Source of the DNA: a virus
DNA length: 64,000 bases
Strand: one strand, 5' to 3'
IMG/VR virus record: IMGVR_UViG_3300045988_174823
Shown: positions 1-64,000 of the stretch, one piece after another
Layout of the letters: every line of letters starts with the position of its first letter
Numbering within the stretch: position 1 is the first letter of the stretch
Notes under the pieces: model-generated
What the model was told of the DNA's origin: nothing
The model's database searches: none
The model's input: the letters and a program-made list of their open reading frames with translations, nothing else
Translations under genes and position numbers: made by a program

Positions 1-238
1 ATTTCTTACAGTTATCGTCGAAAACCTTGGTAACGGCCGCGCCCGGAGCGCGATAACGAATACGCTTGCCAGCATAAAGGTTATCGGCCATAGCCTTGGC
101 CTGGGCTTCAGGGGCACGCAACGTCGAAGTGATAACGACATCAGGGTTCTTAGTGGCATCAGCCACACGGCTGATAAGATCCTTTACAGTGTCGTTGATT
201 GCGAACGCCGAAGAGTTAGCGTATGTAATATTTGCCAT
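1..238 (-). CDS. hypothetical protein, N-terminal fragment (ORF runs off the window edge)
   Basis: ATG at 238-236 (MANITYANSSAFAINDTVKDLISRVADATKNPDVV...) stays open to position 1. Same strand as, and 23-nt overlap with, the upstream gene. Absent from the ORF track because it is truncated. Confidence 0.4.
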   Translation of the reverse strand, partial: MANITYANSSAFAINDTVKDLISRVADATKNPDVVITSTLRAPEAQAKAMADNLYAGKRIRYRAPGAAVTKVFDDNCKK

Positions 239-632
239 ACGGAATTGTTATTTTAAGTGATTCTGCACTAATTGAGTTCGTGTTCATCCAATCCAGTAAG
301 TAATCCGATTTTTCGGAATTACTTAATTTTACAAAATCCTCAGGCGTGATAGCTCGGTCGAGTAAGTAATCACGAAAACCGCTTTCCATGATGGCGATGC
401 GTTGTCCTTCGGTGGCTACCTTTTGGAACATAGGTGATAACTCGTCAAGAGTTAAGGTGTTCTGGATAGCCTTACGAAATTCCCGTGCATCCAATTCGTT
501 TAACATCGGGAATTCGCCACGGAATGGTATGAGTTCCGACGGCCGTTTACGGTCGATGTATCGCGACGCTGCACCCCCTACAACCGAAGTCGTGAAGTTA
601 CGCGGTACACCATATCTTCCTTTGTCTTTCAT
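216..632 (-). CDS. hypothetical protein
   Basis: 138-aa ORF, co-directional, 3-nt gap to the upstream gene. No motif recognised. Confidence 0.5.
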   Translation of the reverse strand: MKDKGRYGVPRNFTTSVVGGAASRYIDRKRPSELIPFRGEFPMLNELDAREFRKAIQNTLTLDELSPMFQKVATEGQRIAIMESGFRDYLLDRAITPEDFVKLSNSEKSDYLLDWMNTNSISAESLKITIPYGKYYIR

Positions 633-635
633 GGC

Positions 636-3014
636 TTATTTCCTTGTGATTATCTTCGAGCGGTTGAACACAATCATAAATGAGTTGCCGCAGTAATTAC
701 CATTAGGCTGTATCATGGCGTCGTACCCTTGAAGCGCAGCATACACACCAAGGACTTCGTCGTATGAACGCGAAGATTGGTATATAGCCGCATAAATATC
801 CTTATCGGGGTCACCGACGCTATTAGAGCTAACTTTGCGCGCTGCGGCACTCTTTTCCTGATAGACCTTGAACGCTTCAGCGCGCTCCTTTTGTAAGCGA
901 TTCACCTCATCGTCAAGGTTCTTGACAGCTTCTTTCACGGCATCCTCGATTTTACCGTAGTGCTCGCGCATAATCCACCCCTTGAATTGGCGGACAGGAT
1001 AGTTGTACGGGCGCACGAAACCGTTCTTGCGCTTAATAGCATCGTTCTCGTAACGATAGCGCGAAAACACAAATCGCTCTGAAGTGTTAGGCATCTTGAT
1101 GACAAAATCGCCTGTTCCATTACCCTTTTCGGTAATGGTTCCGCCGTTAGCCGTTACCCAACCGCGGAGGTGATTATTCATAAAGTCGTCAAACTTCATA
1201 TATGACGGATTGCCGTCATCGTCAATAGCACCCCAATCGATCACTTGGTCGATTTGAAGCGGAATGTCGGTATATGCCGCGTCATCCCAATGCATAGAGG
1301 TTTTAACCCTTTTCTCGGTGTTGGAGGTGATATTGTGAAGTTCTGACGACAGCTGGTTATAAACGGCTTCGGCTTCTTGTTCTTCTTTCAGAGCCTTCTC
1401 AACTGCAGGAGATTTTCGGGCTGAAAGTTGTTGTATTTCCTTACGAGCATCTTCGACGGTGATGACTTTTGCCGAATCATCCAAAACAGCTTCAATAATA
1501 GCACCATCATCGCTTGCGTAACCGAGTGCGTTCTTATAAGAAGATGTTGATTTGTAGCCTGACGGCGTCTTATTGGCATTGGCTGAATCATTGACGTGAA
1601 AATAGATGCCTTCGCCGCAAACACCTTGTGTACCAAAAAAGCACGTGTCGTTGTACTTAAAATCGTCAGTGTAATACTCCGAATCTGTTCCGCGAGGCTG
1701 TACGCCACGGAACATATGATACTTTGATTTGGCCACTTTGGCCCAGAAAGTGTTATCATCTACAACGTCCGGACGTGCGTCGAAACCACGAGCAGCGCAA
1801 ATGTTAGATAACATTTGCCAACCTACTTGCCTATCGGTATTTGTTAATCGGTCCGTAGGGGTATTGCCATTGACACTCTTGTAAAGGGAATCCAGTTCAT
1901 CTTCCGAGAATTCGCGATACATATCCTCCTCGGACTTCAGGTTACGTGGTTTGACCTTACGATTAGCGCGCTGAATTTTAACTTGATAAATCCCTCGTAT
2001 TCGGTCCAAATCATTGAAACGTCCCTCAATGATAGCACGTATTTTAGATTTGGCGCCGAGTTTTCCAGCGTCAAAAAACGCTAAGATTTCGTCCTTACGG
2101 GCTTTCAAAGCGTCAATCTGGTCGATGAAGTCTTGCGACGTAAGATGGGCAACGATATTCGGATTGTGTTTTATCATACCATCCCAGTCGATCTTGTTGC
2201 CGAACGTCTTAGTCGAACCCTGTGCTCGGTAATTGAACAACCCGCCATTATCGACGCGGTAAACCTTGCCGGCAGCATCTACCAAACAATTGTCGTTTTG
2301 GTATATATCCCAATTGGCTAAAAAGGTGTCAACAACAAAACCCTTAGCCATAGCGGCATAATCCTTAGCCTGGGGTTCTGACACTCCGCGCATGTAGTTA
2401 GAGATAAGCGTCAAATCAGTTCCGTCGTCATACATTTCGTAATCCGGCGTGTCTAATCCAAACAAACTGTACACCTGTGCAACGTAGTATTCCGCGGCGA
2501 CGTGACCGCGGTTAGTGTTCTTTGAACTCTTAACGACAAACTCGCGACCCTTGGCGTCCTTCATCAGGACAGCTCCCGTGGAACCGCCTAATTTCTGTAC
2601 AAAGGTCAGCTGTGAAGGATCAGCCGGGAACATTTCGTTCACCTCCTTCTCCTGTTTAGCCAGTATAGCTTTGGAACGAAAAGCCCCTTTTCCAACAGGT
2701 ATTCCTTGCGGATTCTTGTAAACGCGCCAATCGTACGTCGTCTTTGCATTAGGCGTCAATGTCCAAATATACACCACGCCATCGACTACCTTTGTTTGGC
2801 CAGGCATGATAGCCTTTACAATGTCCGGGTCCTGTTTAACGCCGTGAAGGTGATCATACAACGACTTGGTTACATACAAGCTGTACTCGTAGTCATCGAC
2901 GAACTCGGAACGGGCCTTGTACGCTTCACAGGCTTTCTCCAATACGGCGTCAGAAACAGCACCCTCGGCATTACGGAGGGTGAAAATTTCCAACGCTTTT
3001 CTCAGTTCGTCCAT
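636..3014 (-). CDS. large multidomain protein with atypical kinase-like and ADP-ribosyltransferase-like regions (possible virion-packaged effector)
   Basis: 792-aa ORF. Residues ~140-270 (GGSTGAVLMKDAKGREFVVK ... ANWDIYQNDNCLVD ... YRVDNGG) resemble a PI3/4-kinase or actin-fragmin-kinase-like core. Residues ~430-515 (MFRGV ... CGEGIYFH ... STSSY ... IIEAV) resemble a PARP/Alt-like ART fold. Motif-level only. Confidence 0.45.
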   Translation of the reverse strand: MDELRKALEIFTLRNAEGAVSDAVLEKACEAYKARSEFVDDYEYSLYVTKSLYDHLHGVKQDPDIVKAIMPGQTKVVDGVVYIWTLTPNAKTTYDWRVYKNPQGIPVGKGAFRSKAILAKQEKEVNEMFPADPSQLTFVQKLGGSTGAVLMKDAKGREFVVKSSKNTNRGHVAAEYYVAQVYSLFGLDTPDYEMYDDGTDLTLISNYMRGVSEPQAKDYAAMAKGFVVDTFLANWDIYQNDNCLVDAAGKVYRVDNGGLFNYRAQGSTKTFGNKIDWDGMIKHNPNIVAHLTSQDFIDQIDALKARKDEILAFFDAGKLGAKSKIRAIIEGRFNDLDRIRGIYQVKIQRANRKVKPRNLKSEEDMYREFSEDELDSLYKSVNGNTPTDRLTNTDRQVGWQMLSNICAARGFDARPDVVDDNTFWAKVAKSKYHMFRGVQPRGTDSEYYTDDFKYNDTCFFGTQGVCGEGIYFHVNDSANANKTPSGYKSTSSYKNALGYASDDGAIIEAVLDDSAKVITVEDARKEIQQLSARKSPAVEKALKEEQEAEAVYNQLSSELHNITSNTEKRVKTSMHWDDAAYTDIPLQIDQVIDWGAIDDDGNPSYMKFDDFMNNHLRGWVTANGGTITEKGNGTGDFVIKMPNTSERFVFSRYRYENDAIKRKNGFVRPYNYPVRQFKGWIMREHYGKIEDAVKEAVKNLDDEVNRLQKERAEAFKVYQEKSAAARKVSSNSVGDPDKDIYAAIYQSSRSYDEVLGVYAALQGYDAMIQPNGNYCGNSFMIVFNRSKIITRK

Positions 3015-3017
3015 AAA

Positions 3018-4769
3018 CTATCCAAACAAAAGGGTTTCTGCTTTTTCAATCGACATATCGTCAGCGGATAACGTACCGAGTTCCGCGTTATGGGCTTTCC
3101 ACGTGTCGGGAATCATATCCTCAGCGCCAAGCGTTTTGGCGCGACGTTTAATCCAGCGGCGAGCCCGTTCAGGATTCTTTGCGTTGCCGGCCAAGCGGAT
3201 GGCATTCTTCAGGTCGGACTTGTTACGAATCGGGAATGAACCATCGGGGAGGGCCTCCTTTTTATCAGCAAGACGCTCACGTTGCTTTTCGGTAAAATCG
3301 GCCTTTTCGAGCGATTCTGCGGAGTCGAGCAGCGCTTCGGCCTTGGCTATCTCATCGGAAGTTTCGACGGGCTGGATGGCCTCGTACACGAATCCTTTCG
3401 TCAGTGCACGTACTGCGGCCCGCTCCCACTCTTTTTGCTTATCACCGATGAGATTGGTCCACTCACCGCCTATCTTGGCCATCCTGTTAGAACGGTCAGT
3501 AGAACGCTTCTCCGATAAGATGGTTCCGAAAGTACGGGTGGTAAACTTAGCAGGGTCGATTTTGTTCTTATTCTTAACGATAAGATCGAACAATTCTTTG
3601 CGTTCCTTTTTATCCTCTTCAGGGTCGTCGAGGTGCGGTTGCTGGGGAATATCCATTTCCTCGTAACGATCCTTCAGAACTTCGATCGTTTCATCGACGG
3701 TAAGATATACCTCCGACGTCAGCGTAGCGCGCGAAATGATGACCTTAGTGTCCTCGTTCTTCGAAAGGTTCACGAGGTCCTTGTTGGTCATGATAATGAT
3801 ACGGCCCGTGAATACGAAATTCGACTTGACGTCTTCCGGGTCGCCGACCACACGCTTACCTGAAGCGGCGGTGGCTTTCTTCATGATGGAAGCCAAGTCG
3901 GCGCGAGTGATAACGGAGTCGGTATCATCGAACAGAAGAATCTTACCGTTGTGTGCTTTCAGTACACCCAGCAGCTGCTTCTTGGAGTTGATGTCGCCGA
4001 GCTCAACGTAGTCATAGTCGCCGTCGCCTGGAGAATCGGTTTCAGCGTCGAATGGACGTTTATTGAGCAGTTCGGCAATTTTCTTGAAACCGTACGATTT
4101 ACCGATACCTGCGCCGCCAGCCGAGATCATGAACCGATGTTCCTTGTTATCGAGGAACTCAAGATACTGACGGTTAAGATCATACATAACCTCAACAGGC
4201 GGTTCGTAATCGGGATCCTTTTTCTTCATCGCATAGACGAAGCGGTCGTAAGCGATACGGTCTTGACGGCTCTGAAGTTTATTAAACTTTTTCTGAATGC
4301 GCGGGTCTTCGGGGTTAAGAAACCAGTCCTCGACGATTTCACCATCGTCGTTTCCACCCTCGCCGTCGTTAATGTCCACTTGAGCTCCGGTACTGGTAGG
4401 CGCAACAGGATCCTGTTTGGCAGTCATCTTAAGCAACGTAGATAACGTTCCGCTGGTATCCACCTGCGACATATCGGCATTACGGGATTTCAGTTCGTTG
4501 TAAGCGATATGTCGCAGCTGCGCATTGCCCTTGGGGTTGTTGACAACTTTCAAAAGGTTATCATCGCTGGTCTTCTTGGCCCACGCTTCAAGACTCGTCG
4601 CAGGACCCGAATCGCCCGATTCTTTACCAGTATCGGCGCTGGGCTTGGGTTTAGCGTTCTTATCGACACGCCAGTTGAACTTTCCAGGCTTGTACTCCGT
4701 CCACACCCACGGCTGGGTGGGGTGATGGTCGCCGACGTTGTGCTTTGCTTTTTGAATAATATCTGACAT
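3018..4769 (-). CDS. P-loop NTPase
   Basis: 583-aa ORF with Walker A ISAGGAGIGKSYGF and Walker B KILLFDDTD. C-terminal ALPDGSFPIRNKSDLKNAIRLAG motif. ATG confirmed at 4769. Confidence 0.6.
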   Translation of the reverse strand: MSDIIQKAKHNVGDHHPTQPWVWTEYKPGKFNWRVDKNAKPKPSADTGKESGDSGPATSLEAWAKKTSDDNLLKVVNNPKGNAQLRHIAYNELKSRNADMSQVDTSGTLSTLLKMTAKQDPVAPTSTGAQVDINDGEGGNDDGEIVEDWFLNPEDPRIQKKFNKLQSRQDRIAYDRFVYAMKKKDPDYEPPVEVMYDLNRQYLEFLDNKEHRFMISAGGAGIGKSYGFKKIAELLNKRPFDAETDSPGDGDYDYVELGDINSKKQLLGVLKAHNGKILLFDDTDSVITRADLASIMKKATAASGKRVVGDPEDVKSNFVFTGRIIIMTNKDLVNLSKNEDTKVIISRATLTSEVYLTVDETIEVLKDRYEEMDIPQQPHLDDPEEDKKERKELFDLIVKNKNKIDPAKFTTRTFGTILSEKRSTDRSNRMAKIGGEWTNLIGDKQKEWERAAVRALTKGFVYEAIQPVETSDEIAKAEALLDSAESLEKADFTEKQRERLADKKEALPDGSFPIRNKSDLKNAIRLAGNAKNPERARRWIKRRAKTLGAEDMIPDTWKAHNAELGTLSADDMSIEKAETLLFG

Positions 4770-4780
4770 ACGTTGTGCAG

Positions 4781-4804
4781 TTTTCCAAATAAATACTTGG
4801 AAAA
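4781..4804. repeat. inverted repeat TTTTCCAA-N8-TTGGAAAA between two genes
   Basis: 8-bp perfect arms at 4781-4788 and 4797-4804, 12 nt upstream of the ATG at 4769 and abutting the stop at 4805. It shares the TTGGAAAA word with the promoter-like repeat family. Confidence 0.5.
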
Positions 4805-5608
4805 TTACACTTCTACAGCGTCAAAGTCAATATCAAATTTCTTATATACAATGCGCAACTCGGGCACACCATTGATCGGCTTCTTCTTTTCATCAACACG
4901 AGCGTTAAGCGGCCAACGCTTCAAGATGATATCATGCGCACGTTGAACGCGCTCACGACGTTCGTACACATCCTGGAGACCGCCACCTTGTGTAGCTTCC
5001 TTGTTCATCTTACTCTGGAGCAAGAACCGTACGAATCGCGCATACACGATGCCGAGATACATACATTTTAACGAATAGTCGATATCACATTTCAACTCCA
5101 ACCGCTCATCAAAGTCCAACTCTAACGTGCGAAGACCCTTGAACACGATAAGGTGTGGAATACCGCCGTATTTGAAACGCGGACTAACGTCGATGCAATT
5201 CCAATCAAAAGCACTTTTGCCCATGGTGCCATATTCGAAGTCGGTTTTCATCACCTCTCGGTCGAATTCGTTGAAGAATTCAGCCAACTCTTCATGGGTT
5301 TTCAACGACAGTCCGCATTTGGCTTCACCGTCAATTGAGTAGAAGAAGTTGGCGATATCGTCATCCATCACCACAACGGGATACCCCTCGCGCAAGTAGG
5401 TATTCTTGCAGAAATTGACTACGTAGCTGTAGCCACGATTCGAGGCTGGAAGCACAATGAGGCGTTCGCGCTCATGCCCGGCTTCAACATATTTTTCAAC
5501 ATCCTCTTTTTCTACCACGATGTGGTAATCCACGCCGCCCTTTTTCAACAATCGAGTCGTGACGCATTTAGGGCGGTTTTTAGACACGACAAAGAATTGA
5601 CAGTTCAT
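4805..5608 (-). CDS. GT-A-like glycosyltransferase candidate (DxD type), paralog-like to 23500-24315
   Basis: FFVVSKNRP strand, then VVVMDDDIANFF (DxD) about 85 aa later, and a C-terminal GGGLQDVY...RWP motif shared with ORF 23500-24315. The ATG at 5608 is preferred over the TTG at 5638 (3 nt after the upstream stop). Confidence 0.45.
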   Translation of the reverse strand: MNCQFFVVSKNRPKCVTTRLLKKGGVDYHIVVEKEDVEKYVEAGHERERLIVLPASNRGYSYVVNFCKNTYLREGYPVVVMDDDIANFFYSIDGEAKCGLSLKTHEELAEFFNEFDREVMKTDFEYGTMGKSAFDWNCIDVSPRFKYGGIPHLIVFKGLRTLELDFDERLELKCDIDYSLKCMYLGIVYARFVRFLLQSKMNKEATQGGGLQDVYERRERVQRAHDIILKRWPLNARVDEKKKPINGVPELRIVYKKFDIDFDAVEV

Positions 5609-5610
5609 AC

Positions 5611-6291
5611 TCAAAATGGTAAGTCGCCCTCGTACCAAATTTCCTCAGGCGGGTTCTGTTCTATAAAACGTTGATAATTGTCCAGTGTACTTTCTAACGA
5701 TGGATAAAACCTCATGAACAACTCCCACTTAACGTCAAACATATCATCACACGATACGCGGCGTTTCATCAGTAGGCTTTCGCTATTATAGCACTGCACG
5801 CAGACCTGACGACGGCCTCGTAGTACGTACGAATAGGGAAAGTCGCGATAGTATTCCGCACCAGACGCTGTATTATACACCACATCATGGATAAACTGGT
5901 TGAACGGGTGTCCTGCGCCGAGAGGTGCCAGTAACGTATAACCGGGATTGCGGTGCATAAACTTCCGCAAATGATCGCGAAGCGCTTGTTCGGCGAAATT
6001 AAGGCCGTCATTCCCGAATTTGGCGCGTAAGTACGTATAGACGCTCTCATAATTACAGTCCTTGGAATGGGCCTGAAAATCGCTACAACGGACATTTTCT
6101 AACTCCAGGTCCAGACAATCCATGGCTATACCCAGAAAATTGTACAGAAGCCGCTGCTCTGAAACGCGCTTTGGGTCGCTATCTACAGTAAGCACCCGAA
6201 CGTCATATTCGGGTGCTACTAAAACGTGACAAGCACTCATCAGGAGATCACCCGCGTGTGGCTCGACACAGAGGTATTTTATTTTTCCCAT
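5611..6291 (-). CDS. LmbE/PIG-L-family deacetylase-like protein
   Basis: N-terminal VEPHAGDLLMSA (compare AHPDD, with His/Asp spacing conserved) and a later GAGHPFNQFIHD (compare HPDH). Overlaps the upstream gene by 13 nt. Confidence 0.4.
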   Translation of the reverse strand: MGKIKYLCVEPHAGDLLMSACHVLVAPEYDVRVLTVDSDPKRVSEQRLLYNFLGIAMDCLDLELENVRCSDFQAHSKDCNYESVYTYLRAKFGNDGLNFAEQALRDHLRKFMHRNPGYTLLAPLGAGHPFNQFIHDVVYNTASGAEYYRDFPYSYVLRGRRQVCVQCYNSESLLMKRRVSCDDMFDVKWELFMRFYPSLESTLDNYQRFIEQNPPEEIWYEGDLPF

Positions 6292-7238
6292 GGCCGTTTG
6301 TATATCTTCTCGACGCAGGGGCCGTCCTTCGATACGTCCTCAGCCATACGGCGAATTTCTGGCGTGATAGGCGGGAGCGTTTTCTTACCCATCTTATCAG
6401 GCAGGAAACCGACACGGACGCTGACATGTGTACACCCCTGACACGGACGGAACCGACGATCGTTGTTGTACAGCATCACGCGGGCAGCATGAAAGCGCGG
6501 ATGGTTCCAGAGGTCTTCGATAGGCATGTCGTGGATGTTGGCGATAGGGTACTCGCCGCGAAAGTCGTCGCAGCACAAGCACACCTGGCCGTTCCAACGC
6601 ACATCCAGTTCGCGGAACGGAAAAGTACATCGTTTGTTGTTGAACGAGTCGTCGAGCGGGAACGCTGCGCCACAGTGGTTAGCCAGACGACGCGTCATCT
6701 TGTTGGTATCGTCTTCGGCGATAGGCGGCAACAGACAGATACGGCGGCCCTGCTTGGGGTAGTAGTACGGAACGCCCGGTTCCAGCGTAACGACGTTGTA
6801 TTTCTCGATGTCGATTTTCTCGACGAAATTCCAGTCACCCTTAGCCGTATAGCAGTCCACCAGAATATCATTCATGCCGGCTTCAAAAAGACGGTCTAAA
6901 TATTCCGACGTATCCTTGGCGTGGTTCATACCGTACCCGTTGCTGTACATATGAAATACGGCTTTGGGCAGGTGTTTACGGAACGTAGCCACGATGTCGA
7001 TGAATGCGGGGTTGAGCGTCGGTTCGCCGTGCATAGCGAATACGAACTTACATTTCCACCCTACGCGGGCTACCTCTGAAGCGATACGCTCGGCGGTTTC
7101 AACGGTCATGAAATTCCACGGCTTAGTGCCTTTTTCGCGCATGCCGTGGAGACCGCAAAACGAACAACCCAGATTACACCCCTCCGTCGGTTCAATCTGC
7201 ATAGTGAACGGAGGGTCTTGTACGATTTTGTTTTTCAT
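6279..7238 (-). CDS. radical SAM enzyme with C-terminal Cys-rich (SPASM/twitch-like) domain
   Basis: EGCNLGCSFCG (CxxxCxxC) and HGEPTLNP. C-terminal CLCCDDFRG...RPCQGC. The ATG shares one nt with the stop of the MuF-like gene. Confidence 0.8.
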   Translation of the reverse strand: MKNKIVQDPPFTMQIEPTEGCNLGCSFCGLHGMREKGTKPWNFMTVETAERIASEVARVGWKCKFVFAMHGEPTLNPAFIDIVATFRKHLPKAVFHMYSNGYGMNHAKDTSEYLDRLFEAGMNDILVDCYTAKGDWNFVEKIDIEKYNVVTLEPGVPYYYPKQGRRICLLPPIAEDDTNKMTRRLANHCGAAFPLDDSFNNKRCTFPFRELDVRWNGQVCLCCDDFRGEYPIANIHDMPIEDLWNHPRFHAARVMLYNNDRRFRPCQGCTHVSVRVGFLPDKMGKKTLPPITPEIRRMAEDVSKDGPCVEKIYKRPWEK

Positions 7239-9268
7239 TATTTGGTAACTTTAATGTTAAGTTTCACGTTCTTTAACTTTGGGTTCTTAAACTGGCGTTT
7301 GATAGGCTTGATGAAAGCGCGGGTTGCAGGGTCCCAATCAAAGCCATCAGGAACGTGGTTGACTGTACACCGGCAATTGTGAACCACAATTCCATCGGCA
7401 ATGTAGCTTTCATCTTCGGCAACTGAAATATTGTACAATTTAGTGTACTTTTTAGATCTCGGAACTTGTTTAATGTATAAAACCTTCACACCACGCGAAA
7501 CTATTTGCCCCCGGTGATTTTTGAACAGCCGTTTCAGGCGGTTGTAAACCATATCGCCGTGGTTGTTTATCTCATCTTCAGTGAAGCGGAATGTCTCATA
7601 GCCGTAACACTCCAAAATGTCCTTATCGCGGTTGGAATCGTATTCCGGATCGTTGTGCCATTTTTCGCCGTCAGCCTCCAAAACAATCTTGAGATCGGGA
7701 ATCAGTAAATCGGGGAAATACCCCACAACATCGTTGCGGAACTTTCCGTTATTTTTCAAGAACACCCCTGTCTTAGCTTCAACTCCTAACGACTTACACA
7801 GATACTCCAACTTGCGCTCGATGAACGACCGTTTCTTACCATTGGTAGAATTAGTCTTCTTCAGCGCCTCAGCCATCCAAGGATACTCACCTTGATATTT
7901 ATCTTCGATAGCTTTTCTTGCTCTGGTGGTAAGTTTCTGACGATCGACAGCACTCATATTGGCATAACGAACAGCCATCTCTTCTTTGACTTTCTTACTC
8001 ATGTAAGAACGGAACTCTGTGTCTTGCCATTGCGAGACGCACTGTTCGCTCCGGTGACAAGCTATACACAGCCCCCTCTCCAAAAGAGTATCGCTGGCTG
8101 AAACGTATATTGGCATAAACGAACCGCATTTTTCACAACAAACACCTTCGATTGTTATCAAATCGCCTGTTTTCAATGAAGCAGCCTCTCGCCATTCACC
8201 GTTTGAAAGAATTGGATGATTTCCTGTTATACGACGCACCTTCCGTACCTTTTTACGCCCTAAAAGGTTTTTGACGGCATAATAGATGTCGTACAGGGGT
8301 TCATCCTTATGATCGTGAATAATCACTTCCGTAACAGGCCTAAACCTCCCTCGGTGAGTCAAAACCATATCCCCTTTCTTTAGAGAAGATATGTTTCTCC
8401 ATCCGTTGATGGTGTACACCTTTGTAGCCGGATTATTGAAACAATAGGGGTGCGTTGGGTCAATCGTAGGGAGCCATTCTGCCACCTTACGACCGATGTT
8501 GTTACCGTTAGCGATAAGGTCTGCCAAACGGAACAGTTTCGGTTTCGAGGTAGGGTCTTCGGGGTCTTCTAAGTACAACTCCCGGCACTTAGCGCACGCG
8601 CCTGGATAGACGTCGAAATACACTTTGGCGTCAGGACCGTGTTGCTTGAAAATACTTTCGGCACGGCCCACGTTGTAGGCTTCGTGTAGAAGGTAGTACG
8701 CAATACGCAGCCAATCGCGTCCCCAGTCTTGGGTAAGGTTTCCGAGTTCGCTGGCTATATACCGGGCTCCCTTACGGAGTTGAACAGCTTGAATGGCCTT
8801 GTCTTTTATTTGTTGACGTATTTCTGATTGTTGACGGAAATTCGATTTGAGTACAGCGTTGCGTGTTCCGGTGACGATACGATTACCAAGCGACGTGATG
8901 TCGGTATAGGCACGATTCTTGAGGTAGTTGAGCGCGTTTTCTTCCTGTTCGGTAAGCGGAACAAAGTTTCCCGATTTCAAGAACTGGAGAAACTGCTTGT
9001 AATTCATCTTCTTGGCGCGAGTGTCGCCAATTGCTTCGGCCAGTATTCCAAACAAAAAGGCGTGTTCGATGATGCCCTTTGAGTTCTTGTACTTATCGAC
9101 GTTGACCCCTGAAGCTACCAAGATATCAATTTCAGACTGCGTGAGGTAGTCCAATCCGACGTGCTTGGCAATAAAGAGATATTGCCAACGCCGGAGAATA
9201 CCGACCATGTCGTCTATTTGACGGTTGTTGAAAATCATAACTTTTCGACGTCTTTTCGGGGAATCCAT
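7238..9268 (-). CDS. MuF/SPP1 gp7-like head morphogenesis protein interrupted by an intein
   Basis: Removing residues 276-631 joins THPY to CRCTV. This restores the HPxCRC motif typical of Mu F/SPP1 gp7 family proteins. Confidence 0.7.
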   Translation of the reverse strand: MDSPKRRRKVMIFNNRQIDDMVGILRRWQYLFIAKHVGLDYLTQSEIDILVASGVNVDKYKNSKGIIEHAFLFGILAEAIGDTRAKKMNYKQFLQFLKSGNFVPLTEQEENALNYLKNRAYTDITSLGNRIVTGTRNAVLKSNFRQQSEIRQQIKDKAIQAVQLRKGARYIASELGNLTQDWGRDWLRIAYYLLHEAYNVGRAESIFKQHGPDAKVYFDVYPGACAKCRELYLEDPEDPTSKPKLFRLADLIANGNNIGRKVAEWLPTIDPTHPYCFNNPATKVYTINGWRNISSLKKGDMVLTHRGRFRPVTEVIIHDHKDEPLYDIYYAVKNLLGRKKVRKVRRITGNHPILSNGEWREAASLKTGDLITIEGVCCEKCGSFMPIYVSASDTLLERGLCIACHRSEQCVSQWQDTEFRSYMSKKVKEEMAVRYANMSAVDRQKLTTRARKAIEDKYQGEYPWMAEALKKTNSTNGKKRSFIERKLEYLCKSLGVEAKTGVFLKNNGKFRNDVVGYFPDLLIPDLKIVLEADGEKWHNDPEYDSNRDKDILECYGYETFRFTEDEINNHGDMVYNRLKRLFKNHRGQIVSRGVKVLYIKQVPRSKKYTKLYNISVAEDESYIADGIVVHNCRCTVNHVPDGFDWDPATRAFIKPIKRQFKNPKLKNVKLNIKVTK
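7376..8443 (-). mobile_element. intein (356 aa) with Zn-finger-like Cys cluster and DUF559/Vsr-like PD-(D/E)XK nuclease domain
   Basis: Starts with Cys (tgt, 8443-8441) and ends VVHN (aat, 7378-7376), followed by +1 Cys. Internal CCEKCG...CIACH cluster and PDLLIPDLKIVLEADGEKWHNDPEYDSNRDKDILECYGYETFRF. Confidence 0.7.
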
Positions 9269-9759
9269 TTCCCAGTGCCACGTGGTGCGCCGCTGTACGA
9301 AGGTTTACCTGTAAGTTGAATTAACTGTATTTCCGTGTCACCTTCCTTGATGTTTTTCACTGAATACACGCTGCGAACTCTTCCGGCGTAACGGACCTTA
9401 TCGCCAATTTTCACTTTTTCGTAGTGCTTGACGTATTTCTCCACCTTTTGATTTTCATAAAAATCGTTACGTGCAACGCCGTCGTCGCCAATTACAAGTG
9501 CTTCGGTGCCATCGCCAACCGTGAGCGTGTGAATATACGTATCGTCTTGACGACATTCAGAGTTTCGGCGTTGACTGGGATCGGGAAACTTTGCGCGTCC
9601 CGTGTAAAGTGCGCCGACGCGGCCTAACTTTCGGTTCTTAGACGTGTTGGCGTATCGTCCTGTTCTCGAACGCGCCTTTTCAATGAACCCCGCCACCACC
9701 TGCTCACGCATTGTATTGTGGTGTTCGTGTATTGCTTTTGTGATCGCGTCTATTTCCAT
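9235..9759 (-). CDS. hypothetical protein sharing an N-terminal motif with ORF 10437-12224
   Basis: 174-aa ORF. GFIEKARSRTGRYANTSKNRKLGRVGALYTG parallels IEKARHGVYADNAQNRRLQRVGQEYG in the 595-aa protein. Confidence 0.5.
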   Translation of the reverse strand: MEIDAITKAIHEHHNTMREQVVAGFIEKARSRTGRYANTSKNRKLGRVGALYTGRAKFPDPSQRRNSECRQDDTYIHTLTVGDGTEALVIGDDGVARNDFYENQKVEKYVKHYEKVKIGDKVRYAGRVRSVYSVKNIKEGDTEIQLIQLTGKPSYSGAPRGTGKWIPRKDVEKL

Positions 9760-10265
9760 AATCTGACCCGTGAAATTTGACTGCGTTTGACAACCATGTG
9801 TAGGCCGTTGTTTAACTCGATTTCCGCACCTTCATCGCCGGACACCAGAACCTTCCCGAACCTGTAGTAGAAACCTGCCTCGGAGTTTCCAGTCTTTGCG
9901 ATAACGGTATTATTCTGGGATAGTTCGGCGAGGTCTTTAATCTTGATGGCGTCATCGTCAAACATCTTCTTCCAAAACCACTCAACATCGGGGCAAAGAC
10001 GGATCTCTTCGTCGGGCTGTAACGATACTGTGATCGATGTGCCGGAGGGGTGCATCTTCACTTCACACCTACCATCACTAATGCGTGATAGCGTGCCGAC
10101 GTTATACTTCATCTGCCCTCTTTCATCCCTCATACGAGTAACGACCCATACCGGGTATGGTGGTTCTTTCTCCAGCGCGCTATTGACGGCAATCACTGTG
10201 CCGATATTCCAAACCTGTTCAATCTTCCTTGGCGGTATGGCCCAAATTGCCTTTCTTTGTTTCAT
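9750..10265 (-). CDS. hypothetical protein
   Basis: 171-aa ORF with an ATG start, overlapping both neighbours. Confidence 0.5.
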   Translation of the reverse strand: MKQRKAIWAIPPRKIEQVWNIGTVIAVNSALEKEPPYPVWVVTRMRDERGQMKYNVGTLSRISDGRCEVKMHPSGTSITVSLQPDEEIRLCPDVEWFWKKMFDDDAIKIKDLAELSQNNTVIAKTGNSEAGFYYRFGKVLVSGDEGAEIELNNGLHMVVKRSQISRVRLWK

Positions 10266-10437
10266 CCTCGTTTAGTTCTTTAATCGCCGCAGCCGTAGCG
10301 TCGGCGATGTACTTCAAGACATCACCGAGCGCCGCGGCATTATTGGCGTTCCATTCCCGGATAAACCGATTTTCGTACTGAGTAACGGTGGGGAATGGCG
10401 ACGGAAGAAAGTGGGTATGTTTGGCGTTGTAGGGCAT
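10219..10437 (-). CDS. hypothetical protein
   Basis: 72-aa ORF. Its ATG overlaps the stop of the upstream gene. Confidence 0.4.
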   Translation of the reverse strand: MPYNAKHTHFLPSPFPTVTQYENRFIREWNANNAAALGDVLKYIADATAAAIKELNEDETKKGNLGHTAKED

Positions 10438-12224
10438 TACTCTTCGGTGTTACCGCCGTAAATCTCCAGGAACTTGTCAACGAATTCCTTGTTGGTGCGT
10501 TTCATTACCTCCAATTGCGCGTCAACCTTCTTGCGGTATTCTTCCGGGTCATACACCCCGCGAAGCGAATCGCGTGCAGCCTGACGCTCGTCAGCGATTT
10601 TCTTCAACTCGGGATGACTGAGGAGTTCTTGACCAACACCCTGATCACGCGACTGCGGATCGGTAAGCGAATTGAGACTCAAAGCAGCACGCTGGGCCTC
10701 CTTGTCGCCAGATGCGATCCTTGCCTTCAGAGCGCGGGCAATACCTTCAGGGTTCTTGGCGATCATCTTGGCGTACTCAGCCGGATCAGCTCCCCTGTCG
10801 GTTTTCTTGATGAATTTGTCCGCGGCAGCGTTGTCCTTCTCGGGCGAAGACTTTGCGGCTTTGTCGGTCTTGGCTTTTGCGCCCTTCTCGGCACTCTTCA
10901 CTTCAGCCTTCGCCTTCTCGCCTTGCTTAGTGGCGCTTTCCTCCTCGCCGCCAATCAGCGCGTCGAGTTCCTTCTGGCCGTCCTTCGATACCTTCACGCC
11001 AGCCATCTCGAACATATTGGCGATGGTGTCGGCAATTTCGTCGTCCGTAGCGTCGGACTGAGCGCCGCTGACATCAGCCGGGTTTGCTTTCATGGCTGCG
11101 GCCAGTTCCTTGATAGCTGCAGCGTCACCCTTCTGCTTTACGAAGGACTTGAAGCCTTTGGTGTCGAAGTCGGTATCGTTTTCGGCCATATCGTCGAAAC
11201 TCTGAACGAGGCTTTCAGCGCTGCTGACCTTACCATCGCCGTTGGAATCAGCACGCATCTTGTCGAGCGTGGCTTGGCCTTTCTTCGAAAGATCGATTCC
11301 GGCCTCTTCGAAGATATTGGCAATCTCGTCGGCGATTTCATCATCACCCAGATCACTCTGTCCAGCCTCACTGGGCGTCTTACGGATAGCGTCGGCCAGT
11401 TCCTTCACAGCCTTTCCACCCTTTTCCTTGACGAAAGATTTGAACGACTTGGCGTCAAAATCAGCGTTACCTTCAGCCATTTCGTTGAAACTGTCAATGA
11501 GCGATGCGGCATCAGCCTTTCCGCCCTTTGCTTTAGCGTCGGGGTCGCCGAATTTAGACGCAGCGCCCTCAACATCGCTGATTTCCTTCACCGTCGTAGA
11601 TTCAAAGTTGTCCACGTCGGCGTAAGGATATTTATCTACGCGGTAGCCGTCGCTGGTCTTGGTAACTACCAGATCGAAACCGTCTTCGTCGCCGCCTACT
11701 TGCTTGATAAAAGCATGAGAAGCGTCCTCTACCCCGGCGTATTGCTCCAGATCACGATCGTCCATTTGACGGAAGCCCATGCCCTCAAACGTCGAGGTAG
11801 ATTTGGCATCGCCGTCAGCCAGCCCATTGCGCAGCGACGTATCGCCTTTCTTATTCTTGGCGCGAACGTTTATGCCACGACGCTCCAACTCAGCCGTGGC
11901 TACCTTACGCATCTCAGCGTCGGCCGACGGGTCGTTGGCTACTTTCACGAGGGCCTCTTCTGAAGCCTGACGTGCATGGTTCTGGAGGCTGACGTTCCCC
12001 TCGGGTACACCCTCGCCGCCTTCTTGACCTGCCTCGGGCTTTTCCTGAGCGGCATGACCATATTCCTGTCCCACGCGCTGCAGACGACGGTTTTGAGCGT
12101 TATCAGCATAAACACCGTGACGCGCTTTTTCGATCGGCGTTTCCTCAACGCACTCTTCTATGTTGGTAAATCCTTTCAAAATCTGTTGACGACGCGCTTC
12201 GCCATAGTTGATAATTTCTTTCAT
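10437..12224 (-). CDS. acidic Ala/Lys/Glu-rich repeat protein with one canonical EF-hand loop (scaffold or internal virion protein candidate)
   Basis: 595-aa ORF with two ~95-aa tandem repeats (aa ~236-325 and 326-421). DSNGDGKVSSAE fits the DxNxDGxxxxxE Ca-binding loop. Preceded by a promoter-like repeat. Confidence 0.5.
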   Translation of the reverse strand: MKEIINYGEARRQQILKGFTNIEECVEETPIEKARHGVYADNAQNRRLQRVGQEYGHAAQEKPEAGQEGGEGVPEGNVSLQNHARQASEEALVKVANDPSADAEMRKVATAELERRGINVRAKNKKGDTSLRNGLADGDAKSTSTFEGMGFRQMDDRDLEQYAGVEDASHAFIKQVGGDEDGFDLVVTKTSDGYRVDKYPYADVDNFESTTVKEISDVEGAASKFGDPDAKAKGGKADAASLIDSFNEMAEGNADFDAKSFKSFVKEKGGKAVKELADAIRKTPSEAGQSDLGDDEIADEIANIFEEAGIDLSKKGQATLDKMRADSNGDGKVSSAESLVQSFDDMAENDTDFDTKGFKSFVKQKGDAAAIKELAAAMKANPADVSGAQSDATDDEIADTIANMFEMAGVKVSKDGQKELDALIGGEEESATKQGEKAKAEVKSAEKGAKAKTDKAAKSSPEKDNAAADKFIKKTDRGADPAEYAKMIAKNPEGIARALKARIASGDKEAQRAALSLNSLTDPQSRDQGVGQELLSHPELKKIADERQAARDSLRGVYDPEEYRKKVDAQLEVMKRTNKEFVDKFLEIYGGNTEE

Positions 12225-12248
12225 GACTTTATAGGTTCATAAGTTTCA

Positions 12249-12293
12249 TTTCCAATACAAAGGTAGTTAAATTTCTCCAAACTGCCAAGAGCG
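12249..12293 (-). promoter_or_regulatory. promoter-like repeat, copy P1 (divergent)
   Basis: Plus strand reads TTTCCAATACAAAGGTAGTTAAATTTCTCCAAACTGCCAAGAGCG. The sense strand has TACCTTTG (12265-12258), which matches TAnnTTTG, 34 nt upstream of the ATG at 12224. Confidence 0.45.
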
Positions 12294-12296
12294 TTG

Positions 12297-12854
12297 TTAA
12301 AATTTTATGCCAAAATCTAACGTGTAGCCCCATTGGTCATCAATTCTTATAGCTGACGCACCAACCAAAAACCGTTGGCGGAAGTCGGCCCCAGCGGAAA
12401 ACTTTTGCGTACCAAAATCCAAAGAAGTACCTATCTGGGCATAACCCTGTATGAAGGGGATCTGTTTATCAATAATCGTGCGTTCTACCTCATGAACGCG
12501 AATAAGCGGCTTGACGTGTGACACAACCTCTGTAATGGCGTTGCGCTGGACAGTGGCGTCAACGCGGAACTCGCCGATACTGTCGTTAGAAAAATCAAGG
12601 CGGTATTCCTTGCGTGCCAGATAGTCGGCCAGCAAAGCTGCGGTATCTATTTCGCCCGGTAAGTATATCGTAGTATCGCGGACGATGATCTGCGGAACAG
12701 GAATCTTAACCGTATCGCGATATTCGACCGTGTCATACTTTGTCAGCCACTTTTCAACGACTTTAGGGGGTTCAGGGGTATAACTACTCCGCCCCAGAAA
12801 GAACGCGAAAATTAAGGCCGCTACAACGATAATTATAGATGCCGCCGTCTTCAT
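12297..12854 (-). CDS. signal-anchored beta-rich protein ending in an OMP-like beta-signal (outer-membrane or spanin-like candidate)
   Basis: N-terminal TM segment IIIVVAALIFAFFL. C-terminus YTLDFGIKF has alternating hydrophobic residues and a terminal Phe. ATGA overlap with the upstream gene. Confidence 0.4.
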   Translation of the reverse strand: MKTAASIIIVVAALIFAFFLGRSSYTPEPPKVVEKWLTKYDTVEYRDTVKIPVPQIIVRDTTIYLPGEIDTAALLADYLARKEYRLDFSNDSIGEFRVDATVQRNAITEVVSHVKPLIRVHEVERTIIDKQIPFIQGYAQIGTSLDFGTQKFSAGADFRQRFLVGASAIRIDDQWGYTLDFGIKF

Positions 12855-13351
12855 GACCTTTTGCCACTTTTAATCATTTCTTCATAAGCCATTATTGATG
12901 CCTCCAGTTCGTTGATTCGCTCTTTGTAAACCTCAGCTGCCTGGCTGGCTTCACGCTCCTGAGCGCGGAACTCTTCCATTAGGCGGTTATATTTATCGCG
13001 GTCTGCCTGGCGTTGCGCCTCGTATTCCTCGCGAATCTTGTTGAGCTCATTACGAAAGTTCGTCGTCATTTCGTTAGATAACTTACGTTCGTTTTGAACT
13101 TCCTGATACAGGTTATCATAGCGCTCCTTCCACCACGATTCTTTCTTATCAAGTTCCGCCATCAGGGTATCATAGCGCCCTTTCCAGAATTCCTCCCCTT
13201 TCAGGTCAGCGTCAGCCTGGCTATAACGTACCTCTTGAGCATATTTCTTACGATCCAACATACGCGCCACAATGGCGTAGCCAATACCGCCCGCCCCGAA
13301 TAGAAGCGAAATTACAGGGAAGATGGTGGTCATGAAATTTCCGTCAGCCAT
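12851..13351 (-). CDS. N-terminal TM plus long coiled-coil protein (i-spanin/holin-like candidate)
   Basis: TM segment IFPVISLLFGAGGIGYAIVA followed by ~120 aa of heptad-like charged sequence. Overlaps both neighbours. Confidence 0.4.
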   Translation of the reverse strand: MADGNFMTTIFPVISLLFGAGGIGYAIVARMLDRKKYAQEVRYSQADADLKGEEFWKGRYDTLMAELDKKESWWKERYDNLYQEVQNERKLSNEMTTNFRNELNKIREEYEAQRQADRDKYNRLMEEFRAQEREASQAAEVYKERINELEASIMAYEEMIKSGKRS

Positions 13352-13913
13352 TGCGTTTCATTCTTTCGTTAATACGTATGCGCGCGGCCTTGGCAGCCAA
13401 GGAATACGCATGGGAATCGTAATTAGAGCGAAGACACCTCAAGATTTCGTCGGCAAACACTTTTATAATATCCGGTTGAGCGCTTTTGTAAGCGTCCATG
13501 TCTCCTTCGTTTGTAAGTGTAGCGGGATAAATGATGAGTTTCACCTCAGCACTTACATGATTGAAGAAACGATACCATTGAGAGTCGTATGAATCAACAA
13601 ATGAGAACGACCGCCAACGTATTTGAGGTGTTAAAAGGTCATAGTGATTTGACAAGTTGTAGGCGAAGTCGCGTGTCAATATCGGACAAGCCCGGTTTAG
13701 TGTTAGACTGCAACCGTCCTTACGATCGGCGAAGAAGTCAATCGCCAAGGCTATGCCGTATGTGCGGTGCGGCCGAAAATAATTCCAAACATCATAAGCG
13801 TTACCAACGACAACTTCGATATGTCGCCGTCGCAGTTCCTCAGCCAGTGCCTGAACGAAACGGCGTGCTTCAGCGTTGAAACGCTTCGATGTTAAATAGA
13901 CCACCTTACGCAT
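13344..13913 (-). CDS. Amidase_3-like (N-acetylmuramoyl-L-alanine amidase fold) protein, possible endolysin
   Basis: C-terminal AEVKLIIYPATLTNEGDMDAYKSAQPDIIKVFADEILRCL resembles the Amidase_3 C-terminal region. The N-terminal catalytic motif is not obvious. The ATG at 13913 is preferred (1 nt after the upstream stop) over the track start at 14051. Confidence 0.3.
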   Translation of the reverse strand: MRKVVYLTSKRFNAEARRFVQALAEELRRRHIEVVVGNAYDVWNYFRPHRTYGIALAIDFFADRKDGCSLTLNRACPILTRDFAYNLSNHYDLLTPQIRWRSFSFVDSYDSQWYRFFNHVSAEVKLIIYPATLTNEGDMDAYKSAQPDIIKVFADEILRCLRSNYDSHAYSLAAKAARIRINERMKRNG

Positions 13914-13914
13914 G

Positions 13915-15540
13915 TTATATGATGTATGTAACTTCAGAAATGAAGCATTCGAAGTTGAGCGTTTCTTCCGATACATATTCGCTTGCCCACGCCACAAGAT
14001 GGTAATACCCCTTAGACATCTGATAGTCCCTCGTTCCAGTACCATCAACAATCTTAAGATTTTGGGTAGTACTCGGATTGGAATGTATGATTACTTCAAT
14101 CGCTCCGCCAACGCTCTCACGCGTGTACATTTTCAAAGCCGAAGGGGAATTAAGCATACCAAGCCGCAAAGTCCAATTTTGCGAACCAACGGCCGCATCA
14201 ATATTGAAGAAATAGCGTCCCCCCAACTCCAGGTTGTAATTATTTCCACCAGCGAGAATCGTAAATCCTGTGGCGCCACCAACAATTCCATTAGCCAGAT
14301 GTCGTTTCAATATACTACGATCGTATATAGAATCCGTAGCGACTAATTGCCGCAACTTACTACCTTCGTCGTCACCTGTAAGGATATTGGTCAATACACT
14401 CCAAATTGTTTCCAGACCTGTATAAACGCTGCCTGCGGTGTTGAAAGCGGTATTGTAAGGAATTCGCGGAAAATCGGTTGACTTACCACCTACCTTGATA
14501 TTGTTAGAATCGCCGTATTCGGAAAAGTCTATGTCCAAAATAGCGCGGTGAAGTAACGCTATGGCCTGTTCAACAGGATCGCCTGCTGCAGGCATAGGAC
14601 TTTCAGCAGCGGCAGCGGCATATCCTGACGACAGGCTCATTCCAGTAGCCAGTTTCAAACGGTTATACCAACCCTGAATTTTATTCAGGGCTGCCATTAG
14701 GTCGTCTTCCGTGGTAAGATCTTGTGGATTGGCGATAGTGGCCGTAACGGGTGCGACATTGGTCAGCTTGGCCGAAAATATTATCGTTTGAGAACCATTC
14801 TGCCAATCGGTGACGATTTTCTCAACCTGTTCGAATATCTTATTCATCGCGGCGTAATCGACCACGTACTGCTTGTATCCGACCACTTGGGTATCGTTAG
14901 CTTGCTCAGAAACGATAACGCCGCTCATCGCCGCACTGAAGTCAAAGAACAGACCATTTACGAACCCTAACGAATTCTTGGATGACGTCGAGAGCAACGA
15001 CTTCACACTACGTTTAACCAGCATGGGGTTATCACTAACAACCCGCATGCCATACAACACGTCGGTCAACGCCGGGTTGTCTGTTAACTGCTGAAAATCG
15101 AAATTGAGCTGTGACGTCCTTTGGTCGAAAGTCGCCACAACGTTGTCGAAGAAATAGTTTGTCGAAGCAACGTATTGCGTGGTTGTGCCTTGGCCTGCAA
15201 GATCTTCGACGATGATGTTGTTCTGTTTATCAACGTATTGAATACGTGTTTGACCTACCACCCACACCATAGTATTCCATGACGGATCGGAATCGCGTTT
15301 CAAGACGTTGTAGAACGCCGCGATAGGTAAACCGCCGGGAAGATTAGCTTTGTTGATAAGGTCGTTAAAATCGTTTATCTGAGACACGATTGCCTGCGAC
15401 ATCGGAACCCACTGCCCGAGCGAGGCATCGTAACTTTTGTGGAGTTTGTCGGTAGTGTCGTACCAAATAATCGCCGAATTCGACGGCGGCGTCGTGCCAA
15501 TAGAAATACCTGATACAGTTCCGACGTCAATAGTTGCCAT
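13915..15540 (-). CDS. structural protein (tail fibre/receptor-binding candidate)
   Basis: 541-aa ORF. N-terminus MATIDVGTVSGISIGTTPPSNSAIIWYDTTDKLHKSYDASLGQWVP is fibre-like. Sits between the portal and the lysis-like genes. Confidence 0.3.
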   Translation of the reverse strand: MATIDVGTVSGISIGTTPPSNSAIIWYDTTDKLHKSYDASLGQWVPMSQAIVSQINDFNDLINKANLPGGLPIAAFYNVLKRDSDPSWNTMVWVVGQTRIQYVDKQNNIIVEDLAGQGTTTQYVASTNYFFDNVVATFDQRTSQLNFDFQQLTDNPALTDVLYGMRVVSDNPMLVKRSVKSLLSTSSKNSLGFVNGLFFDFSAAMSGVIVSEQANDTQVVGYKQYVVDYAAMNKIFEQVEKIVTDWQNGSQTIIFSAKLTNVAPVTATIANPQDLTTEDDLMAALNKIQGWYNRLKLATGMSLSSGYAAAAAESPMPAAGDPVEQAIALLHRAILDIDFSEYGDSNNIKVGGKSTDFPRIPYNTAFNTAGSVYTGLETIWSVLTNILTGDDEGSKLRQLVATDSIYDRSILKRHLANGIVGGATGFTILAGGNNYNLELGGRYFFNIDAAVGSQNWTLRLGMLNSPSALKMYTRESVGGAIEVIIHSNPSTTQNLKIVDGTGTRDYQMSKGYYHLVAWASEYVSEETLNFECFISEVTYII

Positions 15541-15551
15541 TTTGAACTTTG

Positions 15552-15836
15552 TTAGCGTGAATATACGTAGGTCTTACGGTCAGCCCACACGAAATTATAA
15601 CTCATATCCCCCTGAGGATACTCGGTAATGGTAATACCATCAGCAGTGGTTTCCCGCTCGATGCGCCATCCTGCCTGCTGTTGACCTGTGCCAATAGGCG
15701 CATAACCGCGGTAGATAACGTCGCCCCCTGAGGCGTCAACAATCGGTTTCGGCATAGCATCGCTCAGCAATTGGACAATGGGCGCGGTGTTTTTCTCGTT
15801 ACTCGTCATGGTGTATTGCTTTTTGTAAGTATTCAT
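15552..15836 (-). CDS. hypothetical protein
   Basis: 94-aa ORF immediately after the portal gene. Start uncertain (alternative ATG at 15809). Confidence 0.45.
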   Translation of the reverse strand: MNTYKKQYTMTSNEKNTAPIVQLLSDAMPKPIVDASGGDVIYRGYAPIGTGQQQAGWRIERETTADGITITEYPQGDMSYNFVWADRKTYVYSR

Positions 15837-17574
15837 CGAATGCAGCTACGAGAGGATTGGACTCGCGTGCCTTCATAGTTTCTTCTTGATCACCCTCAGC
15901 GTAAAGGTCAAACGGATTTCCTGGCTGAGCGGTATCGTCTTCTTCCTCTTCGTCGCCAGCCACGGGTTGATCAGCAGGGCCTCCAGCTTCCATCCCCATA
16001 CCAGCAGCCTCTTCAAACGGATTGCCTCCGCCCATACCGCCCATTGCGGCCTGTTGCTGTTGTTGCTGCTTGGCGCTGATGGCTTGCTGTATAACAGAGT
16101 TTTCGATAGTATCGCCACCCTTTTCTTCGCCGATAGCCGGGAGGTCCCACTTCTCGCGAATTTCGTCCACGGTCTGGAAAGCCTGGAGACGTTTGATGTC
16201 CATATCCAGTTCCTCAGAGATGGTCATTCCGTTGAGGCCCATGAATACGAACTCGAAGTCGGGGTTGATTTGCTCGACGATGAACTTGTTAACCTTACGT
16301 TGGATGAATTTCAGCATCGGGTAAAGACCCTTGTCCTTCGACTGCTCCATGCGCTGCTTTTGGCCGTCGCCGAACGTTAGGCCACTGCCATTGGAACGCG
16401 AAATATCCCAGCCAATTTCCGTAGGGTCAATGCAGAATACTGCACAGGCGATTTTGATCAGATATTCCATCCACGAGTTATACTCCATATCGCGGTTGTT
16501 CTTCTGAAGGTCAACCCAGTCGATATCTCCCTCAACGACAGGCGTCTTCCATGACTGCATAACACCCGATATCATGGCCTGCCATTGCTGCTTGAACTGC
16601 TGAAGCGAGGCTTCGTTCACGTTACCTTTGATACGCAGAAGACCTTTCGGAGCCGAACCCTGTGAGAAGAAGCGGCGGTTGTACTCGTCGCCCCAAAGCA
16701 TCGATGTCACAACGTTGATTAACTCTTCCAACTCAGAGTTTCCGTAACCGTTAGCGTAAATCGACGTGGTCGGATTGCGAATTCCAAAGCACAACTCCCA
16801 TGGGTAGAACTGCGCTACCTTGGCCGTCTGGTACACCTGGACGTAGGCCGGATAATAGCCATCAACCTTAGGTCCCCAGTTCTGGCGATCGTCCATCATC
16901 GCTCCTTCAAAGTAGGGGTTGTTGTACTCGCCATCGAAATACGATTCCGCCAGGCGGAATGTAGCGGCATCAACGGCCTGGAAGCGGACCAGTTTGCCGC
17001 GGCGGTTGCGAATGCACTCAAACGTCATCTGATCGAACGTTAGCGAGTCGTCCACAATCTTACGTATAAATTCGTCAAACTCGTCGCCGTCCCACATAGC
17101 GGTATCGCCACAGTTGAGGATGAAGTCGGTGATGGAAGACGCAATTTTGCGGTCCTGCGTGTCCATCTTCTGCTCTTGGCCGAACTTAGGCTTGCGTCGA
17201 ATAACAAATCCCGTTGAATAGCGGTCGGCCTGCGGTTCGGCGAAGTCAGCTATCTGGTTTTTACGGGTCTTGATAATCGAATTAATAATGGGGGTGCGAC
17301 TCATCCGGCGTAACGTTTCGTACGAAAGCGAAAACGGCTTATCCTTATATCCTAAAAACGAGTTGAACTCCAAAGGATCGATCAGATATGCCTTCGGGGC
17401 AACGTTAGCAGGCTTGTGTTGCTGGTTTAATATTTCAGCAGCTTTGAGTATATCAGACGGGCTCTCGCTGCGCATCGCACGCTCTAACAACAGCGATTTG
17501 CGTATCGTCAAAGCCTGCATGGCGCGTTCCACCGATTCCAATCTTTCTTTCACACCGGACATAATTGTTTTCAC
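15799..17574 (-). CDS. portal protein
   Basis: 591-aa ORF. GYGNSELEELINVVTSMLWGDEYNRRFFSQGSAPKGLLRIKG and its surroundings are portal-like. Poly-Q plus an acidic C-terminal tail. The track start is GTG; an ATG alternative lies at 17562. Confidence 0.75.
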   Translation of the reverse strand: MKTIMSGVKERLESVERAMQALTIRKSLLLERAMRSESPSDILKAAEILNQQHKPANVAPKAYLIDPLEFNSFLGYKDKPFSLSYETLRRMSRTPIINSIIKTRKNQIADFAEPQADRYSTGFVIRRKPKFGQEQKMDTQDRKIASSITDFILNCGDTAMWDGDEFDEFIRKIVDDSLTFDQMTFECIRNRRGKLVRFQAVDAATFRLAESYFDGEYNNPYFEGAMMDDRQNWGPKVDGYYPAYVQVYQTAKVAQFYPWELCFGIRNPTTSIYANGYGNSELEELINVVTSMLWGDEYNRRFFSQGSAPKGLLRIKGNVNEASLQQFKQQWQAMISGVMQSWKTPVVEGDIDWVDLQKNNRDMEYNSWMEYLIKIACAVFCIDPTEIGWDISRSNGSGLTFGDGQKQRMEQSKDKGLYPMLKFIQRKVNKFIVEQINPDFEFVFMGLNGMTISEELDMDIKRLQAFQTVDEIREKWDLPAIGEEKGGDTIENSVIQQAISAKQQQQQQAAMGGMGGGNPFEEAAGMGMEAGGPADQPVAGDEEEEDDTAQPGNPFDLYAEGDQEETMKARESNPLVAAFDEYLQKAIHHDE

Positions 17575-17599
17575 GAGATTTGTTTACCTATAATTGGTA

Positions 17600-17923
17600 T
17601 CAACACAACAGTTTCAAAATGTCGTTCCGCGCTGTTTTACGAATTATCAATGCCTGATGAAGAAGGTCGCCCCATACCGCTATCTGGTAACCATTCCACG
17701 TGTAATAATCCGTTTGATCGTCGTACGAGCCATTCCATTCACCGTCGTGGCGTATGTCAGCGACGAGGCGTTTAAAACGCGCTGTTTCTTCGGTGGTAAG
17801 GGGTGATATGAAAGTGCCGACGACTACTAATCGTGCGGCACTTGTGGAAAGATCATCGGCCAAAATCTGAAAGTCGATGCCCATAAAATCGCCCGTTTCC
17901 AACGGCGTGTGAAAGGTTATCAT
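17600..17923 (-). CDS. hypothetical protein
   Basis: 107-aa ORF, 4-nt overlap with the upstream gene. Confidence 0.5.
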   Translation of the reverse strand: MITFHTPLETGDFMGIDFQILADDLSTSAARLVVVGTFISPLTTEETARFKRLVADIRHDGEWNGSYDDQTDYYTWNGYQIAVWGDLLHQALIIRKTARNDILKLLC

Positions 17924-18930
17924 TTGCCTATCAATTTACAAGCTCTTGGTTCAAATGTAGAGCGTTGTTTACCTTCACCAATCTTCATTTTCCAGTACTT
18001 TTGATACTCACACAGCCACATTTCCACCTGGTGAAGTGATATCTCGCCCGACGGCGTGACGTAATACCCCGATTCAAGTTTGTGCCAGTGTAGGTACGGA
18101 AAATCGCCAAACGAAGATAACGCTGCCTGTGCCTCATCACGCAGGCGATATATACCGTCAATTTGACGCTTCAACGATGGGAACACCAACCGCAGCCCTA
18201 TGGACGCACCAGGCCCCACATTGGTATAGTCATCCTGGGTAAAGTGCATGAAACGGCGATAGGTATAGCGCGGTATGTAGGTGAAGTCTTGGTAGAATTC
18301 GTGAGCGATAAATGTCGCCGACGAAGGTAACTCCTGAAGGAACTTGATAATCTGCCCAGGATCGGTAGCCGTCAACACCGTCCGCATCAGTTTACCTAAC
18401 TTACGATGAAGCGTAGGCACAACCAAATGCGTGTAGCAGTAGTCGCGCGGTTTTCCAGGTGTGGCCATCGAATTGATGAGGTAGGCCGTGGTGTAGGGGT
18501 TGTTGCCTGTGGCACGGTACGACGTTATCATTTCCGCAAAGCGGTCCTCGTCGTATTGGTTATAATCCGGAATGCCCGCTCCCCAACCGTACTTTTCACG
18601 AGCATATTCAAACGTTTCAGGGTTGTTAAAATACCGGAACACCATCATCTTCCAAACCAGATTCGTCAGCGTTAATTCGTCATCCAGCAAGATATTACGT
18701 ATCTGCCACTGCGAATTACGATCCAGTTCACGATACACATTGGTGAATTTGTAATCGCGTAATATAGGATCATCAGTCCACGGACGCGGTTTCTGATCCA
18801 GGAACCGTCGCTTCCATATCATTTGGCGCTCAAACATCGTGCGGAAGAACTCGTGATAGTGTTCCTCGCTGACGTCAAGTGCGGCGTCAGGTAATTTATC
18901 AGCCCAAGGGTAATGATCAAATTTCGCCAT
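17920..18930 (-). CDS. aGPT-Pplase / 5-hmdU-DNA-kinase helical-domain-like protein (DNA base hypermodification candidate)
   Basis: 336-aa all-alpha-looking ORF. WKRRFLDQKPRPWTDDPILRDYKFTNVYRELDRNSQW matches my recollection of the conserved N-terminal motif of these families. Not verifiable here. Confidence 0.4.
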   Translation of the reverse strand: MAKFDHYPWADKLPDAALDVSEEHYHEFFRTMFERQMIWKRRFLDQKPRPWTDDPILRDYKFTNVYRELDRNSQWQIRNILLDDELTLTNLVWKMMVFRYFNNPETFEYAREKYGWGAGIPDYNQYDEDRFAEMITSYRATGNNPYTTAYLINSMATPGKPRDYCYTHLVVPTLHRKLGKLMRTVLTATDPGQIIKFLQELPSSATFIAHEFYQDFTYIPRYTYRRFMHFTQDDYTNVGPGASIGLRLVFPSLKRQIDGIYRLRDEAQAALSSFGDFPYLHWHKLESGYYVTPSGEISLHQVEMWLCEYQKYWKMKIGEGKQRSTFEPRACKLIGK

Positions 18931-19282
18931 TTTGTTTACGATAAGTTCTAATCAACAATTCACGCCGTGCCTCCGTGCTTTTTCCTACCAAATGCCGCAA
19001 CGCGGCGTCCGTAATCTTCATCAACGGACGCTTAGGGGCATTTACAAGTCGCGTTTCAGGCACGCCGAGGTTTACTCTTATGCGTTTACCTCGAATCGGT
19101 TTAAGGGACTCTGCAGCGATTAATGGACAGTAGTCGTTACCGTGAAACGAACGTATCACAAAAGTCGTCCGACCCCATACCTCGGGGTCTGCTACGATAT
19201 CGCCTATTTTGAAATATCTCCATGCGTTCATACAGTTAAAAACTTTGGCCCCGAAACGCTTACGAATCGGAGCCGTTGTCAT
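18917..19282 (-). CDS. hypothetical protein
   Basis: 121-aa ORF overlapping the upstream gene by 14 nt. Confidence 0.5.
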   Translation of the reverse strand: MTTAPIRKRFGAKVFNCMNAWRYFKIGDIVADPEVWGRTTFVIRSFHGNDYCPLIAAESLKPIRGKRIRVNLGVPETRLVNAPKRPLMKITDAALRHLVGKSTEARRELLIRTYRKQNGEI

Positions 19283-19315
19283 AACTACCTACAAAATAGA
19301 AACAGAAAAAAGAAA

Positions 19316-19993
19316 CTAAAACCCGAATATCGTCAGCTGACGAGGCGACAGCTGATAGCGTTCGTTGTCGGAAAGATTGGTCTCGAGAATTTCACACGTC
19401 TTGATGTCGGTAGCCACGTTGGCGTATTCACGCACCTTTTCGTTATACTCCTCGCGGCAACGACACATTTCAGGAGTAATCGGGTTCTCCTTTTCCTCGT
19501 CAACAAGCGTACCAGCCAATTGAGGACCGGGATTGCAATCGCGGTCCTCCCAGCTGAAGATACGGAACGGCAGTTCCATCTTGATTTCGCCCGTCCACCA
19601 CGTAGGCGCACTTTCGGTAGGTACGCCACCACACTCCTCAAGTTTACTCTCGATTTCAGCCGAGAGGACTTGCAATTTAGCGTTCAGCGACGGAAGAATC
19701 TCGGCCTTGATTTTGGCCTTGATTTCTTTGCCCAGTTTACTGAACTTGATGTTGGAATCGTAACCGCTGATGGCGTTCATGATATCCGACTTTTCGATTT
19801 CAGCCTGAAGAGCTTCCTTGGCGTCGTTGAAACAAGACTTCTCGATGGCATTGGCCATTTTCTCGAAGACGTTATCCCCCTTTTCCACCTTATCGCTTTC
19901 GGTTTCGTCGCCTACAGGGACAAATCCCTTCAGCATGTGTTCCTGGCGCTCAGCGCGAGCGCTAAGGATAGTTTCACGAATGTTTTCCATCAC
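19316..19993 (-). CDS. hypothetical acidic protein
   Basis: 225-aa ORF. No motif recognised. Confidence 0.5.
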   Translation of the reverse strand: MMENIRETILSARAERQEHMLKGFVPVGDETESDKVEKGDNVFEKMANAIEKSCFNDAKEALQAEIEKSDIMNAISGYDSNIKFSKLGKEIKAKIKAEILPSLNAKLQVLSAEIESKLEECGGVPTESAPTWWTGEIKMELPFRIFSWEDRDCNPGPQLAGTLVDEEKENPITPEMCRCREEYNEKVREYANVATDIKTCEILETNLSDNERYQLSPRQLTIFGF

Positions 19994-20174
19994 CGTTGCC
20001 CTGTTTAACAGCCTTGGCGGCCACGTACTTGCCCCACGCCCAATGAGCCACCACTCCCGCTACAAACGAGAATATAGCCACCAGCGTGTGAATAATCTTT
20101 GCCTCATGGGCGTAAATCACCGCAGCAATCGTCAAGACCACTGCAATAATCAGAATCCACATCCACTTTTTCAT
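19974..20174 (-). CDS. small membrane protein (two predicted TM helices)
   Basis: 66 aa, with TM-like segments WMWILIIAVVLTIAAVIYA and LVAIFSFVAGVVAHWAW. Confidence 0.5.
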   Translation of the reverse strand: MKKWMWILIIAVVLTIAAVIYAHEAKIIHTLVAIFSFVAGVVAHWAWGKYVAAKAVKQGNGDGKHS

Positions 20175-20193
20175 AGCGTCTTATCTTGGTTAG

Positions 20194-21186
20194 TTACTTT
20201 ATTAACATTCCGTAGAAGTCTTCAAGCGTGTACGCCTTTTTATAGTTGTATGAATCCTTCGTGTTGGCTACTTCCTCAGCCATCGTCACCAATAATTCTT
20301 CCTGACGCGGCCCATACACCGACGGTGACAACCACGTCAACTGGACGTTGAACAAAATCTGCCCTATTTCTTCGGTGCTCAACGGCACTCCAAGAAATTT
20401 CTCGAACTTGGATTGAATCCACAACGCCATCTTCGTAGAACTATACCCCTGGAATGTAGTCGGCGACGGAAGACGCCCATTCAGTTCTCCTTTCAACGAC
20501 TCTATAAAACGGTTAAATGCCTTATCGCCAAATCCACGACGCACCTTGGGGATATTATCCGACTTATCACCCATCAACACCTTATAGAGCAGAACCTCCA
20601 ACGCTTCAGTCGTGAGTACCTGGATGTCGGCATCCAAGTGTTCATTCCAAAACCCCTCTTTCCCTGGAAAGACGTAGAATTTCATGAACTTGGAGTTGTA
20701 GTTGAAGACCGAAACCGTTGGCGTTATCAACTGCCGAATATCGCTATCGGCCGTGAGTATTACGGTTTCTTCATCGGGGAGTTCATCCAGCGCGAAAGCC
20801 CACAACATCATCAGATCGTCACCTTCAGCGCCTGGCACACGTGTGACAATTAACCCGCGTTTACGCAGCAGCGCTTCAAACTCACCAAGAACCTCTACAA
20901 ATGCGTCGCTCCACGGTTCCTTCACACGCGTGAGGGCGTATTTGTAGTCTTCGTACACCTCACGTCGCCACGAATGAGAGTCGATGACTACCACCACGCG
21001 GTTTACGTCATCGCCAAATCGCCGCACCGCAGCGCACAGGTTCATCACGCATTTACGTATCAGAACCTGGCGCTTTTCGCGGTCGTCCAAGACCTCACAG
21101 AGATCTTCGTTGCGGTAGTACGTCGAAAATATCGAGAACGACAGATGGTACAGGAAATTCCCGTCAAATACGAGGTTTATTTTCAT
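20194..21186 (-). CDS. 5'-3' exonuclease / flap endonuclease (PIN-like, T4 RNase H / T5 D15 type)
   Basis: Motifs LVFDGNFLYH, VVVIDSHSWRREVYEDYKY, GAEGDDLMMLWA and ILTADSDIRQLI. Confidence 0.75.
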   Translation of the reverse strand: MKINLVFDGNFLYHLSFSIFSTYYRNEDLCEVLDDREKRQVLIRKCVMNLCAAVRRFGDDVNRVVVVIDSHSWRREVYEDYKYALTRVKEPWSDAFVEVLGEFEALLRKRGLIVTRVPGAEGDDLMMLWAFALDELPDEETVILTADSDIRQLITPTVSVFNYNSKFMKFYVFPGKEGFWNEHLDADIQVLTTEALEVLLYKVLMGDKSDNIPKVRRGFGDKAFNRFIESLKGELNGRLPSPTTFQGYSSTKMALWIQSKFEKFLGVPLSTEEIGQILFNVQLTWLSPSVYGPRQEELLVTMAEEVANTKDSYNYKKAYTLEDFYGMLIK

Positions 21187-22010
21187 TGCGCTATCTGGTT
21201 AGGGTTGGTATTCGAAGCAGCGATACCGCCGCGGGTTATATTAACCTTGCGACCATCCTCAAAACCCATCGACATAGCGTGGCTACTGCCAATATGCCCT
21301 GGGCGGGTGGAGCGTAAATTCTTGTAATTCTCAGCCACGTAGTCGTTCAATTTCTGGTCCGTACGCAGCACCAGCGCGTTCACTTGTACCTGAGCCTGGA
21401 GTTCGCGATCACGCTCTTCTTTAAGACGATTCTGAACGCCTTTAGCTGCCCCGGCCAGATACGACCTCAAGAACGTACCGCGGTGCATCCGCTTTTCGCC
21501 CGTAAATACCCGCATCAGCGCCTGCGAATCGTCATTGCAGTACTCCTCGTAACGTTTCAGTGCCAAACGGTACAACTGGCTCGCCAACACGTCAAACAGC
21601 CATTTTACGACCTCGATATTATGCGGCTCGCCAATAACGACATACTTTTGACGCATTTCACGCACCTCCTTGCCGTTACGGTTTACGCGACACTCACGAC
21701 GTTTACTAACTATCGCGTAGCAGAAATTGTACTTACAAATTCCGTACAGCAGGAATTGATCCCAGAATCCGCCACACTTACGGGACCAGCTGTCGCCGAG
21801 TTTTTCTTCAACGACGTTAGTCGCCTGCTCGTTATCGGCTACCGCGTCCAAGTCGGCCATCGAAAGATTGTACTGGGTGAGGAGATTCTGAATTTTAGCA
21901 GCGGCGTTGGCAGCTTCAGCCTCGGAATTGATGGCCTTTGCTCCTTCGTAGAGCCGCTGCAGTTTCTTCAGTTTCGAGAGAATTGAGTTGATGTCCTGTG
22001 TAGTTTCCAT
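21183..22010 (-). CDS. DUF2786-like phage protein
   Basis: N-terminal ILSKLKKLQRLYEGAKAINSEAEAANAAAKIQNLLTQYNL. The ATG at 22010 is preferred over the TTG at 22040, which lies inside the promoter-like repeat. Confidence 0.4.
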   Translation of the reverse strand: METTQDINSILSKLKKLQRLYEGAKAINSEAEAANAAAKIQNLLTQYNLSMADLDAVADNEQATNVVEEKLGDSWSRKCGGFWDQFLLYGICKYNFCYAIVSKRRECRVNRNGKEVREMRQKYVVIGEPHNIEVVKWLFDVLASQLYRLALKRYEEYCNDDSQALMRVFTGEKRMHRGTFLRSYLAGAAKGVQNRLKEERDRELQAQVQVNALVLRTDQKLNDYVAENYKNLRSTRPGHIGSSHAMSMGFEDGRKVNITRGGIAASNTNPNQIAQ

Positions 22011-22033
22011 AACCAATTTTGTTTTACGATTCC

Positions 22034-22092
22034 TTTCCAAGAGCGAAGGTACGGCGAAAAATCGGATTCTCCAAGAGAATTTGAAAAAATTT
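22034..22092 (-). promoter_or_regulatory. promoter-like repeat, copy P2
   Basis: Plus strand reads TTTCCAAGAGCGAAGGTACGGCGAAAAATCGGATTCTCCAAGAGAATTTGAAAAAATTTT. The sense-strand TACCTTCG box (22051-22044) lies 34 nt upstream of the ATG at 22010. Confidence 0.45.
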
Positions 22093-22383
22093 TCAACAAT
22101 CCATCACCAAATTACCTTTCAACTCCAATTCGTACAACCGTTCGGCATCAGGTTTGGCATAGCAGAATATCAGCTTACCACCACCTGCACACGCCAACGC
22201 TTGGCGATACACCTCCTTTATACGCGCGAATTCCTCACTGCGATAAAAATCATAATCGCTAACACACAACTCCCACCACCGCTCTTGATGAGACGCCCAG
22301 GCTATGACACCTGGGCGTTCGGCTTCGATACGCTTTACAGCGGCTAATAGTAACAAGGTATATTTCTGGCGATCGGCTTTCAT
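22093..22383 (-). CDS. hypothetical protein
   Basis: 96-aa ORF with an ATGA overlap with the upstream gene. Confidence 0.5.
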   Translation of the reverse strand: MKADRQKYTLLLLAAVKRIEAERPGVIAWASHQERWWELCVSDYDFYRSEEFARIKEVYRQALACAGGGKLIFCYAKPDAERLYELELKGNLVMDC

Positions 22384-22976
22384 AATGTAGCATCTTCCTC
22401 GCCGAGAGAGCGTGCCAACTCCACCAACAAACGGACGTGCACGTGTTCGTCGGCAACGATCTTATTAATGAGTTGGATAGCCAACGCGGAAGTTACAGTC
22501 GGCGTAGGGTTGTTGGCTTGAATACGCTGACTGAGTTTTTCATACGCAGAAATTGTGTCTTCTTCGGCGACGATATTAATCTGAACAGCTTCGGCTGCGC
22601 TTTTAGTCGTAATGTCCACTTTGGCTGCCGAAAATGCAGGTTGTGATACGTTACCCCCGATGTGGTTAATGAAGTCGCCTAATCGGTCGTAGTGCTTCAT
22701 CTCAGTAAGGGCGATGCCGAGGAACGTTTCGCCAATTTCGTCGAAGAGCATCCGCTGCTGCGTGTACTGGAGAATGGCCGTGAGTTCCGACGTGGGAGCC
22801 GTACCGACGTATGCCTTGTAGAACCACTCAGCCGGAACGCCGTCATCGGGTCTGGCCTTGGAAATATCAGGATAATCAACCGCGTTATTGGCGTAACGCA
22901 TCGACTCTACTAACGCGTCAGCCATCGCTTCGACGTTATCCTGTTTGGCGGGGTTATGTAAGAGAATCGTTTTCAT
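22380..22976 (-). CDS. ferritin-like di-metal carboxylate protein (Mn-catalase/CotJC-like four-helix bundle)
   Basis: Two E...ExxH pairs: SELTAILQY...LTEMKHYD and VAEEDTISAY...VADEHVHV. Confidence 0.6.
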   Translation of the reverse strand: MKTILLHNPAKQDNVEAMADALVESMRYANNAVDYPDISKARPDDGVPAEWFYKAYVGTAPTSELTAILQYTQQRMLFDEIGETFLGIALTEMKHYDRLGDFINHIGGNVSQPAFSAAKVDITTKSAAEAVQINIVAEEDTISAYEKLSQRIQANNPTPTVTSALAIQLINKIVADEHVHVRLLVELARSLGEEDATL

Positions 22977-22978
22977 GG

Positions 22979-23503
22979 CTATTTAATCGTTGAACCGAAC
23001 CCTCCGGCGTCGCGCATCGAAGGCGTCAACGTGTCGGTTTCCTCCACTTCAATATACGGCGCAGGGACGATGACCAACTGGGCTACAACGTCTCCTGCCT
23101 TAAATTCCTTGGTGCTCAGATTCACGTTTTGAGGCTTCATCCCCGCAACCTCACCGAAGACGTTGGAAAGTAATCCACAAACGCTCTTGAAGAACCTGTG
23201 AACCAGCGTAGGCAAATGCCACGTCTTCTTGTAACGAGCACGTATCGTGCCGCGGTAGCCAGGGTCGATAACCCCTGGAGCATTACACATCACCAGGTCC
23301 ATTTTTGAACAACGCGAATTCGGGACCAGCAACCCGCAATACCCCCTGGGAATTTCGACGGCGATGCCGGTATCGTATTCGATGTAATCTTCAGTTTCCT
23401 TTACGGTTACAGCCACGAGGTCCAGGCCGTTATCCTCACCACCAGGATGAGCATACGTCGGCAGTACGGCTTCAGGGTGTACTTTCTTGAATTTTACGGT
23501 CAT
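22979..23503 (-). CDS. dut: dUTPase (trimeric type) with a ~30-aa insertion between motifs III and IV
   Basis: Motifs NGLDLVAV, VPNSRCSK, GVIDPGYRGTI, GDVVAQLV and RDAGGFGSTIK. Confidence 0.85.
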   Translation of the reverse strand: MTVKFKKVHPEAVLPTYAHPGGEDNGLDLVAVTVKETEDYIEYDTGIAVEIPRGYCGLLVPNSRCSKMDLVMCNAPGVIDPGYRGTIRARYKKTWHLPTLVHRFFKSVCGLLSNVFGEVAGMKPQNVNLSTKEFKAGDVVAQLVIVPAPYIEVEETDTLTPSMRDAGGFGSTIK

Positions 23504-24315
23504 TTCTTGTATCCTTTTAAGTGTAATTTGACTTCTATCATTTCACGATCCTTCATCTCGCCACCCCAGTTGGTACACTTCTTGGTGCGGAGTGTGATGT
23601 ATTCAGGGAACGTTTCCCTTAAACGTTGTGACTCGGCGTTGGAGTTCTCGATAGTTCGGTACACAGAACAACCGCCAGCAGCGTTGGCTCCTGTCATTTT
23701 ATCGAACGAATACTGATACGAAACCACGTTATCCAACCCAGCACGACGCAGGCCACAAGCCAAGGCAAAATCCTCTTTTATAGGCCAATCACTGAACCTA
23801 ACAGGCTGGCTCAGATATTGCTCAATATTCAGCCCCCAAATGGAGAAGAACCGCCCATTAATTTGTACGTCGTGCGTCTTATCGCGGTTGAATGGCCTAT
23901 ACGAAAGAGCCGCCACGGCGTAGGTGTCCAACTGCTCCGCTACCCAGTCAAACATCATCGAATAGATGCATTCCTGGGCCTCGACGGTGAAATTGTCGTT
24001 GTTTACCACTACAGGGGTCTTGGCATCGTCTAAACGCAGTGAGAAAGACACGTTATCGTCTAAGAAAAAGACTCCGCCAAATCCCCTATCAGCGGCCTCT
24101 ACAACAATGTAGTCTCGTATGTCGCCTACACCGCGACATACCGTACTGTATTCCTCGATGGCGGCAACCTTACCGCCCCAGTTGCGTTGGTGAGCGGCCA
24201 ATTCGCCAGGGTGACAGAATACCGTTACGCGGCGACGGGCCTCAGGCGTTAGGCGCTGGAGGGTTTTCTGGCGGTCAATACGACCACGGGTGAATAGTGC
24301 TATCAGAGTTTTCAT
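23500..24315 (-). CDS. GT-A-like glycosyltransferase candidate, paralog-like to 4805-5608
   Basis: IALFTRGRIDR strand, VFFLDDNVSF (DxD-like), and a C-terminal AAGGCSVYRT...TFPEY motif shared with ORF 4805-5608. ATGA overlap with dut. Confidence 0.45.
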   Translation of the reverse strand: MKTLIALFTRGRIDRQKTLQRLTPEARRRVTVFCHPGELAAHQRNWGGKVAAIEEYSTVCRGVGDIRDYIVVEAADRGFGGVFFLDDNVSFSLRLDDAKTPVVVNNDNFTVEAQECIYSMMFDWVAEQLDTYAVAALSYRPFNRDKTHDVQINGRFFSIWGLNIEQYLSQPVRFSDWPIKEDFALACGLRRAGLDNVVSYQYSFDKMTGANAAGGCSVYRTIENSNAESQRLRETFPEYITLRTKKCTNWGGEMKDREMIEVKLHLKGYKK

Positions 24316-24334
24316 ATCACTTAAAACGATGGCG

Positions 24335-27052
24335 CTAACCTAACATATCGAATTTAAATCCGGTAGTCATACGCGACGCCGCCAAGTCGGCCAGCCAAAA
24401 CGACGACGAAATATCATCGTGACTACCGACACTCTCCAGCCCTTTTTCGGTAAAGGCAACGGAACCGAGGTCTTGGAAGATGAGGTCCTTGACCTGCTGA
24501 GAATAAACGTTACCTATCGGGATGTGGATTTTGCCGCGCTCGAACAACGTCGAAAGGTGCGGCCATCCGGTCTTCAGGTCGTACTTATCAATTCCCGTAG
24601 TGTGACCAATAACGGGCATACCCTCGGTGTCGGCTGTCTCGACGAATATCTGTTGGAATGTGTTATTCTCCATCACGATAAGGTCAGGCCGGAAGCGGGA
24701 GTTGATACGGCGCAGAACGTTCATCTGCTCGAAAAACTTGGCACCTTTTTCACGGTAGAGGTGCAACAGCCAGCGCTCGTCGGTCAATTCGTCAATACCC
24801 CATACGCTAAATACGGCGTAGTCGGCGCCGACGTTGGCTGAAATAGCGAAGTCGCACCCGACAACCACTTTAGAGAACTTAATGGGGAATTCTTCGCGCG
24901 AATCAACCAACGTGTAATTTTCCATCCGCAGTAGCGAACGCGTGAGGATTTCCATCGGGAAGATTGACGACTCGTTGGTAATCGGGCGACAAAGGTTCTC
25001 ACGCGAGAAGATGATTGAACCCTGGGTCTCCTTTTTATCCATCAGGTCCTTAAACGACCAACGCTGGGGCCAAAGGATTCGTCCGTCGGGGAAGATGGCT
25101 GGATACTCGATAACGAACCAACCGTTCTTGGTCTTCAGGTCGCCGTAAAGGTCTTCGGCGTGGAACGGCGTACCGACGACGATAATCTGGCCACCAGGTA
25201 CGAGCATATTCATGATTACGGAGTGGAAATAGTCGGTGGACTTATTTCGTTGGAGACTGGAGTAAATGACGTTGTCCTTCAAGCCGTCATCTACGATAAT
25301 CCAATACGGGTGAGCACCACGCACCGACGATCCAAAACCTTTTCCCGTCAAACGTGCTCCGTTACGGCACACGATATTGGTAGCCGACCAGTTGTTGGCT
25401 GTCGATTGGGGAAACAGCCGTTCCTTCAATATCTCGTTTTCCTCAATAGTGCCTTTCAGAATCTCCAAAAGGTCCACACTCTGTTGTAACGAGAACGAGA
25501 ACAAGAATCCGCGATTTGATGAAGCTGCCGCAGGTCGTTTCGAGTAGCGGGTGGTTGACGGCTTCTTGTAACGGTATAGCTGCCACGCGGCGTAGGCGTT
25601 GGAGAAATAGAACGAGTTGTGCGTAACCGTACCGTCACCCAGCACGAAGCGGTGGTCGCCGTCGGTGGTGATAGATATGTAGTCACCTTCACCCGCGGGC
25701 GTGATCTTCAACGACGATACCACCGTAGGGTGTACGCCGTCGATAGTGCCCCAGTCCTTGTGTGACGTCTTGGCGGCCCAGTCGGTTTGGACCTTTTTAC
25801 GAGCGATCTTTACTGGGATGCGGTCCAGTTCACCAGAAATAGTCACGCACCACGACGAATAGTCGCGGCCTAACGCTTTACAATACCGCGTTCCACCACC
25901 CATTCGGGTACAGAAGCCAAGGCTGTCGGCCAAGTTCTTCACGTCACACACCAACTGGTAGTTCGTATTACCGAAGTGATAGCCGCCCTGCCAATAGTTA
26001 CCGTCGGAATCGATCAACCCAGCCAACACCTGAAGACGAACTTCTTCGCTGTTGACGAGGTACTGCTCCGGAATGTGCTTATTGTAGAGCAGGTTGTAAC
26101 CCTTGAGCATCCTTTCCAGCGGGTTACGCTTACCGCGGCCACGAACGTCAATTCCAAGTGTCACTACCATACCATTTTGGCCATAGTGAAGCCCCAAGCG
26201 CTCGGCGTAAGAGTGTAAGTACTCACACACTTCAGGGTCGGCGGTGGTGATCTTCTGGTTGTTGGAGTTGCCGTCGCCTAACCAGTACCCAAGAAAATAT
26301 GGTTCCAACCCCACGGGCCGCGTGGGGTACTGCACTGCCACCTTGAAACCGCGGTAACGTTCCTTCACCCAGTTCGGGGTCTTGCTTAAAAGCGTCGGAA
26401 TATCAATATCCACTATCCGCTTCGACGCTGTAGCGATGGAACCGTTGCGGTCCTTCTCGATCAGCGTACAAATGTGGCGTGAGTTGACGGTGTGGCTATC
26501 ACCGCGCGACTGGTCGATACGGTACATCATCGAATCGTGGCCACGGCGCGTAGCAACCACGCGGCGGGGCTTAGAGTCGATGCCCATCAACAAGTCGCCA
26601 ACCACAACGTCTTCGACCTTTTTGATAGTTCCGTCGTACATTCGGACGGGGGTTCCGACGGCTTCGCACTTTCCGTGGTCACGCGCTGCGTTGATACACA
26701 ATTTCTTGTGGTTATGGACTAATTCACCCCATTCCAGGTGGTGCCACGACAGCTGGAAGTCAGGGATAACAGAGGTGATGAAATACGTCAAGTTGGCGCA
26801 TCGTAGGGTATCTTCTACGACGGCCGAAACGTTTTCTTCGTAGCGGGGTTTGAAGTCAATCGACGCGTCACCCGTGTACATAATACGATATGTGTCCTCC
26901 AACAGAGCGTCGAATATCGTATCAACGTCGTGTATATCGCCACTCATCATCTCATTCAACCCACGCTCGTCCATACCCTCGATTATTTCATCAACGAGGT
27001 CTAAACAAGCCAAACGGTGCGTAACCGAGGGTGCTGTAATCTGAGGTATCAT
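24335..27052 (-). CDS. terL: terminase large subunit interrupted by an intein in the Walker A motif
   Basis: Removing residues 129-479 gives NAARDHGK-SFYFS (P-loop). The remaining ~550 aa have a terminase-like layout. Confidence 0.8.
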   Translation of the reverse strand: MIPQITAPSVTHRLACLDLVDEIIEGMDERGLNEMMSGDIHDVDTIFDALLEDTYRIMYTGDASIDFKPRYEENVSAVVEDTLRCANLTYFITSVIPDFQLSWHHLEWGELVHNHKKLCINAARDHGKCEAVGTPVRMYDGTIKKVEDVVVGDLLMGIDSKPRRVVATRRGHDSMMYRIDQSRGDSHTVNSRHICTLIEKDRNGSIATASKRIVDIDIPTLLSKTPNWVKERYRGFKVAVQYPTRPVGLEPYFLGYWLGDGNSNNQKITTADPEVCEYLHSYAERLGLHYGQNGMVVTLGIDVRGRGKRNPLERMLKGYNLLYNKHIPEQYLVNSEEVRLQVLAGLIDSDGNYWQGGYHFGNTNYQLVCDVKNLADSLGFCTRMGGGTRYCKALGRDYSSWCVTISGELDRIPVKIARKKVQTDWAAKTSHKDWGTIDGVHPTVVSSLKITPAGEGDYISITTDGDHRFVLGDGTVTHNSFYFSNAYAAWQLYRYKKPSTTRYSKRPAAASSNRGFLFSFSLQQSVDLLEILKGTIEENEILKERLFPQSTANNWSATNIVCRNGARLTGKGFGSSVRGAHPYWIIVDDGLKDNVIYSSLQRNKSTDYFHSVIMNMLVPGGQIIVVGTPFHAEDLYGDLKTKNGWFVIEYPAIFPDGRILWPQRWSFKDLMDKKETQGSIIFSRENLCRPITNESSIFPMEILTRSLLRMENYTLVDSREEFPIKFSKVVVGCDFAISANVGADYAVFSVWGIDELTDERWLLHLYREKGAKFFEQMNVLRRINSRFRPDLIVMENNTFQQIFVETADTEGMPVIGHTTGIDKYDLKTGWPHLSTLFERGKIHIPIGNVYSQQVKDLIFQDLGSVAFTEKGLESVGSHDDISSSFWLADLAASRMTTGFKFDMLG
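25616..26668 (-). mobile_element. intein (351 aa) with LAGLIDADG homing endonuclease
   Basis: Starts with Cys (tgc, 26668-26666) and ends VTHN (aac, 25618-25616), followed by +1 Ser. Contains LGYWLGDGNS and LAGLIDSDGNY. Confidence 0.8.
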
Positions 27053-27070
27053 AGCTTCGGTATTAATAGC

Positions 27071-27106
27071 AACACCCAGCAGGGGTCTCGATTCCCTCTG
27101 GGTGTT
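27071..27106 (-). other. strong hairpin in the gap upstream of terL
   Basis: AACACCCAG-C-AGGG, loop GTCTCGATT, CCCT-CTGGGTGTT: 13 bp with a 1-nt bulge. No U-tract follows on the sense strand. Confidence 0.5.
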
Positions 27107-27125
27107 ACCGGGCCTACAACAAAAC

Positions 27126-27602
27126 TCACTTCTTCAAATTTAACACCTTGGCGATGTAACGTTCCATTCCCAGGGTCTCGCGCTGATACACCTCTTCAGG
27201 GTATTCTTTCAAGAGTACGGAGTTGTAACTCTCAATAGCTGCCTCAAGCAACGTAGTCAGCTGTATAATCTTGGCCTTATGAACCGCTGCACGGTCGTCG
27301 GCGTTAAAAGTGAAGCAGAATTTTGTTTTGTTGGCGTCCATTATATCGACGTAACCGAACGTCTGAAGTGTTTCCAAAAGATCCAACGCCTTACGGTGTG
27401 ACAGCGTCGTCTTCTTTACAACCTCTGTACGGGTGAAAGTGCGTTGAGATCTCATCTCTTGCTCCAAAGCGTCTTTGCACAAAATACGAAGCAATTCGAG
27501 TGCTTTGGAAAAGGCCAATTGGCGGTTTTCGTCCTTTTCGGTGTACTGTTTTGCCGCTTCTACCTCCTCGGGTGTTTGAGCGACACGTGTGTTATCTGCC
27601 AT
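27126..27602 (-). CDS. hypothetical protein (small terminase candidate by position only)
   Basis: 158-aa ORF directly upstream of terL. No diagnostic motif. Confidence 0.3.
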   Translation of the reverse strand: MADNTRVAQTPEEVEAAKQYTEKDENRQLAFSKALELLRILCKDALEQEMRSQRTFTRTEVVKKTTLSHRKALDLLETLQTFGYVDIMDANKTKFCFTFNADDRAAVHKAKIIQLTTLLEAAIESYNSVLLKEYPEEVYQRETLGMERYIAKVLNLKK

Positions 27603-28028
27603 TTTGTTTTACAGTTTCTCGTTTTATAGTTGGAAACAACTCGCCGCGGAAACGCACCATAGTCTGTGCCAAATACGCGTACACGTCTTCAGGTCGGGCG
27701 TAGAGATCGTGCAGCGGCAACCTCGCCATGTATTTCAGTTCGTCGTCCTCCGACAGGCGATACACCACGTGAAACGCATACCGCCCGTCTTCAGGGTCGC
27801 GCATAACACCAACGACCTTGACCTCGATGATTTCGATAACCCCTTCGTTGGCCGACAGTATATAGCGCGAATCGCCAACGTTAGGCAGCAGATTGCCCTT
27901 GAGGCGCGTGGCCTTTCCGTTCTGGTTGACGTCCCGCGGGGGGTTACGCGTTTTTGCTTTCCGGCGCCGCTCTTCAGGCGGTTGTAGGCTTGATTGGCGT
28001 CGAATACCTTTTCAGCCAACGAGTCCAA
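27592..28028 (-). CDS. hypothetical protein encoded in two frames joined at a C6 run (frameshift, homopolymer error or decayed gene)
   Basis: Frame A (28028 down, TTG start) and frame B (ends 27592) both look protein-like. Frame B has no start codon upstream of 27804. Adding one C to the C6 run (plus-strand G6 at 27938-27943) fuses ...KQKRVTPPRDVNQNGK.... Confidence 0.35.
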
Positions 28029-28073
28029 ATCAGGCGTAATTTGACCGACAGGCTGGTAGCGGTAACGAATCGC

Positions 28074-28280
28074 CTACTTATCGCCCAAACGTTCTACCAG
28101 CCCGTTGGCGGTCAGTACCTCGAAAAGCGGCGGCGTGATTTTGGGACTCAGGCCGTTCTTAGCCAGTATAGCGCCAAACGACGCTCCGGGTTCCAATACA
28201 CTCACCCACTTATTCGCGGAACGCTCCAAGACTTCGGTGATTGACGCCTTAACGCGTTGAATAAATTGTTGCTTGTTCAT
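28074..28280 (-). CDS. hypothetical protein
   Basis: 68-aa ORF ending in TAG. The downstream frame-A ORF is in the same frame. Confidence 0.5.
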   Translation of the reverse strand: MNKQQFIQRVKASITEVLERSANKWVSVLEPGASFGAILAKNGLSPKITPPLFEVLTANGLVERLGDK

Positions 28281-28330
28281 TTTCGTTGTACAGTTTTTGT
28301 TGTTAGACGCACTGTATAACGTTGGCTATT

Positions 28331-28999
28331 TTATTTGGCGCACTTGAACTCGAAGAACTCGTTCCCGCGACGGCGAGATCTTTTCTCGGTGGCGGATGAC
28401 ATATCACCTGTAGCGCGTAACCGTCGTACACAGTAGCGAAAATACTCGGCCGTGGCTTCCACGTCGTTCATCGCGCCGTGGGCATCGGTAAGTACAATTC
28501 CTGCACGATCACACGTAGCGCCAAGAGTCATTTTCTCATCACCCGTCAGCCCGTACATCATCTTGGAAAGATACATCGTATCCAGCGTCTGATCCTGGAT
28601 GTAGTTGAACAGGCTCTGCTTTTTACCGTGTACGGAATAGTAGAACGCTGCTTCCAACATCCCTACATCGAACATCACGTTGTGACCCACGGCTACCAAC
28701 CGCCGTTGGTCCTTACCCTTGACGTCAGCAAAATTCTGGACACAAAACCGCATAAACGCGTCAATAAACGCATTCAGTTCCATACCGCGGTTCACCTCCG
28801 CCATATTTACCATCGTCTTTGCGATGGATTCCTTCGTTATTTGGAGATCGTTGTAGGGCTTCACGTAAGTCTCCCAGCGATCTATCTCTTTCAGGGTGTT
28901 AAAGTCTAACACAACGGCTGCAAATGACGTTATGGGATTTTTTGCGGGATCTAAGCCTCCCGTTTCGGTATCCATTACAAGGTACGGCGAACGTTTCAT
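28331..28999 (-). CDS. DEDDh 3'-5' exonuclease (DnaQ/epsilon-like)
   Basis: Motifs LVMDTETGGLD (Exo I), AVGHNVMFDVGML (Exo II) and AHGAMNDVEATAE (Exo III). Confidence 0.85.
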   Translation of the reverse strand: MKRSPYLVMDTETGGLDPAKNPITSFAAVVLDFNTLKEIDRWETYVKPYNDLQITKESIAKTMVNMAEVNRGMELNAFIDAFMRFCVQNFADVKGKDQRRLVAVGHNVMFDVGMLEAAFYYSVHGKKQSLFNYIQDQTLDTMYLSKMMYGLTGDEKMTLGATCDRAGIVLTDAHGAMNDVEATAEYFRYCVRRLRATGDMSSATEKRSRRRGNEFFEFKCAK

Positions 29000-29026
29000 A
29001 TCATTTCATTTTTCGTAAGTAACGCT

Positions 29027-29067
29027 GTAAAAAAACCGCCTCGCTGTATCACTACTGTGGGGCGGTT
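29027..29067 (-). terminator. Rho-independent terminator candidate downstream of the tRNA region
   Basis: Sense strand AACCGCC-(20-nt loop)-GGCGGTT followed by T7-8. Confidence 0.5.
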
Positions 29068-29288
29068 GGGGATGGATTAAACCTTTGATTGATGGAAGTA
29101 TGTTAAATACTTTATGGTCGGGGCGATATTTCACGCCCCGTGTTCGTCGGTTGTCGTTCCTATTGGTGCTCCCCTGTGCCGGCCGGGCGAACTGCCACAA
29201 CGATGACGAACGAAATTTCTTAAAAAGCCCCTCACCCATGGACTTTCGGGCCGCGTCTGCCGCACGCGGTTTTAATTGGGGCTTCTTG

Positions 29289-29359
29289 TTGACCCGGAAG
29301 GATTCGAACCTCCAACACCGGAACCAAAATCCGATGTGTTACCATTACACCACAGGTCA
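29289..29359 (-). tRNA. tRNA-Gln: tRNA-Gln (anticodon UUG)
   Basis: Hand-folded cloverleaf. Acceptor TGACCTG/CGGGTCA (U1-A72 as in bacterial tRNA-Gln), D arm GTGT-AATGGTA-ACAC, anticodon arm TCGGA-TTTTGGT-TCCGG, T arm GGAGG-TTCGAAT-CCTTC, discriminator A. No encoded CCA. Confidence 0.85.
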
Positions 29360-29742
29360 GTTAAGGGGCGCGACGCATCGCTTATACTCTTCCCCCCTTG
29401 TAGAGTCTGTCTCCTCCGCTCCGGCGCTCGCTATGGAGGAAGTCTGCGTTGCTGCCTTGGAGACAATTTTGTTACTGGTGTCAGGACTTATACGTTCCGA
29501 GACCTGACTTAACCCCACCAGCCTTGAGGTATTGGTGCCAGCCGACTGGGCGTCGGGACGGACACTGTGTAGAGTAATTCGTGGCCACTCTTTGACTCAA
29601 CAGCACCCTTTTCTGGCCAAAAGTAGAGGAAATACCGCGGTTGGAAAAGAAACTACACTCGTTGAAAACCTAACTCTTCATTGCTTGGCGTTAAGCGGCG
29701 TTTCCTCGTTTCAGATACTATAACGTTGAAGCGAAAGTAACT
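29360..29742 (-). ncRNA. candidate structured non-coding RNA upstream of (co-transcribed with?) tRNA-Gln
   Basis: About 380 nt with no credible ORF, lying between a terminator and the tRNA. Composite helix CTGGT-GTCAGG...CCTGAC-(8-nt bulge)-ACCAG (29474-29520), GTCTCC/GGAGAC (29409-14/29459-64), and TGGCCA/TGGCCA (29582-87/29613-18). Family not recognised. Confidence 0.25.
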
Positions 29743-29776
29743 AAAAATCCGCCAGGGGCAACCACATCCCTGGCGG
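29743..29776 (-). terminator. Rho-independent terminator after the HU gene
   Basis: Perfect 9-bp stem CCGCCAGGG/CCCTGGCGG with a 10-nt loop, followed on the sense strand by ATTTTT. Confidence 0.7.
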
Positions 29777-29810
29777 ACGTACGAAAGCGAACTGTGCTAC
29801 CAGTTACGGG

Positions 29811-30098
29811 CTATTTCTTAGCCTTTTTGCCGTAGGCGCGGAAACTGTACGCCGGACGGAACTGGATAGTCTTGTAGGGGTCAGTGGGGGCCGTAACACC
29901 CGTCTGCGGGTTACGTGCCATACGCGACGGTTGGTCCTTGGGGACGAACTTTCCCACCTTACCGATAGGGATGATTTCGTCCTTGTCGCGAACCTCCTCG
30001 GTGAGAATCTCTTCCAAAGCACGGACGAAAGCAATCGCCTGGGCCTTGGTAGTGCCGGCCTTGGCGGCCAAAGCACCGTAAAAATCTTGCACTTTCAT
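29811..30098 (-). CDS. hup: HU/IHF-family DNA-binding protein
   Basis: MKVQDFYGALAAKAGTTKAQAIAFVRALEEILTEEV...IPIGKVGKFVPKDQPSRMARNPQTGV...FRPA. The ATG at 30098 is chosen (track ORF extends to 30233) because it does not overlap the upstream gene. Confidence 0.8.
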   Translation of the reverse strand: MKVQDFYGALAAKAGTTKAQAIAFVRALEEILTEEVRDKDEIIPIGKVGKFVPKDQPSRMARNPQTGVTAPTDPYKTIQFRPAYSFRAYGKKAKK

Positions 30099-30136
30099 TG
30101 TACGATAATTTTGATTGTTGATAAATATGGGGTTTG

Positions 30137-30616
30137 TTAAACCTTTGTCGAAGCGATGGTAATTCCTAATTCTACCAGCTGTGAACGTAACGAATTCCAA
30201 GCAGCGTCGCGGGCTTCGGGGTTTATCCACCATTCGGAGAAATTATCACCTTCCGCAGCCATAGTGTCGTGGTTAAGGACGATGCCGTATTCGAAGCGTT
30301 GTTGTGAGTCGTTATATCGATCTACGCGGACTATCGACCGGATGGCGTACCACGGGACCACGACATCGCCCAACTCAATAAACACGCCATTCAAGCGTTT
30401 TTTATTCGTCGCTTCGTCAGCGTGACCCAGGAAGTCGGTTAACGACATATCGTAATCTGGACCATCGTCGGCGTTGCGTTCGGCGTCATACGGCCGTGCC
30501 TTTACCGTCGCGGGCTTATCACCAAATAGCGGCAGGCCATTGGCGCCGCGAGGTATCTTATGAGCCTTTTCAGGCGGCTGTTTTTCGTCAATTTTCGACG
30601 TGCGGACCTTTACCAT
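30137..30616 (-). CDS. hypothetical protein
   Basis: 159-aa ORF with an ATG start. Confidence 0.5.
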   Translation of the reverse strand: MVKVRTSKIDEKQPPEKAHKIPRGANGLPLFGDKPATVKARPYDAERNADDGPDYDMSLTDFLGHADEATNKKRLNGVFIELGDVVVPWYAIRSIVRVDRYNDSQQRFEYGIVLNHDTMAAEGDNFSEWWINPEARDAAWNSLRSQLVELGITIASTKV

Positions 30617-31526
30617 CTTGTTTCATCATTCTGACGTATCCGGCCTTCACCAACTTACGCATGGCGTTACGGGGGTTGAGGGCCTGTAAGTAAACGCAAT
30701 CGGGGTTGTATTGAACCTTAACAGCACGACGCGCAGTCGGTTTCCCGGTGGCGACATCTAACTCCAGTGTTGTTGTGGTGTCAATCTCCCTACATTCTCC
30801 GGTCTTATAGTTGAACTCGAATGATCTCATTCCCGGAAGCAGCGTGGATGAACCCAAATAGCGTTGTTCCTGCTTTTGGCGTTCTAACTGCTCGGTACGT
30901 GTAGGTTCGGCATCCTGCTGATCGAAACGTCCGGTGTGGAAGAATTCACTCATCTTGAAAATGTTTAATCCTCGTTCTATGCCTGCCAACATTTCGCTGG
31001 TAAAGGCGTGAATAATATCAAGTCGGGTGTTACAGCGCCAATACGGAACCGCTCCTCCTACGTCAGGCCCGGTGAGGCGATACTGCATAAGCGAAAATTC
31101 CAACGCGTAATCAGCCTCCGGGGAGTTGTAATTACCCGGCAGCCGTACTTGAACCTGAAGCAGGTGGGCATATTGGCCACAGAATATCTCATCACGACGC
31201 TGAGCGGGTTCCAAACGAATACGATAGGCGTCCATCGTAAGTTGGAATTCGCGAATGTAGGTAAAATTGACGAGATTCACCGTTTTCGTCAAAACGTGAT
31301 GCGTGTTGTCTTCCCAATTGGCGTGAATTACTTCGGCGTGATTTGGCAGGTGGAGTATTACCGCAGCCCAAATTTCTTGAGGGATGATGGACGATTTGCG
31401 TTCAGGACGCTGGCGAAATGCCTCAGGCCATGTAGCTTCGAATTCGTCCGCGACCGCCTCTTGCACCAAGGCGGTGATTTCTTCGGCGTAGAGCCAATTG
31501 ATTATCCAACGAATCAGGCGTTTCAT
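30588..31526 (-). CDS. hypothetical protein
   Basis: 312-aa ORF with an ATG start. Confidence 0.55.
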   Translation of the reverse strand: MKRLIRWIINWLYAEEITALVQEAVADEFEATWPEAFRQRPERKSSIIPQEIWAAVILHLPNHAEVIHANWEDNTHHVLTKTVNLVNFTYIREFQLTMDAYRIRLEPAQRRDEIFCGQYAHLLQVQVRLPGNYNSPEADYALEFSLMQYRLTGPDVGGAVPYWRCNTRLDIIHAFTSEMLAGIERGLNIFKMSEFFHTGRFDQQDAEPTRTEQLERQKQEQRYLGSSTLLPGMRSFEFNYKTGECREIDTTTTLELDVATGKPTARRAVKVQYNPDCVYLQALNPRNAMRKLVKAGYVRMMKQDGKGPHVEN

Positions 31527-31539
31527 CGTGTTAAGGATT

Positions 31540-31803
31540 TTACCACTGGACCATCATCCGGAAATAGGCGAAATATTTCCTTGTGCGGTTCAGGCCCACA
31601 GTTTCGGTTTTGTAAACTTCATCTATCGTTACTTCGTAACCTTGTTTCTTCAAACGCTGAGCAACGTATTTCAACCTGTTGCCGTTGGCGTCTTCGTTGA
31701 AGAATTCGCGTTTCCCCCTGGCGATAGCGCGTTGGATTCCAAACTCTACGTCAGCCAATGCCAATTCGTAAATCCAATTCCCCAGCCAAAAGATCTTCGG
31801 CAA
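31540..31803 (-). CDS. hypothetical protein (start uncertain, TTG in track)
   Basis: 87-aa ORF overlapping the upstream ORF by 53 nt. Confidence 0.35.
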   Translation of the reverse strand: MPKIFWLGNWIYELALADVEFGIQRAIARGKREFFNEDANGNRLKYVAQRLKKQGYEVTIDEVYKTETVGLNRTRKYFAYFRMMVQW

Positions 31804-31954
31804 TTTCGTAATTCAGGTGGCGCTGGGCCAAGGTGGTAAGTTTACGAGCCTGGGCGGCGGTGAGTATGGGACGGAATTGCTTGTTATCGAGTTGTACGCT
31901 GGGTGTTTGCTGTTGGCGTTCCATTTCGTGATTTTTGAGGTTTTCAACACTCAT
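31751..31954 (-). CDS. hypothetical protein, first gene after the non-coding hub
   Basis: 67-aa ORF with its ATG at 31954. Confidence 0.45.
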   Translation of the reverse strand: MSVENLKNHEMERQQQTPSVQLDNKQFRPILTAAQARKLTTLAQRHLNYEIAEDLLAGELDLRIGIG

Positions 31955-31977
31955 AACGTTGGCGATGTCTTACGCTG

Positions 31978-32074
31978 GTGTGTACGCGTGTGTACGCTGG
32001 CGTGTGGGGTGCTTGGCGGCTTGCTTCTCTCGCGCGCGCGTATGTCCACACGTGTACGCGCTTGCACGCGCGTG
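31978..32074. repeat. cluster of alternating purine-pyrimidine tracts and GTGTACGC repeats
   Basis: Uninterrupted alternating Pu/Py runs at 31978-31997 (20 nt), 32031-32045 (15 nt, including (CG)5), 32047-32061 (15 nt) and 32063-32074 (12 nt). GTGTACGC(G/T) occurs three times. Confidence 0.8.
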
Positions 32075-32084
32075 AGGCCCCAAA

Positions 32085-32116
32085 GTGTAGAGAGAAGTGT
32101 TTTTTTCTCTCTACAC
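32085..32116. repeat. perfect 12-bp inverted repeat (hairpin)
   Basis: GTGTAGAGAGAA (32085-32096), 8-nt loop, TTCTCTCTACAC (32105-32116). Confidence 0.85.
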
Positions 32117-32254
32117 CGGGTATTGGGGTAAAGGAGGGGGGGATTATAGGGGGGAAGGATAGGGAAGGTTAGGAAGTAAGGGGGTGTGGGGGGAGAGAAA
32201 CCTGCAGGAAGGGGAAGTAAGGGGGGAAGAAAGGGGAGGAGGAGAAGGGGGAAA
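32117..32254 (+). repeat. polypurine / G-run tract (G-quadruplex or triplex-prone)
   Basis: No C on the plus strand across 32117-32199 or 32207-32254. Eleven runs of G3-G7. Terminal pure-purine block of ~35 nt. Confidence 0.85.
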
Positions 32255-32444
32255 CCGCCAAAAGGGCGAAAATCTCTCTAAAAAACGAGAAAAATCTCAA
32301 CGACAGAAAATCGTCAAAACCAAAAACTGCCAAAGGGTGAAAACCGTCAAGAAAATCTTACAAGAAGAGCGAAACTGCCAAGACAGTCAATCAGGAAATC
32401 GCCAACAGCGAAAACCATCAACAGTCGTACAGCCCTCTTGGCAG
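32251..32444. promoter_or_regulatory. iteron-like array: about 10 imperfect direct repeats GAAA(A)yCGyCAA plus one inverted CTCTTGGCAG
   Basis: Copies start near 32251, 32268, 32289, 32306, 32322, 32339, 32351, 32371, 32395 and 32410, spaced 12-24 nt. An inverted copy lies at 32435-32444. The words CTGCCAAGA and AAATCGCCAACAG recur in promoter-like repeats P1 and P4. Confidence 0.6.
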
Positions 32445-32642
32445 CCAGGCGAAGGATGAAAGACGTCGCTGGAATGTCGTGGTCGGTGCTGGTGAGGCGT
32501 TACAGCCGAGGTGAACGTGTAACATCGTTCAACATGTCGCTGCGAGGTCGTTAAGACGTTAACGCGATTTTAGACCATTTGACGAACTATCTATCCTCAG
32601 GGGACCCCGGTGTACCGGAAAAGCATTTTGCGCAGTCAAACG

Positions 32643-32680
32643 AAAAGAAAAAGGGCCAATACAACAATTTGCATTGACCC
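32643..32680 (-). terminator. Rho-independent terminator after ORF 32706-33704
   Basis: Sense strand GGGTCAAT-(12 nt)-ATTGGCCC (8 bp, one G-U) followed by TTTTTCTTTT. Confidence 0.7.
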
Positions 32681-32705
32681 TCTACAGACGCAAATAGCCT
32701 ACGTG

Positions 32706-33704
32706 TTACGATACAGGCTTTTCGTCGGCTTTCAACACAGCTTCAGCATCAGCGACCTTGTCGTCCAGGTCCGTCACCTGAGGCTCGCTACCATCGGTGG
32801 GGACGTCAATACGCTTCAGCCCTACCTTGGACCCCAGCTCACGACCTAACATCGCAGCCAACGCCGCCATGGGGTTATCCTGGGAAGCGAAAGTGGGTTG
32901 TTCCTCTTCGTCAGGGTCAGGGATACCGTGTTCGCGACGAAAAGCCTCCGACTGAGTACGAAAACGTGCGTGGTACTCTTGTTGAATGCCGTCAGGATTG
33001 GTACGGAGCCAACCCTCATCAGCCAGCGTGGCCAACAGCGGTACGTTGAAAGCGACCAGTTTCTCTACCAGGAACGTACCAACGCCAAACACGTTGACCA
33101 ATAGCACACCGTCGGTGCGGCGATACGTAGCGCCCATCAGGTCCTGATCTACCAACACGAACTGACCGTAGAGTTCGCGCGGATTGGTAGTGGGGACGTG
33201 TTGAGCAATTTTCTCCACACCGATGCCGCAGTGGCCGTAACGTTCGTTGACGATCTCCAGTATCGTACGCTCGATAACGCGCCACTCCTCGTCCAGCACC
33301 GGGCCGTATTTTTCGATAGCCTTGGCGCCAAGGGCGGTGAAGTAAAGCGCATCGTCGTCAGGGCAGAACTCCATCAATCCGGCGTCGGTACATTCGTGCG
33401 ACAAACGCTTGATTTCGCTGACGACCGTGGCGCCATCGCTGATAGGTATCACCGCCCTAAACGCCAGGTTGTTATCCAGGAACGTTCCCAGCCACTGACG
33501 AATTTCGCCGTAACGCGGAGCAGCCTCAGCTACGTCAGTGAAAGGCAGCGGACCCTCATCCACACGGATGATACTCGGGCGGTCGGCAGCAGCGTTGGCC
33601 GCAGCGTACAGGAACAGGACCTGAGTCTTGGTGATACGCGCTTCGTCGTTGATAGGTAACGCCTCCTGGGCGTTGAACACGGTGGTAATTACGTTTGTTT
33701 CCAT
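32706..33704 (-). CDS. hypothetical acidic protein
   Basis: 332-aa ORF with an ATG start, followed by a terminator. Confidence 0.55.
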   Translation of the reverse strand: METNVITTVFNAQEALPINDEARITKTQVLFLYAAANAAADRPSIIRVDEGPLPFTDVAEAAPRYGEIRQWLGTFLDNNLAFRAVIPISDGATVVSEIKRLSHECTDAGLMEFCPDDDALYFTALGAKAIEKYGPVLDEEWRVIERTILEIVNERYGHCGIGVEKIAQHVPTTNPRELYGQFVLVDQDLMGATYRRTDGVLLVNVFGVGTFLVEKLVAFNVPLLATLADEGWLRTNPDGIQQEYHARFRTQSEAFRREHGIPDPDEEEQPTFASQDNPMAALAAMLGRELGSKVGLKRIDVPTDGSEPQVTDLDDKVADAEAVLKADEKPVS

Positions 33705-33743
33705 TTTGTTGTACTATGTTTTGAATGGTTTGTCTAATTTCGG

Positions 33744-33974
33744 TTATTGGGCGGCTTCCTTCTCGAATGCCCGTAGCAGTTCACGGGTGTCGGCTATACG
33801 CTCACACAACCGACGAACTTCTTCTTCGCTGGCGTTGGCCTTAGCGCGGTTAAGTGATTTTACCTGCTCGCGATACAGGGCTACCTGTACGCGGAGAGCC
33901 TCCTTGGAATGGGTTTTAGCGTAGCCACGGGCCGTAGCCATGGCCGTGGCGCGGGTTACTCGGTTAGGTGCCAT
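33744..33974 (-). CDS. hypothetical coiled-coil protein
   Basis: 76-aa ORF with an ATG start. Confidence 0.45.
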   Translation of the reverse strand: MAPNRVTRATAMATARGYAKTHSKEALRVQVALYREQVKSLNRAKANASEEEVRRLCERIADTRELLRAFEKEAAQ

Positions 33975-33992
33975 AATTCGTTGTATTAGGGG

Positions 33993-34295
33993 TTAAACTT
34001 CGATTTCTACTTTCTCGAACATCTGACGATCGGGGTCGAAGTCGCCAAACGTCACCCCTACGCGATACCACGCCTCGGTCGCCTCGCGGTGTGTAATGTT
34101 ATTGACCGCTATGGCGTTTCGCCGTTCGTCATGGATTATTACGTGGGCGAAGATGTTAGGATCGGGCAGCAGCTCACGTGCCATTATCAGCCGTCGCTCT
34201 TCGACTATACAGCGTTCGTTGTCGCCCATATCGCGTAGGTCGCTGTTGGCGTCGGTATTGACGATGTAAAGATTTACGCGGGTTTCAGGTTTCAT
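33993..34295 (-). CDS. hypothetical protein
   Basis: 100-aa ORF. Codon-by-codon check of the frame is consistent. Confidence 0.5.
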   Translation of the reverse strand: MKPETRVNLYIVNTDANSDLRDMGDNERCIVEERRLIMARELLPDPNIFAHVIIHDERRNAIAVNNITHREATEAWYRVGVTFGDFDPDRQMFEKVEIEV

Positions 34296-34298
34296 GGC

Positions 34299-35183
34299 TT
34301 ACCAGTTTTGAAGTTCGTACTCTTCGAAGCGGGCTTCGTAGTCCTCCAAGCCGAGTTCACGTAATTGAACGTTGGCGGTGCTGATGGCAGTCGTCATCCG
34401 TCTTACGCCGGACCCGTACCTTACCATCGCCTCTTTAAGCGATTTTAGGCGGTCGTCCAACAGCAGTAGCCCCATCCACGCATATCGGACGAACTGCGGT
34501 CCCACCTCTTCGCACGAAAACCGCCCTTGATTCTCGACTGCGGTCACCAGCGTGGGTTCGTCGTTGCCGGTAACGCCACGATAGATGTGAAAAGTCAACG
34601 CCGATCGCTGGTCGATTTTACCTTCTGCGTCCACCAACCCAAACGTTACGGAGTTCTCGCTATACCGCGCCACACGCCAGTCGGCGCAGTTACGGTTCTT
34701 TTCCAGGAACTCAACCAAATCGCGGGAGAAATTATTCGTTAACTCCTCGACGGCGGCGTGATAGGTGTTAATCTTTTCACGCAGGGCTTCGTGTTCGCTC
34801 TTTCCGGCGTCGGTGGAAAGATAGCAGTGCTGGGTGTAGAAACGGAACCATTCCAGGCGAGCGTCGCGGAACAGCGACTCCATATCGTTCAGGTATTTGA
34901 CCATTTCGCGCTTTGATTTCTGGTACTCACCCACCCGGAACGAATTACCACCCATCGACTGGAATGCCAGATCGTACGCCTTTTGAGCCTCGAACGTAGG
35001 TTCGGGGTTGATGCCGGTACGACGGGCCTCAGCTTCGGTCCAGTCCTCGCGACGTTTGAAGACCTCGATGATAGCGTCCATGACGGCCTCCTTGGTTCTG
35101 AATTGGTTGATACGATACGTTTTCATCGTGCTATTTGGTTTTGCGGTTTTGACTATTTTATTCAGTGATGATTTCAGCGCCAT
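34299..35183 (-). CDS. hypothetical protein
   Basis: 294-aa ORF with an ATG start. Confidence 0.55.
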   Translation of the reverse strand: MALKSSLNKIVKTAKPNSTMKTYRINQFRTKEAVMDAIIEVFKRREDWTEAEARRTGINPEPTFEAQKAYDLAFQSMGGNSFRVGEYQKSKREMVKYLNDMESLFRDARLEWFRFYTQHCYLSTDAGKSEHEALREKINTYHAAVEELTNNFSRDLVEFLEKNRNCADWRVARYSENSVTFGLVDAEGKIDQRSALTFHIYRGVTGNDEPTLVTAVENQGRFSCEEVGPQFVRYAWMGLLLLDDRLKSLKEAMVRYGSGVRRMTTAISTANVQLRELGLEDYEARFEEYELQNW

Positions 35184-35775
35184 ATTTACCTACCAACTTG
35201 GCAGCCAGCGGAGCTGTCTTAGCGAATTCCGCAATAGCCTCCTGTGTGGTCGGCATTTTGGCTGACGAAATAATCACACGGCCAAGGTAGTCGCCGCCTT
35301 CGGTGTTAAACTGGAAGAGCCATTGTTTAGGCTCGCCACCCGATATGCGGCGAACGTAGTCAGCAGCCGATTCCTCGTTCTTGGGTTCTTCAGGCTGGAT
35401 AGGCGCCTTGGCCCACTCCATCCACGCCTTATTCCACGCCGAGCGAACGAACAACATATCACCGCTACCATCACCCCACCAATCGTTACAGTGCGAAAGG
35501 TGAGCGCCAATCTGGTTACGGTTAGCGGTGCAGAGTTTCTTGTAAATTGAGCGGAACATCGTCGATACCGCACGCCCAGCGAAATGACCACCTTCGCGAG
35601 CGTCGTTGGTACAATACCCCCAAGCGCCAACGGTTTCTACCTTACCCTCTTCGTTGAGGAACTCAGTTTCGGTATCGCCCCAGGCTCCAAACAAGAAGGT
35701 ATCTTTCAGGAGCTGCTGTTCTTCGGAGGTCAGGACCTTCACGATTTCGCGGATGGTTTCAACGGTTGCTTTCAT
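35158..35775 (-). CDS. hypothetical protein
   Basis: 205-aa ORF with its ATG at 35775, preceded by promoter-like repeat P3. Confidence 0.55.
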   Translation of the reverse strand: MKATVETIREIVKVLTSEEQQLLKDTFLFGAWGDTETEFLNEEGKVETVGAWGYCTNDAREGGHFAGRAVSTMFRSIYKKLCTANRNQIGAHLSHCNDWWGDGSGDMLFVRSAWNKAWMEWAKAPIQPEEPKNEESAADYVRRISGGEPKQWLFQFNTEGGDYLGRVIISSAKMPTTQEAIAEFAKTAPLAAKLVGKYGAEIITE

Positions 35776-35799
35776 AGTTTACGAGTGTTTTAGTTTAAC

Positions 35800-35889
35800 T
35801 TTTCCAAGAGCGAAGGTACGGCGAATTTCCCAAACCGCCAAGAGAATCTTGAAAATTTTTCTATTTTTACGAAGATTTTTCCAAGACCC
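35800..35889 (-). promoter_or_regulatory. promoter-like repeat, copy P3
   Basis: Plus strand reads TTTTCCAAGAGCGAAGGTACGGCGAATTTCCCAAACCGCCAAGAGAATCTTGAAAATTTTTC...TTTTTCCAAGACCC. The sense-strand TACCTTCG box (35818-35811) lies 36 nt upstream of the ATG at 35775. Confidence 0.5.
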
Positions 35890-35952
35890 TCGTTCTATCA
35901 ACACCAGAAGGCGTATAACGTCATCGCCAATAACGCCAATACTACCGACCAA

Positions 35953-35997
35953 GCCATAAAATAAAGGAGGTTGGCGACCACACGGACCACCAACCTC
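35953..35997 (-). terminator. Rho-independent terminator after ORF 36026-36409
   Basis: Perfect 8-bp stem GAGGTTGG/CCAACCTC (35967-74/35990-97) followed on the sense strand by CTTTATTTTAT. Confidence 0.65.
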
Positions 35998-36025
35998 AGT
36001 ATATACGTCAACAATTTCATCGCGT

Positions 36026-36409
36026 TCAATTCTTATAAGCATCCATCAATTTATCAAACGCACGAATTCGCGGTTCAATTTCGCGCCATGGCCACCAATA
36101 GTCCTCGCCGTCTATTTGAGTACCGCCAAGAAATTCGGGGTTAAACTCTGGTATCACCAAACGGAGCCACACAGGGTTGTAGAGCGGCTTTCCATACACA
36201 AATTGTCTAACGGCGTACCCCTTACCCTCATCGCGCAAGATATCGGCCAGCTGAAGGGTCAATTCTTCCGACTGCCACGCCGTATCATGGAACGCTACAC
36301 ACATTCCCAGACCGCTGTGAGGCGAAACGTGTTTCGACTTTTCAAAATAGTCTTTTCGCGCTGCCATAATCCAACGTGCAATAACGGTTCGTTTTTCGGT
36401 GATAGTCAT
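36026..36409 (-). CDS. hypothetical protein
   Basis: 127-aa ORF. Confidence 0.5.
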   Translation of the reverse strand: MTITEKRTVIARWIMAARKDYFEKSKHVSPHSGLGMCVAFHDTAWQSEELTLQLADILRDEGKGYAVRQFVYGKPLYNPVWLRLVIPEFNPEFLGGTQIDGEDYWWPWREIEPRIRAFDKLMDAYKN

Positions 36410-36843
36410 GGTTTAAACAGCATTTTGTTACACTTAGGACAGCGGAGTAGCACCTTGGGGAGGTAGCGTTGTTCGAGTGCTCCGCGTATGAATATCCGCA
36501 CCTGGTCGTGAGTTAGCACAATTCGTTCGCCACACTCACACGTCAGCGTCACCTCAACGGTGTATTTACCTTCACCAGGCTCTTCATCCAAGAACAGACG
36601 GTCGGGAAACTGGCGGAACTCCAGTACACCGTTGGCGTTGCGTGTCCACGAATTACAGCGTTCTTTACCAAACCCCATATCCATCGTGAATGCGTACCCC
36701 TTAGTGTTGGCCAGGAATTCGGGTGTCAGATAGATCTTAACGTCGTGCGGACGCTCAGGGTCGCCGCTGGGTAAGGTGTAACACCCGTAACGGCGCATTT
36801 CGTCACTAAGTCGCGGGTCGTCGTAGTTGCGTTCTTGGTCCAT
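36406..36843 (-). CDS. hypothetical Zn-ribbon-containing protein
   Basis: 145 aa with CECGERIV ... RCPKCNK. Confidence 0.5.
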   Translation of the reverse strand: MDQERNYDDPRLSDEMRRYGCYTLPSGDPERPHDVKIYLTPEFLANTKGYAFTMDMGFGKERCNSWTRNANGVLEFRQFPDRLFLDEEPGEGKYTVEVTLTCECGERIVLTHDQVRIFIRGALEQRYLPKVLLRCPKCNKMLFKP

Positions 36844-36858
36844 ATCGTTTACGAGATT

Positions 36859-37419
36859 TCAGTTAAACAACGTTCCGTTGGCGTATTTCATCACCCAGGC
36901 AGTAGATTCTAACAGATAATCACCTTCCTTAGCCATATCCACCAGCCGCCAATATTGAGGAAATACGCGACCCGTAGGATCTTCTCCGGTAGCGGAGTTG
37001 TAACGTACTTCCATCCGGGTAGTACGAAAATCGCGGAACCCTAACCGCGCAGCACGAAAATGGTGTTCGTCCTCAGGACTGGTAAGGGTTACGGCGATAG
37101 CGTCACACAGCGGCGCCACTTTTAACAACCCCTCTACGTCAGGAAACCCCGTGAAGAGTTTAACACGCACGTTGGCGTTGGCGGAACGGAGTTCGGTGAT
37201 GACGTCAATAACGCGTTGAGGGTAGTTCATCGGTTCACCACCGATAATCTGTACCACCGTGAAGGAATCGCCCAGAGCGCGGCCAGTTGAAACACAAACC
37301 TTACCCTGCTTGGCCCACAGCTCACGCGCTGTGGATAATACTCGCACACCGTAAGCGTCAACGGGCAGTTCATCCACTATCAGGCGACATATGCGTCCTT
37401 TGTAATCCATCACTATCAC
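36859..37419 (-). CDS. NrdG/radical-SAM-activase-like protein lacking the CxxxCxxC cluster
   Basis: VVQIIGGEPMNYPQRVIDVITELRSANANVRVKLFTGF parallels the T4 NrdG GLTLTGGDPLYPQN...IWLWTGY region. The N-terminal Cys triad is absent. Confidence 0.3.
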   Translation of the reverse strand: MIVMDYKGRICRLIVDELPVDAYGVRVLSTARELWAKQGKVCVSTGRALGDSFTVVQIIGGEPMNYPQRVIDVITELRSANANVRVKLFTGFPDVEGLLKVAPLCDAIAVTLTSPEDEHHFRAARLGFRDFRTTRMEVRYNSATGEDPTGRVFPQYWRLVDMAKEGDYLLESTAWVMKYANGTLFN

Positions 37420-37901
37420 TATCGGTTTTTAGTGTGTTGAAGAACACGACCTGTTTCTTCTGGCGTTTTATCCAGCCCCCGATTATAGGGTGCGTCGGCG
37501 ATTTCACTGAACGGATACGGTACAGGCATCGTGTTGAGTTCGGCACGCGATGAGGGCGTTCTCCAAGCGCGTGAATAGCGACCTCTCAGCTGTTTAAGTA
37601 ACGATGGCGGAATCATATCCTTTGGCGGTTCGTAAGCTGGTACGAGCAGGGTTTCGGGTTCGGGCTTAGGCGACGAGGGGTGCTTAATGCCCCTATCCGT
37701 GTTGGCGGTGCCGATTTTAGCCTCTTTCCCGCGAAAACGGCGTAAACCCCTCCGCGATGCCGTAGAACGAACTGTAGAGATCGCCAATCCCCATTTAGCA
37801 CAAAACGCTTCTACATCCATAGTGGCGTAGTTTTCTACGAGTTCCTTTAAAGCCTCACTCCCCTCACACAGCACAGCGTGTTTATCACGTAAATTAGCCA
37901 T
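37419..37901 (-). CDS. hypothetical protein (possible HTH)
   Basis: 160-aa ORF. WGLAISTVRSTASRRGL is HTH-like. Confidence 0.4.
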   Translation of the reverse strand: MANLRDKHAVLCEGSEALKELVENYATMDVEAFCAKWGLAISTVRSTASRRGLRRFRGKEAKIGTANTDRGIKHPSSPKPEPETLLVPAYEPPKDMIPPSLLKQLRGRYSRAWRTPSSRAELNTMPVPYPFSEIADAPYNRGLDKTPEETGRVLQHTKNR

Positions 37902-37902
37902 A

Positions 37903-38160
37903 TCACAGATAGGTTAAGGTGGTGGTGTATTTAGCCCGTTCTTCGTTCAGTAGGGCCAACAGCCGATCCTCGCTACGCGACGAAGAACCTTCGTAATGGT
38001 ATTCTTCCAACACGAGTTCTACTTCGGCGTCGTTGTGAACCGGATAACCGCGTCTTCGTGCTATCAACTGGCGTTCGGTCTTGGTGCGTTGGCGACGGAC
38101 ATCCTCAATTTGACGGATTATTTCGTCCTTAGTCATCACCGCGTCAGTTTTAACATCCAA
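37903..38160 (-). CDS. hypothetical protein
   Basis: 85-aa ORF. Confidence 0.45.
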   Translation of the reverse strand: MDVKTDAVMTKDEIIRQIEDVRRQRTKTERQLIARRRGYPVHNDAEVELVLEEYHYEGSSSRSEDRLLALLNEERAKYTTTLTYL

Positions 38161-38465
38161 TCGCGGAACTGGTACGGCGCACGCGGTTCGCGTTCTATCA
38201 GCTGGCCTGTACGTAGGTTACGAAGATGATAGGTCGGAAATTCGTCTTCGGTATCGCCGCCAACGATAAGGCACGTGTCTTCGCCCTTACCGGCAGCGTC
38301 GTACATTTCATCCAACAACCCAATAGGGTCGTCGTTAGCTTCGTCGTACACTACGCCGTACAACTCACGAAATTCTTCCTCGGTGAAGTCCACGCCAGTG
38401 TAGGCGGCTATCTCGACCCACGTCTTCACCTTTACGCGGGTGCCGATACGGTACAGCGGATTCAT
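38136..38465 (-). CDS. hypothetical protein
   Basis: 109-aa ORF. Confidence 0.5.
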   Translation of the reverse strand: MNPLYRIGTRVKVKTWVEIAAYTGVDFTEEEFRELYGVVYDEANDDPIGLLDEMYDAAGKGEDTCLIVGGDTEDEFPTYHLRNLRTGQLIEREPRAPYQFRDWMLKLTR

Positions 38466-38623
38466 TTCTGTGCTTGATTGGTGTAATATGCCATTTGTTT
38501 TACGATTTAAGTTCTACAATCTTACGGCGTCGGCCAAATAGGCTTCAGCTCCGGTAGCGTTGGGCGTTTCAGCGCCCCACCCAGCGGCATACGCAGCAGC
38601 AATAAGAACTTCGGGAGTCATAG

Positions 38624-38815
38624 CTACCTACGATTTAAGTATTCGATAACACGATCTATCGCATACGCGCCATACCCGATAACGAGCATCCCGAATAGTT
38701 TCACCAGCCCGTCGCCGTACCAAATCAAGTTGATACCCACAAACGCTATCACAGTGACGATTATTACTAACATCCAAACGGCGCGCTCTTCCTGCTGTTT
38801 ACGATTCTTGTTCAT
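38624..38815 (-). CDS. small membrane protein (two TM helices)
   Basis: The ATG at 38815 (MNKNRKQQEERAVWMLVIIVTVIAFVGINLIWYG...) follows the upstream stop by 1 nt. The track ORF start at 38950 overlaps the upstream gene. Confidence 0.45.
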   Translation of the reverse strand: MNKNRKQQEERAVWMLVIIVTVIAFVGINLIWYGDGLVKLFGMLVIGYGAYAIDRVIEYLNRR

Positions 38816-38816
38816 T

Positions 38817-39071
38817 TTACAGAGTCTTGAGGAGATTTTCGATAGCCTCACGACGCGTTGCGCCGTAAGCGGGGATATTGGTGTTACCTTGTGCGTCGAT
38901 GATTTCAGCAGCCGACCAACGGAGTTCGTAGTTACCGCGCAGCCCCTCATCGCGAGCCCAAGAGCGGCACAGCCCCGTATTATCGTCTTCGTAAACTACT
39001 TCGTCGCGGACCAGAACCTGGCACAGAACCTCAACTTCGAATTTTACAGTCTTTTTTACAATCGCCTTCAT
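38817..39071 (-). CDS. hypothetical protein
   Basis: The ATG at 39071 is preferred over 39092. It places the conserved TACCTTCG box 32 nt upstream, as in the other three repeat copies. Confidence 0.45.
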   Translation of the reverse strand: MKAIVKKTVKFEVEVLCQVLVRDEVVYEDDNTGLCRSWARDEGLRGNYELRWSAAEIIDAQGNTNIPAYGATRREAIENLLKTL

Positions 39072-39091
39072 AGCTTTAGAGTTTAGTTTCA

Positions 39092-39188
39092 TTTTCCAAG
39101 AGCGAAGGTAGTGTAAATCTCCAAGACTTCAAAGAGAATCGCGAAAAATCTTCCAAGAAAAGTGAATTATTTCGTAAATCGCCAACAG
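39092..39188 (-). promoter_or_regulatory. promoter-like repeat, copy P4
   Basis: Plus strand reads TTTTCCAAGAGCGAAGGTAGTGTAAATCTCCAAGACTTCAAAGAGAATCGCGAAAAATCTTCCAAGAAAAG...AAATCGCCAACAG. Confidence 0.5.
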
Positions 39189-39221
39189 AAACCCCCAGCG
39201 GACGAGTTGGTCCACCGGGGG
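39186..39221 (-). terminator. terminator-like imperfect hairpin after ORF 39242-39793
   Basis: CCCCCAGCGGAC / GTCCACCGGGGG (10 of 12 bp) followed on the sense strand by a weak TTTCTGTT tract. Confidence 0.35.
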
Positions 39222-39241
39222 CACAGATAATACAACGGTTG

Positions 39242-39793
39242 TTAGATGAATTTACGTGTTATCCACTGGATGTACTCCTTTCTCACTTTCAACCGTTCAT
39301 CGTCGCCGCGAAGACTATTTTGCTCACACACATACGACCGCTTGGCTATTTCGTAACACGTCATTTTATCCATTTGTTCCATCATCCACTGATACGCGTC
39401 GCCAAATTGTGCCGTTGACTCAATACCTGTAATATGTCCCACGGGATGTTCCGTACTTATATGCACTACCAACGGGAATTGGCGCATATCTTGACGCTTT
39501 AGGTATAGCCTAATAAAAGCCGGATACGTGCCACCAACGTTTGGCGGTGCTCCTGGAATATATTCCGCATATACGCCGTTAGATAACGCTACGCGGTTAT
39601 GGTAGTACGCATTCAGAGCACGCTTAGTAATACGATTCACCACTTCGTCAAAATCCATCGTATTAACGTCAACGGTTTCGAGTCCTACCAGTTGGCGCAC
39701 CTTAAACAACGACGGACGGTATTCATACCACATCGCAATTAATATAACCACGATACATACCGCTGCGGCGAAAAGTGTCGATTTGTCGTCCAT
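39242..39793 (-). CDS. hypothetical membrane-anchored protein
   Basis: 183 aa with an N-terminal TM segment LFAAAVCIVVILIAMWY. Confidence 0.5.
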   Translation of the reverse strand: MDDKSTLFAAAVCIVVILIAMWYEYRPSLFKVRQLVGLETVDVNTMDFDEVVNRITKRALNAYYHNRVALSNGVYAEYIPGAPPNVGGTYPAFIRLYLKRQDMRQFPLVVHISTEHPVGHITGIESTAQFGDAYQWMMEQMDKMTCYEIAKRSYVCEQNSLRGDDERLKVRKEYIQWITRKFI

Positions 39794-39811
39794 AGTGCTC
39801 TTGAATTTTCG

Positions 39812-40384
39812 TTATCGCTCAGCGAACGTTACCTTGTACCACCCCGCTCCCGCCACGGCCACAAATCGCACGTTACGGTCTCTTTCGTCAAGGGAGATAT
39901 ACACCGCTGCTGACGTGTTGGCGAACGCCGGAACTACACCTGTCTCGCGGGACGACGCTACGGCAGCTATTTCTGTCGCGGTCATCTTCTCCACCGTGGT
40001 GTCAGGGCGAACGTCAAAACCCAGCGAACGGATGGCGCCCATCACGTAGTCTGAAACCTCAACGCGCGTCTGCAGCGTGCTCATCATATTTTCGAAGTCG
40101 CGTCGAAATTCGCCAAACGAACGCACCTTGGTGGTGGTAGTTACAGGCTTCCCTACCACGTCGTCGCCAACGAATATCAGGTTACGAGTATGCTCGGCCC
40201 AGCCGTTGGCGACGGATACTACCTTTGAGGCCTGCCAACCGATGGTTTCGGCCTTTTGAGTGACATACGACGCACGCTCTTCCAGTTCGCGCGGAAGATT
40301 TACCAACACGCACGCTTCCTCGTTGCTAATGAGCTCGATGGGCTGGCCATTCCAGCGCTGCTTGAATTCTTGAATTTCCATCAC
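39812..40384 (-). CDS. hypothetical protein
   Basis: 190-aa ORF. Confidence 0.5.
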   Translation of the reverse strand: MMEIQEFKQRWNGQPIELISNEEACVLVNLPRELEERASYVTQKAETIGWQASKVVSVANGWAEHTRNLIFVGDDVVGKPVTTTTKVRSFGEFRRDFENMMSTLQTRVEVSDYVMGAIRSLGFDVRPDTTVEKMTATEIAAVASSRETGVVPAFANTSAAVYISLDERDRNVRFVAVAGAGWYKVTFAER

Positions 40385-41619
40385 TTCTTGAATTTAGATT
40401 TTTGTTTTTTGTTGAATTTGTGTTGCGGTACGCGTCCCTCTTCACGTGTTAGTTCGTGGTCCTCGTCCGGCGTTTTATTAAACTTTGAACGCCAAAAATC
40501 AACCTCGGCCTCTGCTCGGTGTTTAGGCCCTTCCAAGGTCTCACGCTGCTTGGCGATACGCTGAAGGAAGAGCTGTTTTATGGCTTCGCTGGAAGTACGT
40601 TCTTCGTCAGTCAGGGGCTGTGCCTTAACGTCCTCAACCTCATCGATGCCATTAACAGCGTGGTTGTGCTGAATACGGTTGAAATCGTAGTTCATCGACG
40701 ATGGATATTCCATCTCGGCTTGGGGGTCGTATTCGTCGTTTGTAGGCATGAATTTAGCGTAATACGAGTTATGCAACCCGGCTACCAGTTTAGCCAGATC
40801 CCAGTTCATACGTGCAGCCACACGGCCAAGGATTATCTCCTTGAGGTTTACCGATTTGTAGATGGTTTGCTGGATGTGGAGGCGAATCTCTGTTTCGACG
40901 TTGACGTCTATGGCGCCGTTAATGAATATCTGGTCACCTTCGGCCTCTTTACGTATCTGTTCCAGAGTGCGTAGCATCGAATTATAGGCGTCGTTCGAGC
41001 GGAGGGCCTTGTAGCGCATTTTCATCTGGGTGTACATCCAGCTGAGTTCCTCCAACCGCGGACGCTTCGAGTACAGGCGCACATCCTGGACGCGGTTACG
41101 GAATTCCTCGCGACGTTTTTCAATATCGTTAATAAACCGCTTCAACACGTCCTGGACGTAGTTCAGTTCTACCTCTATTTCACGACTTTCAGCCAATATA
41201 CGGACTACCTCCCGCGGGGTGAACATCTTCCCCAAGAGTTCCTTTATATCCTCTACCAGCGTCACGTCGCTCATATGAAGCGATTTGTGTTCTTCGCGCT
41301 CGGCCTGTTTACGCTTACGCGCCAATTCGAACGAACCCCGTGCCACGGCTAAGAGGCGGTTGGCCGTCACCTGGACCTTACGGCGTTCGGTGTACATTTC
41401 CAGAATTTCTTCGCGTTCGCTGGCAGAGAGGTGCTTAATAGTGTCGTGTAGCTTACGCGGGAACCACATCAGGTTGATTTCCGTACCGTCAGAAGCCAGC
41501 ACGTGAATACGTTTCAACGTGGCCGACTCTTTCATCACCAGATATTTCTTCCACGCCACTGTATCAACGATTTCCGGAGGCACCGGGGCGTTTAATATGT
41601 CCTTGAAGTCTTTTTCCAT
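40381..41619 (-). CDS. hypothetical protein
   Basis: 412-aa ORF with a charged C-terminal tail. No motif recognised. Confidence 0.55.
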   Translation of the reverse strand: MEKDFKDILNAPVPPEIVDTVAWKKYLVMKESATLKRIHVLASDGTEINLMWFPRKLHDTIKHLSASEREEILEMYTERRKVQVTANRLLAVARGSFELARKRKQAEREEHKSLHMSDVTLVEDIKELLGKMFTPREVVRILAESREIEVELNYVQDVLKRFINDIEKRREEFRNRVQDVRLYSKRPRLEELSWMYTQMKMRYKALRSNDAYNSMLRTLEQIRKEAEGDQIFINGAIDVNVETEIRLHIQQTIYKSVNLKEIILGRVAARMNWDLAKLVAGLHNSYYAKFMPTNDEYDPQAEMEYPSSMNYDFNRIQHNHAVNGIDEVEDVKAQPLTDEERTSSEAIKQLFLQRIAKQRETLEGPKHRAEAEVDFWRSKFNKTPDEDHELTREEGRVPQHKFNKKQKSKFKK

Positions 41620-41663
41620 TGCGTTGTACTGTATATGAGTCGTTGGAATAATAACTGTTGGCG

Positions 41664-42002
41664 CTATTCATCTACCATTGACGATGGTTGCGATGAACGA
41701 TCAACGTCGTTGTGGTATAGCGCTGGCGCCACTTCATTACGATAATCCACAAATGCCCAACGGTTGTGGTCGCCGCTGAGAGCGCCGAGTAATTCGCGAT
41801 CGCGCCAAATGTTGTTATGCACGGGAAACGGTTGGCGTTTCATACGTGTAGGAACTATGCCGTAAACGACAGTGTTACGTGCTATACCCTCACTGACCTT
41901 CACAGCGTCGGGAACCGTTAAGCGAAACGCCTGACCCGCGTCCTCTGGGTAGAGTACAGGGATCAGGAGTCCGTCGCGTGTTTTATAGATTTCGTATTTC
42001 AT
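41664..42002 (-). CDS. hypothetical protein
   Basis: 112-aa ORF. Confidence 0.5.
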   Translation of the reverse strand: MKYEIYKTRDGLLIPVLYPEDAGQAFRLTVPDAVKVSEGIARNTVVYGIVPTRMKRQPFPVHNNIWRDRELLGALSGDHNRWAFVDYRNEVAPALYHNDVDRSSQPSSMVDE

Positions 42003-42215
42003 CTATCGTACAGGTAAGCGGTCGCGTTTCGCTCGTTCCTTAAACAACAACCATCGTAAACGATTCGATATTTTAGCCAACTTCTCATCATCCAGCACAA
42101 CGCTTGGTTGGCGATCGATATACGTGTTCAATATTCCAACCAACGCTTCCAATTCGTCGATTTCCAATCTGATGTTGTTACGCGGCGTGTTATTCATAAC
42201 GTTCGTATTCGTCAA
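42003..42215 (-). CDS. hypothetical protein
   Basis: 70-aa ORF abutting the next gene. Confidence 0.45.
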   Translation of the reverse strand: MTNTNVMNNTPRNNIRLEIDELEALVGILNTYIDRQPSVVLDDEKLAKISNRLRWLLFKERAKRDRLPVR

Positions 42216-42498
42216 CCAGTTCTTCTGCTGTTAGGCGTACTTTTTTCTCATAGAACAACCGCCAACGCCAATAAGGTATATATGTATCAGGGTCAACAGG
42301 TACGCGCTGCCCACACTCAGGGCATGTCGTGAAGTCGTTGTCGTAACGCATGCCTGTGGGGACAATTTCGGCGTTAGTGAACAAGAGTTTCGCGCCACAC
42401 ATTTCACAACGTTTCTTATACACTGGATTTTGGAGATATTCTTTTCTGCGTTGTGATCTTTTATATCGTCTTGGATCTCCCTTTTTGAGTGTTATCAT
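42190..42498 (-). CDS. hypothetical Zn-ribbon protein
   Basis: 102 aa with CEMCGAKL ... CPECGQRV. Confidence 0.5.
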   Translation of the reverse strand: MITLKKGDPRRYKRSQRRKEYLQNPVYKKRCEMCGAKLLFTNAEIVPTGMRYDNDFTTCPECGQRVPVDPDTYIPYWRWRLFYEKKVRLTAEELVDEYERYE

Positions 42499-43043
42499 CG
42501 CTTACGATTCTTGTACATCAACCGTATATTCTGACCTGTCAAATCGGCAAATGCCTCTTTGGATACCTCGATGCAGTCGGCAGGTATTTTGGCGCGTCCC
42601 GATTCTACCATCCATTTTGATACGGCAAAACCTAATTTAGAGCCAACGATCTTGATATTGGCCTCTACCTTTAAACAACATCCGCCAAAATAGTCCGTAT
42701 AACCAACCAAGGCGTTAACCTCGTTACACCCCACACGCGGCAAGCGCTGAATACGTTCGTAAACCGCACGTCCCTCAGGTGTGCGGTCGGGACGATACAT
42801 ATTGGCCAACGGTGAACCGTCTCGCTGCCATCCTGGCGGTGGAGTGGTGGTGAATTCCACAGCACTGATTCCACCAGCCCAAAGCAATTTAGCTGGACGA
42901 TAGCTTACACCGCCAACACTCTTTACAAACGCTCGCGCGGCGTTAAGAGCTTGTATTCGTTTCCACGCCAACGAGAATATCTCGTCGTAGGTTTTGGTTC
43001 CAACGTCCGCGACGTAGTATTTCATCGCTTCTTTTTTTTTCAT
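42495..43043 (-). CDS. hypothetical protein
   Basis: 182-aa ORF. Confidence 0.5.
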   Translation of the reverse strand: MKKKEAMKYYVADVGTKTYDEIFSLAWKRIQALNAARAFVKSVGGVSYRPAKLLWAGGISAVEFTTTPPPGWQRDGSPLANMYRPDRTPEGRAVYERIQRLPRVGCNEVNALVGYTDYFGGCCLKVEANIKIVGSKLGFAVSKWMVESGRAKIPADCIEVSKEAFADLTGQNIRLMYKNRKR

Positions 43044-43843
43044 ATCGCGCTTTCTTTTTGTAACATCGCTGTAGCGTACAATAAGGCGCCAAATGACGCC
43101 ATGGCGATATTACGATCAACGTACATATTCCTTGACTGGTCGATTTCTATCAACACACGTCCATCATCCAACAATTCGAGGTGAACACGTCCGTACGTCA
43201 ACAGTTCCATCAACACGTCCTCCAAAGTAAACGCTGGCTGATAGCGGTGTGAACGTAAGATTTCGTACGCTCGCGGTTGATTGGTGGTGAGCAGTGCGCC
43301 TGATTGGTGTCCACGACGTAATAAATACCCTAATTGCTTTCGCGGTTTCAAGCCCCTTTTCAAGAGTTCTGCCGAAGCCATAGCAGGTAATACATCAGTA
43401 CCAATCAAAGACTCTGTATAGGCTTGTTTAGGGCCATATTGTGAGGGGTATTTATCGTCTGGGGTTGGGATACGCGGCAGACGTCCTTCCAACACACGTT
43501 TATCTACCAATTCCGAACGACCATCGGTGGTGTACCATTGACCGTCGTAGTATGACGGTCGGCGTTCAAACCAATGAAACGTACCATCAGCATCGGCGGT
43601 ATAATATCCAGGTTTGATAGCTACCATCGACGACGAACGCAGTTGGACATATTCACCGTTCTTTAGTGTAGCGCCATCCAACAAGACATTAGCTTGTTCA
43701 GGTGTTATGTGAGTGGACTTGGCCTCGCTAAAGAACAACTGATGGTCTTTAATCCTAATTGGGTGCCGGTTGGTGAGGATGTAACCCTCCACGGCGTGTC
43801 TAACCAACCAGGCCATGGCTGTCCAGTATTTCGTAGAACTCAC
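43040..43843 (-). CDS. hypothetical protein
   Basis: 267-aa ORF. Confidence 0.5.
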   Translation of the reverse strand: MSSTKYWTAMAWLVRHAVEGYILTNRHPIRIKDHQLFFSEAKSTHITPEQANVLLDGATLKNGEYVQLRSSSMVAIKPGYYTADADGTFHWFERRPSYYDGQWYTTDGRSELVDKRVLEGRLPRIPTPDDKYPSQYGPKQAYTESLIGTDVLPAMASAELLKRGLKPRKQLGYLLRRGHQSGALLTTNQPRAYEILRSHRYQPAFTLEDVLMELLTYGRVHLELLDDGRVLIEIDQSRNMYVDRNIAMASFGALLYATAMLQKESAI

Positions 43844-44270
43844 GCGGCCAAACGATATTATCAGGCAGTGGTACCAAGAACGACCCTAATGCCACGGCAA
43901 ATGCCTGCGCCACATCCTTCACTTCCCAACTTGCTATTCCGCAACCGATTTTAGTCACGTAGAATGTCTGTTCGGGGTGTTGGCTGGTGTAGAGGATGAA
44001 GCGGTCACATGCATCTATCAACGCTTTATACGGAACGTGTGTCTTTCGGTACAACGGGCGATTGGTGTAATCTTCTTCAACCTCGACGTACTCCATCGTC
44101 GGGATGGCGTAGCTTCGGCCCTGCGGACCTTCAGCTTGACCGTTTATGGCGCCAAAACGTTTCATCGCCGTGTAAGCCGCACCACCGCAGTGGTCACCGT
44201 CAGTATTAGAACCAAACACAAATACGCCATCGTCGGGCAGTTCGTCAATATTTTCAGGTGTAAATTTCAT
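43800..44270 (-). CDS. SLOG-superfamily (A1S_2505-like) nucleotide-binding or -processing protein
   Basis: VFVFGSNTDGDHCGGAAYTAMKRFGAINGQAEGPQGRSYAIPT matches the remembered N-terminal signature of this phage family. Confidence 0.45.
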   Translation of the reverse strand: MKFTPENIDELPDDGVFVFGSNTDGDHCGGAAYTAMKRFGAINGQAEGPQGRSYAIPTMEYVEVEEDYTNRPLYRKTHVPYKALIDACDRFILYTSQHPEQTFYVTKIGCGIASWEVKDVAQAFAVALGSFLVPLPDNIVWPREFYEILDSHGLVG

Positions 44271-44276
44271 AGGTAG

Positions 44277-44489
44277 TTAGATTTCTTCAATTTCTCCTCG
44301 TTGGAGTGCTTTCTTGTAGTTTACTAAATTAACCGATTCGACGTCCGAAGTGGAGCAATCAGGACCGATGAATTGAACGTTCATTGCGTTCTGTTCAGGG
44401 CGTATCTTTACCACGACAAATGTCGTGCCTACAGGCAACAGATACCTCTTCCCTACACGAAAGAACCGCGCTTTACTCTTCTTCGCCAT
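44277..44489 (-). CDS. hypothetical protein
   Basis: 70-aa ORF. Confidence 0.45.
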   Translation of the reverse strand: MAKKSKARFFRVGKRYLLPVGTTFVVVKIRPEQNAMNVQFIGPDCSTSDVESVNLVNYKKALQRGEIEEI

Positions 44490-45147
44490 CTACTTTCTTG
44501 ATTATTTTGGTGGCCGATTTGATAAGCGCCTCGGTGTCTTTCAACGCAGCTAACTGGTCCGCGGTGTACTCACGCCAACGGTCCTTGTTAATTAAACCGC
44601 TGATTTTAACGGCAATTCGCCGAACGTTTTCGCGTAGAGTGTCGTACTTGAGTATATCCAGCTGGCGAGTTGTAATGTACTGAAAATAACTACCCGTGAT
44701 GGTCTTTGTTTCACCCGATACCGTAATGACATTTTCGCTGGTAACGATGGGATCTACGTTGGGCACAGGTTCGCCACCCGTTGGCGTAAGGTCGTAGAAA
44801 TTCAACGGCACCAAATTATATTTTATCGAAAAAGAAAGAGCCGCTCCTGATTCCTCTTCAGTCACCCTGTAAATCTGCACTATCGAGCCGTGATTAAATC
44901 GGGCGACGAGGTCTCCAGAAAACAGCGTCGCAGGACACAGACAACGTTCGCGGAACTTTTCCAGGGGGATCAATACCGAATTTTTGGATGTAGGAAAGTT
45001 CTTGACGACTACCATCATTTCAGAACTCTCCGTCGTTTCTCCTGGCGTTTCCATTACAGGCATACAACCCGTGGTAAAGACTCGGGCGATGGTGTTATCG
45101 ACACGATAATACCATTCGCGATTTACATAATTTTCAACAGTTTTCAT
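44473..45147 (-). CDS. hypothetical protein
   Basis: 224-aa ORF. Confidence 0.5.
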   Translation of the reverse strand: MKTVENYVNREWYYRVDNTIARVFTTGCMPVMETPGETTESSEMMVVVKNFPTSKNSVLIPLEKFRERCLCPATLFSGDLVARFNHGSIVQIYRVTEEESGAALSFSIKYNLVPLNFYDLTPTGGEPVPNVDPIVTSENVITVSGETKTITGSYFQYITTRQLDILKYDTLRENVRRIAVKISGLINKDRWREYTADQLAALKDTEALIKSATKIIKKVDGEEE

Positions 45148-45542
45148 TATGCGTAGTTTTTACGTAATTCTTCCAATTTGGCAGTGTAAACCTCCATTAG
45201 AGCTGGATCGCAGGTCATACGGCGTTTCCAAACCTCGATATTTTCGGTGGCCGGAAGTACGTTTTTGTATTCAGAAGTTGAACTCTCATCAGCCCACGAA
45301 CGTTGAGCGTCGTCCATCATGTAGGCTACCAACTGCCATTCGTAGGGTGACTGGATTTCCGTGCGGAGGTATTCGTAATGTGCCAGGATTTCGATAGGAT
45401 CCTTGGTGCGAAACGCGAAGTCGGGGTCTGACGATTCCGAAAAGCCGCGCCCTCGGCCTATCAACCCCGACCGGAGCCACTGGTGATAAGCGGGCTTCCC
45501 ATCATCAGTATTACATTTCAAAAGGTAGTATAAATTTTTCAT
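45147..45542 (-). CDS. hypothetical protein
   Basis: The ATG at 45542 (MKNLYYLLKCNTDDGK...) is preferred. The upstream 51 codons of the track ORF are basic and low-complexity, and they overlap another ORF. Confidence 0.45.
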   Translation of the reverse strand: MKNLYYLLKCNTDDGKPAYHQWLRSGLIGRGRGFSESSDPDFAFRTKDPIEILAHYEYLRTEIQSPYEWQLVAYMMDDAQRSWADESSTSEYKNVLPATENIEVWKRRMTCDPALMEVYTAKLEELRKNYA

Positions 45543-45558
45543 CGTTGTTAAAAAGTTT

Positions 45559-45747
45559 TCATTTCTTAAAAACGTTGGCGATTTCTTTGGGCGACGGGAA
45601 TCGTGTCCGTTGGCGTGGTGCACGGCGGGGGAAATGACGCTCGATGGTTTCCTCTTCACGGTCCTCGATACGGTCTTCGGCCTTGTTGAGTTCATCCTCG
45701 TGAACCTTGGATCGGATATCTTCCGTTGAATGGTTGGCTGATGTCAT
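45559..45747 (-). CDS. small acidic hypothetical protein
   Basis: 62-aa ATG-initiated ORF overlapping the helicase 3' end by 56 nt. Coding status uncertain. Confidence 0.3.
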   Translation of the reverse strand: MTSANHSTEDIRSKVHEDELNKAEDRIEDREEETIERHFPRRAPRQRTRFPSPKEIANVFKK

Positions 45748-47227
45748 AACTTGCTTGATTTAAGGGAACGTATATTAGTGAATTTTTTGCGCGTGTAATG
45801 GCTACATATTTAAGGTTAGATTCTTGTTCCAACTGCCACGGCTGTGTAGCGAAGCGCGACGGGATAAGTTCTGGAGCCAGAAAGAACACATTGTCGCTTT
45901 CAAGGCCCTTGGATTTGTGGATAGTCATCAACATTATTCCCTCAAGGTCGTCGGTAAAAATTCCCTCGATTATTTCACGCAGTTCTGCTACCGTATCGGC
46001 TTCAACGGCCAACGCGCGTAACACTTCTATTTTCTCCAATAGTTCGTCCATCTTCGGCGACGCATCAGGGTTCTTCCAACCCTTAGCACGCAATTTCTGA
46101 GCCAGTTTGTCAGCTTCTTTCCAAAGTAGCTTTTCCAACTCGTCGATAGTACGGGCTCCTGTCTTGGATACCAAATCCACCAAACTGCGGCCGATGTCCT
46201 TGCCACGAACGCGTGATTTAATCTTGTTTTTCAACAACCACAGGTAAACCTCCACCAGCGGGCGCAGGTTACGGCATATTATCCAATCACCGTCCTCAAT
46301 GTCGTTCAAAGAGCCGACGCTGACCTCGCCCTCGTGAGCGCGTTCGTAGGGACGTATATAGGGAACAATTTTTTCGGCTTCTTCGACAATACGGCGTCCA
46401 CAGCGATAACAAACCGACAACGGCATTTCCACACTTTCGCCATTTAATTCAGCCAACCGGGAATAACTGTTGGCGTCGGCGCCTGCAAAACCGTATATAG
46501 CTTGACGTGGATCGCCAACGGTTATCAACCGTGAACGGCGGTCCAGCGCGTGTTTTATCAATTCGTGCTGCAGGAGACTCATATCCTGGCTCTCGTCCAC
46601 CATTATCACCTCATACTTACGGAAGCGAATACTGGGGTCCGTCACCGGGACATACAACATATCGGTAAAATCAAACTGTGAATGGTCAGCAGCTCCCTTG
46701 GCAAACGTTTCCAATGCCAGTTGTTTCTCCAGCAAGTCACAGTCGATATCGTGATATTCGCACAATGCCTCAATTTCGCCGATTTCAGGACGGCAAAGCG
46801 ACGTCCGCATCAAATCTACTATCTTCGGAATTAAATAAAACAGATATCCCTTTTTACGCCTCAACAACAATTCCTGTACCTGCTCGTCGCGGGCGTGATG
46901 TTTCAACACCACTTCTAACTTGGCTATGGACTTATTCGGGTTCATCTGGGCGGTACGGCCGTACCGACGTAGCAACAACCGCCACCCATAGGAGTGCAAC
47001 GTCATTATATCGACGTTCGGGCGACGGTTTCGGGCCTGCAATTCCTTCACGATGGAATTGTTGAAGGCCATGAAGATGATGGATTTTCCACGTGGTATGC
47101 GTTCCAAGCAACCGAGTAGAGTGGTAGTCTTACCACTGCCAGCCACAGCGTTAACATTGATATTGTGGTTTGTAGTAGCTACCTCATTGTATATTGCCTG
47201 TTGATAAGGCGACGGCTGAAAAGCCAT
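45692..47227 (-). CDS. SF1 UvrD/PcrA/Rep-like DNA helicase
   Basis: Motifs AVAGSGKTTTL (Walker A), VIMVDESQDMS (motif II), TIHKSKGLESDNVFF and YVAITRAKNSL (motif VI). Confidence 0.9.
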   Translation of the reverse strand: MAFQPSPYQQAIYNEVATTNHNINVNAVAGSGKTTTLLGCLERIPRGKSIIFMAFNNSIVKELQARNRRPNVDIMTLHSYGWRLLLRRYGRTAQMNPNKSIAKLEVVLKHHARDEQVQELLLRRKKGYLFYLIPKIVDLMRTSLCRPEIGEIEALCEYHDIDCDLLEKQLALETFAKGAADHSQFDFTDMLYVPVTDPSIRFRKYEVIMVDESQDMSLLQHELIKHALDRRSRLITVGDPRQAIYGFAGADANSYSRLAELNGESVEMPLSVCYRCGRRIVEEAEKIVPYIRPYERAHEGEVSVGSLNDIEDGDWIICRNLRPLVEVYLWLLKNKIKSRVRGKDIGRSLVDLVSKTGARTIDELEKLLWKEADKLAQKLRAKGWKNPDASPKMDELLEKIEVLRALAVEADTVAELREIIEGIFTDDLEGIMLMTIHKSKGLESDNVFFLAPELIPSRFATQPWQLEQESNLKYVAITRAKNSLIYVPLNQASYDISQPFNGRYPIQGSRG

Positions 47228-47259
47228 GACGATTTTGTTTTACAATTTTGTTACTGATA

Positions 47260-47583
47260 CTATCCGCGAGTCGATGTCCAGTAAATCCATTTGACGCTTT
47301 TGTGAAACTGGAAATTCAGCGCTTTCTGGTTCTGTACGATGGATTCGAGTTTCGACAGCACAGCCGCCTTTCCTCGATGTATATCTAACGACTCTAAGCG
47401 TATAAACGCTGTAATATCATACCCCGTTACCTCGCAGTAGTCGATTGACGCCACGTTGGACTCTACTGACGGTGTAAATTTGTTTACTAAGAACACCAAC
47501 GGGTCGTTACCGTACATCCAAACCTCCAAAACGGCAAAACCGCTTTCCAAAATGGTGGTGATGATTTCAATCTTTCTTTCCAT
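47260..47583 (-). CDS. hypothetical protein
   Basis: 107-aa ORF. Confidence 0.5.
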   Translation of the reverse strand: MERKIEIITTILESGFAVLEVWMYGNDPLVFLVNKFTPSVESNVASIDYCEVTGYDITAFIRLESLDIHRGKAAVLSKLESIVQNQKALNFQFHKSVKWIYWTSTRG

Positions 47584-48205
47584 TGTGATATTCCTTTTTG
47601 ATGTTTTCTAATAGCTTTTTCATGCGTACCAACGCGCGGCTGTAAAGGTTTTCGGTGACGTCAGGATTATCGGCCAAGAACTCTGATTTACGCTGGCCTG
47701 CTAATCGCGACATCGTGATCCTTCGTTCCAAATCAGTAAATCCCAGTGTGTCAAACGTTATTTCCATATCGTTGACATAACCTGGAGTGCGCATATCGGG
47801 GTGCGAAGACTCTACGGCGTCCGATATTTCACCATGACGTGCCTTGAGGTTCTTCTTGTAGAGTGTGTAGAAATTACGCGCGATAGATTTGTTGAAATAG
47901 AAATAGAAATTCGCACCCGGAAGGATGGTAAACTTTTCTATACATTTGTCAAACATCGCGTAACAATCGGCAATGGCTTCGTCGCGTGAGGGGATATCCG
48001 GCGTGTTAGAACCGTTCAACAGATTGATGTAGTTCGTGATGTTTTTCAACACGATATGCCCCATCATCCTGAATACAAGGTTACGATACGCAGACGCCCG
48101 GCGCGGGTCGTCACAATGTCTGATGATGAGAATACATTTATTCACCAGCCCGATTCGGTATTTGAATGACTGGCGAAACATTTGACGCTCGACCGACTTA
48201 CGCAT
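47567..48205 (-). CDS. sigma-70-family (ECF-like, regions 2 and 4) sigma factor
   Basis: Region-2-like AIADCYAMFDKCIEKFTILPGANFYFYFNKSIARNFYTLYKK. Region-4-like LGFTDLERRITMSRLAGQRKSEFLADNPDVTENLYSRALVRMKKLL. Confidence 0.6.
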   Translation of the reverse strand: MRKSVERQMFRQSFKYRIGLVNKCILIIRHCDDPRRASAYRNLVFRMMGHIVLKNITNYINLLNGSNTPDIPSRDEAIADCYAMFDKCIEKFTILPGANFYFYFNKSIARNFYTLYKKNLKARHGEISDAVESSHPDMRTPGYVNDMEITFDTLGFTDLERRITMSRLAGQRKSEFLADNPDVTENLYSRALVRMKKLLENIKKEYHNGKKD

Positions 48206-48213
48206 AACCGCTT

Positions 48214-48543
48214 CTATTTTTTCAACATCGACTTAGCTTCAGCACGAACGGCAGCCAACTTTGCGCGGCGTTCCGGAGCGATTTTCTTCTTGAAGTGTTC
48301 ATGAGAGCGCCGCTTTAGGGATTCCTGCTTCTGCTCCTTGGACATCGCTCTAAAACGGCCGAAATAGATACCTTTCAGGTCAGCGGGCGTTTCCTTTTTG
48401 ATTTCTTCACGTATCTTACCACAAGCCGGGCACGGCGATTGCTTACAGAACGGCTTACCGTCACGCATCACCACGCTTACCGATGAATAGTAGTCGCGCT
48501 GGTCGTAGCGCGGACATTCGGGGTTTTTACAAACGAATTCCAT
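48214..48543 (-). CDS. Zn-ribbon protein with basic tail
   Basis: 109 aa with CKNPECPRY ... CPACGK. Confidence 0.5.
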   Translation of the reverse strand: MEFVCKNPECPRYDQRDYYSSVSVVMRDGKPFCKQSPCPACGKIREEIKKETPADLKGIYFGRFRAMSKEQKQESLKRRSHEHFKKKIAPERRAKLAAVRAEAKSMLKK

Positions 48544-48551
48544 AGGGCTGA

Positions 48552-49025
48552 TTATTGACGGCTACCGTACAACGCAATCAGCATCGCGTCGCAAGTGGCC
48601 AAAGTTACGTTGAATTGCGGGAATAGCTGCTGGGCCTTAGCTTTGAGTTTGTTCTTCCATTCGGTCTTGGTCATCTTGCCGCGAACGCCGAGTTGAAATT
48701 CCTTCTGCCATTTCTGGGGTGTTACGGTCTCGGTCGGAATACGACACGCCAACAGAGCCATCTCTAAATGACCGTAACCGCGGCCGAAATTGAACATCGC
48801 GTTGGCGCCGTTACCCGGTATGCCTCCAACCTTCTCCAAATAGCATTTCGAGTTGAGCGAATGGAGTTTCAGGAACGCCAAAAGGTCAGTTGGTGTTTCG
48901 GGCATTTTTACCGCCGCCACCAACCGACCTTTGTCAATGGAGTAAACTCCGATACCACCTGCGGCTCCGGGGTCTATGCCGATTATCAATCGGTCCTTGT
49001 AGTAGGTTGTTACAGATGATTTCAT
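48552..49025 (-). CDS. ruvC: RuvC-like Holliday junction resolvase
   Basis: LIIGIDPGAAGGIGVY N-terminal catalytic Asp motif and C-terminal TCDAMLIALYG. Confidence 0.7.
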   Translation of the reverse strand: MKSSVTTYYKDRLIIGIDPGAAGGIGVYSIDKGRLVAAVKMPETPTDLLAFLKLHSLNSKCYLEKVGGIPGNGANAMFNFGRGYGHLEMALLACRIPTETVTPQKWQKEFQLGVRGKMTKTEWKNKLKAKAQQLFPQFNVTLATCDAMLIALYGSRQ

Positions 49026-49044
49026 CGTTATATCTTAGTTGAAA

Positions 49045-49896
49045 CTATAAGATAATAACGTTGGTGCGAATCATACCCTTGAACCACCCATCAGGTACGG
49101 GAACTCCCTTTGGTAAACGTTTATTTTTCAATCCATTATTAATCCATACAAATTTCGTTCCGGTTAGCGGATGTGGATGGGTAGAATAGTATTTCTTCAT
49201 CCGTTCCGACACCACATTTTTATGTTTACTATAATATTTCTTGTTAGCTTCAGAAATTTTGCGTTTAGTATCATCCGACATTGCGCCTCGTACACGCCCT
49301 GACATAATTTCCGAATGTCTTCTTTTCCATTCTTCGGTGTGATGTTTACCGCGCAACGCCTCGGCAACTTTGTTTATGTGCTCTTGAGTCTTTTTCTTTC
49401 CTCTTAACGCTTTCGATATCTTTTCGCGGTGTTCTGCAGTGATAATTCTCCCGATAAGAGATTGGGACTTCTTGGCTTTTGACTCTTCTGATTGCTTAAT
49501 TCCTGTCATCCGAATCCTTATTGCTTCTCGCGCTGCTGGAGAAGATAACCTCCGTTTAGCGGCGATTGACATTTTACACTTAACCTCAGGAATTTTAGCC
49601 GGGTTTACTTGACCAAACATATTCGATGAACCCGGAAGGATGTTATATCCTATGTCCTTTTCAGTCGAGTGCAGCTTCTTGATGTAAAGCATCTCCCAAG
49701 CATCCAACTGAGGTTGTGTGTCGCAAATACGGAGCGTTTCACGCTTGAAATTCTCAGGGCCGTAATGTCTAACAGCTAAGAGCAAGTTCCTTCCGCTTCC
49801 CAAATACCCGTCGAATTCGTCAGATTCACAAACGTGTTAACCGATGTAAATCTTGCCGTTGACGAGGTTCGTAGTTTTGTAAATTATACCGTACAT
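49045..49896 (-). pseudogene. free-standing GIY-YIG homing endonuclease gene with an in-frame TAA at codon 20
   Basis: MYGIIYKTTNLVNGKIYIG*HVCESDEFDGYLGSG.... The TAA at 49839-49837 replaces the CAA found in the paralog at 59772. The rest of the frame stays open (NUMOD-like C-terminus). The first 32 nt are identical to copy 2. Confidence 0.75.
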
Positions 49897-49936
49897 ATTA
49901 CCAGTTTTGTACGGTTATAATTGTTTAGTAGGCTTA

Positions 49937-51808
49937 TTAGACAAGTGTAGAAACGCCGTCTATTTTACGAACACAAATAACGCTATCAAAGAAAGAGGGG
50001 TCTTCTATATTCTGAGTGATAAGTAAAATGGTTGTTTTAAGCCGTTTCATCGTTTTAACGATAGACATAGTTCCCAGTGAATCGACCCCACTCAGACTTT
50101 CGTCTAATAACAACATGTCCAAGCCGCGTCCATCGGTACTCATGTTAAGCAAACGCTGAACTCCTAAAAGAGCCGCAATACCTACTCGTTGTCGCTCACC
50201 GCCAGAGTACGTTGCGTAACCGTTAGTAGATATTCCATCCGAAGATATGAAGACTTCCATTTTATCACGCGCATCGCCATTCTTAAGCGTTTGAAACGGA
50301 GTAATATGTAAGCGAAAATCCATGTCCATTATCTCCAAGAATCGGTTGGCGCTACCTGTCAAAGCGTCAATTGCTTTGTTAGCGAGATACGTAGTGAACC
50401 CGTTCTTGCCCATATGGAAGTCCCAGAACGCCATCGACTCGGCCAAATACCGGAAGTCGGCCAGTTCGGCCTTAGCGGTCTTTAGTTCGGCTTTGGCTGC
50501 TTTAATCTTACTTTCGATAGATTTAATTGAAGTATCCTCGGCGGCGGCTTGTTTAGCCGCTTCAATACGTTTAGCCAGATCTTCCTTACGACGGTCGATT
50601 TCATCCATCTGGCGTTTCAACCTGTCGGCCCGGTCGCGAATGTCCTTCATGTTACGCTTTACACGAGCCAGTTCAGCTTCCACCTGTTCGTAGTCCCGTT
50701 GTTTTTCTTCGAGTTCTTCAAGCGCCTTTTCGGCCTTTTTGACGTCCAGCGCAAACTGTTCGTCGTCGCGTTCCAGCTGGGCGATATTCCTACGAATCTG
50801 GGCTGGGGTAAGGTTAAGTTCGCTATTGGGGAGAAACTGCTCGCCACACTTAGGACATTCGATAACACCCTCCAACGCCAATTCCAAATCGACCTTAGCG
50901 CGGCGATTCTTCTTGCGTTGGTTTTTGAGGGTAGTAATATTATCCTCCGCCGCGGCGATATCTTCCGCAAAGTTCGGCGCAGTTTCCAGCTGTTGTTCGA
51001 ATTGAATGCGTTTAGTCTTTTCTTCCTCGAATTCGCGGCGAATTTCCTTGGCTTGAATACCAAGCAAGGCAGCATCCTTAATGTATTCGCCAAGCAGATC
51101 ACGCATTCCCTTGATATTGGTCGCTGAAGCGTTATTGGCTTTTAACTCCTTCAGGTTCTCTTCGAGGGTCTCGATCTTGGTATTCAGCGTAAGTGCCTTT
51201 GTATCGTATTCCGCCACACGCTCGTCGGCGGTCTTGTGATCGGCCTTGATAGCGTCCAAAACAGGCTGGAGCATATCAGCATTAGTGATACGGTTCAGAA
51301 TCTCCTTTTTGGTAGTATCGGGTGCGGTCAGAAAGTTGTACTGACGATCCTGGCTGATAATGTAGTAGCGGAGGAGATCCTCACGGCTCAGTCCCAGCAA
51401 CTCCAATACTCGCTTATCTACCTCGGCCACGGACGTCAACTGAGTGTTCTCATGGCCGTTTTCGAAGAGCGCGGCCTTTGCGCTTCGCTTACGATAAAAG
51501 CGACGACGAATCTCCATAGTGTGGTGAAGAACATCGTTAGCCAACTGCATCGCCACCCACGCTTCGTCGCTGGAACGGTTGATGGCCTTATCGCGCGTGA
51601 TAGGTGTATCGCGTGGCAACAAATCGCCTGTAAGCGCCAGTGATATCGCTTCGAACAGCGTCGATTTACCGGAGCCGTTATTCAGTGAACCGCGGTCGGT
51701 CTGGTTATCGCCGAATATTACCGTACATTCGCCGCGCTTGAATACTACCTCGGCCCGGTCACGAAACGCGAACAAGCCGCCAAATTCTATTTTTACAGGA
51801 TACCACAT
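49937..51808 (-). CDS. Rad50/SbcC-like ATPase (T4 gp46-like)
   Basis: NGSGKSTLFEAISLALTG Walker A, central coiled coil with CPKCGEQF hook, YSGGERQRVGIAALLG signature and MLLLDESLSGVD Walker B. Confidence 0.9.
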   Translation of the reverse strand: MWYPVKIEFGGLFAFRDRAEVVFKRGECTVIFGDNQTDRGSLNNGSGKSTLFEAISLALTGDLLPRDTPITRDKAINRSSDEAWVAMQLANDVLHHTMEIRRRFYRKRSAKAALFENGHENTQLTSVAEVDKRVLELLGLSREDLLRYYIISQDRQYNFLTAPDTTKKEILNRITNADMLQPVLDAIKADHKTADERVAEYDTKALTLNTKIETLEENLKELKANNASATNIKGMRDLLGEYIKDAALLGIQAKEIRREFEEEKTKRIQFEQQLETAPNFAEDIAAAEDNITTLKNQRKKNRRAKVDLELALEGVIECPKCGEQFLPNSELNLTPAQIRRNIAQLERDDEQFALDVKKAEKALEELEEKQRDYEQVEAELARVKRNMKDIRDRADRLKRQMDEIDRRKEDLAKRIEAAKQAAAEDTSIKSIESKIKAAKAELKTAKAELADFRYLAESMAFWDFHMGKNGFTTYLANKAIDALTGSANRFLEIMDMDFRLHITPFQTLKNGDARDKMEVFISSDGISTNGYATYSGGERQRVGIAALLGVQRLLNMSTDGRGLDMLLLDESLSGVDSLGTMSIVKTMKRLKTTILLITQNIEDPSFFDSVICVRKIDGVSTLV

Positions 51809-51809
51809 A

Positions 51810-52868
51810 TCACAGTTCTTTAAGCATCGCCAGGCCCTCTTTCATACGCTCGCCACGTATGTCGCGTTCCTTACAGAATTCCATGAAATTCTTAACGATG
51901 GTTGATTTACGGAACGTTACAATCTTCTCAGGGTCGGCCGCTGTGGCCATGGCTGCGGCAGTTTCGTCAGCTTGAAACTTGATTTCGATACCCACGGCCG
52001 AGAACTCTGAAGCGTTGAGTTTCTCGCAATCGGCTTTAGACCCCGTTACGACGATTCTGACGCGATCATAATCCTCGCCGGAGTACTTATCCATGAGGTT
52101 ACGCAAAGTCGCTGTATCGGTCGCTGAGACAGTTTCACGGATATACCGCGGAAAGCGTAACGGGCGGTGCTCCCATGTGCCGTCATCATACACGATGGTC
52201 ACCCCCTTATCGTCGGCCGTTTCGCCAAAGTTGTTCTGGCACATCGAACCCAGATAGTGGACCTTTTCACCCACGTCCGAGGCGTTATGATAATGGCCTA
52301 CAAACACCGCGTCGTAGTTACGGAACATATCCGGACGGATGTCGCTTTCAACCTGCGTACCGTCGTTATTACGAACGCCCTCCACAGCCACGTGCGTTAT
52401 CATGAACCGCGGCCCGTCAAACGTTTCGCGTTCCAAACCGTTATCGACGGCCAGTTTCTCCTCTAACCACTTGGCGTCGCCATAGTAGGGTATCAACACG
52501 AACGACACCCCATTCCACACAAACTCCGACGCCCGGCTTACAACCGTAGCCGCTCCCGGGCACGCGCTGAGGTAGCTGCGATCGGAGTTCGGGTCGGTCT
52601 TATCGTGGTTGCCGGGGATAGCCGCGATTTCCAGTCCACGCGCTTCAGCTTCTTCGGTAATTTCACGCCAAGCGTCGAGGACTTCCAAAGGTTGTGCCGA
52701 GCGGGACGTGAATACGTCACCGCCCAGAATCACAATCTTACAACCTATTTCTTCAGCCAGCGCAAACGTCTGGTTGAATAAATCCCGTACCACCATCACG
52801 TTGTCTTTCGACAAGTGAGGGTCGAAACCTAAGATGGCCACAGGACTTTTGTTCGATTTCCGTTTCAT
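51810..52868 (-). CDS. Mre11/SbcD-like nuclease (T4 gp47-like)
   Basis: Motifs ILGFDPHLS, ILGGDVFTS, IPGNHD, ITHVAVEG and FVGHYHN. The ATG at 52868 is preferred (no overlap with the upstream gene). Confidence 0.85.
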   Translation of the reverse strand: MKRKSNKSPVAILGFDPHLSKDNVMVVRDLFNQTFALAEEIGCKIVILGGDVFTSRSAQPLEVLDAWREITEEAEARGLEIAAIPGNHDKTDPNSDRSYLSACPGAATVVSRASEFVWNGVSFVLIPYYGDAKWLEEKLAVDNGLERETFDGPRFMITHVAVEGVRNNDGTQVESDIRPDMFRNYDAVFVGHYHNASDVGEKVHYLGSMCQNNFGETADDKGVTIVYDDGTWEHRPLRFPRYIRETVSATDTATLRNLMDKYSGEDYDRVRIVVTGSKADCEKLNASEFSAVGIEIKFQADETAAAMATAADPEKIVTFRKSTIVKNFMEFCKERDIRGERMKEGLAMLKEL

Positions 52869-52897
52869 TTTGTAAAGTTTACCGAGATAAACGTTGG

Positions 52898-54031
52898 CTA
52901 ATTGTCGGAAACGACTTCCGCCTCCTCTGCCATCTTGCTTCTCCACTCACGAAGATCCTTGTGGCGAGTAGCTGCAATAACCTTTTCCAGCGCCGAAATG
53001 AGCGGGTTCTGGTCATAGTACAGCTGGTAGAGTTCGCGGTCCGATTTCCAACGTAGTTTACCATTCAAGGCCGAGTACACGGTCTTGGACGGTTTCTGGA
53101 TAATACCGCGTTCAACGCCGTACTCGATGTCTTCCTCGGAAAGGATAATGCCGTACCCAAGCAAGATACGGATGTACGTCTTTTGGCGCGAACCGAAGTC
53201 GTTCTTGATAACCTTAACCTCTGAAATTTGAGCCACCTCCACGTCGTCAATTTTCTTCATTTCCGTCACGCGCATCTGGAGACGCATAGTGGGCATGAGT
53301 TCCACCCATTCTCCGCCAGTACTTTTGCGCGACGTAACGCCCATGACGTTCTGTTCGTACTGGTGGTTGAGGATGACGAAATGGATGATATTGGTGTAGC
53401 ACAGCCCGACCAACCCCTTAGCGAACATCTTGGCCGATTTGGCGAACGCCATCATCTTCGGTTCCTGGAGTTTCTCCAACTCTTCGCCCCTGGAAGCGGC
53501 CTTGTCCATATTATCGACGTTGGCGCGGAGGGCGTCGTACTCGGCCTTAGAAAGCGTTGCGCCAAGCGAGTCCCAAAGGAAGAAGAACCGCGGCTTTTCT
53601 TTGATACCCGCCTCGGCGAACAGCGCGTGAGCGTCCTTTACGAACTTACTAACGCGCACGAACATCTGCTCGACGTAGTGAATTTTGATGATAGCCACAC
53701 GAGAAATATCCACGCCCAGCTGGATGGCGTAGTCCTTGTTGTCGCGGTTTTCGGACGAAAGGATACATGCCAACCCGGTATCGGGATTCTCGGCCAGAAA
53801 GTATTTCATGGCCTCCAGGCCCTCGGTAGTCTTACCACTGCGACTACGACCCGCAATCTCGATGATACCCGTTGGCAAACCGAACGTGCGCAAATTCCAG
53901 TCTAATTCGGGACTACCGGTATAGGCCCACGATTTAATCTCCGAGAAACCATCTTTCTTCTTGAACGTGATGACGTCTTCAGAGTTGAACTGGGCCGTGA
54001 GTTTATTCAAAACGCTTGAAATTTTCGACAT
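52898..54031 (-). CDS. RecA/UvsX-like recombinase
   Basis: IIEIAGRSRSGKTTEGLEAM Walker A and FFFLWDSLGAT Walker-B-like motif. The ATG at 54031 is preferred, leaving room for the upstream terminator. Confidence 0.8.
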   Translation of the reverse strand: MSKISSVLNKLTAQFNSEDVITFKKKDGFSEIKSWAYTGSPELDWNLRTFGLPTGIIEIAGRSRSGKTTEGLEAMKYFLAENPDTGLACILSSENRDNKDYAIQLGVDISRVAIIKIHYVEQMFVRVSKFVKDAHALFAEAGIKEKPRFFFLWDSLGATLSKAEYDALRANVDNMDKAASRGEELEKLQEPKMMAFAKSAKMFAKGLVGLCYTNIIHFVILNHQYEQNVMGVTSRKSTGGEWVELMPTMRLQMRVTEMKKIDDVEVAQISEVKVIKNDFGSRQKTYIRILLGYGIILSEEDIEYGVERGIIQKPSKTVYSALNGKLRWKSDRELYQLYYDQNPLISALEKVIAATRHKDLREWRSKMAEEAEVVSDN

Positions 54032-54044
54032 AGTGTAGATAGTT

Positions 54045-54075
54045 AAAAACGGCTGGCCAACCACGAAAGCCAGCC
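54045..54075 (-). terminator. Rho-independent terminator after ORF 54101-55372
   Basis: Sense strand GGCTGGC-(11 nt)-GCCAGCC followed by GTTTTT. Confidence 0.6.
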
Positions 54076-54100
54076 AGCCGCGGGGAAAGTATCACGGGGG

Positions 54101-55372
54101 TTATTTCTTACCGAGTTTGGCGCGAATCGACGCCAGCGAGCGGGTTGCGCTTGAGGGTTCCGGAGCTTCAGCTTCGTCTTCCGGTTCAGGTTCCGGAGCT
54201 TCCTCTTCCTCTTCGTCGCCGCCGTTTAACCCCAGGGCTTCGCGAATCTTCTCGCGAATCTGGTCGTCGGTCGTGGACTTGTAAACCTTAACCACTTCGC
54301 CGAGATCGTTGTCGTGGATGAACGCCTTGAGTTCGGCGCGGTCCATATCGTCCAGACCATCGTCGCTGCCTTCTGCCTCAGGCTCCGGTTCAGGTTCGTT
54401 GTCCGGTTCCTCTTCCAGCTCCTCGGGCTCGGGGATGCGGACACCGGGGCGGTTCTTCTTCGTGCGAACTGCCGGAACGTCATCCTCTTCGTCATCGTCA
54501 CGACGCTTGGCAGCTTTCTTAGTTACCTTCTTCTTGGGCTCGTCGTCAGAGTCACTGTACTGGGCGCGTACTTTCTCCACGATTTCCATCCATTCGTCGT
54601 CGCCGAAGACGTCGATACCGTGCTGCTCGTCGAAATTCTGGAGACCCTCCAAAGCGCGTTCGAACGTTTCCAGCGTGTACGTTCCGGCGACCTCCTCGAT
54701 GGGCTTCAGTTTCATGAATTTCTCGATAGCCTCGTCCGTGAGGGGGCATGCCTTGGGCTTCTTGCCGAGCGACACGTCGTAGTAGTTCTCACCCTTTTTC
54801 TTGTTCGGGTTTTTGATGTACTTGACGAACAGCGGCAGACCCTCGTCCGGGTCGGTGAACGGGTCAGTCTCGATAGGTTCATCCTCCTCCTCGGTAATGG
54901 CCAGGCGGTTCATGGCGTCGCGGACGGTCTTCTTGAACTCCCACAGCTTGGGGTCCATATCGTCTTCCTTGACCTCAGCGGCGTAGCACAGCCACGAAAG
55001 CGACGGCAGCAGGCCATCGCGCTGAGCCGTAACGGCGGCCACGGCATTCTCCGACCCGTGGGCCTTCACATAGGCGACATACTCCTGGACAATGTCCATG
55101 GCGGTCTTGCCGTGGAAAATGGAATCCAGTACCGTACCGCGGCGCTCGTCGCCAGAGTCCGTAGTAAACGGCAGCCAGTAGCATTTCCGGGGTACGTAGA
55201 AATTGTCGTGGTCGGGATGGGCGGGGAAGATACGAATCTTCATAAGTTTGCCATCCTCAAGCGACAGGAACTCGGCGTTGCCGTTGTTCAGCATCGAGTT
55301 GTCTTCGTCGATGCGGGCCTTGAGTTTTTTGATGGGAGTTGCTTTCAGCTTACTCCGCAAATCATTTGCCAT
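54101..55372 (-). CDS. hypothetical protein with long acidic low-complexity region (ssDNA-binding protein candidate by position only)
   Basis: 423-aa ORF between replication and recombination genes. The globular N-terminal ~270 aa are followed by D/E/P-rich repeats. No diagnostic motif. Confidence 0.25.
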   Translation of the reverse strand: MANDLRSKLKATPIKKLKARIDEDNSMLNNGNAEFLSLEDGKLMKIRIFPAHPDHDNFYVPRKCYWLPFTTDSGDERRGTVLDSIFHGKTAMDIVQEYVAYVKAHGSENAVAAVTAQRDGLLPSLSWLCYAAEVKEDDMDPKLWEFKKTVRDAMNRLAITEEEDEPIETDPFTDPDEGLPLFVKYIKNPNKKKGENYYDVSLGKKPKACPLTDEAIEKFMKLKPIEEVAGTYTLETFERALEGLQNFDEQHGIDVFGDDEWMEIVEKVRAQYSDSDDEPKKKVTKKAAKRRDDDEEDDVPAVRTKKNRPGVRIPEPEELEEEPDNEPEPEPEAEGSDDGLDDMDRAELKAFIHDNDLGEVVKVYKSTTDDQIREKIREALGLNGGDEEEEEAPEPEPEDEAEAPEPSSATRSLASIRAKLGKK

Positions 55373-55410
55373 AATACTTTGATTTTGTTAAGGTGTTAAT
55401 ATAAACGTTG

Positions 55411-55950
55411 TTAACTGTCGTCTTCGTCGGGAATCAGTTTGCGGCGTTTGCGTACTTTCATAACCGAATTCGCCTTACTCTGGAGGAGGTGCTCCTCGAT
55501 ATCGCCTGCCGGTATCGACAGCGATAGCTTATCCAGTTTCGACGACTTATCCTTAGCGGAAAAAAGAAGCGAAGCGACATAATCACGCGTCTTCTGGGCC
55601 TCAAACAATTTGAGTTTGTTAGCCTTATAAACCGGGCTCTGATAGACCGCCGTGTTTACCTCATCGACGGTTGCCGGTTTCTTACGGTCCTCTTCATCGT
55701 TGAGGGCGGTGCGTATCTCCTCGCGAACCTTGGCTTCCATAATCTCGCAGTTGAGTTTCGTTTCAGCCAGCGCCCGCTCGGCATCGGCCAGCAACAGGCC
55801 GAGACGGTTTACGACAACCGGGAAAGTGATAATCTCACCAACCAGATTTTCGTAGTGGATGGTCATCAATTCGTCAACGTCTATTTCGCCCTCGAACTCC
55901 TGAAATTCGATTTCGTAAACGTTCTTTCCAATCAGCAGTTTCCGTTTCAT
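55411..55950 (-). CDS. hypothetical protein
   Basis: 179-aa ORF. Confidence 0.5.
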   Translation of the reverse strand: MKRKLLIGKNVYEIEFQEFEGEIDVDELMTIHYENLVGEIITFPVVVNRLGLLLADAERALAETKLNCEIMEAKVREEIRTALNDEEDRKKPATVDEVNTAVYQSPVYKANKLKLFEAQKTRDYVASLLFSAKDKSSKLDKLSLSIPAGDIEEHLLQSKANSVMKVRKRRKLIPDEDDS

Positions 55951-56312
55951 TCTTTAGGTTCATGTTGGTTTACGTCGCCAAAACGTACACGACGCGTAAT
56001 TTCGATAATGAGATAATGAGCGGCTTTTTCCAAGTCGCGAATCAGACGGCTCTTGTTGTGCCCCACGGTGATGTATCGCTGGAGATAGCGCGTTACCTGG
56101 TAGATGTTAATGGCCGCACCGTGGTCCATGCCATATAACATCTTTTTGGTGTCGATAACCTTTTCACCATCGGCGTACTTATCAGAGTAGGTTCCGGCAA
56201 TGTGGTTGATAGTCATTGCCAGGGCCTGCGCGGCTTCAGGTTCAGATTGGCAGATACGCTCGATGTCATAAGACACCTGCGAAATTAATGAATCTTGAGT
56301 TTTCTTGTCCAT
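55947..56312 (-). CDS. DUF3310-like phage protein
   Basis: GAAINIYQVTRYLQRY...IRDLEKAAHYL resembles the NIxKYLxR...DLxKAxxYL signature. Confidence 0.4.
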   Translation of the reverse strand: MDKKTQDSLISQVSYDIERICQSEPEAAQALAMTINHIAGTYSDKYADGEKVIDTKKMLYGMDHGAAINIYQVTRYLQRYITVGHNKSRLIRDLEKAAHYLIIEITRRVRFGDVNQHEPKE

Positions 56313-56313
56313 G

Positions 56314-56961
56314 TTAAATTATATCGTTTTGTAAGTCATTAATGGCTCCTACCCATACGTACATCAGGCGTTCTTGCTCACAAATATCCGCCGATACACA
56401 CGTACTTTGTAACGTTGAAACCGCCCTACGATAGCTATCCTTACAATACGGTAATAAATCCAAAGGCCAAGAGCGGTTTCCCATCCCCACCTCACGATGC
56501 AAGAAATACAACAACGCCATCCAATCGGCCACCTTTACAATCGCGTGAGCAACGTCGTAATACGGTGCATCCTTTGAAAGCGTTTTGGCAATTACCGAAT
56601 CGTCTCCGAATTCGGCCATTACCTGGTGCGCAACAAACTCGTCCAAAACGTTACGCAGTTCCGACCCGTTATAAGCGTTATATTTAAGTTCGTGGGTGAT
56701 ATCGCGACGCAGAATAGCCTCGTCGAAGTCATGCATCAGCGCCATCTTCAGCGTCTGATACTTGAACGTAGCCACCGTATTATTATCGTCCCCTCCAGGC
56801 CAGAGATAGTCCAGCAGGCACATCGTGAAGACCGATACCTTGTACGAATGTTGCGAAACGCTTTCCTGCTGGTGGCGGTCATACTCCAACCACTGCTTGA
56901 TGTTATCCAACCGCGCAAGATGATCGCGGTTGAAGAGTTTGATTAAATCATCCTTTTGCAT
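56314..56961 (-). CDS. HD-domain 5'-deoxynucleotidase (YfbR-like) candidate
   Basis: ESVSQHSYKVSVFTMCLL and MALMHDFDEAILRRDITHELKY parallel YfbR ENVAEHS... and ...HDASEVLTGDLPTPVKY. Confidence 0.55.
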   Translation of the reverse strand: MQKDDLIKLFNRDHLARLDNIKQWLEYDRHQQESVSQHSYKVSVFTMCLLDYLWPGGDDNNTVATFKYQTLKMALMHDFDEAILRRDITHELKYNAYNGSELRNVLDEFVAHQVMAEFGDDSVIAKTLSKDAPYYDVAHAIVKVADWMALLYFLHREVGMGNRSWPLDLLPYCKDSYRRAVSTLQSTCVSADICEQERLMYVWVGAINDLQNDII

Positions 56962-56976
56962 AACCGATTTGTTTTA

Positions 56977-59022
56977 CTATTGTAATATCTCTAACCTTGT
57001 AGATTGTGAAGACTGTACGGTCTTCTTTCCAGCGAAATAATTCACACGCCCTGAAACAGCCACAATACGGTTCAACAGCGTAGCTTCGTTTTCCGGCTGA
57101 TGAAGCCAAAAGTCAGGCCACAACGTAATCTGGATGATGAGGTCGTTGACCTCCACTTGCAGTACACCGTAAGAATCGCCACCTTTGGTTTGACGTTCGA
57201 ATACGTTATTCGCACGACCAACGATACAAACCTCGTCGCCCTCGTGTTTACGCTCAAACTCGGCGGCGGTAACGTACAGCCGAACCATCCGTTTTCCGAG
57301 TCCGTATTCGTTCATCATACGTTCGTAGTCCACCTCGCCGTACCCGGTTAATTCACGCTGTTTGAAGACCCACCAGGCGTTAGTGTGAGCATCAGGCGAA
57401 GTGAATTCGTCGGAAAGCGGTTCACCGCGGCGTTCGAGATATTGCTTGACGATATCCAGACGCTGACGAGGATTGCGTATGTCTTCTACCAGATCGAACG
57501 CTCCAGCCATAATAAGACGCAACACCACAGTACGGTTTATGCCTTTAGGGGCAGAAGTTATGAAGTCCTCAAACGAGAACACTTCGCCGTGTTCATCTTT
57601 CATGGCTTTCAATAGCGTCAACGCCCGCTCGCCTACTCCCTTGACCTTACCCAGCGAAAAGAAGATACGGTTCGTCTTGGGGTCGCACGTAAAGGTTTCA
57701 CCCGAGAAATTGATATCCGGCGGACGGACCTCAATTTCGGCCCCGGTTTTCTTCATCTCCACCAAGCGATACGGGATATCGGACTCCTTCGAGGCGTACT
57801 GAAGCGACGTCGTCCAGAACTCCAGCGGGTAGTTAACCTTAAACCACTGTGACCAGTACGACATCATGGTATAGGCCACGGCGTGCGACTTGTTGAAGCC
57901 GTACCCTGAAAAGGCCAGCAGTTTGCTCCAAACCTCATCAGCCCGCGCTTCAGGTTTCTCAGTCAACCCGCGTTCGCGCAACAAGGTCGCGTATCCGGCA
58001 CGGAACTTATCGTGAAACGACTCGATAAGGTCCATATTTTTCTTCTTGATGGCGGTACGCAGGATATCGGATTCCACTGGACTCAGACCGCCTACAACGA
58101 CGGCTTTCATTATCTGCTCCTGGTAGGTATAGAGCGAATAGGTGTCGCGCGTTATTTCCTCCATACCGGGGTCGAATTTAGGCTTCCGGGCGCCATTCTT
58201 AATTTCAACGAACGTTTCGTGCGCCTTAACATCCATAGGACCCGGACGGAACAACGCCGTCATAGCGATAAGGTCGTCCAGGCTATGCGGTTTGGCCTCG
58301 CGGCAGTAGTTCATCAACCCCATAGCGCCAAACTGGAACACATCCTCGCACCAACCGCGCTGGAAATACCGGAATACCTCCTCGTCGTTGAACGGGATGG
58401 TGTTGACGTCGATTTGCTCCTTGCGGTTCTTGGCGATAAGTTTCAGAATAGATGAAAATTTATCCAGCTGGTTGAGACCTAAAATATCCTCTTTCAAGAA
58501 CCCTGACTTGTCGATATACTTACCCTCCCACTCGGAGACCAGCACACCACCCATGCGTTTCATAGGCATCCACCCGTAAAGGTCGATGGGGTTTCCGTCT
58601 TCGTCTTTCCGGGGTACGATGATAACGGCCGACGGATGAACTGAACCCGTCTTACACTGCGTAAGGGCGTATTTCGTCATGTGCACCAACTCCGGATGGT
58701 CCTGGACGAAACGGAACAATTCCCGCGACGTAGCGGCGTAGTTGAACAGGTCGCCCCACGTGTATTCTATCTGGTCGTCAATGTCCTTGGTGAGTTTATT
58801 CATCACCGCAAACGGCACGCCCATAACCTTACCAAAGTCCTTCAAACAGGTTTTCAGTTTCATGCGTGTGTACGTACCCACGGAGCAAACGTGGTCAACG
58901 CCGTAACGACGAGCCATGTACTCCTTTACCGTATCGCGGAACGCCACCGGGAAGTCGCAATCCACGTCCGGCATGCTGTCCTGACGAGCAACTTCAATCT
59001 TTTTTATTTTTAGAATTCTCAT
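56977..59022 (-). CDS. dnaE: DNA polymerase III alpha (DnaE-type), C-terminal piece starting at the catalytic PDxDxDF motif
   Basis: MRILKIKKIEVARQD-SMPDVDCDF, FRPGPMD and GYGFNKSHAVAYTMMSYWSQWFKVNYPLEFW. Its ATG (59022-59020) overlaps the endonuclease TGA as ATGA. Confidence 0.85.
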   Translation of the reverse strand: MRILKIKKIEVARQDSMPDVDCDFPVAFRDTVKEYMARRYGVDHVCSVGTYTRMKLKTCLKDFGKVMGVPFAVMNKLTKDIDDQIEYTWGDLFNYAATSRELFRFVQDHPELVHMTKYALTQCKTGSVHPSAVIIVPRKDEDGNPIDLYGWMPMKRMGGVLVSEWEGKYIDKSGFLKEDILGLNQLDKFSSILKLIAKNRKEQIDVNTIPFNDEEVFRYFQRGWCEDVFQFGAMGLMNYCREAKPHSLDDLIAMTALFRPGPMDVKAHETFVEIKNGARKPKFDPGMEEITRDTYSLYTYQEQIMKAVVVGGLSPVESDILRTAIKKKNMDLIESFHDKFRAGYATLLRERGLTEKPEARADEVWSKLLAFSGYGFNKSHAVAYTMMSYWSQWFKVNYPLEFWTTSLQYASKESDIPYRLVEMKKTGAEIEVRPPDINFSGETFTCDPKTNRIFFSLGKVKGVGERALTLLKAMKDEHGEVFSFEDFITSAPKGINRTVVLRLIMAGAFDLVEDIRNPRQRLDIVKQYLERRGEPLSDEFTSPDAHTNAWWVFKQRELTGYGEVDYERMMNEYGLGKRMVRLYVTAAEFERKHEGDEVCIVGRANNVFERQTKGGDSYGVLQVEVNDLIIQITLWPDFWLHQPENEATLLNRIVAVSGRVNYFAGKKTVQSSQSTRLEILQ

Positions 59023-59772
59023 TTCTTTCTCGGTTTCATTCCATGCCAAAATCCATCGGGGAGAGAGGCGTCCTTGCAAATAGTAGCGTTTATTTCGCCG
59101 TTAGTTATCCTAACTTTGCCTTGCATAGGGTTCGTGTATCCACGTTCATACCTATCGCGTAATTTCTTTCCAAAATCTTTTCGCCGCTCCTCGGGCCAGC
59201 GATTATGCCAGTTAGGGTTATTTTCACCCTTGTATCGCCCTTTCATTTTAGCCGACAAATTTGCCTTTTGTTCAGCCGTCCATCGGTTGCCGTAGTTTGG
59301 ATTCTTTTCGCCTATGTATCGCCCTTTTAAGGTCTTCGAAATTTTTTTTCTTATAATCAGTATTATCTAAAGCAATTTGACGTTTTTGATGAATTTGCTT
59401 CATTAATTCTGGATGATTCTTGAATGTCTTTTTAAGCGACCGTGAAACTTTCAAAGCAACCTCTGGAATCAACATGGGTGAGCCGCTTCCAAACTTATTA
59501 GCCGTACCCGATAAGATATTGTAGCCAATCCTCTTATTGGTTGAATTGAGTTTCTTGATGTATAGCATTCCCCAGGCGTCGAGTTGTAACTGGGTATCGC
59601 ATACGCGGAGCGTTTCACGCTTGAAGTTCTCAGGTCCGTAATGTTTAACCGCGTTCGTCAAAGATACACCACTACCCAAATACCCGTCAAACTCGTCAGA
59701 TTCGCAAACATGTTGGCCGATATAAATCTTGCCGTTAATTAGGTTCGTAGTTTTGTAAATTATACCGTACAT
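59019..59772 (-). mobile_element. GIY-YIG homing endonuclease gene inserted in dnaE, split into two frames at an A8 run
   Basis: ORF 59272-59772 has GIIY...KIYIG. The NUMOD3-like repeats (GEKNPNYG, GENNPNWH) continue in the frame of ORF 59019-59258, open from 59366. The frames meet at sense-strand A8 (plus T8 at 59342-59349), and A7 would give one ORF. Confidence 0.75.
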
Positions 59773-61463
59773 AAAGTTCGCAATTTATCAATATCTATGT
59801 CGAGGTCTATATTTGATAAATCGCAGTCTATGTCTATCGCTTCCCCGCTTCGAAGAGGAATCTTAGTATTTTCAGGCAACTTGAATTTCCCGTATCCTTC
59901 TATTTCTATCTCCCAGAATTTTGGGATGTTAACACGCGTCTCGTTCAAGAAACGCTCAAACATCAAGTTGTATTTCAGCGGATCAACATCCGTAATATAC
60001 AGGCAATACGCAATCAGCGAACCACACACTGAACCACGGCCCGACCCGGTCATGATACCTTGTTCGCGGCACCAGTTCATGATGTCCCAAAGTATCATAA
60101 AGTAGTCGCACAGCCCGTTCGGCACGATAATGGCACATTCCTTTTCCAACTCGGCCATATAGTGGTCGAGATTATCGACTTTACCTACTAACCGCTCTTG
60201 TACGCCAGCTTCAAGTTTTTCAAAAAAGGCGTCTTCAACCGTAGTTTTTACAAACTCGTATTTCGGTAGATGGCGTATTCCGACGGGTATCTGAAAGTCT
60301 ATACTCTCCGTCAACGTAGTGGAATTAGCCATGCCATCAATTATCTTTTCGTAAAGGGGCGCGGCTACGTCCATCCACTCTTCATACGCTAAAATCGTCT
60401 CTTTTGAGTTTTTGAAATACTGGGTTGCGCTTTCGGCATTGACCACGCCTGCCACCTTGTTCAGGAGCGACTTCAGCGGAGCCTCTTCAGGGTCGAGATA
60501 GTACGAGTCGTTGATAACGAGCGGTGGTGTATCGCGGTAAAGTTTAATTTTACGGCAACGACATACGTAGGTATCAATACTTTCCAAGTGATCGCGGAAT
60601 AAGGTTTCGGACGCGTACTCCACCGTATCGATCTGGTAATACACACGGTCGAATGCGGCGTGATAGGCCGTCAGTAACCGCTTGCAACGCTCGACATCTC
60701 CCTTGAAATAGTTTAATTCACTGTCAGGCGGTATTACACATACCAGGCCGCGTCCTAACTTGTAGAGTTCTTCCGCGGGTATAAACCCCTGATAATCGAC
60801 GTTTATAGCCTTATTAACCAATAACAGGTTACGCCATCCGTGGGTACTCATGGCGTATAGCTTCAACGAAAAAGTTTCCTGAACATCAGCTGCCGGATCA
60901 TAGTTACAAACCACGGTAACGGTTTCACCGATGATAGGTTTCAGTCCCTTGCCTAAGCAAGCGGTCTGAAAGGCGAGCGTGCCAGCCAGCGTATTACGGT
61001 CACAAATACCCAGAGCCGTCATACGGTTGAATTTGGCCTTAGCAGCCCACTCTTCGCAGTTGGACGAACCGTTCAAGAACTCGTATTCGCTATGAACACC
61101 CAGGTGAACGAACGGAACCAGTTCCTCAGCCGTGCTTGTACCAAGATATTTGAAGTCGCGGAATTCGGGACGGAAAACCACAGTTTTATCCAGCCGCAGG
61201 TGGTCCTTTTTGATATTCGAGTAGTAGAACTTGCCGCCGAATTCGAAGAGAATGTATTTCACCACGCCATCGTACAGTGCGTCGAATTCAGCAGCCGTTA
61301 CTGCGAACGAGAATCGTTCGTCGATTATCTTTCCGCTATCGTCGGGGTGTAGGTACAAGAAGTCCCCTACACCCTCAATGGCGATTATGTTCAATTCGTC
61401 GTCGCGCTTTTCTTCGATAGCCAGATAGTTATCTTCCGCCCACCGACGTAGCGAGTCAGTCAT
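59760..61463 (-). CDS. dnaE: DNA polymerase III alpha (DnaE-type), N-terminal piece (PHP domain to just before the catalytic Asp motif)
   Basis: FVHLGVHSEYEFLNGS (PHP) and GRGSVCGSLIAYCLYITDVDPLKYNLMFERFLNETRV. A 56-aa non-canonical tail then runs into the endonuclease start. Confidence 0.85.
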   Translation of the reverse strand: MTDSLRRWAEDNYLAIEEKRDDELNIIAIEGVGDFLYLHPDDSGKIIDERFSFAVTAAEFDALYDGVVKYILFEFGGKFYYSNIKKDHLRLDKTVVFRPEFRDFKYLGTSTAEELVPFVHLGVHSEYEFLNGSSNCEEWAAKAKFNRMTALGICDRNTLAGTLAFQTACLGKGLKPIIGETVTVVCNYDPAADVQETFSLKLYAMSTHGWRNLLLVNKAINVDYQGFIPAEELYKLGRGLVCVIPPDSELNYFKGDVERCKRLLTAYHAAFDRVYYQIDTVEYASETLFRDHLESIDTYVCRCRKIKLYRDTPPLVINDSYYLDPEEAPLKSLLNKVAGVVNAESATQYFKNSKETILAYEEWMDVAAPLYEKIIDGMANSTTLTESIDFQIPVGIRHLPKYEFVKTTVEDAFFEKLEAGVQERLVGKVDNLDHYMAELEKECAIIVPNGLCDYFMILWDIMNWCREQGIMTGSGRGSVCGSLIAYCLYITDVDPLKYNLMFERFLNETRVNIPKFWEIEIEGYGKFKLPENTKIPLRSGEAIDIDCDLSNIDLDIDIDKLRTLCTV

Positions 61464-61464
61464 A

Positions 61465-62682
61465 TTACAGGAGTTTATTGATTTCTGCGTTAGAAAACCT
61501 TGCCGCGAAGAAATTGCGAGCCAACATCAGGTAGTCCCACTTTTCTTCAACGGATACGGTCCCTGTGATACGGTCCATCAGCACAAAGCACGACTTCAGC
61601 AACGAATCACGGTCATCCTTATAGGCACCAATATTTCGCTTGTAGAAGACGTACACCTTCAACATCTGGTAAACTACCCAGAAATAGGTTGATTTCTCAA
61701 ATACGTAGTTCTCAAACCCGGCCTCGTCTTCCAAGATATTGCCTTTTGCGTATCGCACCGCCAAACGATTTATCATCTCTTCCATAAAGGCCGTTATTTC
61801 ACACAGGCGGTTTACCGGAACCTCCGATTCGAACTTAAAGTCCATCATATACGACATCGCTCCCTCGTAATACAAGCTGCGGCGCGTATTATTGGACACG
61901 AAAAGTTCGCTCATCTGCTCGGCGATATTATTCCATTCGTAGATATGGAGCGACTGCGAGTTGTGAGTCTGAACACCTAACTCTACCCCCAAGCAGAGGG
62001 ACATTACCTCCGTCAGGAACGAGAACTGAAAGATGTTCGTTGGTAAGCCCCAGTGGAGATCATTCGAACGGTTCTGGACCGTGGTAACGAGTTTCCCATC
62101 GCGGATTTTCAACATCACCATATCGTTACACGGCAAGTCCTTCGATTTCACGCCGAGGTCAAACTTAGGATTCCAAATCGACATCACAACCTGACGTGTT
62201 TCCGGGTCAGTGCTCAGCAGGCGAATGGCTTCCTTCACCTGATCCAGGCCCGGGTCCATCGACTCACCCTCGGACGAAATACCCCAATGACGCAAACGCC
62301 AGCCGTAGGGAGCGTGGAACGTAACGCCATTATCGGAAAAATCGACCATCTTGCCGTTGAAGATCTTCAGGAACTCGACGTCCTTACGGCCCGTAACTAT
62401 CCACATAGCTTCAGCCAGCAGGAAGAAGATGTTGATGTTGCGGGCATAGCCGCCTACACAGCGGCGATACGGGTTGTTGATTATTGTCTTGACATCGAGC
62501 AGTTCGCGTACCTTACCAGCACGAGAATCCTGAAGCGGGAGCGTCGTCATCATCGTGCGGTTGATATACGGATACACCTCGGCGAACGAACCGCGCGGAT
62601 CGGTAAATACCACACGCCGCCGATAGTCAAACTCAAAACGGCTAATGCCTGTTTCGGTCTGGGAAATTGATTCTTGCTTCAT
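61465..62682 (-). CDS. thymidylate synthase-family enzyme (ThyA or dUMP hydroxymethylase) with ~130-aa C-terminal extension
   Basis: Motifs TRQVVMSIWNPKFDL, DLPCNDMVMLKI, VQNRSNDLHWGLPTNIFQFSFL and SLHIYE. Confidence 0.8.
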   Translation of the reverse strand: MKQESISQTETGISRFEFDYRRRVVFTDPRGSFAEVYPYINRTMMTTLPLQDSRAGKVRELLDVKTIINNPYRRCVGGYARNINIFFLLAEAMWIVTGRKDVEFLKIFNGKMVDFSDNGVTFHAPYGWRLRHWGISSEGESMDPGLDQVKEAIRLLSTDPETRQVVMSIWNPKFDLGVKSKDLPCNDMVMLKIRDGKLVTTVQNRSNDLHWGLPTNIFQFSFLTEVMSLCLGVELGVQTHNSQSLHIYEWNNIAEQMSELFVSNNTRRSLYYEGAMSYMMDFKFESEVPVNRLCEITAFMEEMINRLAVRYAKGNILEDEAGFENYVFEKSTYFWVVYQMLKVYVFYKRNIGAYKDDRDSLLKSCFVLMDRITGTVSVEEKWDYLMLARNFFAARFSNAEINKLL

Positions 62683-62732
62683 ATCCTTAATACGGTTTTA
62701 TCTGGGGTAAATAACGTTGAAGACGGGTGGAC

Positions 62733-62758
62733 GAAAAACCCCGGCCGTCATGGCCGGG
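62733..62758 (-). terminator. Rho-independent terminator after ORF 62799-63839
   Basis: Perfect 8-bp stem CCCCGGCC/GGCCGGGG with a 5-nt loop, followed on the sense strand by TTTTT. Confidence 0.75.
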
Positions 62759-62798
62759 GCGGGTAATTTAGTAACCTATCATATCCTCCCTTCCGGGT

Positions 62799-63839
62799 TT
62801 ATTTCTTGGCGGCCTTGGCTTTCTTAGCGGCCGCCGCTTTCATGAGCGCAGCACGGGCCTTAGCTTTGGGATCCTCGGCGGGCTCATTTGCTTCAGCCTT
62901 GGGAGCAACTTTCTTCGTAGCGGGCGCGGGTTTCTTAGCGGCCGGAGCGGCGGCTTTATTGCCGGTTGCCTTCAGATCGGCCTCCATCTTTTCGCGGTTC
63001 TTACCCAGACGCGTATCGGCGGTAGAAACGGCCGACTTGATATCGTCGAGGTAGGTCTTTACAACCTCCATCGCGTCGTTCCAGGCGATACCCTTGAGCC
63101 AGGGCAGGTTGTTCCACGTCATGACGAAGTCAAGACCATCCTCGGCCAGCTTGTCCTGCGAAGCCTGACTGCGGAACGTATTCAGGACGACGTTGGTCGT
63201 AGTGAACTGGCCGTCTTTCGAGTACACGTTCTCGAACATGATGACCACCGGATGCGAGTTGGCGCCGCCGAACTTGATGGAGATACCCTGCGACACGGCG
63301 ACGTACTGGAACTCCTTTTCAGGGAAGAACTTGCTCAGTTCCTTGCGGAGCAGGTCGAGGTGCTCAGGGTTCGTCTGAGGCTTCAGACGAATACCCTTTT
63401 CGTCGTGCTTCGAAGGCTTTTTGGTGGTCTTAGTTTTCTTGGGCTCGGCCTCTTTCTTGGTGGCGGGTTTCTTAGCCTTGGGCTGCGGCTTGGATTCCTC
63501 AGGCTCGGGCTCTGCTTCCGGTTCAGCTGGAGCGGCCTCTTCAGCCTCCTGAGCAGCCTCTTCTTCCTCTTCGGCGGCTTCCTCAGCCAGCTCGTCGGCC
63601 TGCTGCTCGGCGGGCGTAGGTTCTTCAGCCGGAGCGGCCTCTTCAGCCGAATCGCTCTCCAGTTCGGCGAACGAACCGACGATGTCAATCAGGTTGTCAA
63701 TCGTCTCCTCGTCCATGCCGGGGATTCCAGCCTGCTCAAGACGCTCAATGAGGATCTTCTTTGCCTCATCCTCGGTATTGGCGGTAATACCGAGTTTCTT
63801 CAGCCGTTCGGCGTTCACTTTCGAAATTTTAGTTGCCAT
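62799..63839 (-). CDS. protein with acidic E/A/P linker and Lys/Ala-rich histone-H1-like tails
   Basis: 346 aa. AEEAAEEEEEAAQEAEEAAPAEPEAEPEPEE followed by KPQPKAKKPATKKEAEPKKTKTTKKPSK. C-terminus AAPAAKKPAPATKK...AAAAKKAKAAKK. Has its own terminator. Confidence 0.5.
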   Translation of the reverse strand: MATKISKVNAERLKKLGITANTEDEAKKILIERLEQAGIPGMDEETIDNLIDIVGSFAELESDSAEEAAPAEEPTPAEQQADELAEEAAEEEEEAAQEAEEAAPAEPEAEPEPEESKPQPKAKKPATKKEAEPKKTKTTKKPSKHDEKGIRLKPQTNPEHLDLLRKELSKFFPEKEFQYVAVSQGISIKFGGANSHPVVIMFENVYSKDGQFTTTNVVLNTFRSQASQDKLAEDGLDFVMTWNNLPWLKGIAWNDAMEVVKTYLDDIKSAVSTADTRLGKNREKMEADLKATGNKAAAPAAKKPAPATKKVAPKAEANEPAEDPKAKARAALMKAAAAKKAKAAKK

Positions 63840-63883
63840 GATTTTTGTACGTTTTAGTGAAACAATTTTTATTTATTCATCGT

Positions 63884-64000
63884 TTAATCGGTAATAATCG
63901 TATCTTGTTGGCGTATAATATAACGCTGACTTGTGATTTGCCAACAAGTAGGCTTGCTGTTCGGCAATAATTTGGTCAACAAGCGTACACGCGTCACTGA
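63884..64000 (-). CDS. hypothetical protein, C-terminal fragment (ORF enters from beyond the window)
   Basis: Open frame from 64000 to the TAA at 63886-63884 (…KLLPNSKPTCWQITSQRYIIRQQDTIITD*). Confidence 0.3.
   Translation of the reverse strand, partial: SVTRVRLLTKLLPNSKPTCWQITSQRYIIRQQDTIITD

What the first reader, a model, noticed from the sequence alone, without database searches (positions are those of the whole stretch)
17920..18930. aGPT-Pplase / HMUDK-helical-like protein next to the portal gene
The 336-aa protein carries PWTDDPILRDYKFTNVYRELDRNSQW. I recognise this as the hallmark N-terminal motif of the alpha-glutamyl/putrescinyl-thymine pyrophosphorylase and 5-hmdU DNA kinase helical-domain families. 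These enzymes act on 5-hmdU already in DNA. No P-loop kinase domain is fused, and none sits adjacent. If the call is correct, this is the post-replicative step of a thymidine hypermodification route, unusually located inside the morphogenesis block.
Basis: inference. Interest (0 to 1): 0.7.

Follow-up and report, generated by a model that had tools for sequence, protein, structure and literature searches.

The report
Orphan thymidine-hypermodification paralog in gut phage
The gene is a genuine member of a phage protein family (HMUDK_hel) that always travels with enzymes that decorate the thymine-like base 5-hydroxymethyluracil in viral DNA but whose own job has never been worked out, and here it occurs in an abundant human-gut phage that lacks the kinase and amino-acid transferase it normally accompanies.

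Summary
Observation confirmed: window 17920-18930 (-) encodes a 336-aa protein carrying the quoted motif. It matches Pfam PF18723 HMUDK_hel over its full length (E 4.5e-52) and matches no aGPT-Pplase/AADT model. An AlphaFold model (pLDDT 90.5) is closest to the SP10 gp186 kinase-helical fusion, phiRSL1 and PhiW-14 HMUDK_hel proteins. Pplase1 comes next, then the solved amino-acid:DNA transferase PUGT (8Z2M/8Z2N).

The family is the uncharacterised "second DNA-glycosylase-like paralog" of thymidine-hypermodifying phages (ViI gp160, M6 gp55). M6 gp55 is not needed for the published in vitro reaction.

The ~99-kb human-gut phage encodes:
- an SPO1-type dUMP hydroxymethylase
- a dut-like enzyme
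- an HD 5'-deoxynucleotidase
- two TAGT glycosyltransferases
- a radical SAM/SPASM enzyme

No 5-hmdU DNA kinase or AADT was detected anywhere in the genome. Cultured phage PhiJL001 has the same kinase-less trio.

Across 79 related contigs the gene keeps its place just upstream of the portal. Its neighbours vary: kinase+AADT+methyltransferase, methyltransferase only, TAGT, or rSAM.

Cys307, Glu308, Lys311, Arg35, Asn64, Arg67, Asp70 and Phe207 are essentially invariant, which points to an enzyme. The reaction is unknown.

Verdict: correct family call, a new member in an informative kinase-less context, with the mechanism only inferred.

The parts
17920..18930 (-). HMUDK_hel family protein (336 aa), the finding itself. 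All-alpha, HhH-glycosylase-like fold. Invariant residues: R35, N64, R67, D70, F207, G239-P240-G241, E303-x3-C307-E308-x2-K311-Y312.
   Evidence: Pfam PF18723 E 4.5e-52. AF2 pLDDT 90.5. Foldseek BFVD/PDB. Conservation over 136 representatives.
18917..19282 (-). Small conserved upstream ORF (121 aa as listed; homologs are 104 aa, so the start is probably at 19231). It overlaps the HMUDK_hel start by 14 nt. Function unknown.
   Evidence: Homolog immediately upstream of HMUDK_hel in nearly all loci with >=52% identity. 13 homologs, no Pfam hit. AF2 model unusable, pLDDT 53.
17600..17923 (-). Small downstream ORF (107 aa) with a 4-nt ATGA overlap, lying between HMUDK_hel and the portal. Function unknown.
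   Evidence: Conserved only in close relatives. No Pfam or PHROG hit.
15799..17574 (-). Portal protein. Its linkage to HMUDK_hel is conserved across the lineage.
   Evidence: PF04860 E 2.5e-20. Portal homolog 1-5 kb downstream of HMUDK_hel in ~all of 79 loci.
61465..62682 (-). Thymidylate-synthase homolog (405 aa), most likely a dUMP hydroxymethylase that supplies 5-hmdU.
   Evidence: PF00303 E 2.5e-23. Best phage hits are SPO1 gp29-type enzymes, 45% identity. Cys185 and Asn216 are conserved with E. coli ThyA C146/N177.
22979..23503 (-). dUTPase (dut)-like / dCTP-deaminase-like protein, for pyrimidine pool reshaping.
   Evidence: PF00692, PF22769. NCBIfam dut E 1e-20.
56314..56961 (-). YfbR-like HD 5'-deoxynucleotidase, a candidate dTMP/dNMP-clearing enzyme.
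   Evidence: PF12917 E 6.9e-11. NCBIfam 5'-deoxynucleotidase.
23500..24315 (-). TAGT-family DNA glycosyltransferase 1.
   Evidence: PF20691 E 1e-13.
4805..5638 (-). TAGT-family DNA glycosyltransferase 2. It is highly divergent from TAGT-1.
   Evidence: Precomputed PF20691 on the identical gene in L011-L013. phrog_842 beta-glucosyl-HMC-alpha-glucosyltransferase E 2e-17. No BLASTP similarity to TAGT-1.
6279..7238 (-). Radical SAM / SPASM (twitch)-domain enzyme. It is adjacent to TAGT-2 here and adjacent to TAGT or HMUDK_hel in relatives.
   Evidence: PF04055 + PF13186. Generic rSAM hits in NCBIfam. Neighbourhoods in L004 and in L187, L191, L150, L165.

Best explanation
The ORF encodes a standalone member of the HMUDK_hel family (PF18723). 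This family is the uncharacterised helix-hairpin-helix, DNA-glycosylase-like paralog of the amino-acid:DNA transferases (AADT, also called aGPT-Pplase2). Every well-studied 5-hmdU-hypermodifying phage carries one (ViI gp160, M6 gp55, PhiW-14 gp72, SP10 gp186 C-terminal half).

Shown here:
- family membership
- fold relationship to AADT
- active-site-grade invariant residues
- a 5-hmdU-producing genomic background
- absence of the kinase and AADT
- a conserved position upstream of the portal, within a slot whose other DNA-modification genes are swapped between relatives

Inferred: after replication and before packaging, the protein binds phage DNA through its HhH hairpins and flips out a 5-hmdU (or glycosylated/derivatised 5-hmdU) residue against Phe207. 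It then uses Cys307, helped by Glu303/Glu308/Lys311, to add to C6 of the pyrimidine. This activates the C5-methylene substituent, the same chemical logic as AADT. The co-substrate would differ from an amino acid, because the Lys that holds glycine in PUGT is Glu211 here.

In this phage it would act as an accessory or tailoring enzyme of a kinase-independent thymidine modification route. That route is built from a dUMP hydroxymethylase, two TAGT glycosyltransferases and a radical-SAM enzyme. The exact reaction is not known. One attractive candidate is conversion of residual 5-hmdU-type residues to another base such as thymine.
For: Family and fold:
- PF18723 full-length hit, E 4.5e-52.
- Confident model, pLDDT 90.5.
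- Foldseek BFVD: SP10 5-hmdU DNA kinase fusion E 5e-15 (TM 0.78); phiRSL1 and PhiW-14 HMUDK_hel proteins; then Pplase1 (1e-6 to 1e-5); then AADT (0.02, prob 0.99-1.0).
- Foldseek PDB: the only credible hits are PUGT 8Z2N/8Z2M (prob 0.91-0.98), followed weakly by Ogg/AlkA.

Active-site mapping:
- The one hhalign alignment between diverse HMUDK_hel and AADT profiles pairs F207 with the stacking Trp, D215 with the invariant Asp, E303 with metal-binding E243, and C307 with catalytic C247. It pairs E211 with the glycine-binding Lys (residue roles from PMC11472151, and PMC13458397).
- Invariance over 136 representatives at <=50% mutual identity: R35, N64, R67, D70, F207 and G241 are 136/136; C307 and K311 are 135/136; E308 is 133/136.

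Genomic context:
- SPO1-type dUMP hydroxymethylase, dut, HD nucleotidase, two TAGTs and an rSAM.
- PhiJL001 has the same HMUDK_hel + TAGT + dUMP-HMase trio and no kinase or AADT genome-wide.
- Divergent members of the same portal lineage carry kinase-AADT-FkbM methyltransferase-HMUDK_hel-portal.
- Other relatives place TAGT, FkbM methyltransferase, rSAM or dut directly next to HMUDK_hel.
Against: - No biochemical activity has ever been reported for any HMUDK_hel protein. M6 gp55 could be omitted from the reconstitution of N-alpha-GlyT without effect (PMC8989533).
- The sequence-profile link to AADT is weak on its own (hhalign probability 3%, E 0.014). Structural similarity is modest (TM ~0.4).
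- I could not inspect model coordinates, so spatial clustering of the invariant residues is untested.
- Without a kinase the leaving group at C5 would be poor (hydroxyl or glycoside).
- The metal-binding Thr of AADT is not conserved (M/H/N at position 304).
- The base composition of the virion DNA is unknown.
- Kinase/AADT absence rests on HMM and Pfam sensitivity. Many small ORFs in the genome have no annotation.
Confidence: 0.55

Rival explanations
1. Non-catalytic recognition module. The protein only binds or flips 5-hmdU in DNA. It then recruits or directs whichever modifying enzyme the phage carries: the kinase in SP10, YuA and ViI, and TAGT or methyltransferase here. It may set which fraction or which sequence contexts get modified.
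For: - It is named and known as the 'helical domain' fused to the kinase in SP10 gp186.
- It lies directly after the kinase gene in YuA.
- It is the constant partner of changing enzymes in the survey.
- It is dispensable for the in vitro kinase + AADT reaction.
Against: Near-absolute invariance of a Cys-Glu dyad plus Lys, three Arg, Asn and Asp over very divergent sequences is more typical of catalysis than of binding alone. The Cys aligns with the proven nucleophile of AADT.
Confidence: 0.2
2. Thymine-forming or 'clean-up' enzyme. The paralog converts 5-hmdU-derived residues that were not hypermodified into thymine (or back to a neutral base), via the Cys-generated exocyclic methylene followed by reduction. 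This is a specific version of the catalytic model.
For:
- AADT plus borohydride yields thymidine from 5-PmdU (PMC8989533), so the chemistry is accessible to this fold.
- The family is present in hypermodifying phages and reported absent from SPO1, which keeps 5-hmdU (PMC5889632).
Against: - No reductant-binding domain or cofactor motif is evident.
- No experiment has addressed it.
- In kinase-less phages there is no phosphate leaving group.
- The idea is purely inferential.
Confidence: 0.1
3. Canonical aGPT-Pplase/AADT-type step. The protein transfers an amino acid or polyamine onto kinase-activated 5-PmdU.
For: Same superfamily fold and a conserved Cys/Glu. The dUMP hydroxymethylase is present.
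Against: - No hit to PF18724.
- No 5-hmdU DNA kinase anywhere in the ~99-kb genome.
- The glycine-binding Lys is replaced by Glu.
- Relatives that do have a kinase also carry a separate bona fide AADT next to HMUDK_hel, so the two are not redundant.
Confidence: 0.06
4. Packaging protein (terminase small subunit), as homologs are annotated in some Klebsiella ViI-like phage records.
For: - Position just upstream of the portal.
- Weak hit to phrog_800 'terminase small subunit', E 1.4e-5.
- GenBank annotation of the homolog in phage phi1_146041.
Against: - The annotated 'TerS' homolog is itself a strong PF18723 protein (E 2.7e-81), so the label is most likely an annotation artefact.
- The fold is HhH-glycosylase-like, not TerS-like.
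- In YuA and PhiJL001 the gene sits among nucleotide-metabolism genes, far from the terminase.
Confidence: 0.03

Closest known systems
HMUDK_hel family (Pfam PF18723): SP10 gp186 C-terminal half, PhiW-14 gp72-type, ViI gp160, M6 gp55 / YuA gp14, phiRSL1, PhiJL001 gp19
   Same: Full-length profile match. The same invariant residues (R35, N64, R67, D70, F207, GPG, ExxxCExxKY). The same predicted fold (TM up to 0.78). Association with a dUMP hydroxymethylase.
   Different: Only 23-30% identical to any catalogued phage homolog. In SP10 the domain is fused to the 5-hmdU DNA kinase. In YuA and M6 it follows the kinase gene within a kinase/AADT/PLP/rSAM cluster. Here, as in PhiJL001, there is no kinase or AADT in the genome. 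The partners are TAGT glycosyltransferases, and the gene sits next to the portal.
Amino-acid:DNA transferases (AADT / aGPT-Pplase2 / PUGT; Pfam PF18724; PDB 8Z2M, 8Z2N; M6 gp51, ViI gp247, PaMx11 gp46)
   Same: Same overall two-bundle all-alpha, HhH-containing fold (best and only credible PDB match). Aligned aromatic (F207 vs Trp146), Asp, Glu303 vs Glu243, and Cys307 vs the catalytic Cys247. A similar C-terminal helix motif (VEMWLCEYQK vs VETVLCKWK).
   Different: No sequence-level family match (no PF18724 hit; hhalign probability 3%). The co-substrate Lys150 is Glu. The metal-ligand Thr244 is not conserved. The invariant N-terminal set (R35, N64, R67, D70, R99) is different. No kinase provides the 5-PmdU substrate.
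aGPT-Pplase clade 1 proteins
   Same: Intermediate structural neighbours (Foldseek E 4.5e-6 and 4e-5, TM ~0.6). Some homologs of the target are labelled this way in GenBank.
   Different: The window protein gives no Pfam hit other than HMUDK_hel. Clade 1 is also functionally uncharacterised.
HhH-GPD DNA glycosylases (Ogg, AlkA, AGOG)
   Same: Weak fold resemblance and a GPG hairpin followed by a helix. This suggests DNA-backbone binding and base flipping.
   Different: Foldseek probabilities are only 0.04-0.25. The catalytic Asp/Lys arrangement of glycosylases was not identified. An invariant Cys is present instead.
T4-type and TET-associated 5-hydroxymethylpyrimidine glycosylation systems; base J
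   Same: The surrounding pathway resembles these systems: a hydroxymethylpyrimidine is made, then glycosylated on DNA by TAGT-like enzymes.
   Different: Here the base is predicted to be 5-hmU made at the nucleotide level by a thymidylate-synthase homolog, not 5-hmC or TET/JBP-derived. None of those systems is known to need an HMUDK_hel protein.

Membership tests
HMUDK_hel (PF18723) | Significant full-length match to the family profile, above Pfam's gathering score | tested here: met
   177.6 bits against a 25-bit cut-off, E 4.5e-52, residues 23-320 on profile positions 2-279 of 281.
HMUDK_hel (PF18723) | Family-invariant residues present (R35, N64, R67, D70, F207, G241, C307, E308, K311) | tested here: met
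   All are present in the window protein. They are 133-136 of 136 conserved across representatives.
HMUDK_hel (PF18723) | Predicted fold matches known family members | tested here: met
   Foldseek BFVD: SP10 gp186 at E 5e-15 (TM 0.78); phiRSL1, Nodularia, Microbacterium and PhiW-14 HMUDK_hel proteins at E 4e-11 to 3e-7.
HMUDK_hel (PF18723) | Fusion to, or adjacency with, a 5-hmdU DNA kinase (the origin of the family name) | tested here: not met
   No Walker A motif in the protein. No PF18748-like kinase in the window or in the complete genome of a 97% identical relative. This is a contextual feature, not a requirement: most of the best 150 representatives are standalone proteins of ~290-350 aa, and PhiJL001 also lacks a kinase.
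HMUDK_hel (PF18723) | Co-occurrence with a 5-hmdU source (dUMP hydroxymethylase) | tested here: met
   SPO1 gp29-like thymidylate-synthase homolog at 61465-62682 with Cys185 and Asn216.
AADT / aGPT-Pplase2 (PF18724) | Match to the family profile | tested here: not met
   No hit at E<=1. hhalign of the two families' profiles gives probability 3%.
AADT / aGPT-Pplase2 (PF18724) | Catalytic Cys with a Glu four residues upstream on the C-terminal helix | tested here: met
   E303-x3-C307 aligns with E243-x3-C247 of PUGT in the hhalign alignment. Residue roles from PMC11472151.
AADT / aGPT-Pplase2 (PF18724) | Metal-ligand Thr next to the Glu, and the co-substrate-binding Lys (K150) and Trp (W146) | tested here: not met
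   Position 304 is M/H/N/F across the family. The Lys position is Glu211 (112 E, 23 Q). Trp is replaced by the invariant Phe207.
AADT / aGPT-Pplase2 (PF18724) | Amino-acid or polyamine transfer to 5-PmdU in DNA | not testable with these tools
   Needs an in vitro assay with 5-hmdU DNA, kinase, ATP and candidate donors, analysed by LC-MS.
Canonical thymidine hypermodification pathway (Lee et al. 2018/2021) | dUMP hydroxymethylase + 5-HMUDK kinase + AADT in one genome | tested here: not met
   Only the hydroxymethylase is present. Kinase and AADT are absent at E<0.1 using HMMs that include divergent seeds from the same phage lineage and in Pfam scans of ~80 proteins.
Terminase small subunit | TerS fold/profile and adjacency to the large terminase | tested here: not met
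   Only a weak partial phrog_800 hit, E 1.4e-5. The 'TerS'-labelled homolog is itself a strong PF18723 protein. The fold is glycosylase-like.

The most novel reading that the evidence does not exclude
HMUDK_hel is a kinase-independent, cysteine-dependent enzyme that works directly on 5-hydroxymethyluracil-type residues in DNA. It is the invariant core of a plug-and-play thymidine-modification slot upstream of the portal in a large, abundant clade of ~100-kb human-gut phages. Together with two TAGT glycosyltransferases and a radical-SAM enzyme, it yields a glycosylated (base-J-like or further tailored) thymidine hypermodification not yet described in phage DNA.
Probability: 0.25. Interest if true: 0.8.

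Novelty: new member of a known kind. Interest (0 to 1): 0.55.

Why it matters
HMUDK_hel is the one gene family shared by all studied thymidine-hypermodifying phages that still has no function. It was expressed in the original reconstitutions but proved unnecessary for the steps solved so far.

In two unrelated phage lineages (this gut clade and PhiJL001), the gene persists with a dUMP hydroxymethylase and glycosyltransferases while the kinase and amino-acid transferase are absent. This separates its role from the kinase route and gives a cleaner system in which to find its activity.

It also predicts that a widespread, abundant group of ~100-kb human-gut phages carries 5-hmdU-derived, probably glycosylated, DNA. 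That would affect restriction and CRISPR susceptibility, sequencing and library-preparation bias in gut viromics, and the search for new DNA-modifying enzymes useful as tools.

Tried and rejected
- **Close DNA relatives:** a megablast search of 7 kb around the gene against 50,697 catalogued phages found none.
- **PDB by sequence:** nothing at E<0.6.
- **hhalign against a single AADT sequence:** not significant. With two diverse profiles it was still weak (probability 3%) though residue-consistent.
- **Kinase search:** Walker-A scan and phmmer with YuA gp13 found nothing. A better HMM built from five kinases also found nothing.
- **First AADT HMM:** built from YuA-like sequences only, it missed divergent AADTs that Pfam later revealed. 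I rebuilt it; it still found nothing in the window or the rest of the genome.
- **The 583-aa P-loop protein (3018-4769) as a substitute kinase:** rejected. Its homolog coexists with a bona fide kinase in L168, at the same structural-block position.
- **NCBIfam:** no model for the family.
- **ORF121 structure prediction:** pLDDT 53, unusable.
- **Chryseobacterium phage MA9V-3 (closest catalogued portal):** no HMUDK_hel gene in the portal region or in the first 45 kb of the record.
- **Promoter and terminator scans:** promoter-like sites were at chance level and terminator-like sites were not clearly enriched.
- **5-hydroxycytosine / arabinosyl-cytosine systems (PMC13326640):** considered and set aside, because the thymidylate-synthase homolog carries the uracil-specifying Asn and is closest to SPO1 gp29.
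- **Literature searches:** no paper assigns a function to HMUDK_hel, gp160 or gp55.
Full report
**1. The observation**

The window has one long ORF at 17920-18930 on the minus strand: 336 aa, ATG start, containing PWTDDPILRDYKFTNVYRELDRNSQW. Its start overlaps the stop of a small upstream ORF by 14 nt. Its stop overlaps the start of a 107-aa downstream ORF by 4 nt (ATGA), so the three genes form a translationally coupled unit. The portal gene follows (15799-17574; PF04860 E 2.5e-20). Nearly all genes in the window are on the minus strand.

**2. Family assignment**

- hmmscan against Pfam gives a single meaningful hit: PF18723 HMUDK_hel ('5-hmdU DNA kinase, helical domain'). It scores E 4.5e-52 and 177.6 bits against a 25-bit cut-off, and covers profile positions 2-279 of 281.
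- No aGPT-Pplase/AADT model appears, even at E<=1.
- PHROGs places it in phrog_2396 (unknown function). There is also a weak partial hit to phrog_800 'terminase small subunit'.
- PDB sequence search finds nothing, and NCBIfam has no model.
- phmmer against 1.84 billion cluster representatives finds 3133 relatives at E<=1e-3. Nearly all of the best 150 are standalone proteins of ~290-350 aa.

**3. What the family is, according to the literature**

Table 3 of Lee et al. 2018 (PMC5889632) lists two DNA-glycosylase-like paralogs in each thymidine-hypermodifying phage:

| Phage | Paralogs |
|---|---|
| PhiW-14 | gp72 / gp109 |
| SP10 | gp186C (fused to the kinase gp186N) |
| ViI | gp160 / gp247 |
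| M6 | gp51 / gp55 |

- Lee et al. 2021 (PMC8989533) showed that M6 gp51, ViI gp247 and PhiW-14 gp109 are amino-acid/polyamine:DNA transferases. These are clade-2 Pplase, now Pfam PF18724 'ADDT'. They act on kinase-made 5-PmdU through a Cys-C6 adduct and an exocyclic methylene.
- Reactions lacking gp55 still worked.
- My Pfam scans show that YuA gp14 (the M6 gp55 orthologue) is HMUDK_hel (E 8e-59). YuA gp13 just upstream is the kinase (PF18748). YuA gp10 is the AADT.
- No paper in the library assigns a function to the HMUDK_hel paralog.

**4. Structure**

- An AlphaFold2 model built on 42 homologs is confident: pLDDT 90.5, pTM 0.88. It is all-alpha with one beta-hairpin.
- Against viral predicted structures, the best match is the SP10 kinase-helical fusion (E 5e-15, TM 0.78). 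Next come HMUDK_hel proteins of phiRSL1, Nodularia, Microbacterium and PhiW-14 phages, then 'Pplase1' proteins (E 4.5e-6 and 4e-5), then AADT proteins (E ~0.02, prob 0.97-1.0).
- Against the PDB, the only credible matches are PaMx11 gp46/PUGT, 8Z2N and 8Z2M. Their probabilities are 0.98/0.97/0.91, the alignments are full-length, and TM is 0.37-0.44. HhH glycosylases (Ogg, AlkA) trail at probabilities <=0.25.

The three families therefore form one fold superfamily, with HMUDK_hel furthest from AADT.

**5. Residue-level comparison**

- In an alignment that includes YuA gp14, PhiJL001 gp19 and a ViI-like Klebsiella phage protein, the invariant positions include P50-W51-T52, F62, N64, R67, D70, R99, F207, D215, G239-P240-G241, E303, C307, E308, K311 and Y312.
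- Over 136 near-full-length representatives:

| Residue(s) | Conservation |
|---|---|
| R35, N64, R67, D70, F207, G241 | 136/136 |
| C307, K311 | 135/136 |
| E308 | 133/136 |
| R99 | 132/136 |
| E303 | 125 E + 10 Q |

- In PUGT, thymine is clamped by Cys247 and Trp146. Glu243 and Thr244 hold a metal, and Lys150 and Trp146 hold glycine (PMC11472151). The Cys and the Glu/Thr are essential (PMC8989533; PMC13458397).
- hhalign between a diverse HMUDK_hel profile (A4) and an AADT profile (A5) is weak statistically (probability 3%, E 0.014). Its single alignment nevertheless pairs F207 with the Trp, E211 with the Lys, D215 with an invariant Asp, E303 with Glu243 and C307 with Cys247.
- The helices read VEMWLCEYQK here and VETVLCKWK in AADT.
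- I read this as retention of the nucleophile and base-stacking apparatus with a changed co-substrate site. This is inference, because I could not inspect coordinates.

**6. Genomic background**

Pfam, PHROG and NCBIfam scans of about 60 window proteins found the following:

| Coordinates | Protein |
|---|---|
| 61465-62682 | 405-aa thymidylate-synthase homolog |
| 59760-61463, 56977-59079 | split DnaE-type polymerase |
| 56314-56961 | YfbR-like HD 5'-deoxynucleotidase |
| (several) | RecA-, Mre11- and Rad50-like proteins and a UvrD helicase |
| 22979-23503 | dut-like protein |
| 22380-22976 | ferritin-like protein |
| 23500-24315 | TAGT glycosyltransferase 1 |
| 4805-5638 | TAGT glycosyltransferase 2, very divergent from the first |
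| 6279-7238 | radical SAM/SPASM enzyme, next to TAGT-2 |

- The thymidylate-synthase homolog is closest to the dUMP hydroxymethylases of the classic 5-hmU phages (SPO1 gp29, SP8, SP82G), at 45% identity over residues 54-248.
- 5-hmdU synthesis is therefore likely, though not proven.

**7. The rest of the genome**

- Exact copies of window proteins occur on 87-99.5-kb human-gut metagenome contigs.
- Using IMG/VR loci from one 97.5-kb contig whose HMUDK_hel gene is 97% identical to the target (L015, L039, L114, L192), I covered the ~33 kb outside the window. It holds DnaB, a DEAD helicase, small ORFs and tail/baseplate genes.
- Kinase HMMs (five seeds, including kinases from the same phage lineage) and AADT HMMs (YuA-like plus divergent seeds) find nothing at E<0.1 in the window or the rest of the genome.
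- The only unexplained Walker-A protein (3018-4769) has a homolog at the same place in a relative that also has a real kinase. It is therefore not a replacement kinase.

**8. Comparative survey**

Seventy-nine IMG/VR loci encode relatives with 33-98% identity. Scanned with local HMMs and Pfam, they show:

- A homologous portal gene lies 1-5 kb downstream of HMUDK_hel in almost every locus.
- The small upstream ORF is conserved in relatives with >=52% identity.
- The other genes in the slot change between relatives:
  - L168, L174/175 and L189/190 carry kinase, AADT (PF18724 E 5e-6 to 6e-18), FkbM-type methyltransferase, HMUDK_hel, then portal.
  - L162 and L172 also have a kinase.
  - Many relatives with 55-58% identity have an FkbM methyltransferase directly after HMUDK_hel.
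  - L151 and L154 have a TAGT directly after it.
  - L191 and L187 have rSAM, or rSAM + dut, directly before it.
  - L176-184 have a thymidylate-synthase homolog 3.4 kb downstream.
- In this sample kinase and TAGT never co-occur, within the limits of +/-10 kb.

Independently, the cultured phage PhiJL001 (same virus family as YuA/M6) has HMUDK_hel gp19, TAGT gp22 (E 2.7e-53) and dUMP hydroxymethylase gp24, but no kinase or AADT in its whole 63.6-kb genome.

HMUDK_hel is therefore tied to 5-hmdU modification in general, not to the kinase route.

**9. Interpretation**

- Most likely, the protein is an enzyme that flips 5-hmdU-type residues out of phage DNA and performs Cys-dependent chemistry at C5. 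It would be expressed with late genes, so that it acts after replication and before packaging.
- Its exact reaction is unknown.
- Three alternatives are weighed in the rival section: a non-catalytic recognition module, a thymine-forming clean-up enzyme, and a canonical transferase.
- A packaging role is unlikely. The 'terminase small subunit' label on homologs appears to be an annotation artefact.

**10. Lineage and novelty**

- The portal is 37-41% identical to those of Chryseobacterium phage MA9V-3, SPO1-like Bacillus phages and Bacteroides DAC phages.
- MA9V-3 has no HMUDK_hel in the portal region or the first 45 kb of its record.
- No catalogued phage is close at the DNA level.
- The family is known, so this is a new member. 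What is new is the context: a kinase- and AADT-less genome in an abundant gut phage clade, and the swap-in/swap-out slot around a constant HMUDK_hel.

Noticed in passing
window 56977-61463 (-): The DnaE-type DNA polymerase III alpha gene is split into two ORFs (59760-61463: PHP + N-terminal part; 56977-59079: finger/HHH part). A small GIY-YIG (SegE-like) endonuclease ORF at 59272-59772 separates them. In close relatives a different 250-aa NUMOD3 endonuclease occupies the same gap (L008-L010).
   Followed up: partly
window 24335-27052 (-) and 7238-9268 (-): There are two intein-containing proteins. One is 905 aa with a Hint domain and a LAGLIDADG homing endonuclease. The other is 676 aa with an intein splicing domain and a DUF559 (Vsr-like) endonuclease. 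The host (extein) proteins gave no Pfam hit. One of them could be the unidentified large terminase.
   Followed up: no
window 4805-7238 (-): A second cluster that looks like DNA modification: radical SAM/SPASM enzyme, an unknown 226-aa protein, and a second TAGT-type glycosyltransferase. It lies inside the structural gene block. In relative L004, rSAM and TAGT lie next to dut and the ferritin-like gene instead.
   Followed up: partly
window 3018-4769 (-): A 583-aa protein with a mid-protein Walker A motif (GGAGIGKS at residue 218). It has no Pfam hit, only phrog_1250 (unknown function). It is conserved together with the following ~790-aa protein in distant relatives (L168: 513 aa, GKGGLGKT at residue 199). 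No terminase large subunit was recognised anywhere in the window.
   Followed up: partly
L168 1311-4596; L174 107-5263; L189 5303-10933: Divergent members of the same portal lineage carry a complete cassette upstream of the portal: P-loop kinase, AADT, FkbM-type methyltransferase, HMUDK_hel. The methyltransferase suggests an as yet undescribed methylated thymidine hypermodification. L189 has two kinase paralogs.
   Followed up: partly
L128, L129, L139-L144, L157, L169, L185 (about +1.1 kb from the HMUDK_hel start): In many gut-phage relatives with 55-58% identity, an FkbM-family methyltransferase (~349 aa) directly follows HMUDK_hel. No kinase or AADT lies within +/-10 kb.
   Followed up: no
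L003 5956-7164 (Klebsiella phage phi1_146041) and phrog_800: HMUDK_hel homologs in ViI-like Klebsiella phages are annotated 'terminase small subunit', although they match PF18723 at E 2.7e-81. This is probably a propagated mis-annotation through PHROG 800.
   Followed up: yes
window 27589-32459: This is the only region with a run of plus-strand ORFs and a local reversal of GC skew (positive at 30-34 kb). It also holds the window's single tRNA (tRNA-Gln, 29288-29359, minus strand). It may be a divergent early/regulatory region or a replication origin.
   Followed up: no
window 22380-22976 (-): A ferritin/rubrerythrin-like protein is encoded between the dut-like gene and DUF7168. Its position next to dut and TAGT is conserved in relative L004. 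Its role is unknown; it could be a di-iron oxygenase rather than a storage protein.
   Followed up: no
IMGVR_UViG_3300029572_000001 (L016/L024, L047/L050, L118): A 199-kb IMG/VR contig carries two diverged copies of this phage's genes (99% and 92% identity to the helicase query). It is probably an assembly that concatenates two related genomes.
   Followed up: no

What the first reader, a model, noticed from the sequence alone, without database searches (positions are those of the whole stretch)
22380..24315. GT-A-like protein, dUTPase and di-iron four-helix-bundle protein in one overlapping operon behind terL
ORF 23500-24315 is GT-A-like. It shares the DxD region and the C-terminal GG..VY/FP motif with ORF 4805-5608. 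Its stop overlaps the dut start as ATGA. The dut gene is followed after 2 nt by a ferritin-like protein with two E...ExxH pairs. That gene in turn overlaps the next ORF as ATGA. Coupling a nucleotide-pool enzyme to a glycosyltransferase and a potential di-iron oxidase or hydroxylase suggests a base-modification module rather than housekeeping genes.
Basis: partly seen in the sequence, partly recalled or inferred. Interest (0 to 1): 0.65.

Follow-up and report, generated by a model that had tools for sequence, protein, structure and literature searches.

The report
Gut phage hydroxymethyluracil–sugar DNA-modification genes plus ferritin
In a common human-gut phage of Bacteroidales, a DNA-sugar-transferase gene and a dUTPase gene fit a pathway that swaps thymine for sugar-decorated hydroxymethyluracil, but the neighbouring "di-iron" gene is a host-derived bacterioferritin-like protein, most likely for iron/oxygen protection rather than base chemistry.

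Summary
Four translationally coupled minus-strand genes follow terL: a TAGT/JGT-type GT-A glycosyltransferase (23500-24315), a dUTPase (22979-23503), a ferritin-like protein with E..ExxH twice (22380-22976) and a 96-aa ORF (22093-22383).

The window also encodes:
- an SPO1 gp29-like dUMP hydroxymethylase;
- an HD 5'-deoxynucleotidase;
- a clade-1 aGPT-Pplase-like protein, which Pfam names HMUDK_hel;
- a radical SAM/SPASM enzyme next to a second TAGT paralog.

This phage therefore very probably makes 5-hydroxymethyluracil DNA. I infer that it glycosylates that base, as in base J.

TAGT1 is an accessory cassette: 6 of 19 near-identical relatives lack it. The conserved core is dut-ferritin-orf96.

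The ferritin-like protein is bacterioferritin-type, with the ferroxidase Glu/His set plus the Tyr and Met typical of bacterioferritins. Four observations separate it from base modification:
- it has stand-alone chromosomal homologs in Bacteroidales;
- a related Bacteroides phage (DAC19) has it without any hypermodification gene;
- in other relatives it sits beside class II or class III ribonucleotide reductases;
- ferritin-like genes of this general kind were already reported in gut phages as oxidative-stress genes.

No P-loop 5-hmdU DNA kinase or clade-2 amino-acid:DNA transferase was found in the sequence I could see.

The parts
24335..27052 (-). Large terminase (905 aa) interrupted by a Hint/LAGLIDADG intein. 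It is the upstream boundary of the operon.
   Evidence: phrog_38 E 4e-53. Pfam Hom_end_hint, Hom_end and LAGLIDADG_3. Intein-less 563-aa versions occur in relatives.
23500..24315 (-). TAGT1: a TET-associated / base-J-glucosyltransferase-type GT-A glycosyltransferase (271 aa). It is an accessory cassette.
   Evidence: PF20691 E 1e-13 (52.2 bits against a cut-off of 27.5) and phrog_842 E 1e-27. AlphaFold pLDDT 79; Foldseek hits are GT-A enzymes such as 3cgx, AvpGT, COLGALT1, K4CP and TarS at E about 1e-5. Motifs TRGR, DDN and KEDF are conserved. Present in 13 and absent in 6 of 19 relatives with at least 91% identical ferritin-like protein. The indel runs cleanly from the terL stop to the dut start.
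22979..23503 (-). Trimeric-type dUTPase (174 aa) with a 33-aa insertion after motif III and an atypical motif II (PNSR instead of PRSG).
   Evidence: PF00692 45 bits against a cut-off of 22; phrog_135 E 1e-30; NCBIfam dut 73.7 bits, below the equivalog cut-off of 102.55. Alignment with canonical phage dUTPases shows motifs I, III, IV and V conserved. A dut gene lies directly upstream of the ferritin-like gene in all but one of the clade loci where that side is readable.
22380..22976 (-). Bacterioferritin-like di-iron four-helix-bundle protein (198 aa) with an N-terminal extension of about 60 aa.
   Evidence: PF00210 33.5 bits against a cut-off of 24.5. Invariant or nearly invariant residues are E64, Y71, E92, M93, H95, E138, E177 and H180. 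AlphaFold pLDDT 91.8. Foldseek top hits are bacterioferritins, the Mn catalase KatB and a Dps-like protein. A profile search of the PDB gives a double-ferritin 6e-19, mini-bacterioferritin 5e-15 and Desulfovibrio bacterioferritin 3e-14.
22093..22383 (-). Conserved 96-aa ORF of unknown function, translationally coupled to the ferritin-like gene (ATGA).
   Evidence: No Pfam, PHROG or NCBIfam match. Conserved throughout the phage clade, with a class II RNR inserted between it and the ferritin-like gene in 23 loci. Only a weak PDB profile hit, to potempin A at E 0.005.
17920..18930 (-). HMUDK_hel / clade-1 aGPT-Pplase-like helical protein (336 aa). It is not the P-loop kinase itself.
   Evidence: PF18723 E 4.5e-52. 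No Walker A motif. Homolog of PaMx11 gp50 (E 8e-19), not of the kinase gp49. The homolog in Bacillus phage Nachito is annotated as aGPT-pyrophosphorylase clade 1.
61465..62682 (-). Thymidylate-synthase-family enzyme (405 aa), most likely a dUMP hydroxymethylase that supplies 5-hm-dUMP.
   Evidence: PF00303 E 2.5e-23. It keeps Asn in the LPTN motif, where CMP/dCMP hydroxymethylases have Asp. The best phage hits are SPO1 gp29, SP8 and SP82G (41-48% identity, E about 1e-44) and M6-/SP10-like hypermodifying phages.
56314..56961 (-). HD-domain YfbR-like 5'-deoxynucleotidase (215 aa), a candidate for depleting dTMP or other dNMPs.
   Evidence: PF12917 E 7e-11 and PF13023. PaMx11 has an HD protein next to its hydroxymethylase.
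6279..7238 (-). Radical SAM / SPASM-twitch enzyme (319 aa), clustered with TAGT2.
   Evidence: PF04055 E 1e-15 and PF13186 E 3e-12. In relatives L047, L058 and L067 a homolog lies between terL and (TAGT-)dut-ferritin.
5611..6291 (-). 226-aa ORF of unknown function between the radical SAM gene and TAGT2.
   Evidence: No family match. Conserved in position in relatives.
4805..5608 (-). TAGT2: the second, very divergent TAGT-family glycosyltransferase (267 aa from the ATG; the ORF extends to a TTG at 5638).
   Evidence: PF20691 E 1.4e-13 and phrog_842 E 3e-17. A DDD motif is present. Conserved in relatives.

Best explanation
The window comes from a roughly 98-100 kb lytic phage of human-gut Bacteroidales. 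By gene content it is "Gratiaviridae"-like, and it is related to Bacteroides phage DAC19.

Proposed pathway for the DNA:
1. The dUTPase converts dUTP to dUMP and keeps dUTP out of DNA.
2. An SPO1 gp29-like hydroxymethylase converts dUMP to 5-hm-dUMP, so the phage builds its DNA with 5-hydroxymethyluracil. An HD nucleotidase may remove competing dTMP.
3. After replication, JGT/TAGT-type GT-A glycosyltransferases transfer a sugar from an NDP-sugar onto the hydroxymethyl group, giving a base-J-like product. TAGT2, clustered with a radical SAM/SPASM enzyme, is the conserved copy. TAGT1, behind terL, is a strain-variable accessory copy. It may add a second or alternative sugar, much as T-even phages vary their glucosylation.

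The ferritin-like protein is not part of this chemistry. It is a bacterioferritin-type ferroxidase captured from the Bacteroidales host lineage. It is kept as a core gene in the phage's nucleotide-metabolism operon (dut, and in relatives class II or class III ribonucleotide reductases and radical SAM enzymes). It most likely consumes O2/H2O2 and sequesters Fe(II) during infection of an anaerobe, which would protect oxygen-labile enzymes and replicating DNA.

Shown here: gene identities, folds, conserved residues, synteny and the distribution of the genes. Inferred: hmU content of the DNA, glycosylation of hmU, the sugar donor, ferroxidase activity and the protective role.
For: - GT identity and fold. 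Pyle et al. (bioRxiv 10.1101/2023.12.21.572611) show that phage GT-A GTs resemble T. cruzi JGT, carry R...DDD...EDY/F motifs and co-occur with thymidylate-synthase homologs about as often as with 5mYOX.
- hmU supply: the TS homolog keeps the uracil-specifying Asn and is closest to the hydroxymethylases of the hmU phages SPO1, SP8 and SP82G. An HD nucleotidase, the dUTPase and an HMUDK_hel protein typical of thymidine-hypermodifying phages are also present.
- Recurrent linkage: TAGT lies directly after HMUDK_hel in L031-33 and in the cultured phage PhiJL001. The arrangement terL-rSAM-TAGT-dut-ferritin occurs in L047 and L067.
- TAGT1 is accessory.
- Ferritin-like protein: ferroxidase ligands plus a Tyr and a Met at the positions of bacterioferritin Tyr25 and Met52. 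The model is confident. The nearest structures and sequences are bacterioferritins, mini-bacterioferritin and a double-ferritin protein.
- Cellular origin: 34 of the 36 genome hits lie in Bacteroidota genomes or MAGs. In 32 of them the flanking genes were examined, and these are ordinary chromosomal genes such as ribosomal protein S9, enolase, nitroreductase and flavodoxin. RefSeq names one homolog 'ferritin family protein'.
- Independence from hypermodification: the gene is present in DAC19, which lacks every hypermodification gene tested. It lies next to a B12-dependent RNR in 23 loci and next to NrdD/NrdG in 2 loci.
- Literature: ferritin-like genes (Mn catalase and DPS families) in Bacteroides gut phages are interpreted as ROS tolerance genes (PMC8008677).
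Against: - No nucleoside chemistry is available, so hmU and its glycosylation are inferred from gene content alone.
- The hydroxymethylase gene is 38 kb from TAGT1.
- TAGT1 has DDN rather than DDD, and TAGT2 lacks a clear EDY/F motif in the alignment.
- TAGT2 and the radical SAM gene lie inside the structural gene block, so a protein or envelope target cannot be excluded.
- The HMUDK_hel protein implies a phosphorylated hmU intermediate, yet no P-loop kinase or clade-2 transferase was found in 64 kb plus about 13 kb of flanks. The real pathway may differ from simple glycosylation.
- The ferritin-like gene is tightly and almost universally coupled to dut within the clade, which a generic stress gene would not require.
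- Structure search cannot separate a ferroxidase from a Mn catalase.
Confidence: 0.6

Rival explanations
1. The ferritin-like protein, perhaps together with the coupled 96-aa protein, is a working part of nucleotide or base modification. It would be a di-iron oxidase/hydroxylase that oxidises the hydroxymethyl or sugar group, or a nucleotide. This is what the first reader proposed.
For: Tight translational coupling dut-ferritin-orf96, conserved in about 70 loci. In some relatives rSAM and TAGT lie in the same operon (L047, L067). The family has a conserved N-terminal extension absent from classical bacterioferritins.
Against: The active-site set is that of bacterioferritin ferroxidase centres, including the Tyr and the heme-ligand Met positions. 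No hydroxylase-type relative appears in the structure or sequence searches. Homologs are stand-alone chromosomal genes in Bacteroidales with unrelated neighbours. DAC19 keeps the gene without any hydroxymethylase, TAGT, HMUDK_hel or rSAM gene. O2-dependent chemistry is unlikely to be obligatory in a strict anaerobe.
Confidence: 0.07
2. The ferritin-like protein serves the phage's metallo- and radical enzymes directly. It would act as an iron donor or buffer for the [4Fe-4S] radical SAM enzyme and NrdG, or as a local O2 scavenger for the glycyl-radical and B12 reductases. It would not provide general ROS tolerance.
For: It lies directly adjacent to an RTPR-type class II RNR (23 loci), to NrdD/NrdG (L067, L068) and to radical SAM genes (L047, L058, L067).
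Against: The window phage has no RNR next to it, and none was detected in the 64 kb. Class II and III RNRs need no di-iron subunit. The gene shows no R2 features: the Tyr is at the bacterioferritin position and there are no R2 hits. DAC19 context shows none of these enzymes nearby.
Confidence: 0.15
3. The TAGT-family enzymes do not act on DNA. They would glycosylate virion proteins or host envelope components, and the hmU pathway would end in a non-sugar modification or in plain hmU.
For: TAGT2 and rSAM/SPASM lie between portal-proximal and capsid/tail genes. SPASM enzymes are usually peptide or protein maturases. Benler et al. proposed envelope modification for a glycosyltransferase in Gratiaviridae. 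TAGT1 is dispensable.
Against: Pfam names the family after its association with TET/JBP, the PHROG family carries the T-even beta-glucosyl-HMC alpha-glucosyltransferase annotation, and the phage GT-A GTs tested by Pyle et al. act on DNA and resemble JGT. To my own knowledge, every characterised member acts on hydroxymethyl-pyrimidine DNA or on its sugar. The genome makes the required hydroxymethyl acceptor. TAGT sits next to HMUDK_hel in L031-33 and PhiJL001.
Confidence: 0.15

Closest known systems
Base J glucosyltransferase (JGT) and phage TET/5mYOX- or ThyS-associated GT-A glycosyltransferases (Pfam TAGT PF20691; Pyle et al., Cell Rep 2024 / bioRxiv 2023)
   Same: Same Pfam family above threshold, GT-A fold, and the Arg / DD / EDF motifs in TAGT1. 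The same genome holds an enzyme that creates a 5-hydroxymethyl pyrimidine.
   Different: The hydroxymethyl base here is made before replication, by a dUMP hydroxymethylase rather than by a dioxygenase. The third Asp of DDD is Asn in TAGT1. TAGT1 is strain-variable. The product has not been determined. Glycosylated hmU made by this route has, as far as I found, not been shown chemically in a phage.
Thymidine hypermodification clusters of phages M6, PaMx11, ViI, SP10 and PhiW-14 (Lee et al. 2018, 2021)
   Same: dUMP hydroxymethylase, an HD protein and an HMUDK_hel / clade-1 aGPT-Pplase-like protein (homolog of PaMx11 gp50). A radical SAM enzyme is also present.
   Different: No P-loop 5-hmdU DNA kinase (PaMx11 gp49 type) and no clade-2 amino-acid:DNA transferase (gp46 type) was found in the visible sequence. 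No PLP enzyme was found. Instead there are two TAGT glycosyltransferases. The radical SAM enzyme is SPASM/twitch-type rather than SPL-like.
Alphaproteobacteria phage PhiJL001 (AY576273)
   Same: It is the only cultured phage found here with an HMUDK_hel homolog (12274-13131) next to a TAGT homolog (13637-14362).
   Different: Only 24-30% identity, an unrelated phage, and no ferritin-like gene seen in that neighbourhood. Its DNA chemistry is, to my knowledge, uncharacterised.
Bacterioferritin, mini-bacterioferritin (PDB 9qq4; Commun Biol 2026) and the double-ferritin-fold protein deposited as bacterioferritin (PDB 9viw)
   Same: Four-helix bundle. The di-iron ligands E, ExxH, E, ExxH. A Tyr seven residues after the first Glu. 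An EM(K/D)H motif with the heme-ligand Met.
   Different: An extra N-terminal segment of about 60 aa with an invariant YP motif, reminiscent of the N-terminal arm of small Mn catalases such as KatB. Oligomeric state, heme binding and iron storage are unknown. The family is restricted to Bacteroidota and their phages.
Ferritin-like genes (Mn catalase and DPS families) of 'Gratiaviridae' and other gut phages (Benler et al., Microbiome 2021)
   Same: Gut Bacteroides phages with DnaE, SbcCD, RecA and SF1 helicase genes that carry ferritin-like diiron-carboxylate genes, interpreted as oxidative-stress tolerance genes. A close homolog in nr is named 'Mn catalase-like protein'.
   Different: Here the protein fails to match Pfam Mn_catalase and is closer to bacterioferritins. 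Its fixed position next to dut and RNR genes and its cellular Bacteroidales homologs were not described there, as far as I read.

Membership tests
TAGT / JGT-type GT-A DNA glycosyltransferase (PF20691) | Profile match above the Pfam gathering score | tested here: met
   TAGT1 52.2 bits and TAGT2 51.7 bits against a cut-off of 27.5. phrog_842 E 1e-27 and 3e-17.
TAGT / JGT-type GT-A DNA glycosyltransferase (PF20691) | GT-A (nucleotide-diphospho-sugar transferase) fold | tested here: met
   TAGT1 AlphaFold model has pLDDT 79 and pTM 0.81. There are 95 PDB hits at E <= 1e-3, and those listed are GT-A glycosyltransferases or related nucleotidyltransferases of the same fold class. TM is only 0.42-0.50. 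TAGT2 was not modelled.
TAGT / JGT-type GT-A DNA glycosyltransferase (PF20691) | Active-site motifs R...DDD...EDY/F (Pyle et al.) | tested here: inconclusive
   TAGT1 has TRGR, DDN (third Asp replaced by Asn) and KEDF. TAGT2 has DDD but no clear EDY/F in the alignment.
TAGT / JGT-type GT-A DNA glycosyltransferase (PF20691) | The same genome holds an enzyme that makes 5-hydroxymethyl pyrimidine | tested here: met
   SPO1 gp29-like TS homolog at 61465-62682. No TET/JBP domain was found in the window.
TAGT / JGT-type GT-A DNA glycosyltransferase (PF20691) | Sugar transfer to hmU/hmC in DNA | not testable with these tools
   Needs an enzyme assay or nucleoside mass spectrometry.
Trimeric dUTPase (PF00692) | Five conserved motifs and a profile match | tested here: met
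   Pfam 45 bits against a cut-off of 22. Motifs I (GLDL), III (GVIDPGYRG), IV (AQL) and V (RDAGGFGST) are present. Motif II is PNSR instead of PRSG. There is a 33-aa insertion. The NCBIfam equivalog cut-off is not reached (73.7 against 102.55).
Bacterioferritin-type ferritin-like protein (PF00210) | Four-helix bundle with the di-iron ligands E, ExxH, E, ExxH | tested here: met
   PF00210 33.5 bits against a cut-off of 24.5. The ligands are invariant or nearly invariant in 42 sequences. The model has pLDDT 91.8. Bacterioferritins are the top structural and profile hits.
Bacterioferritin-type ferritin-like protein (PF00210) | Bacterioferritin hallmarks: a Tyr near the centre and a Met heme ligand in EMxH | tested here: met
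   Y71 is invariant and M93 is at least 90% conserved. They align with EMKH/EMDH/EMRH of solved bacterioferritins. The residue numbering in E. coli Bfr is from my own knowledge.
Bacterioferritin-type ferritin-like protein (PF00210) | Cage assembly (12- or 24-mer), heme binding and iron storage | not testable with these tools
   Only a monomer model was made.
Manganese catalase (PF05067) | Profile match to the Mn_catalase family | tested here: not met
   No PF05067 hit at E <= 0.1. The structural resemblance to KatB (TM 0.63, including the N-terminal segment) is real but no better than to bacterioferritins. The profile E-value to KatB is 5e-8, against 1e-14 to 1e-19 for bacterioferritin-type proteins.
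Class I ribonucleotide reductase small subunit (R2) | R2 fold and size, with the radical Tyr after the first ExxH | tested here: not met
   198 aa. No R2 among the top PDB hits. The Tyr is at the bacterioferritin position. The adjacent RNRs in relatives are class II (RTPR, E 5e-66) or class III.
5-hmdU DNA kinase (P-loop 5-HMUDK) | P-loop kinase domain with Walker A, homologous to M6 gp54 / PaMx11 gp49 | tested here: not met
   The window protein 17920-18930 matches only the helical HMUDK_hel model, has no Walker A motif and is homologous to PaMx11 gp50, not gp49. No gp49 homolog was found in the window or in any fetched locus. About 20-25 kb of the genome was not seen.
Kinase/AADT-type thymidine hypermodification cluster (Lee et al.) | dUMP hydroxymethylase + 5-HMUDK + clade-2 aGPT-Pplase (AADT) | tested here: not met
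   The hydroxymethylase is present. No kinase and no gp46-like AADT was detected. Only the clade-1-like helical protein is present.

The most novel reading that the evidence does not exclude
A widespread lineage of human-gut Bacteroidales phages carries base-J-like, sugar-decorated hydroxymethyluracil DNA. The base would be made before replication by a dUMP hydroxymethylase and then glycosylated by JGT-type enzymes. A radical SAM/SPASM enzyme and a clade-1 aGPT-Pplase-like protein would tailor it, without the canonical P-loop kinase/AADT route. Strain-level gain and loss of the second glycosyltransferase (TAGT1) would create different DNA glyco-types within one phage species.
Probability: 0.3. 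Interest if true: 0.65.

Novelty: new variant of a known kind. Interest (0 to 1): 0.45.

Why it matters
If the inferred chemistry is right, one of the commoner uncultured phage lineages of the human gut has thymine replaced by a glycosylated hydroxymethyluracil. Three consequences would follow.
- Such DNA sequences, amplifies and restricts differently, which could bias virome surveys.
- It would influence which Bacteroidales defence systems can see the phage.
- It would be a bacterial-virus counterpart of trypanosome base J, made by a different upstream route.

The natural TAGT1-plus and TAGT1-minus variants are a ready-made experiment. The ferritin-like gene is of more modest interest. It is a clear case of a host ferritin-family gene fixed in a phage nucleotide-metabolism operon. 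That supports the idea that phages of anaerobes manage iron and oxygen during infection.

Tried and rejected
- Megablast of the locus against GenBank phages found nothing. tblastn found only distant TAGT hits and the DAC-type Bacteroides phages for the ferritin-like protein.
- PHROGs and NCBIfam gave nothing useful for the ferritin-like protein, orf96 or the small ORFs near HMUDK_hel.
- I first read the PF18723 hit as 'the 5-hmdU DNA kinase'. I rejected this after finding no Walker A motif, homology to PaMx11 gp50 rather than the kinase gp49, and Table 1 of Lee et al. 2021.
- I considered that the ferritin-like protein might be a minimal RNR R2-like subunit, because an RNR follows it in many relatives. 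I rejected this because those RNRs are B12-dependent or glycyl-radical enzymes and the protein has bacterioferritin features, not R2 features.
- The search for related loci with the 42-sequence alignment failed because no block was conserved enough. A closer 8-sequence alignment worked.
- The Iyer et al. 2013 paper, which defined TAGT, 5-HMUDK and aGPT-Pplase, is not held. Statements about it rest on citing papers and on my own knowledge.
- The sigma-70 promoter and terminator scan found nothing above chance in 21800-27300. It is in any case unsuited to Bacteroidales promoters.
- The search for a P-loop kinase in the flanks obtainable beyond the window (about 2.8 kb and 10 kb) was negative.

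Full report
**Observation.** Almost all genes in the window are on the minus strand.
- terL (24335-27052, with a Hint/LAGLIDADG intein) is followed after 19 nt by ORF 23500-24315.
- The stop of that ORF overlaps the start of a dUTPase gene (22979-23503) as ATGA.
- Two nucleotides after the dut stop, a 198-aa ORF begins (22380-22976).
- The stop of that ORF overlaps the start of a 96-aa ORF (22093-22383) as ATGA.
- ORF 23500-24315 and the distant ORF 4805-5608 both match Pfam TAGT (TET-associated glycosyltransferase) above the gathering score, and both match phrog_842.
- The two are not similar by pairwise BLASTP. In a family alignment, however, the DD of the DxD region, the GG..VY motif and the FP/WP proline are invariant across both.
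- The 198-aa protein matches Pfam Ferritin and, just above its cut-off, Rubrerythrin. Its E64...E92xxH95 and E138...E177xxH180 are invariant or nearly so in 42 homologs.

**What kind of genome this is.**
- There is no close relative among GenBank phages.
- The exact or near-exact proteins occur on hundreds of human-gut metagenome contigs of 97-101 kb.
- The window encodes a DnaE-type polymerase, SbcCD, RecA, a UvrD-like helicase, a portal protein and a FEN-like exonuclease.
- This gene set matches the description of the Bacteroides/Parabacteroides-infecting 'Gratiaviridae' (PMC8008677).
- The cultured Bacteroides thetaiotaomicron phage DAC19 shares terL (E 8e-111), portal, PolIII-alpha, UvrD and exonuclease homologs.

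**Base-modification genes elsewhere in the window.**
- *Thymidylate-synthase homolog.* A 405-aa homolog (61465-62682) keeps the Asn of the LP(F/T)N motif. In the printed alignment the CMP hydroxymethylase MilA has Asp at that position, and from my own knowledge so does the T4 dCMP hydroxymethylase. Its best phage matches are SPO1 gene 29, SP8 and SP82G, the classical hmU phages, at 41-48% identity and E about 1e-44. The M6-, PaMx11- and SP10-like hypermodifying phages follow. It is therefore most likely a dUMP hydroxymethylase.
- *HD 5'-deoxynucleotidase.* This gene lies at 56314-56961. PaMx11 has an HD protein next to its hydroxymethylase.
- *HMUDK_hel protein.* The protein at 17920-18930 matches Pfam HMUDK_hel at E 4.5e-52. 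It is not the kinase. It has no Walker A motif. It is homologous to PaMx11 gp50, not to the P-loop kinase gp49. Lee et al. list gp49 as the 5-hmdU DNA kinase and gp46 as the amino-acid:DNA transferase. The window protein corresponds to the second, dispensable 'aGPT-Pplase' paralog, and Nachito annotates its homolog as clade 1.
- *What is missing.* No homolog of gp49 or gp46 exists in the window, in about 13 kb of extra flank, or in any related locus fetched.
- *Radical SAM cluster.* A radical SAM/SPASM enzyme (6279-7238), an unknown 226-aa ORF and TAGT2 form a conserved cluster inside the structural region.

**The glycosyltransferase.**
- TAGT1 gave an AlphaFold model with pLDDT 79 and pTM 0.81. 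Its PDB neighbours are GT-A nucleotide-sugar transferases at E about 1e-5, with modest TM scores of 0.42-0.50.
- It carries TRGR, DDN and KEDF, close to the R...DDD...EDY/F signature that Pyle et al. describe for phage GT-A DNA glycosyltransferases and T. cruzi JGT.
- Those authors also found such GTs next to thymidylate-synthase homologs about as often as next to dioxygenases.
- TAGT1 is not a fixed part of the operon. Among 19 relatives whose ferritin-like protein is at least 91% identical, 13 have it and 6 go straight from terL to dut. The difference is a clean cassette between the terL stop and the first codons of dut.
- In more distant relatives a TAGT1-type gene sits after a radical SAM gene (L047, L067) or directly after HMUDK_hel (L031-33). 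The cultured phage PhiJL001 also has this second arrangement.
- The GT thus travels with hmU-pathway genes, but at this position it is accessory.

**The dUTPase.**
- Motifs I, III, IV and V are intact. Motif II reads PNSR. A 33-aa insertion follows motif III.
- A dut gene immediately precedes the ferritin-like gene in all but one of the clade loci where that side can be read. In some relatives it is canonical, and in others it carries N-terminal fusions.
- In hmU phages a dUTPase feeds the hydroxymethylase, and in phage phi-e it also hydrolyses dTTP (established knowledge, not tested here). That role is plausible here but is inferred.

**The ferritin-like protein.**
- *Model.* The AlphaFold model is confident (pLDDT 91.8).
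- *Structural neighbours.* Foldseek places bacterioferritins, the small Mn catalase KatB and a Dps-like protein at similar scores.
- *Sequence neighbours.* A family profile hits a double-ferritin-fold protein deposited as bacterioferritin (9viw, 6e-19), mini-bacterioferritin (9qq4, 5e-15) and Desulfovibrio bacterioferritin (3e-14). KatB is much weaker at 5e-8. Pfam Mn_catalase is not matched.
- *Conserved residues.* Besides the six ligands, Y71 and M93 are conserved. M93 sits in an EMKH motif that aligns with EMKH/EMDH/EMRH of solved bacterioferritins, where the Met ligates heme.
- *Family size.* The family is small: 147 representatives in 1.8 billion cluster representatives.
- *Cellular homologs.* In species-representative genomes, 34 of the 36 hits lie in Bacteroidota genomes or MAGs (Alistipes, Bacteroides, Coprobacter, Tannerellaceae, Rikenellaceae, Flavobacteriales), on contigs of up to 1.1 Mb here and up to 2 Mb in the protein collection. 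The other two hits are much weaker (28-29% identity, Oscillospiraceae and Bacilli MAGs).
- *Their context.* Apart from phage contigs binned into MAGs (L093 by synteny, plus two terminase-flanked loci), none of the window's phage genes lies within 6 kb. In 32 loci the flanking genes were examined. They are ordinary cellular genes such as ribosomal protein S9, enolase, MFS transporters, nitroreductases and flavodoxins. RefSeq calls one homolog 'ferritin family protein'.
- *DAC19.* This phage carries the gene but has no hydroxymethylase, HMUDK_hel, TAGT, radical SAM or orf96 homolog at phmmer E <= 1e-3.
- *RNR neighbours.* Within the clade, an RTPR-type B12-dependent RNR is inserted precisely between the ferritin-like gene and orf96 in 23 loci. 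NrdD/NrdG flank the gene in two loci.
- *Prior report.* Benler et al. had already reported Mn-catalase- and DPS-like genes in Gratiaviridae and more than 200 other gut phages. They proposed that these raise the oxygen tolerance of the anaerobic host.

Taken together, the gene is a host-derived bacterioferritin-type protein. It is fixed in the phage's nucleotide-metabolism operon and is independent of the hypermodification genes. Nothing points to a nucleobase oxidase.

**Synthesis.**
- The locus is a mosaic, not a single module.
- The GT and the dUTPase fit a pathway that makes hmU DNA and, by inference, glycosylates it in the manner of base J.
- The ferritin-like protein and its 96-aa partner are a separate, conserved unit. 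Its most likely role is iron/oxygen management.
- The main uncertainties are the actual DNA chemistry, the role of the HMUDK_hel protein and the radical SAM enzyme when no kinase or AADT is detectable, and whether TAGT2/rSAM act on DNA at all.

Noticed in passing
window 24335-27052: terL carries a Hint + LAGLIDADG homing-endonuclease intein (905 aa). Close relatives have intein-less 563-aa terL. Intein presence is independent of TAGT1 presence: L018 has no intein but has TAGT1, and L019 has the intein but no TAGT1.
   Followed up: partly
window 7238-9268: A 676-aa protein of unknown function holds a second intein (Intein_splicing/PT-HINT plus a DUF559 endonuclease). An intein-less 310-aa version exists in relative L082. 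The gene sits directly upstream of the radical SAM gene, and DAC19 has a homolog of the extein.
   Followed up: partly
window 56977-61463: The DnaE-type PolIII-alpha is split into two ORFs, the PHP/N-terminal part at 59760-61463 and the finger/HhH part at 56977-59079. A 166-aa SegE-like GIY-YIG homing-endonuclease ORF (59272-59772) lies between them. In DAC19 the polymerase is one 1274-aa ORF.
   Followed up: partly
window 22979-23503; L031 8654-9358; L054 8902-9990: dUTPases of this phage clade are structurally variable. The window's lineage has a 33-aa insertion after motif III. L031 has an N-terminal extension of about 90 aa, and L054 one of about 215 aa. This recalls the variable, signalling-competent region of staphylococcal phage dUTPases.
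   Followed up: no
window 22093-22383: A profile of the conserved 96-aa ORF gives a weak hit (E 0.005) to Tannerella forsythia potempin A, a Bacteroidota protease inhibitor. This is too weak to interpret.
   Followed up: partly
L039 8519-9781: In one relative, a 420-aa protein with crAss001_48-related and Tad2-like (Thoeris anti-defence) domains is inserted between dut and the ferritin-like gene. The terL-to-ferritin interval is therefore a hotspot for accessory cassettes (TAGT, rSAM, anti-defence, homing endonuclease in L040).
   Followed up: no
window 10395-12224: Two long ORFs overlap on opposite strands (522 aa on + and 595 aa on -) in a stretch of raised G+C (0.54) and strong AT skew. There is no family match for the minus-strand product. 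It may be a repetitive structural protein.
   Followed up: no
window 49045-49803: A 252-aa ORF with NUMOD3 motifs is probably another free-standing homing endonuclease. Together with the two inteins and the GIY-YIG gene, this genome is unusually rich in selfish elements.
   Followed up: no
window 31500-32700: This region has only short plus-strand ORFs in an otherwise minus-strand genome. G+C skew changes sign around 30-34 kb. It may be a non-coding or regulatory region, or the replication origin.
   Followed up: no
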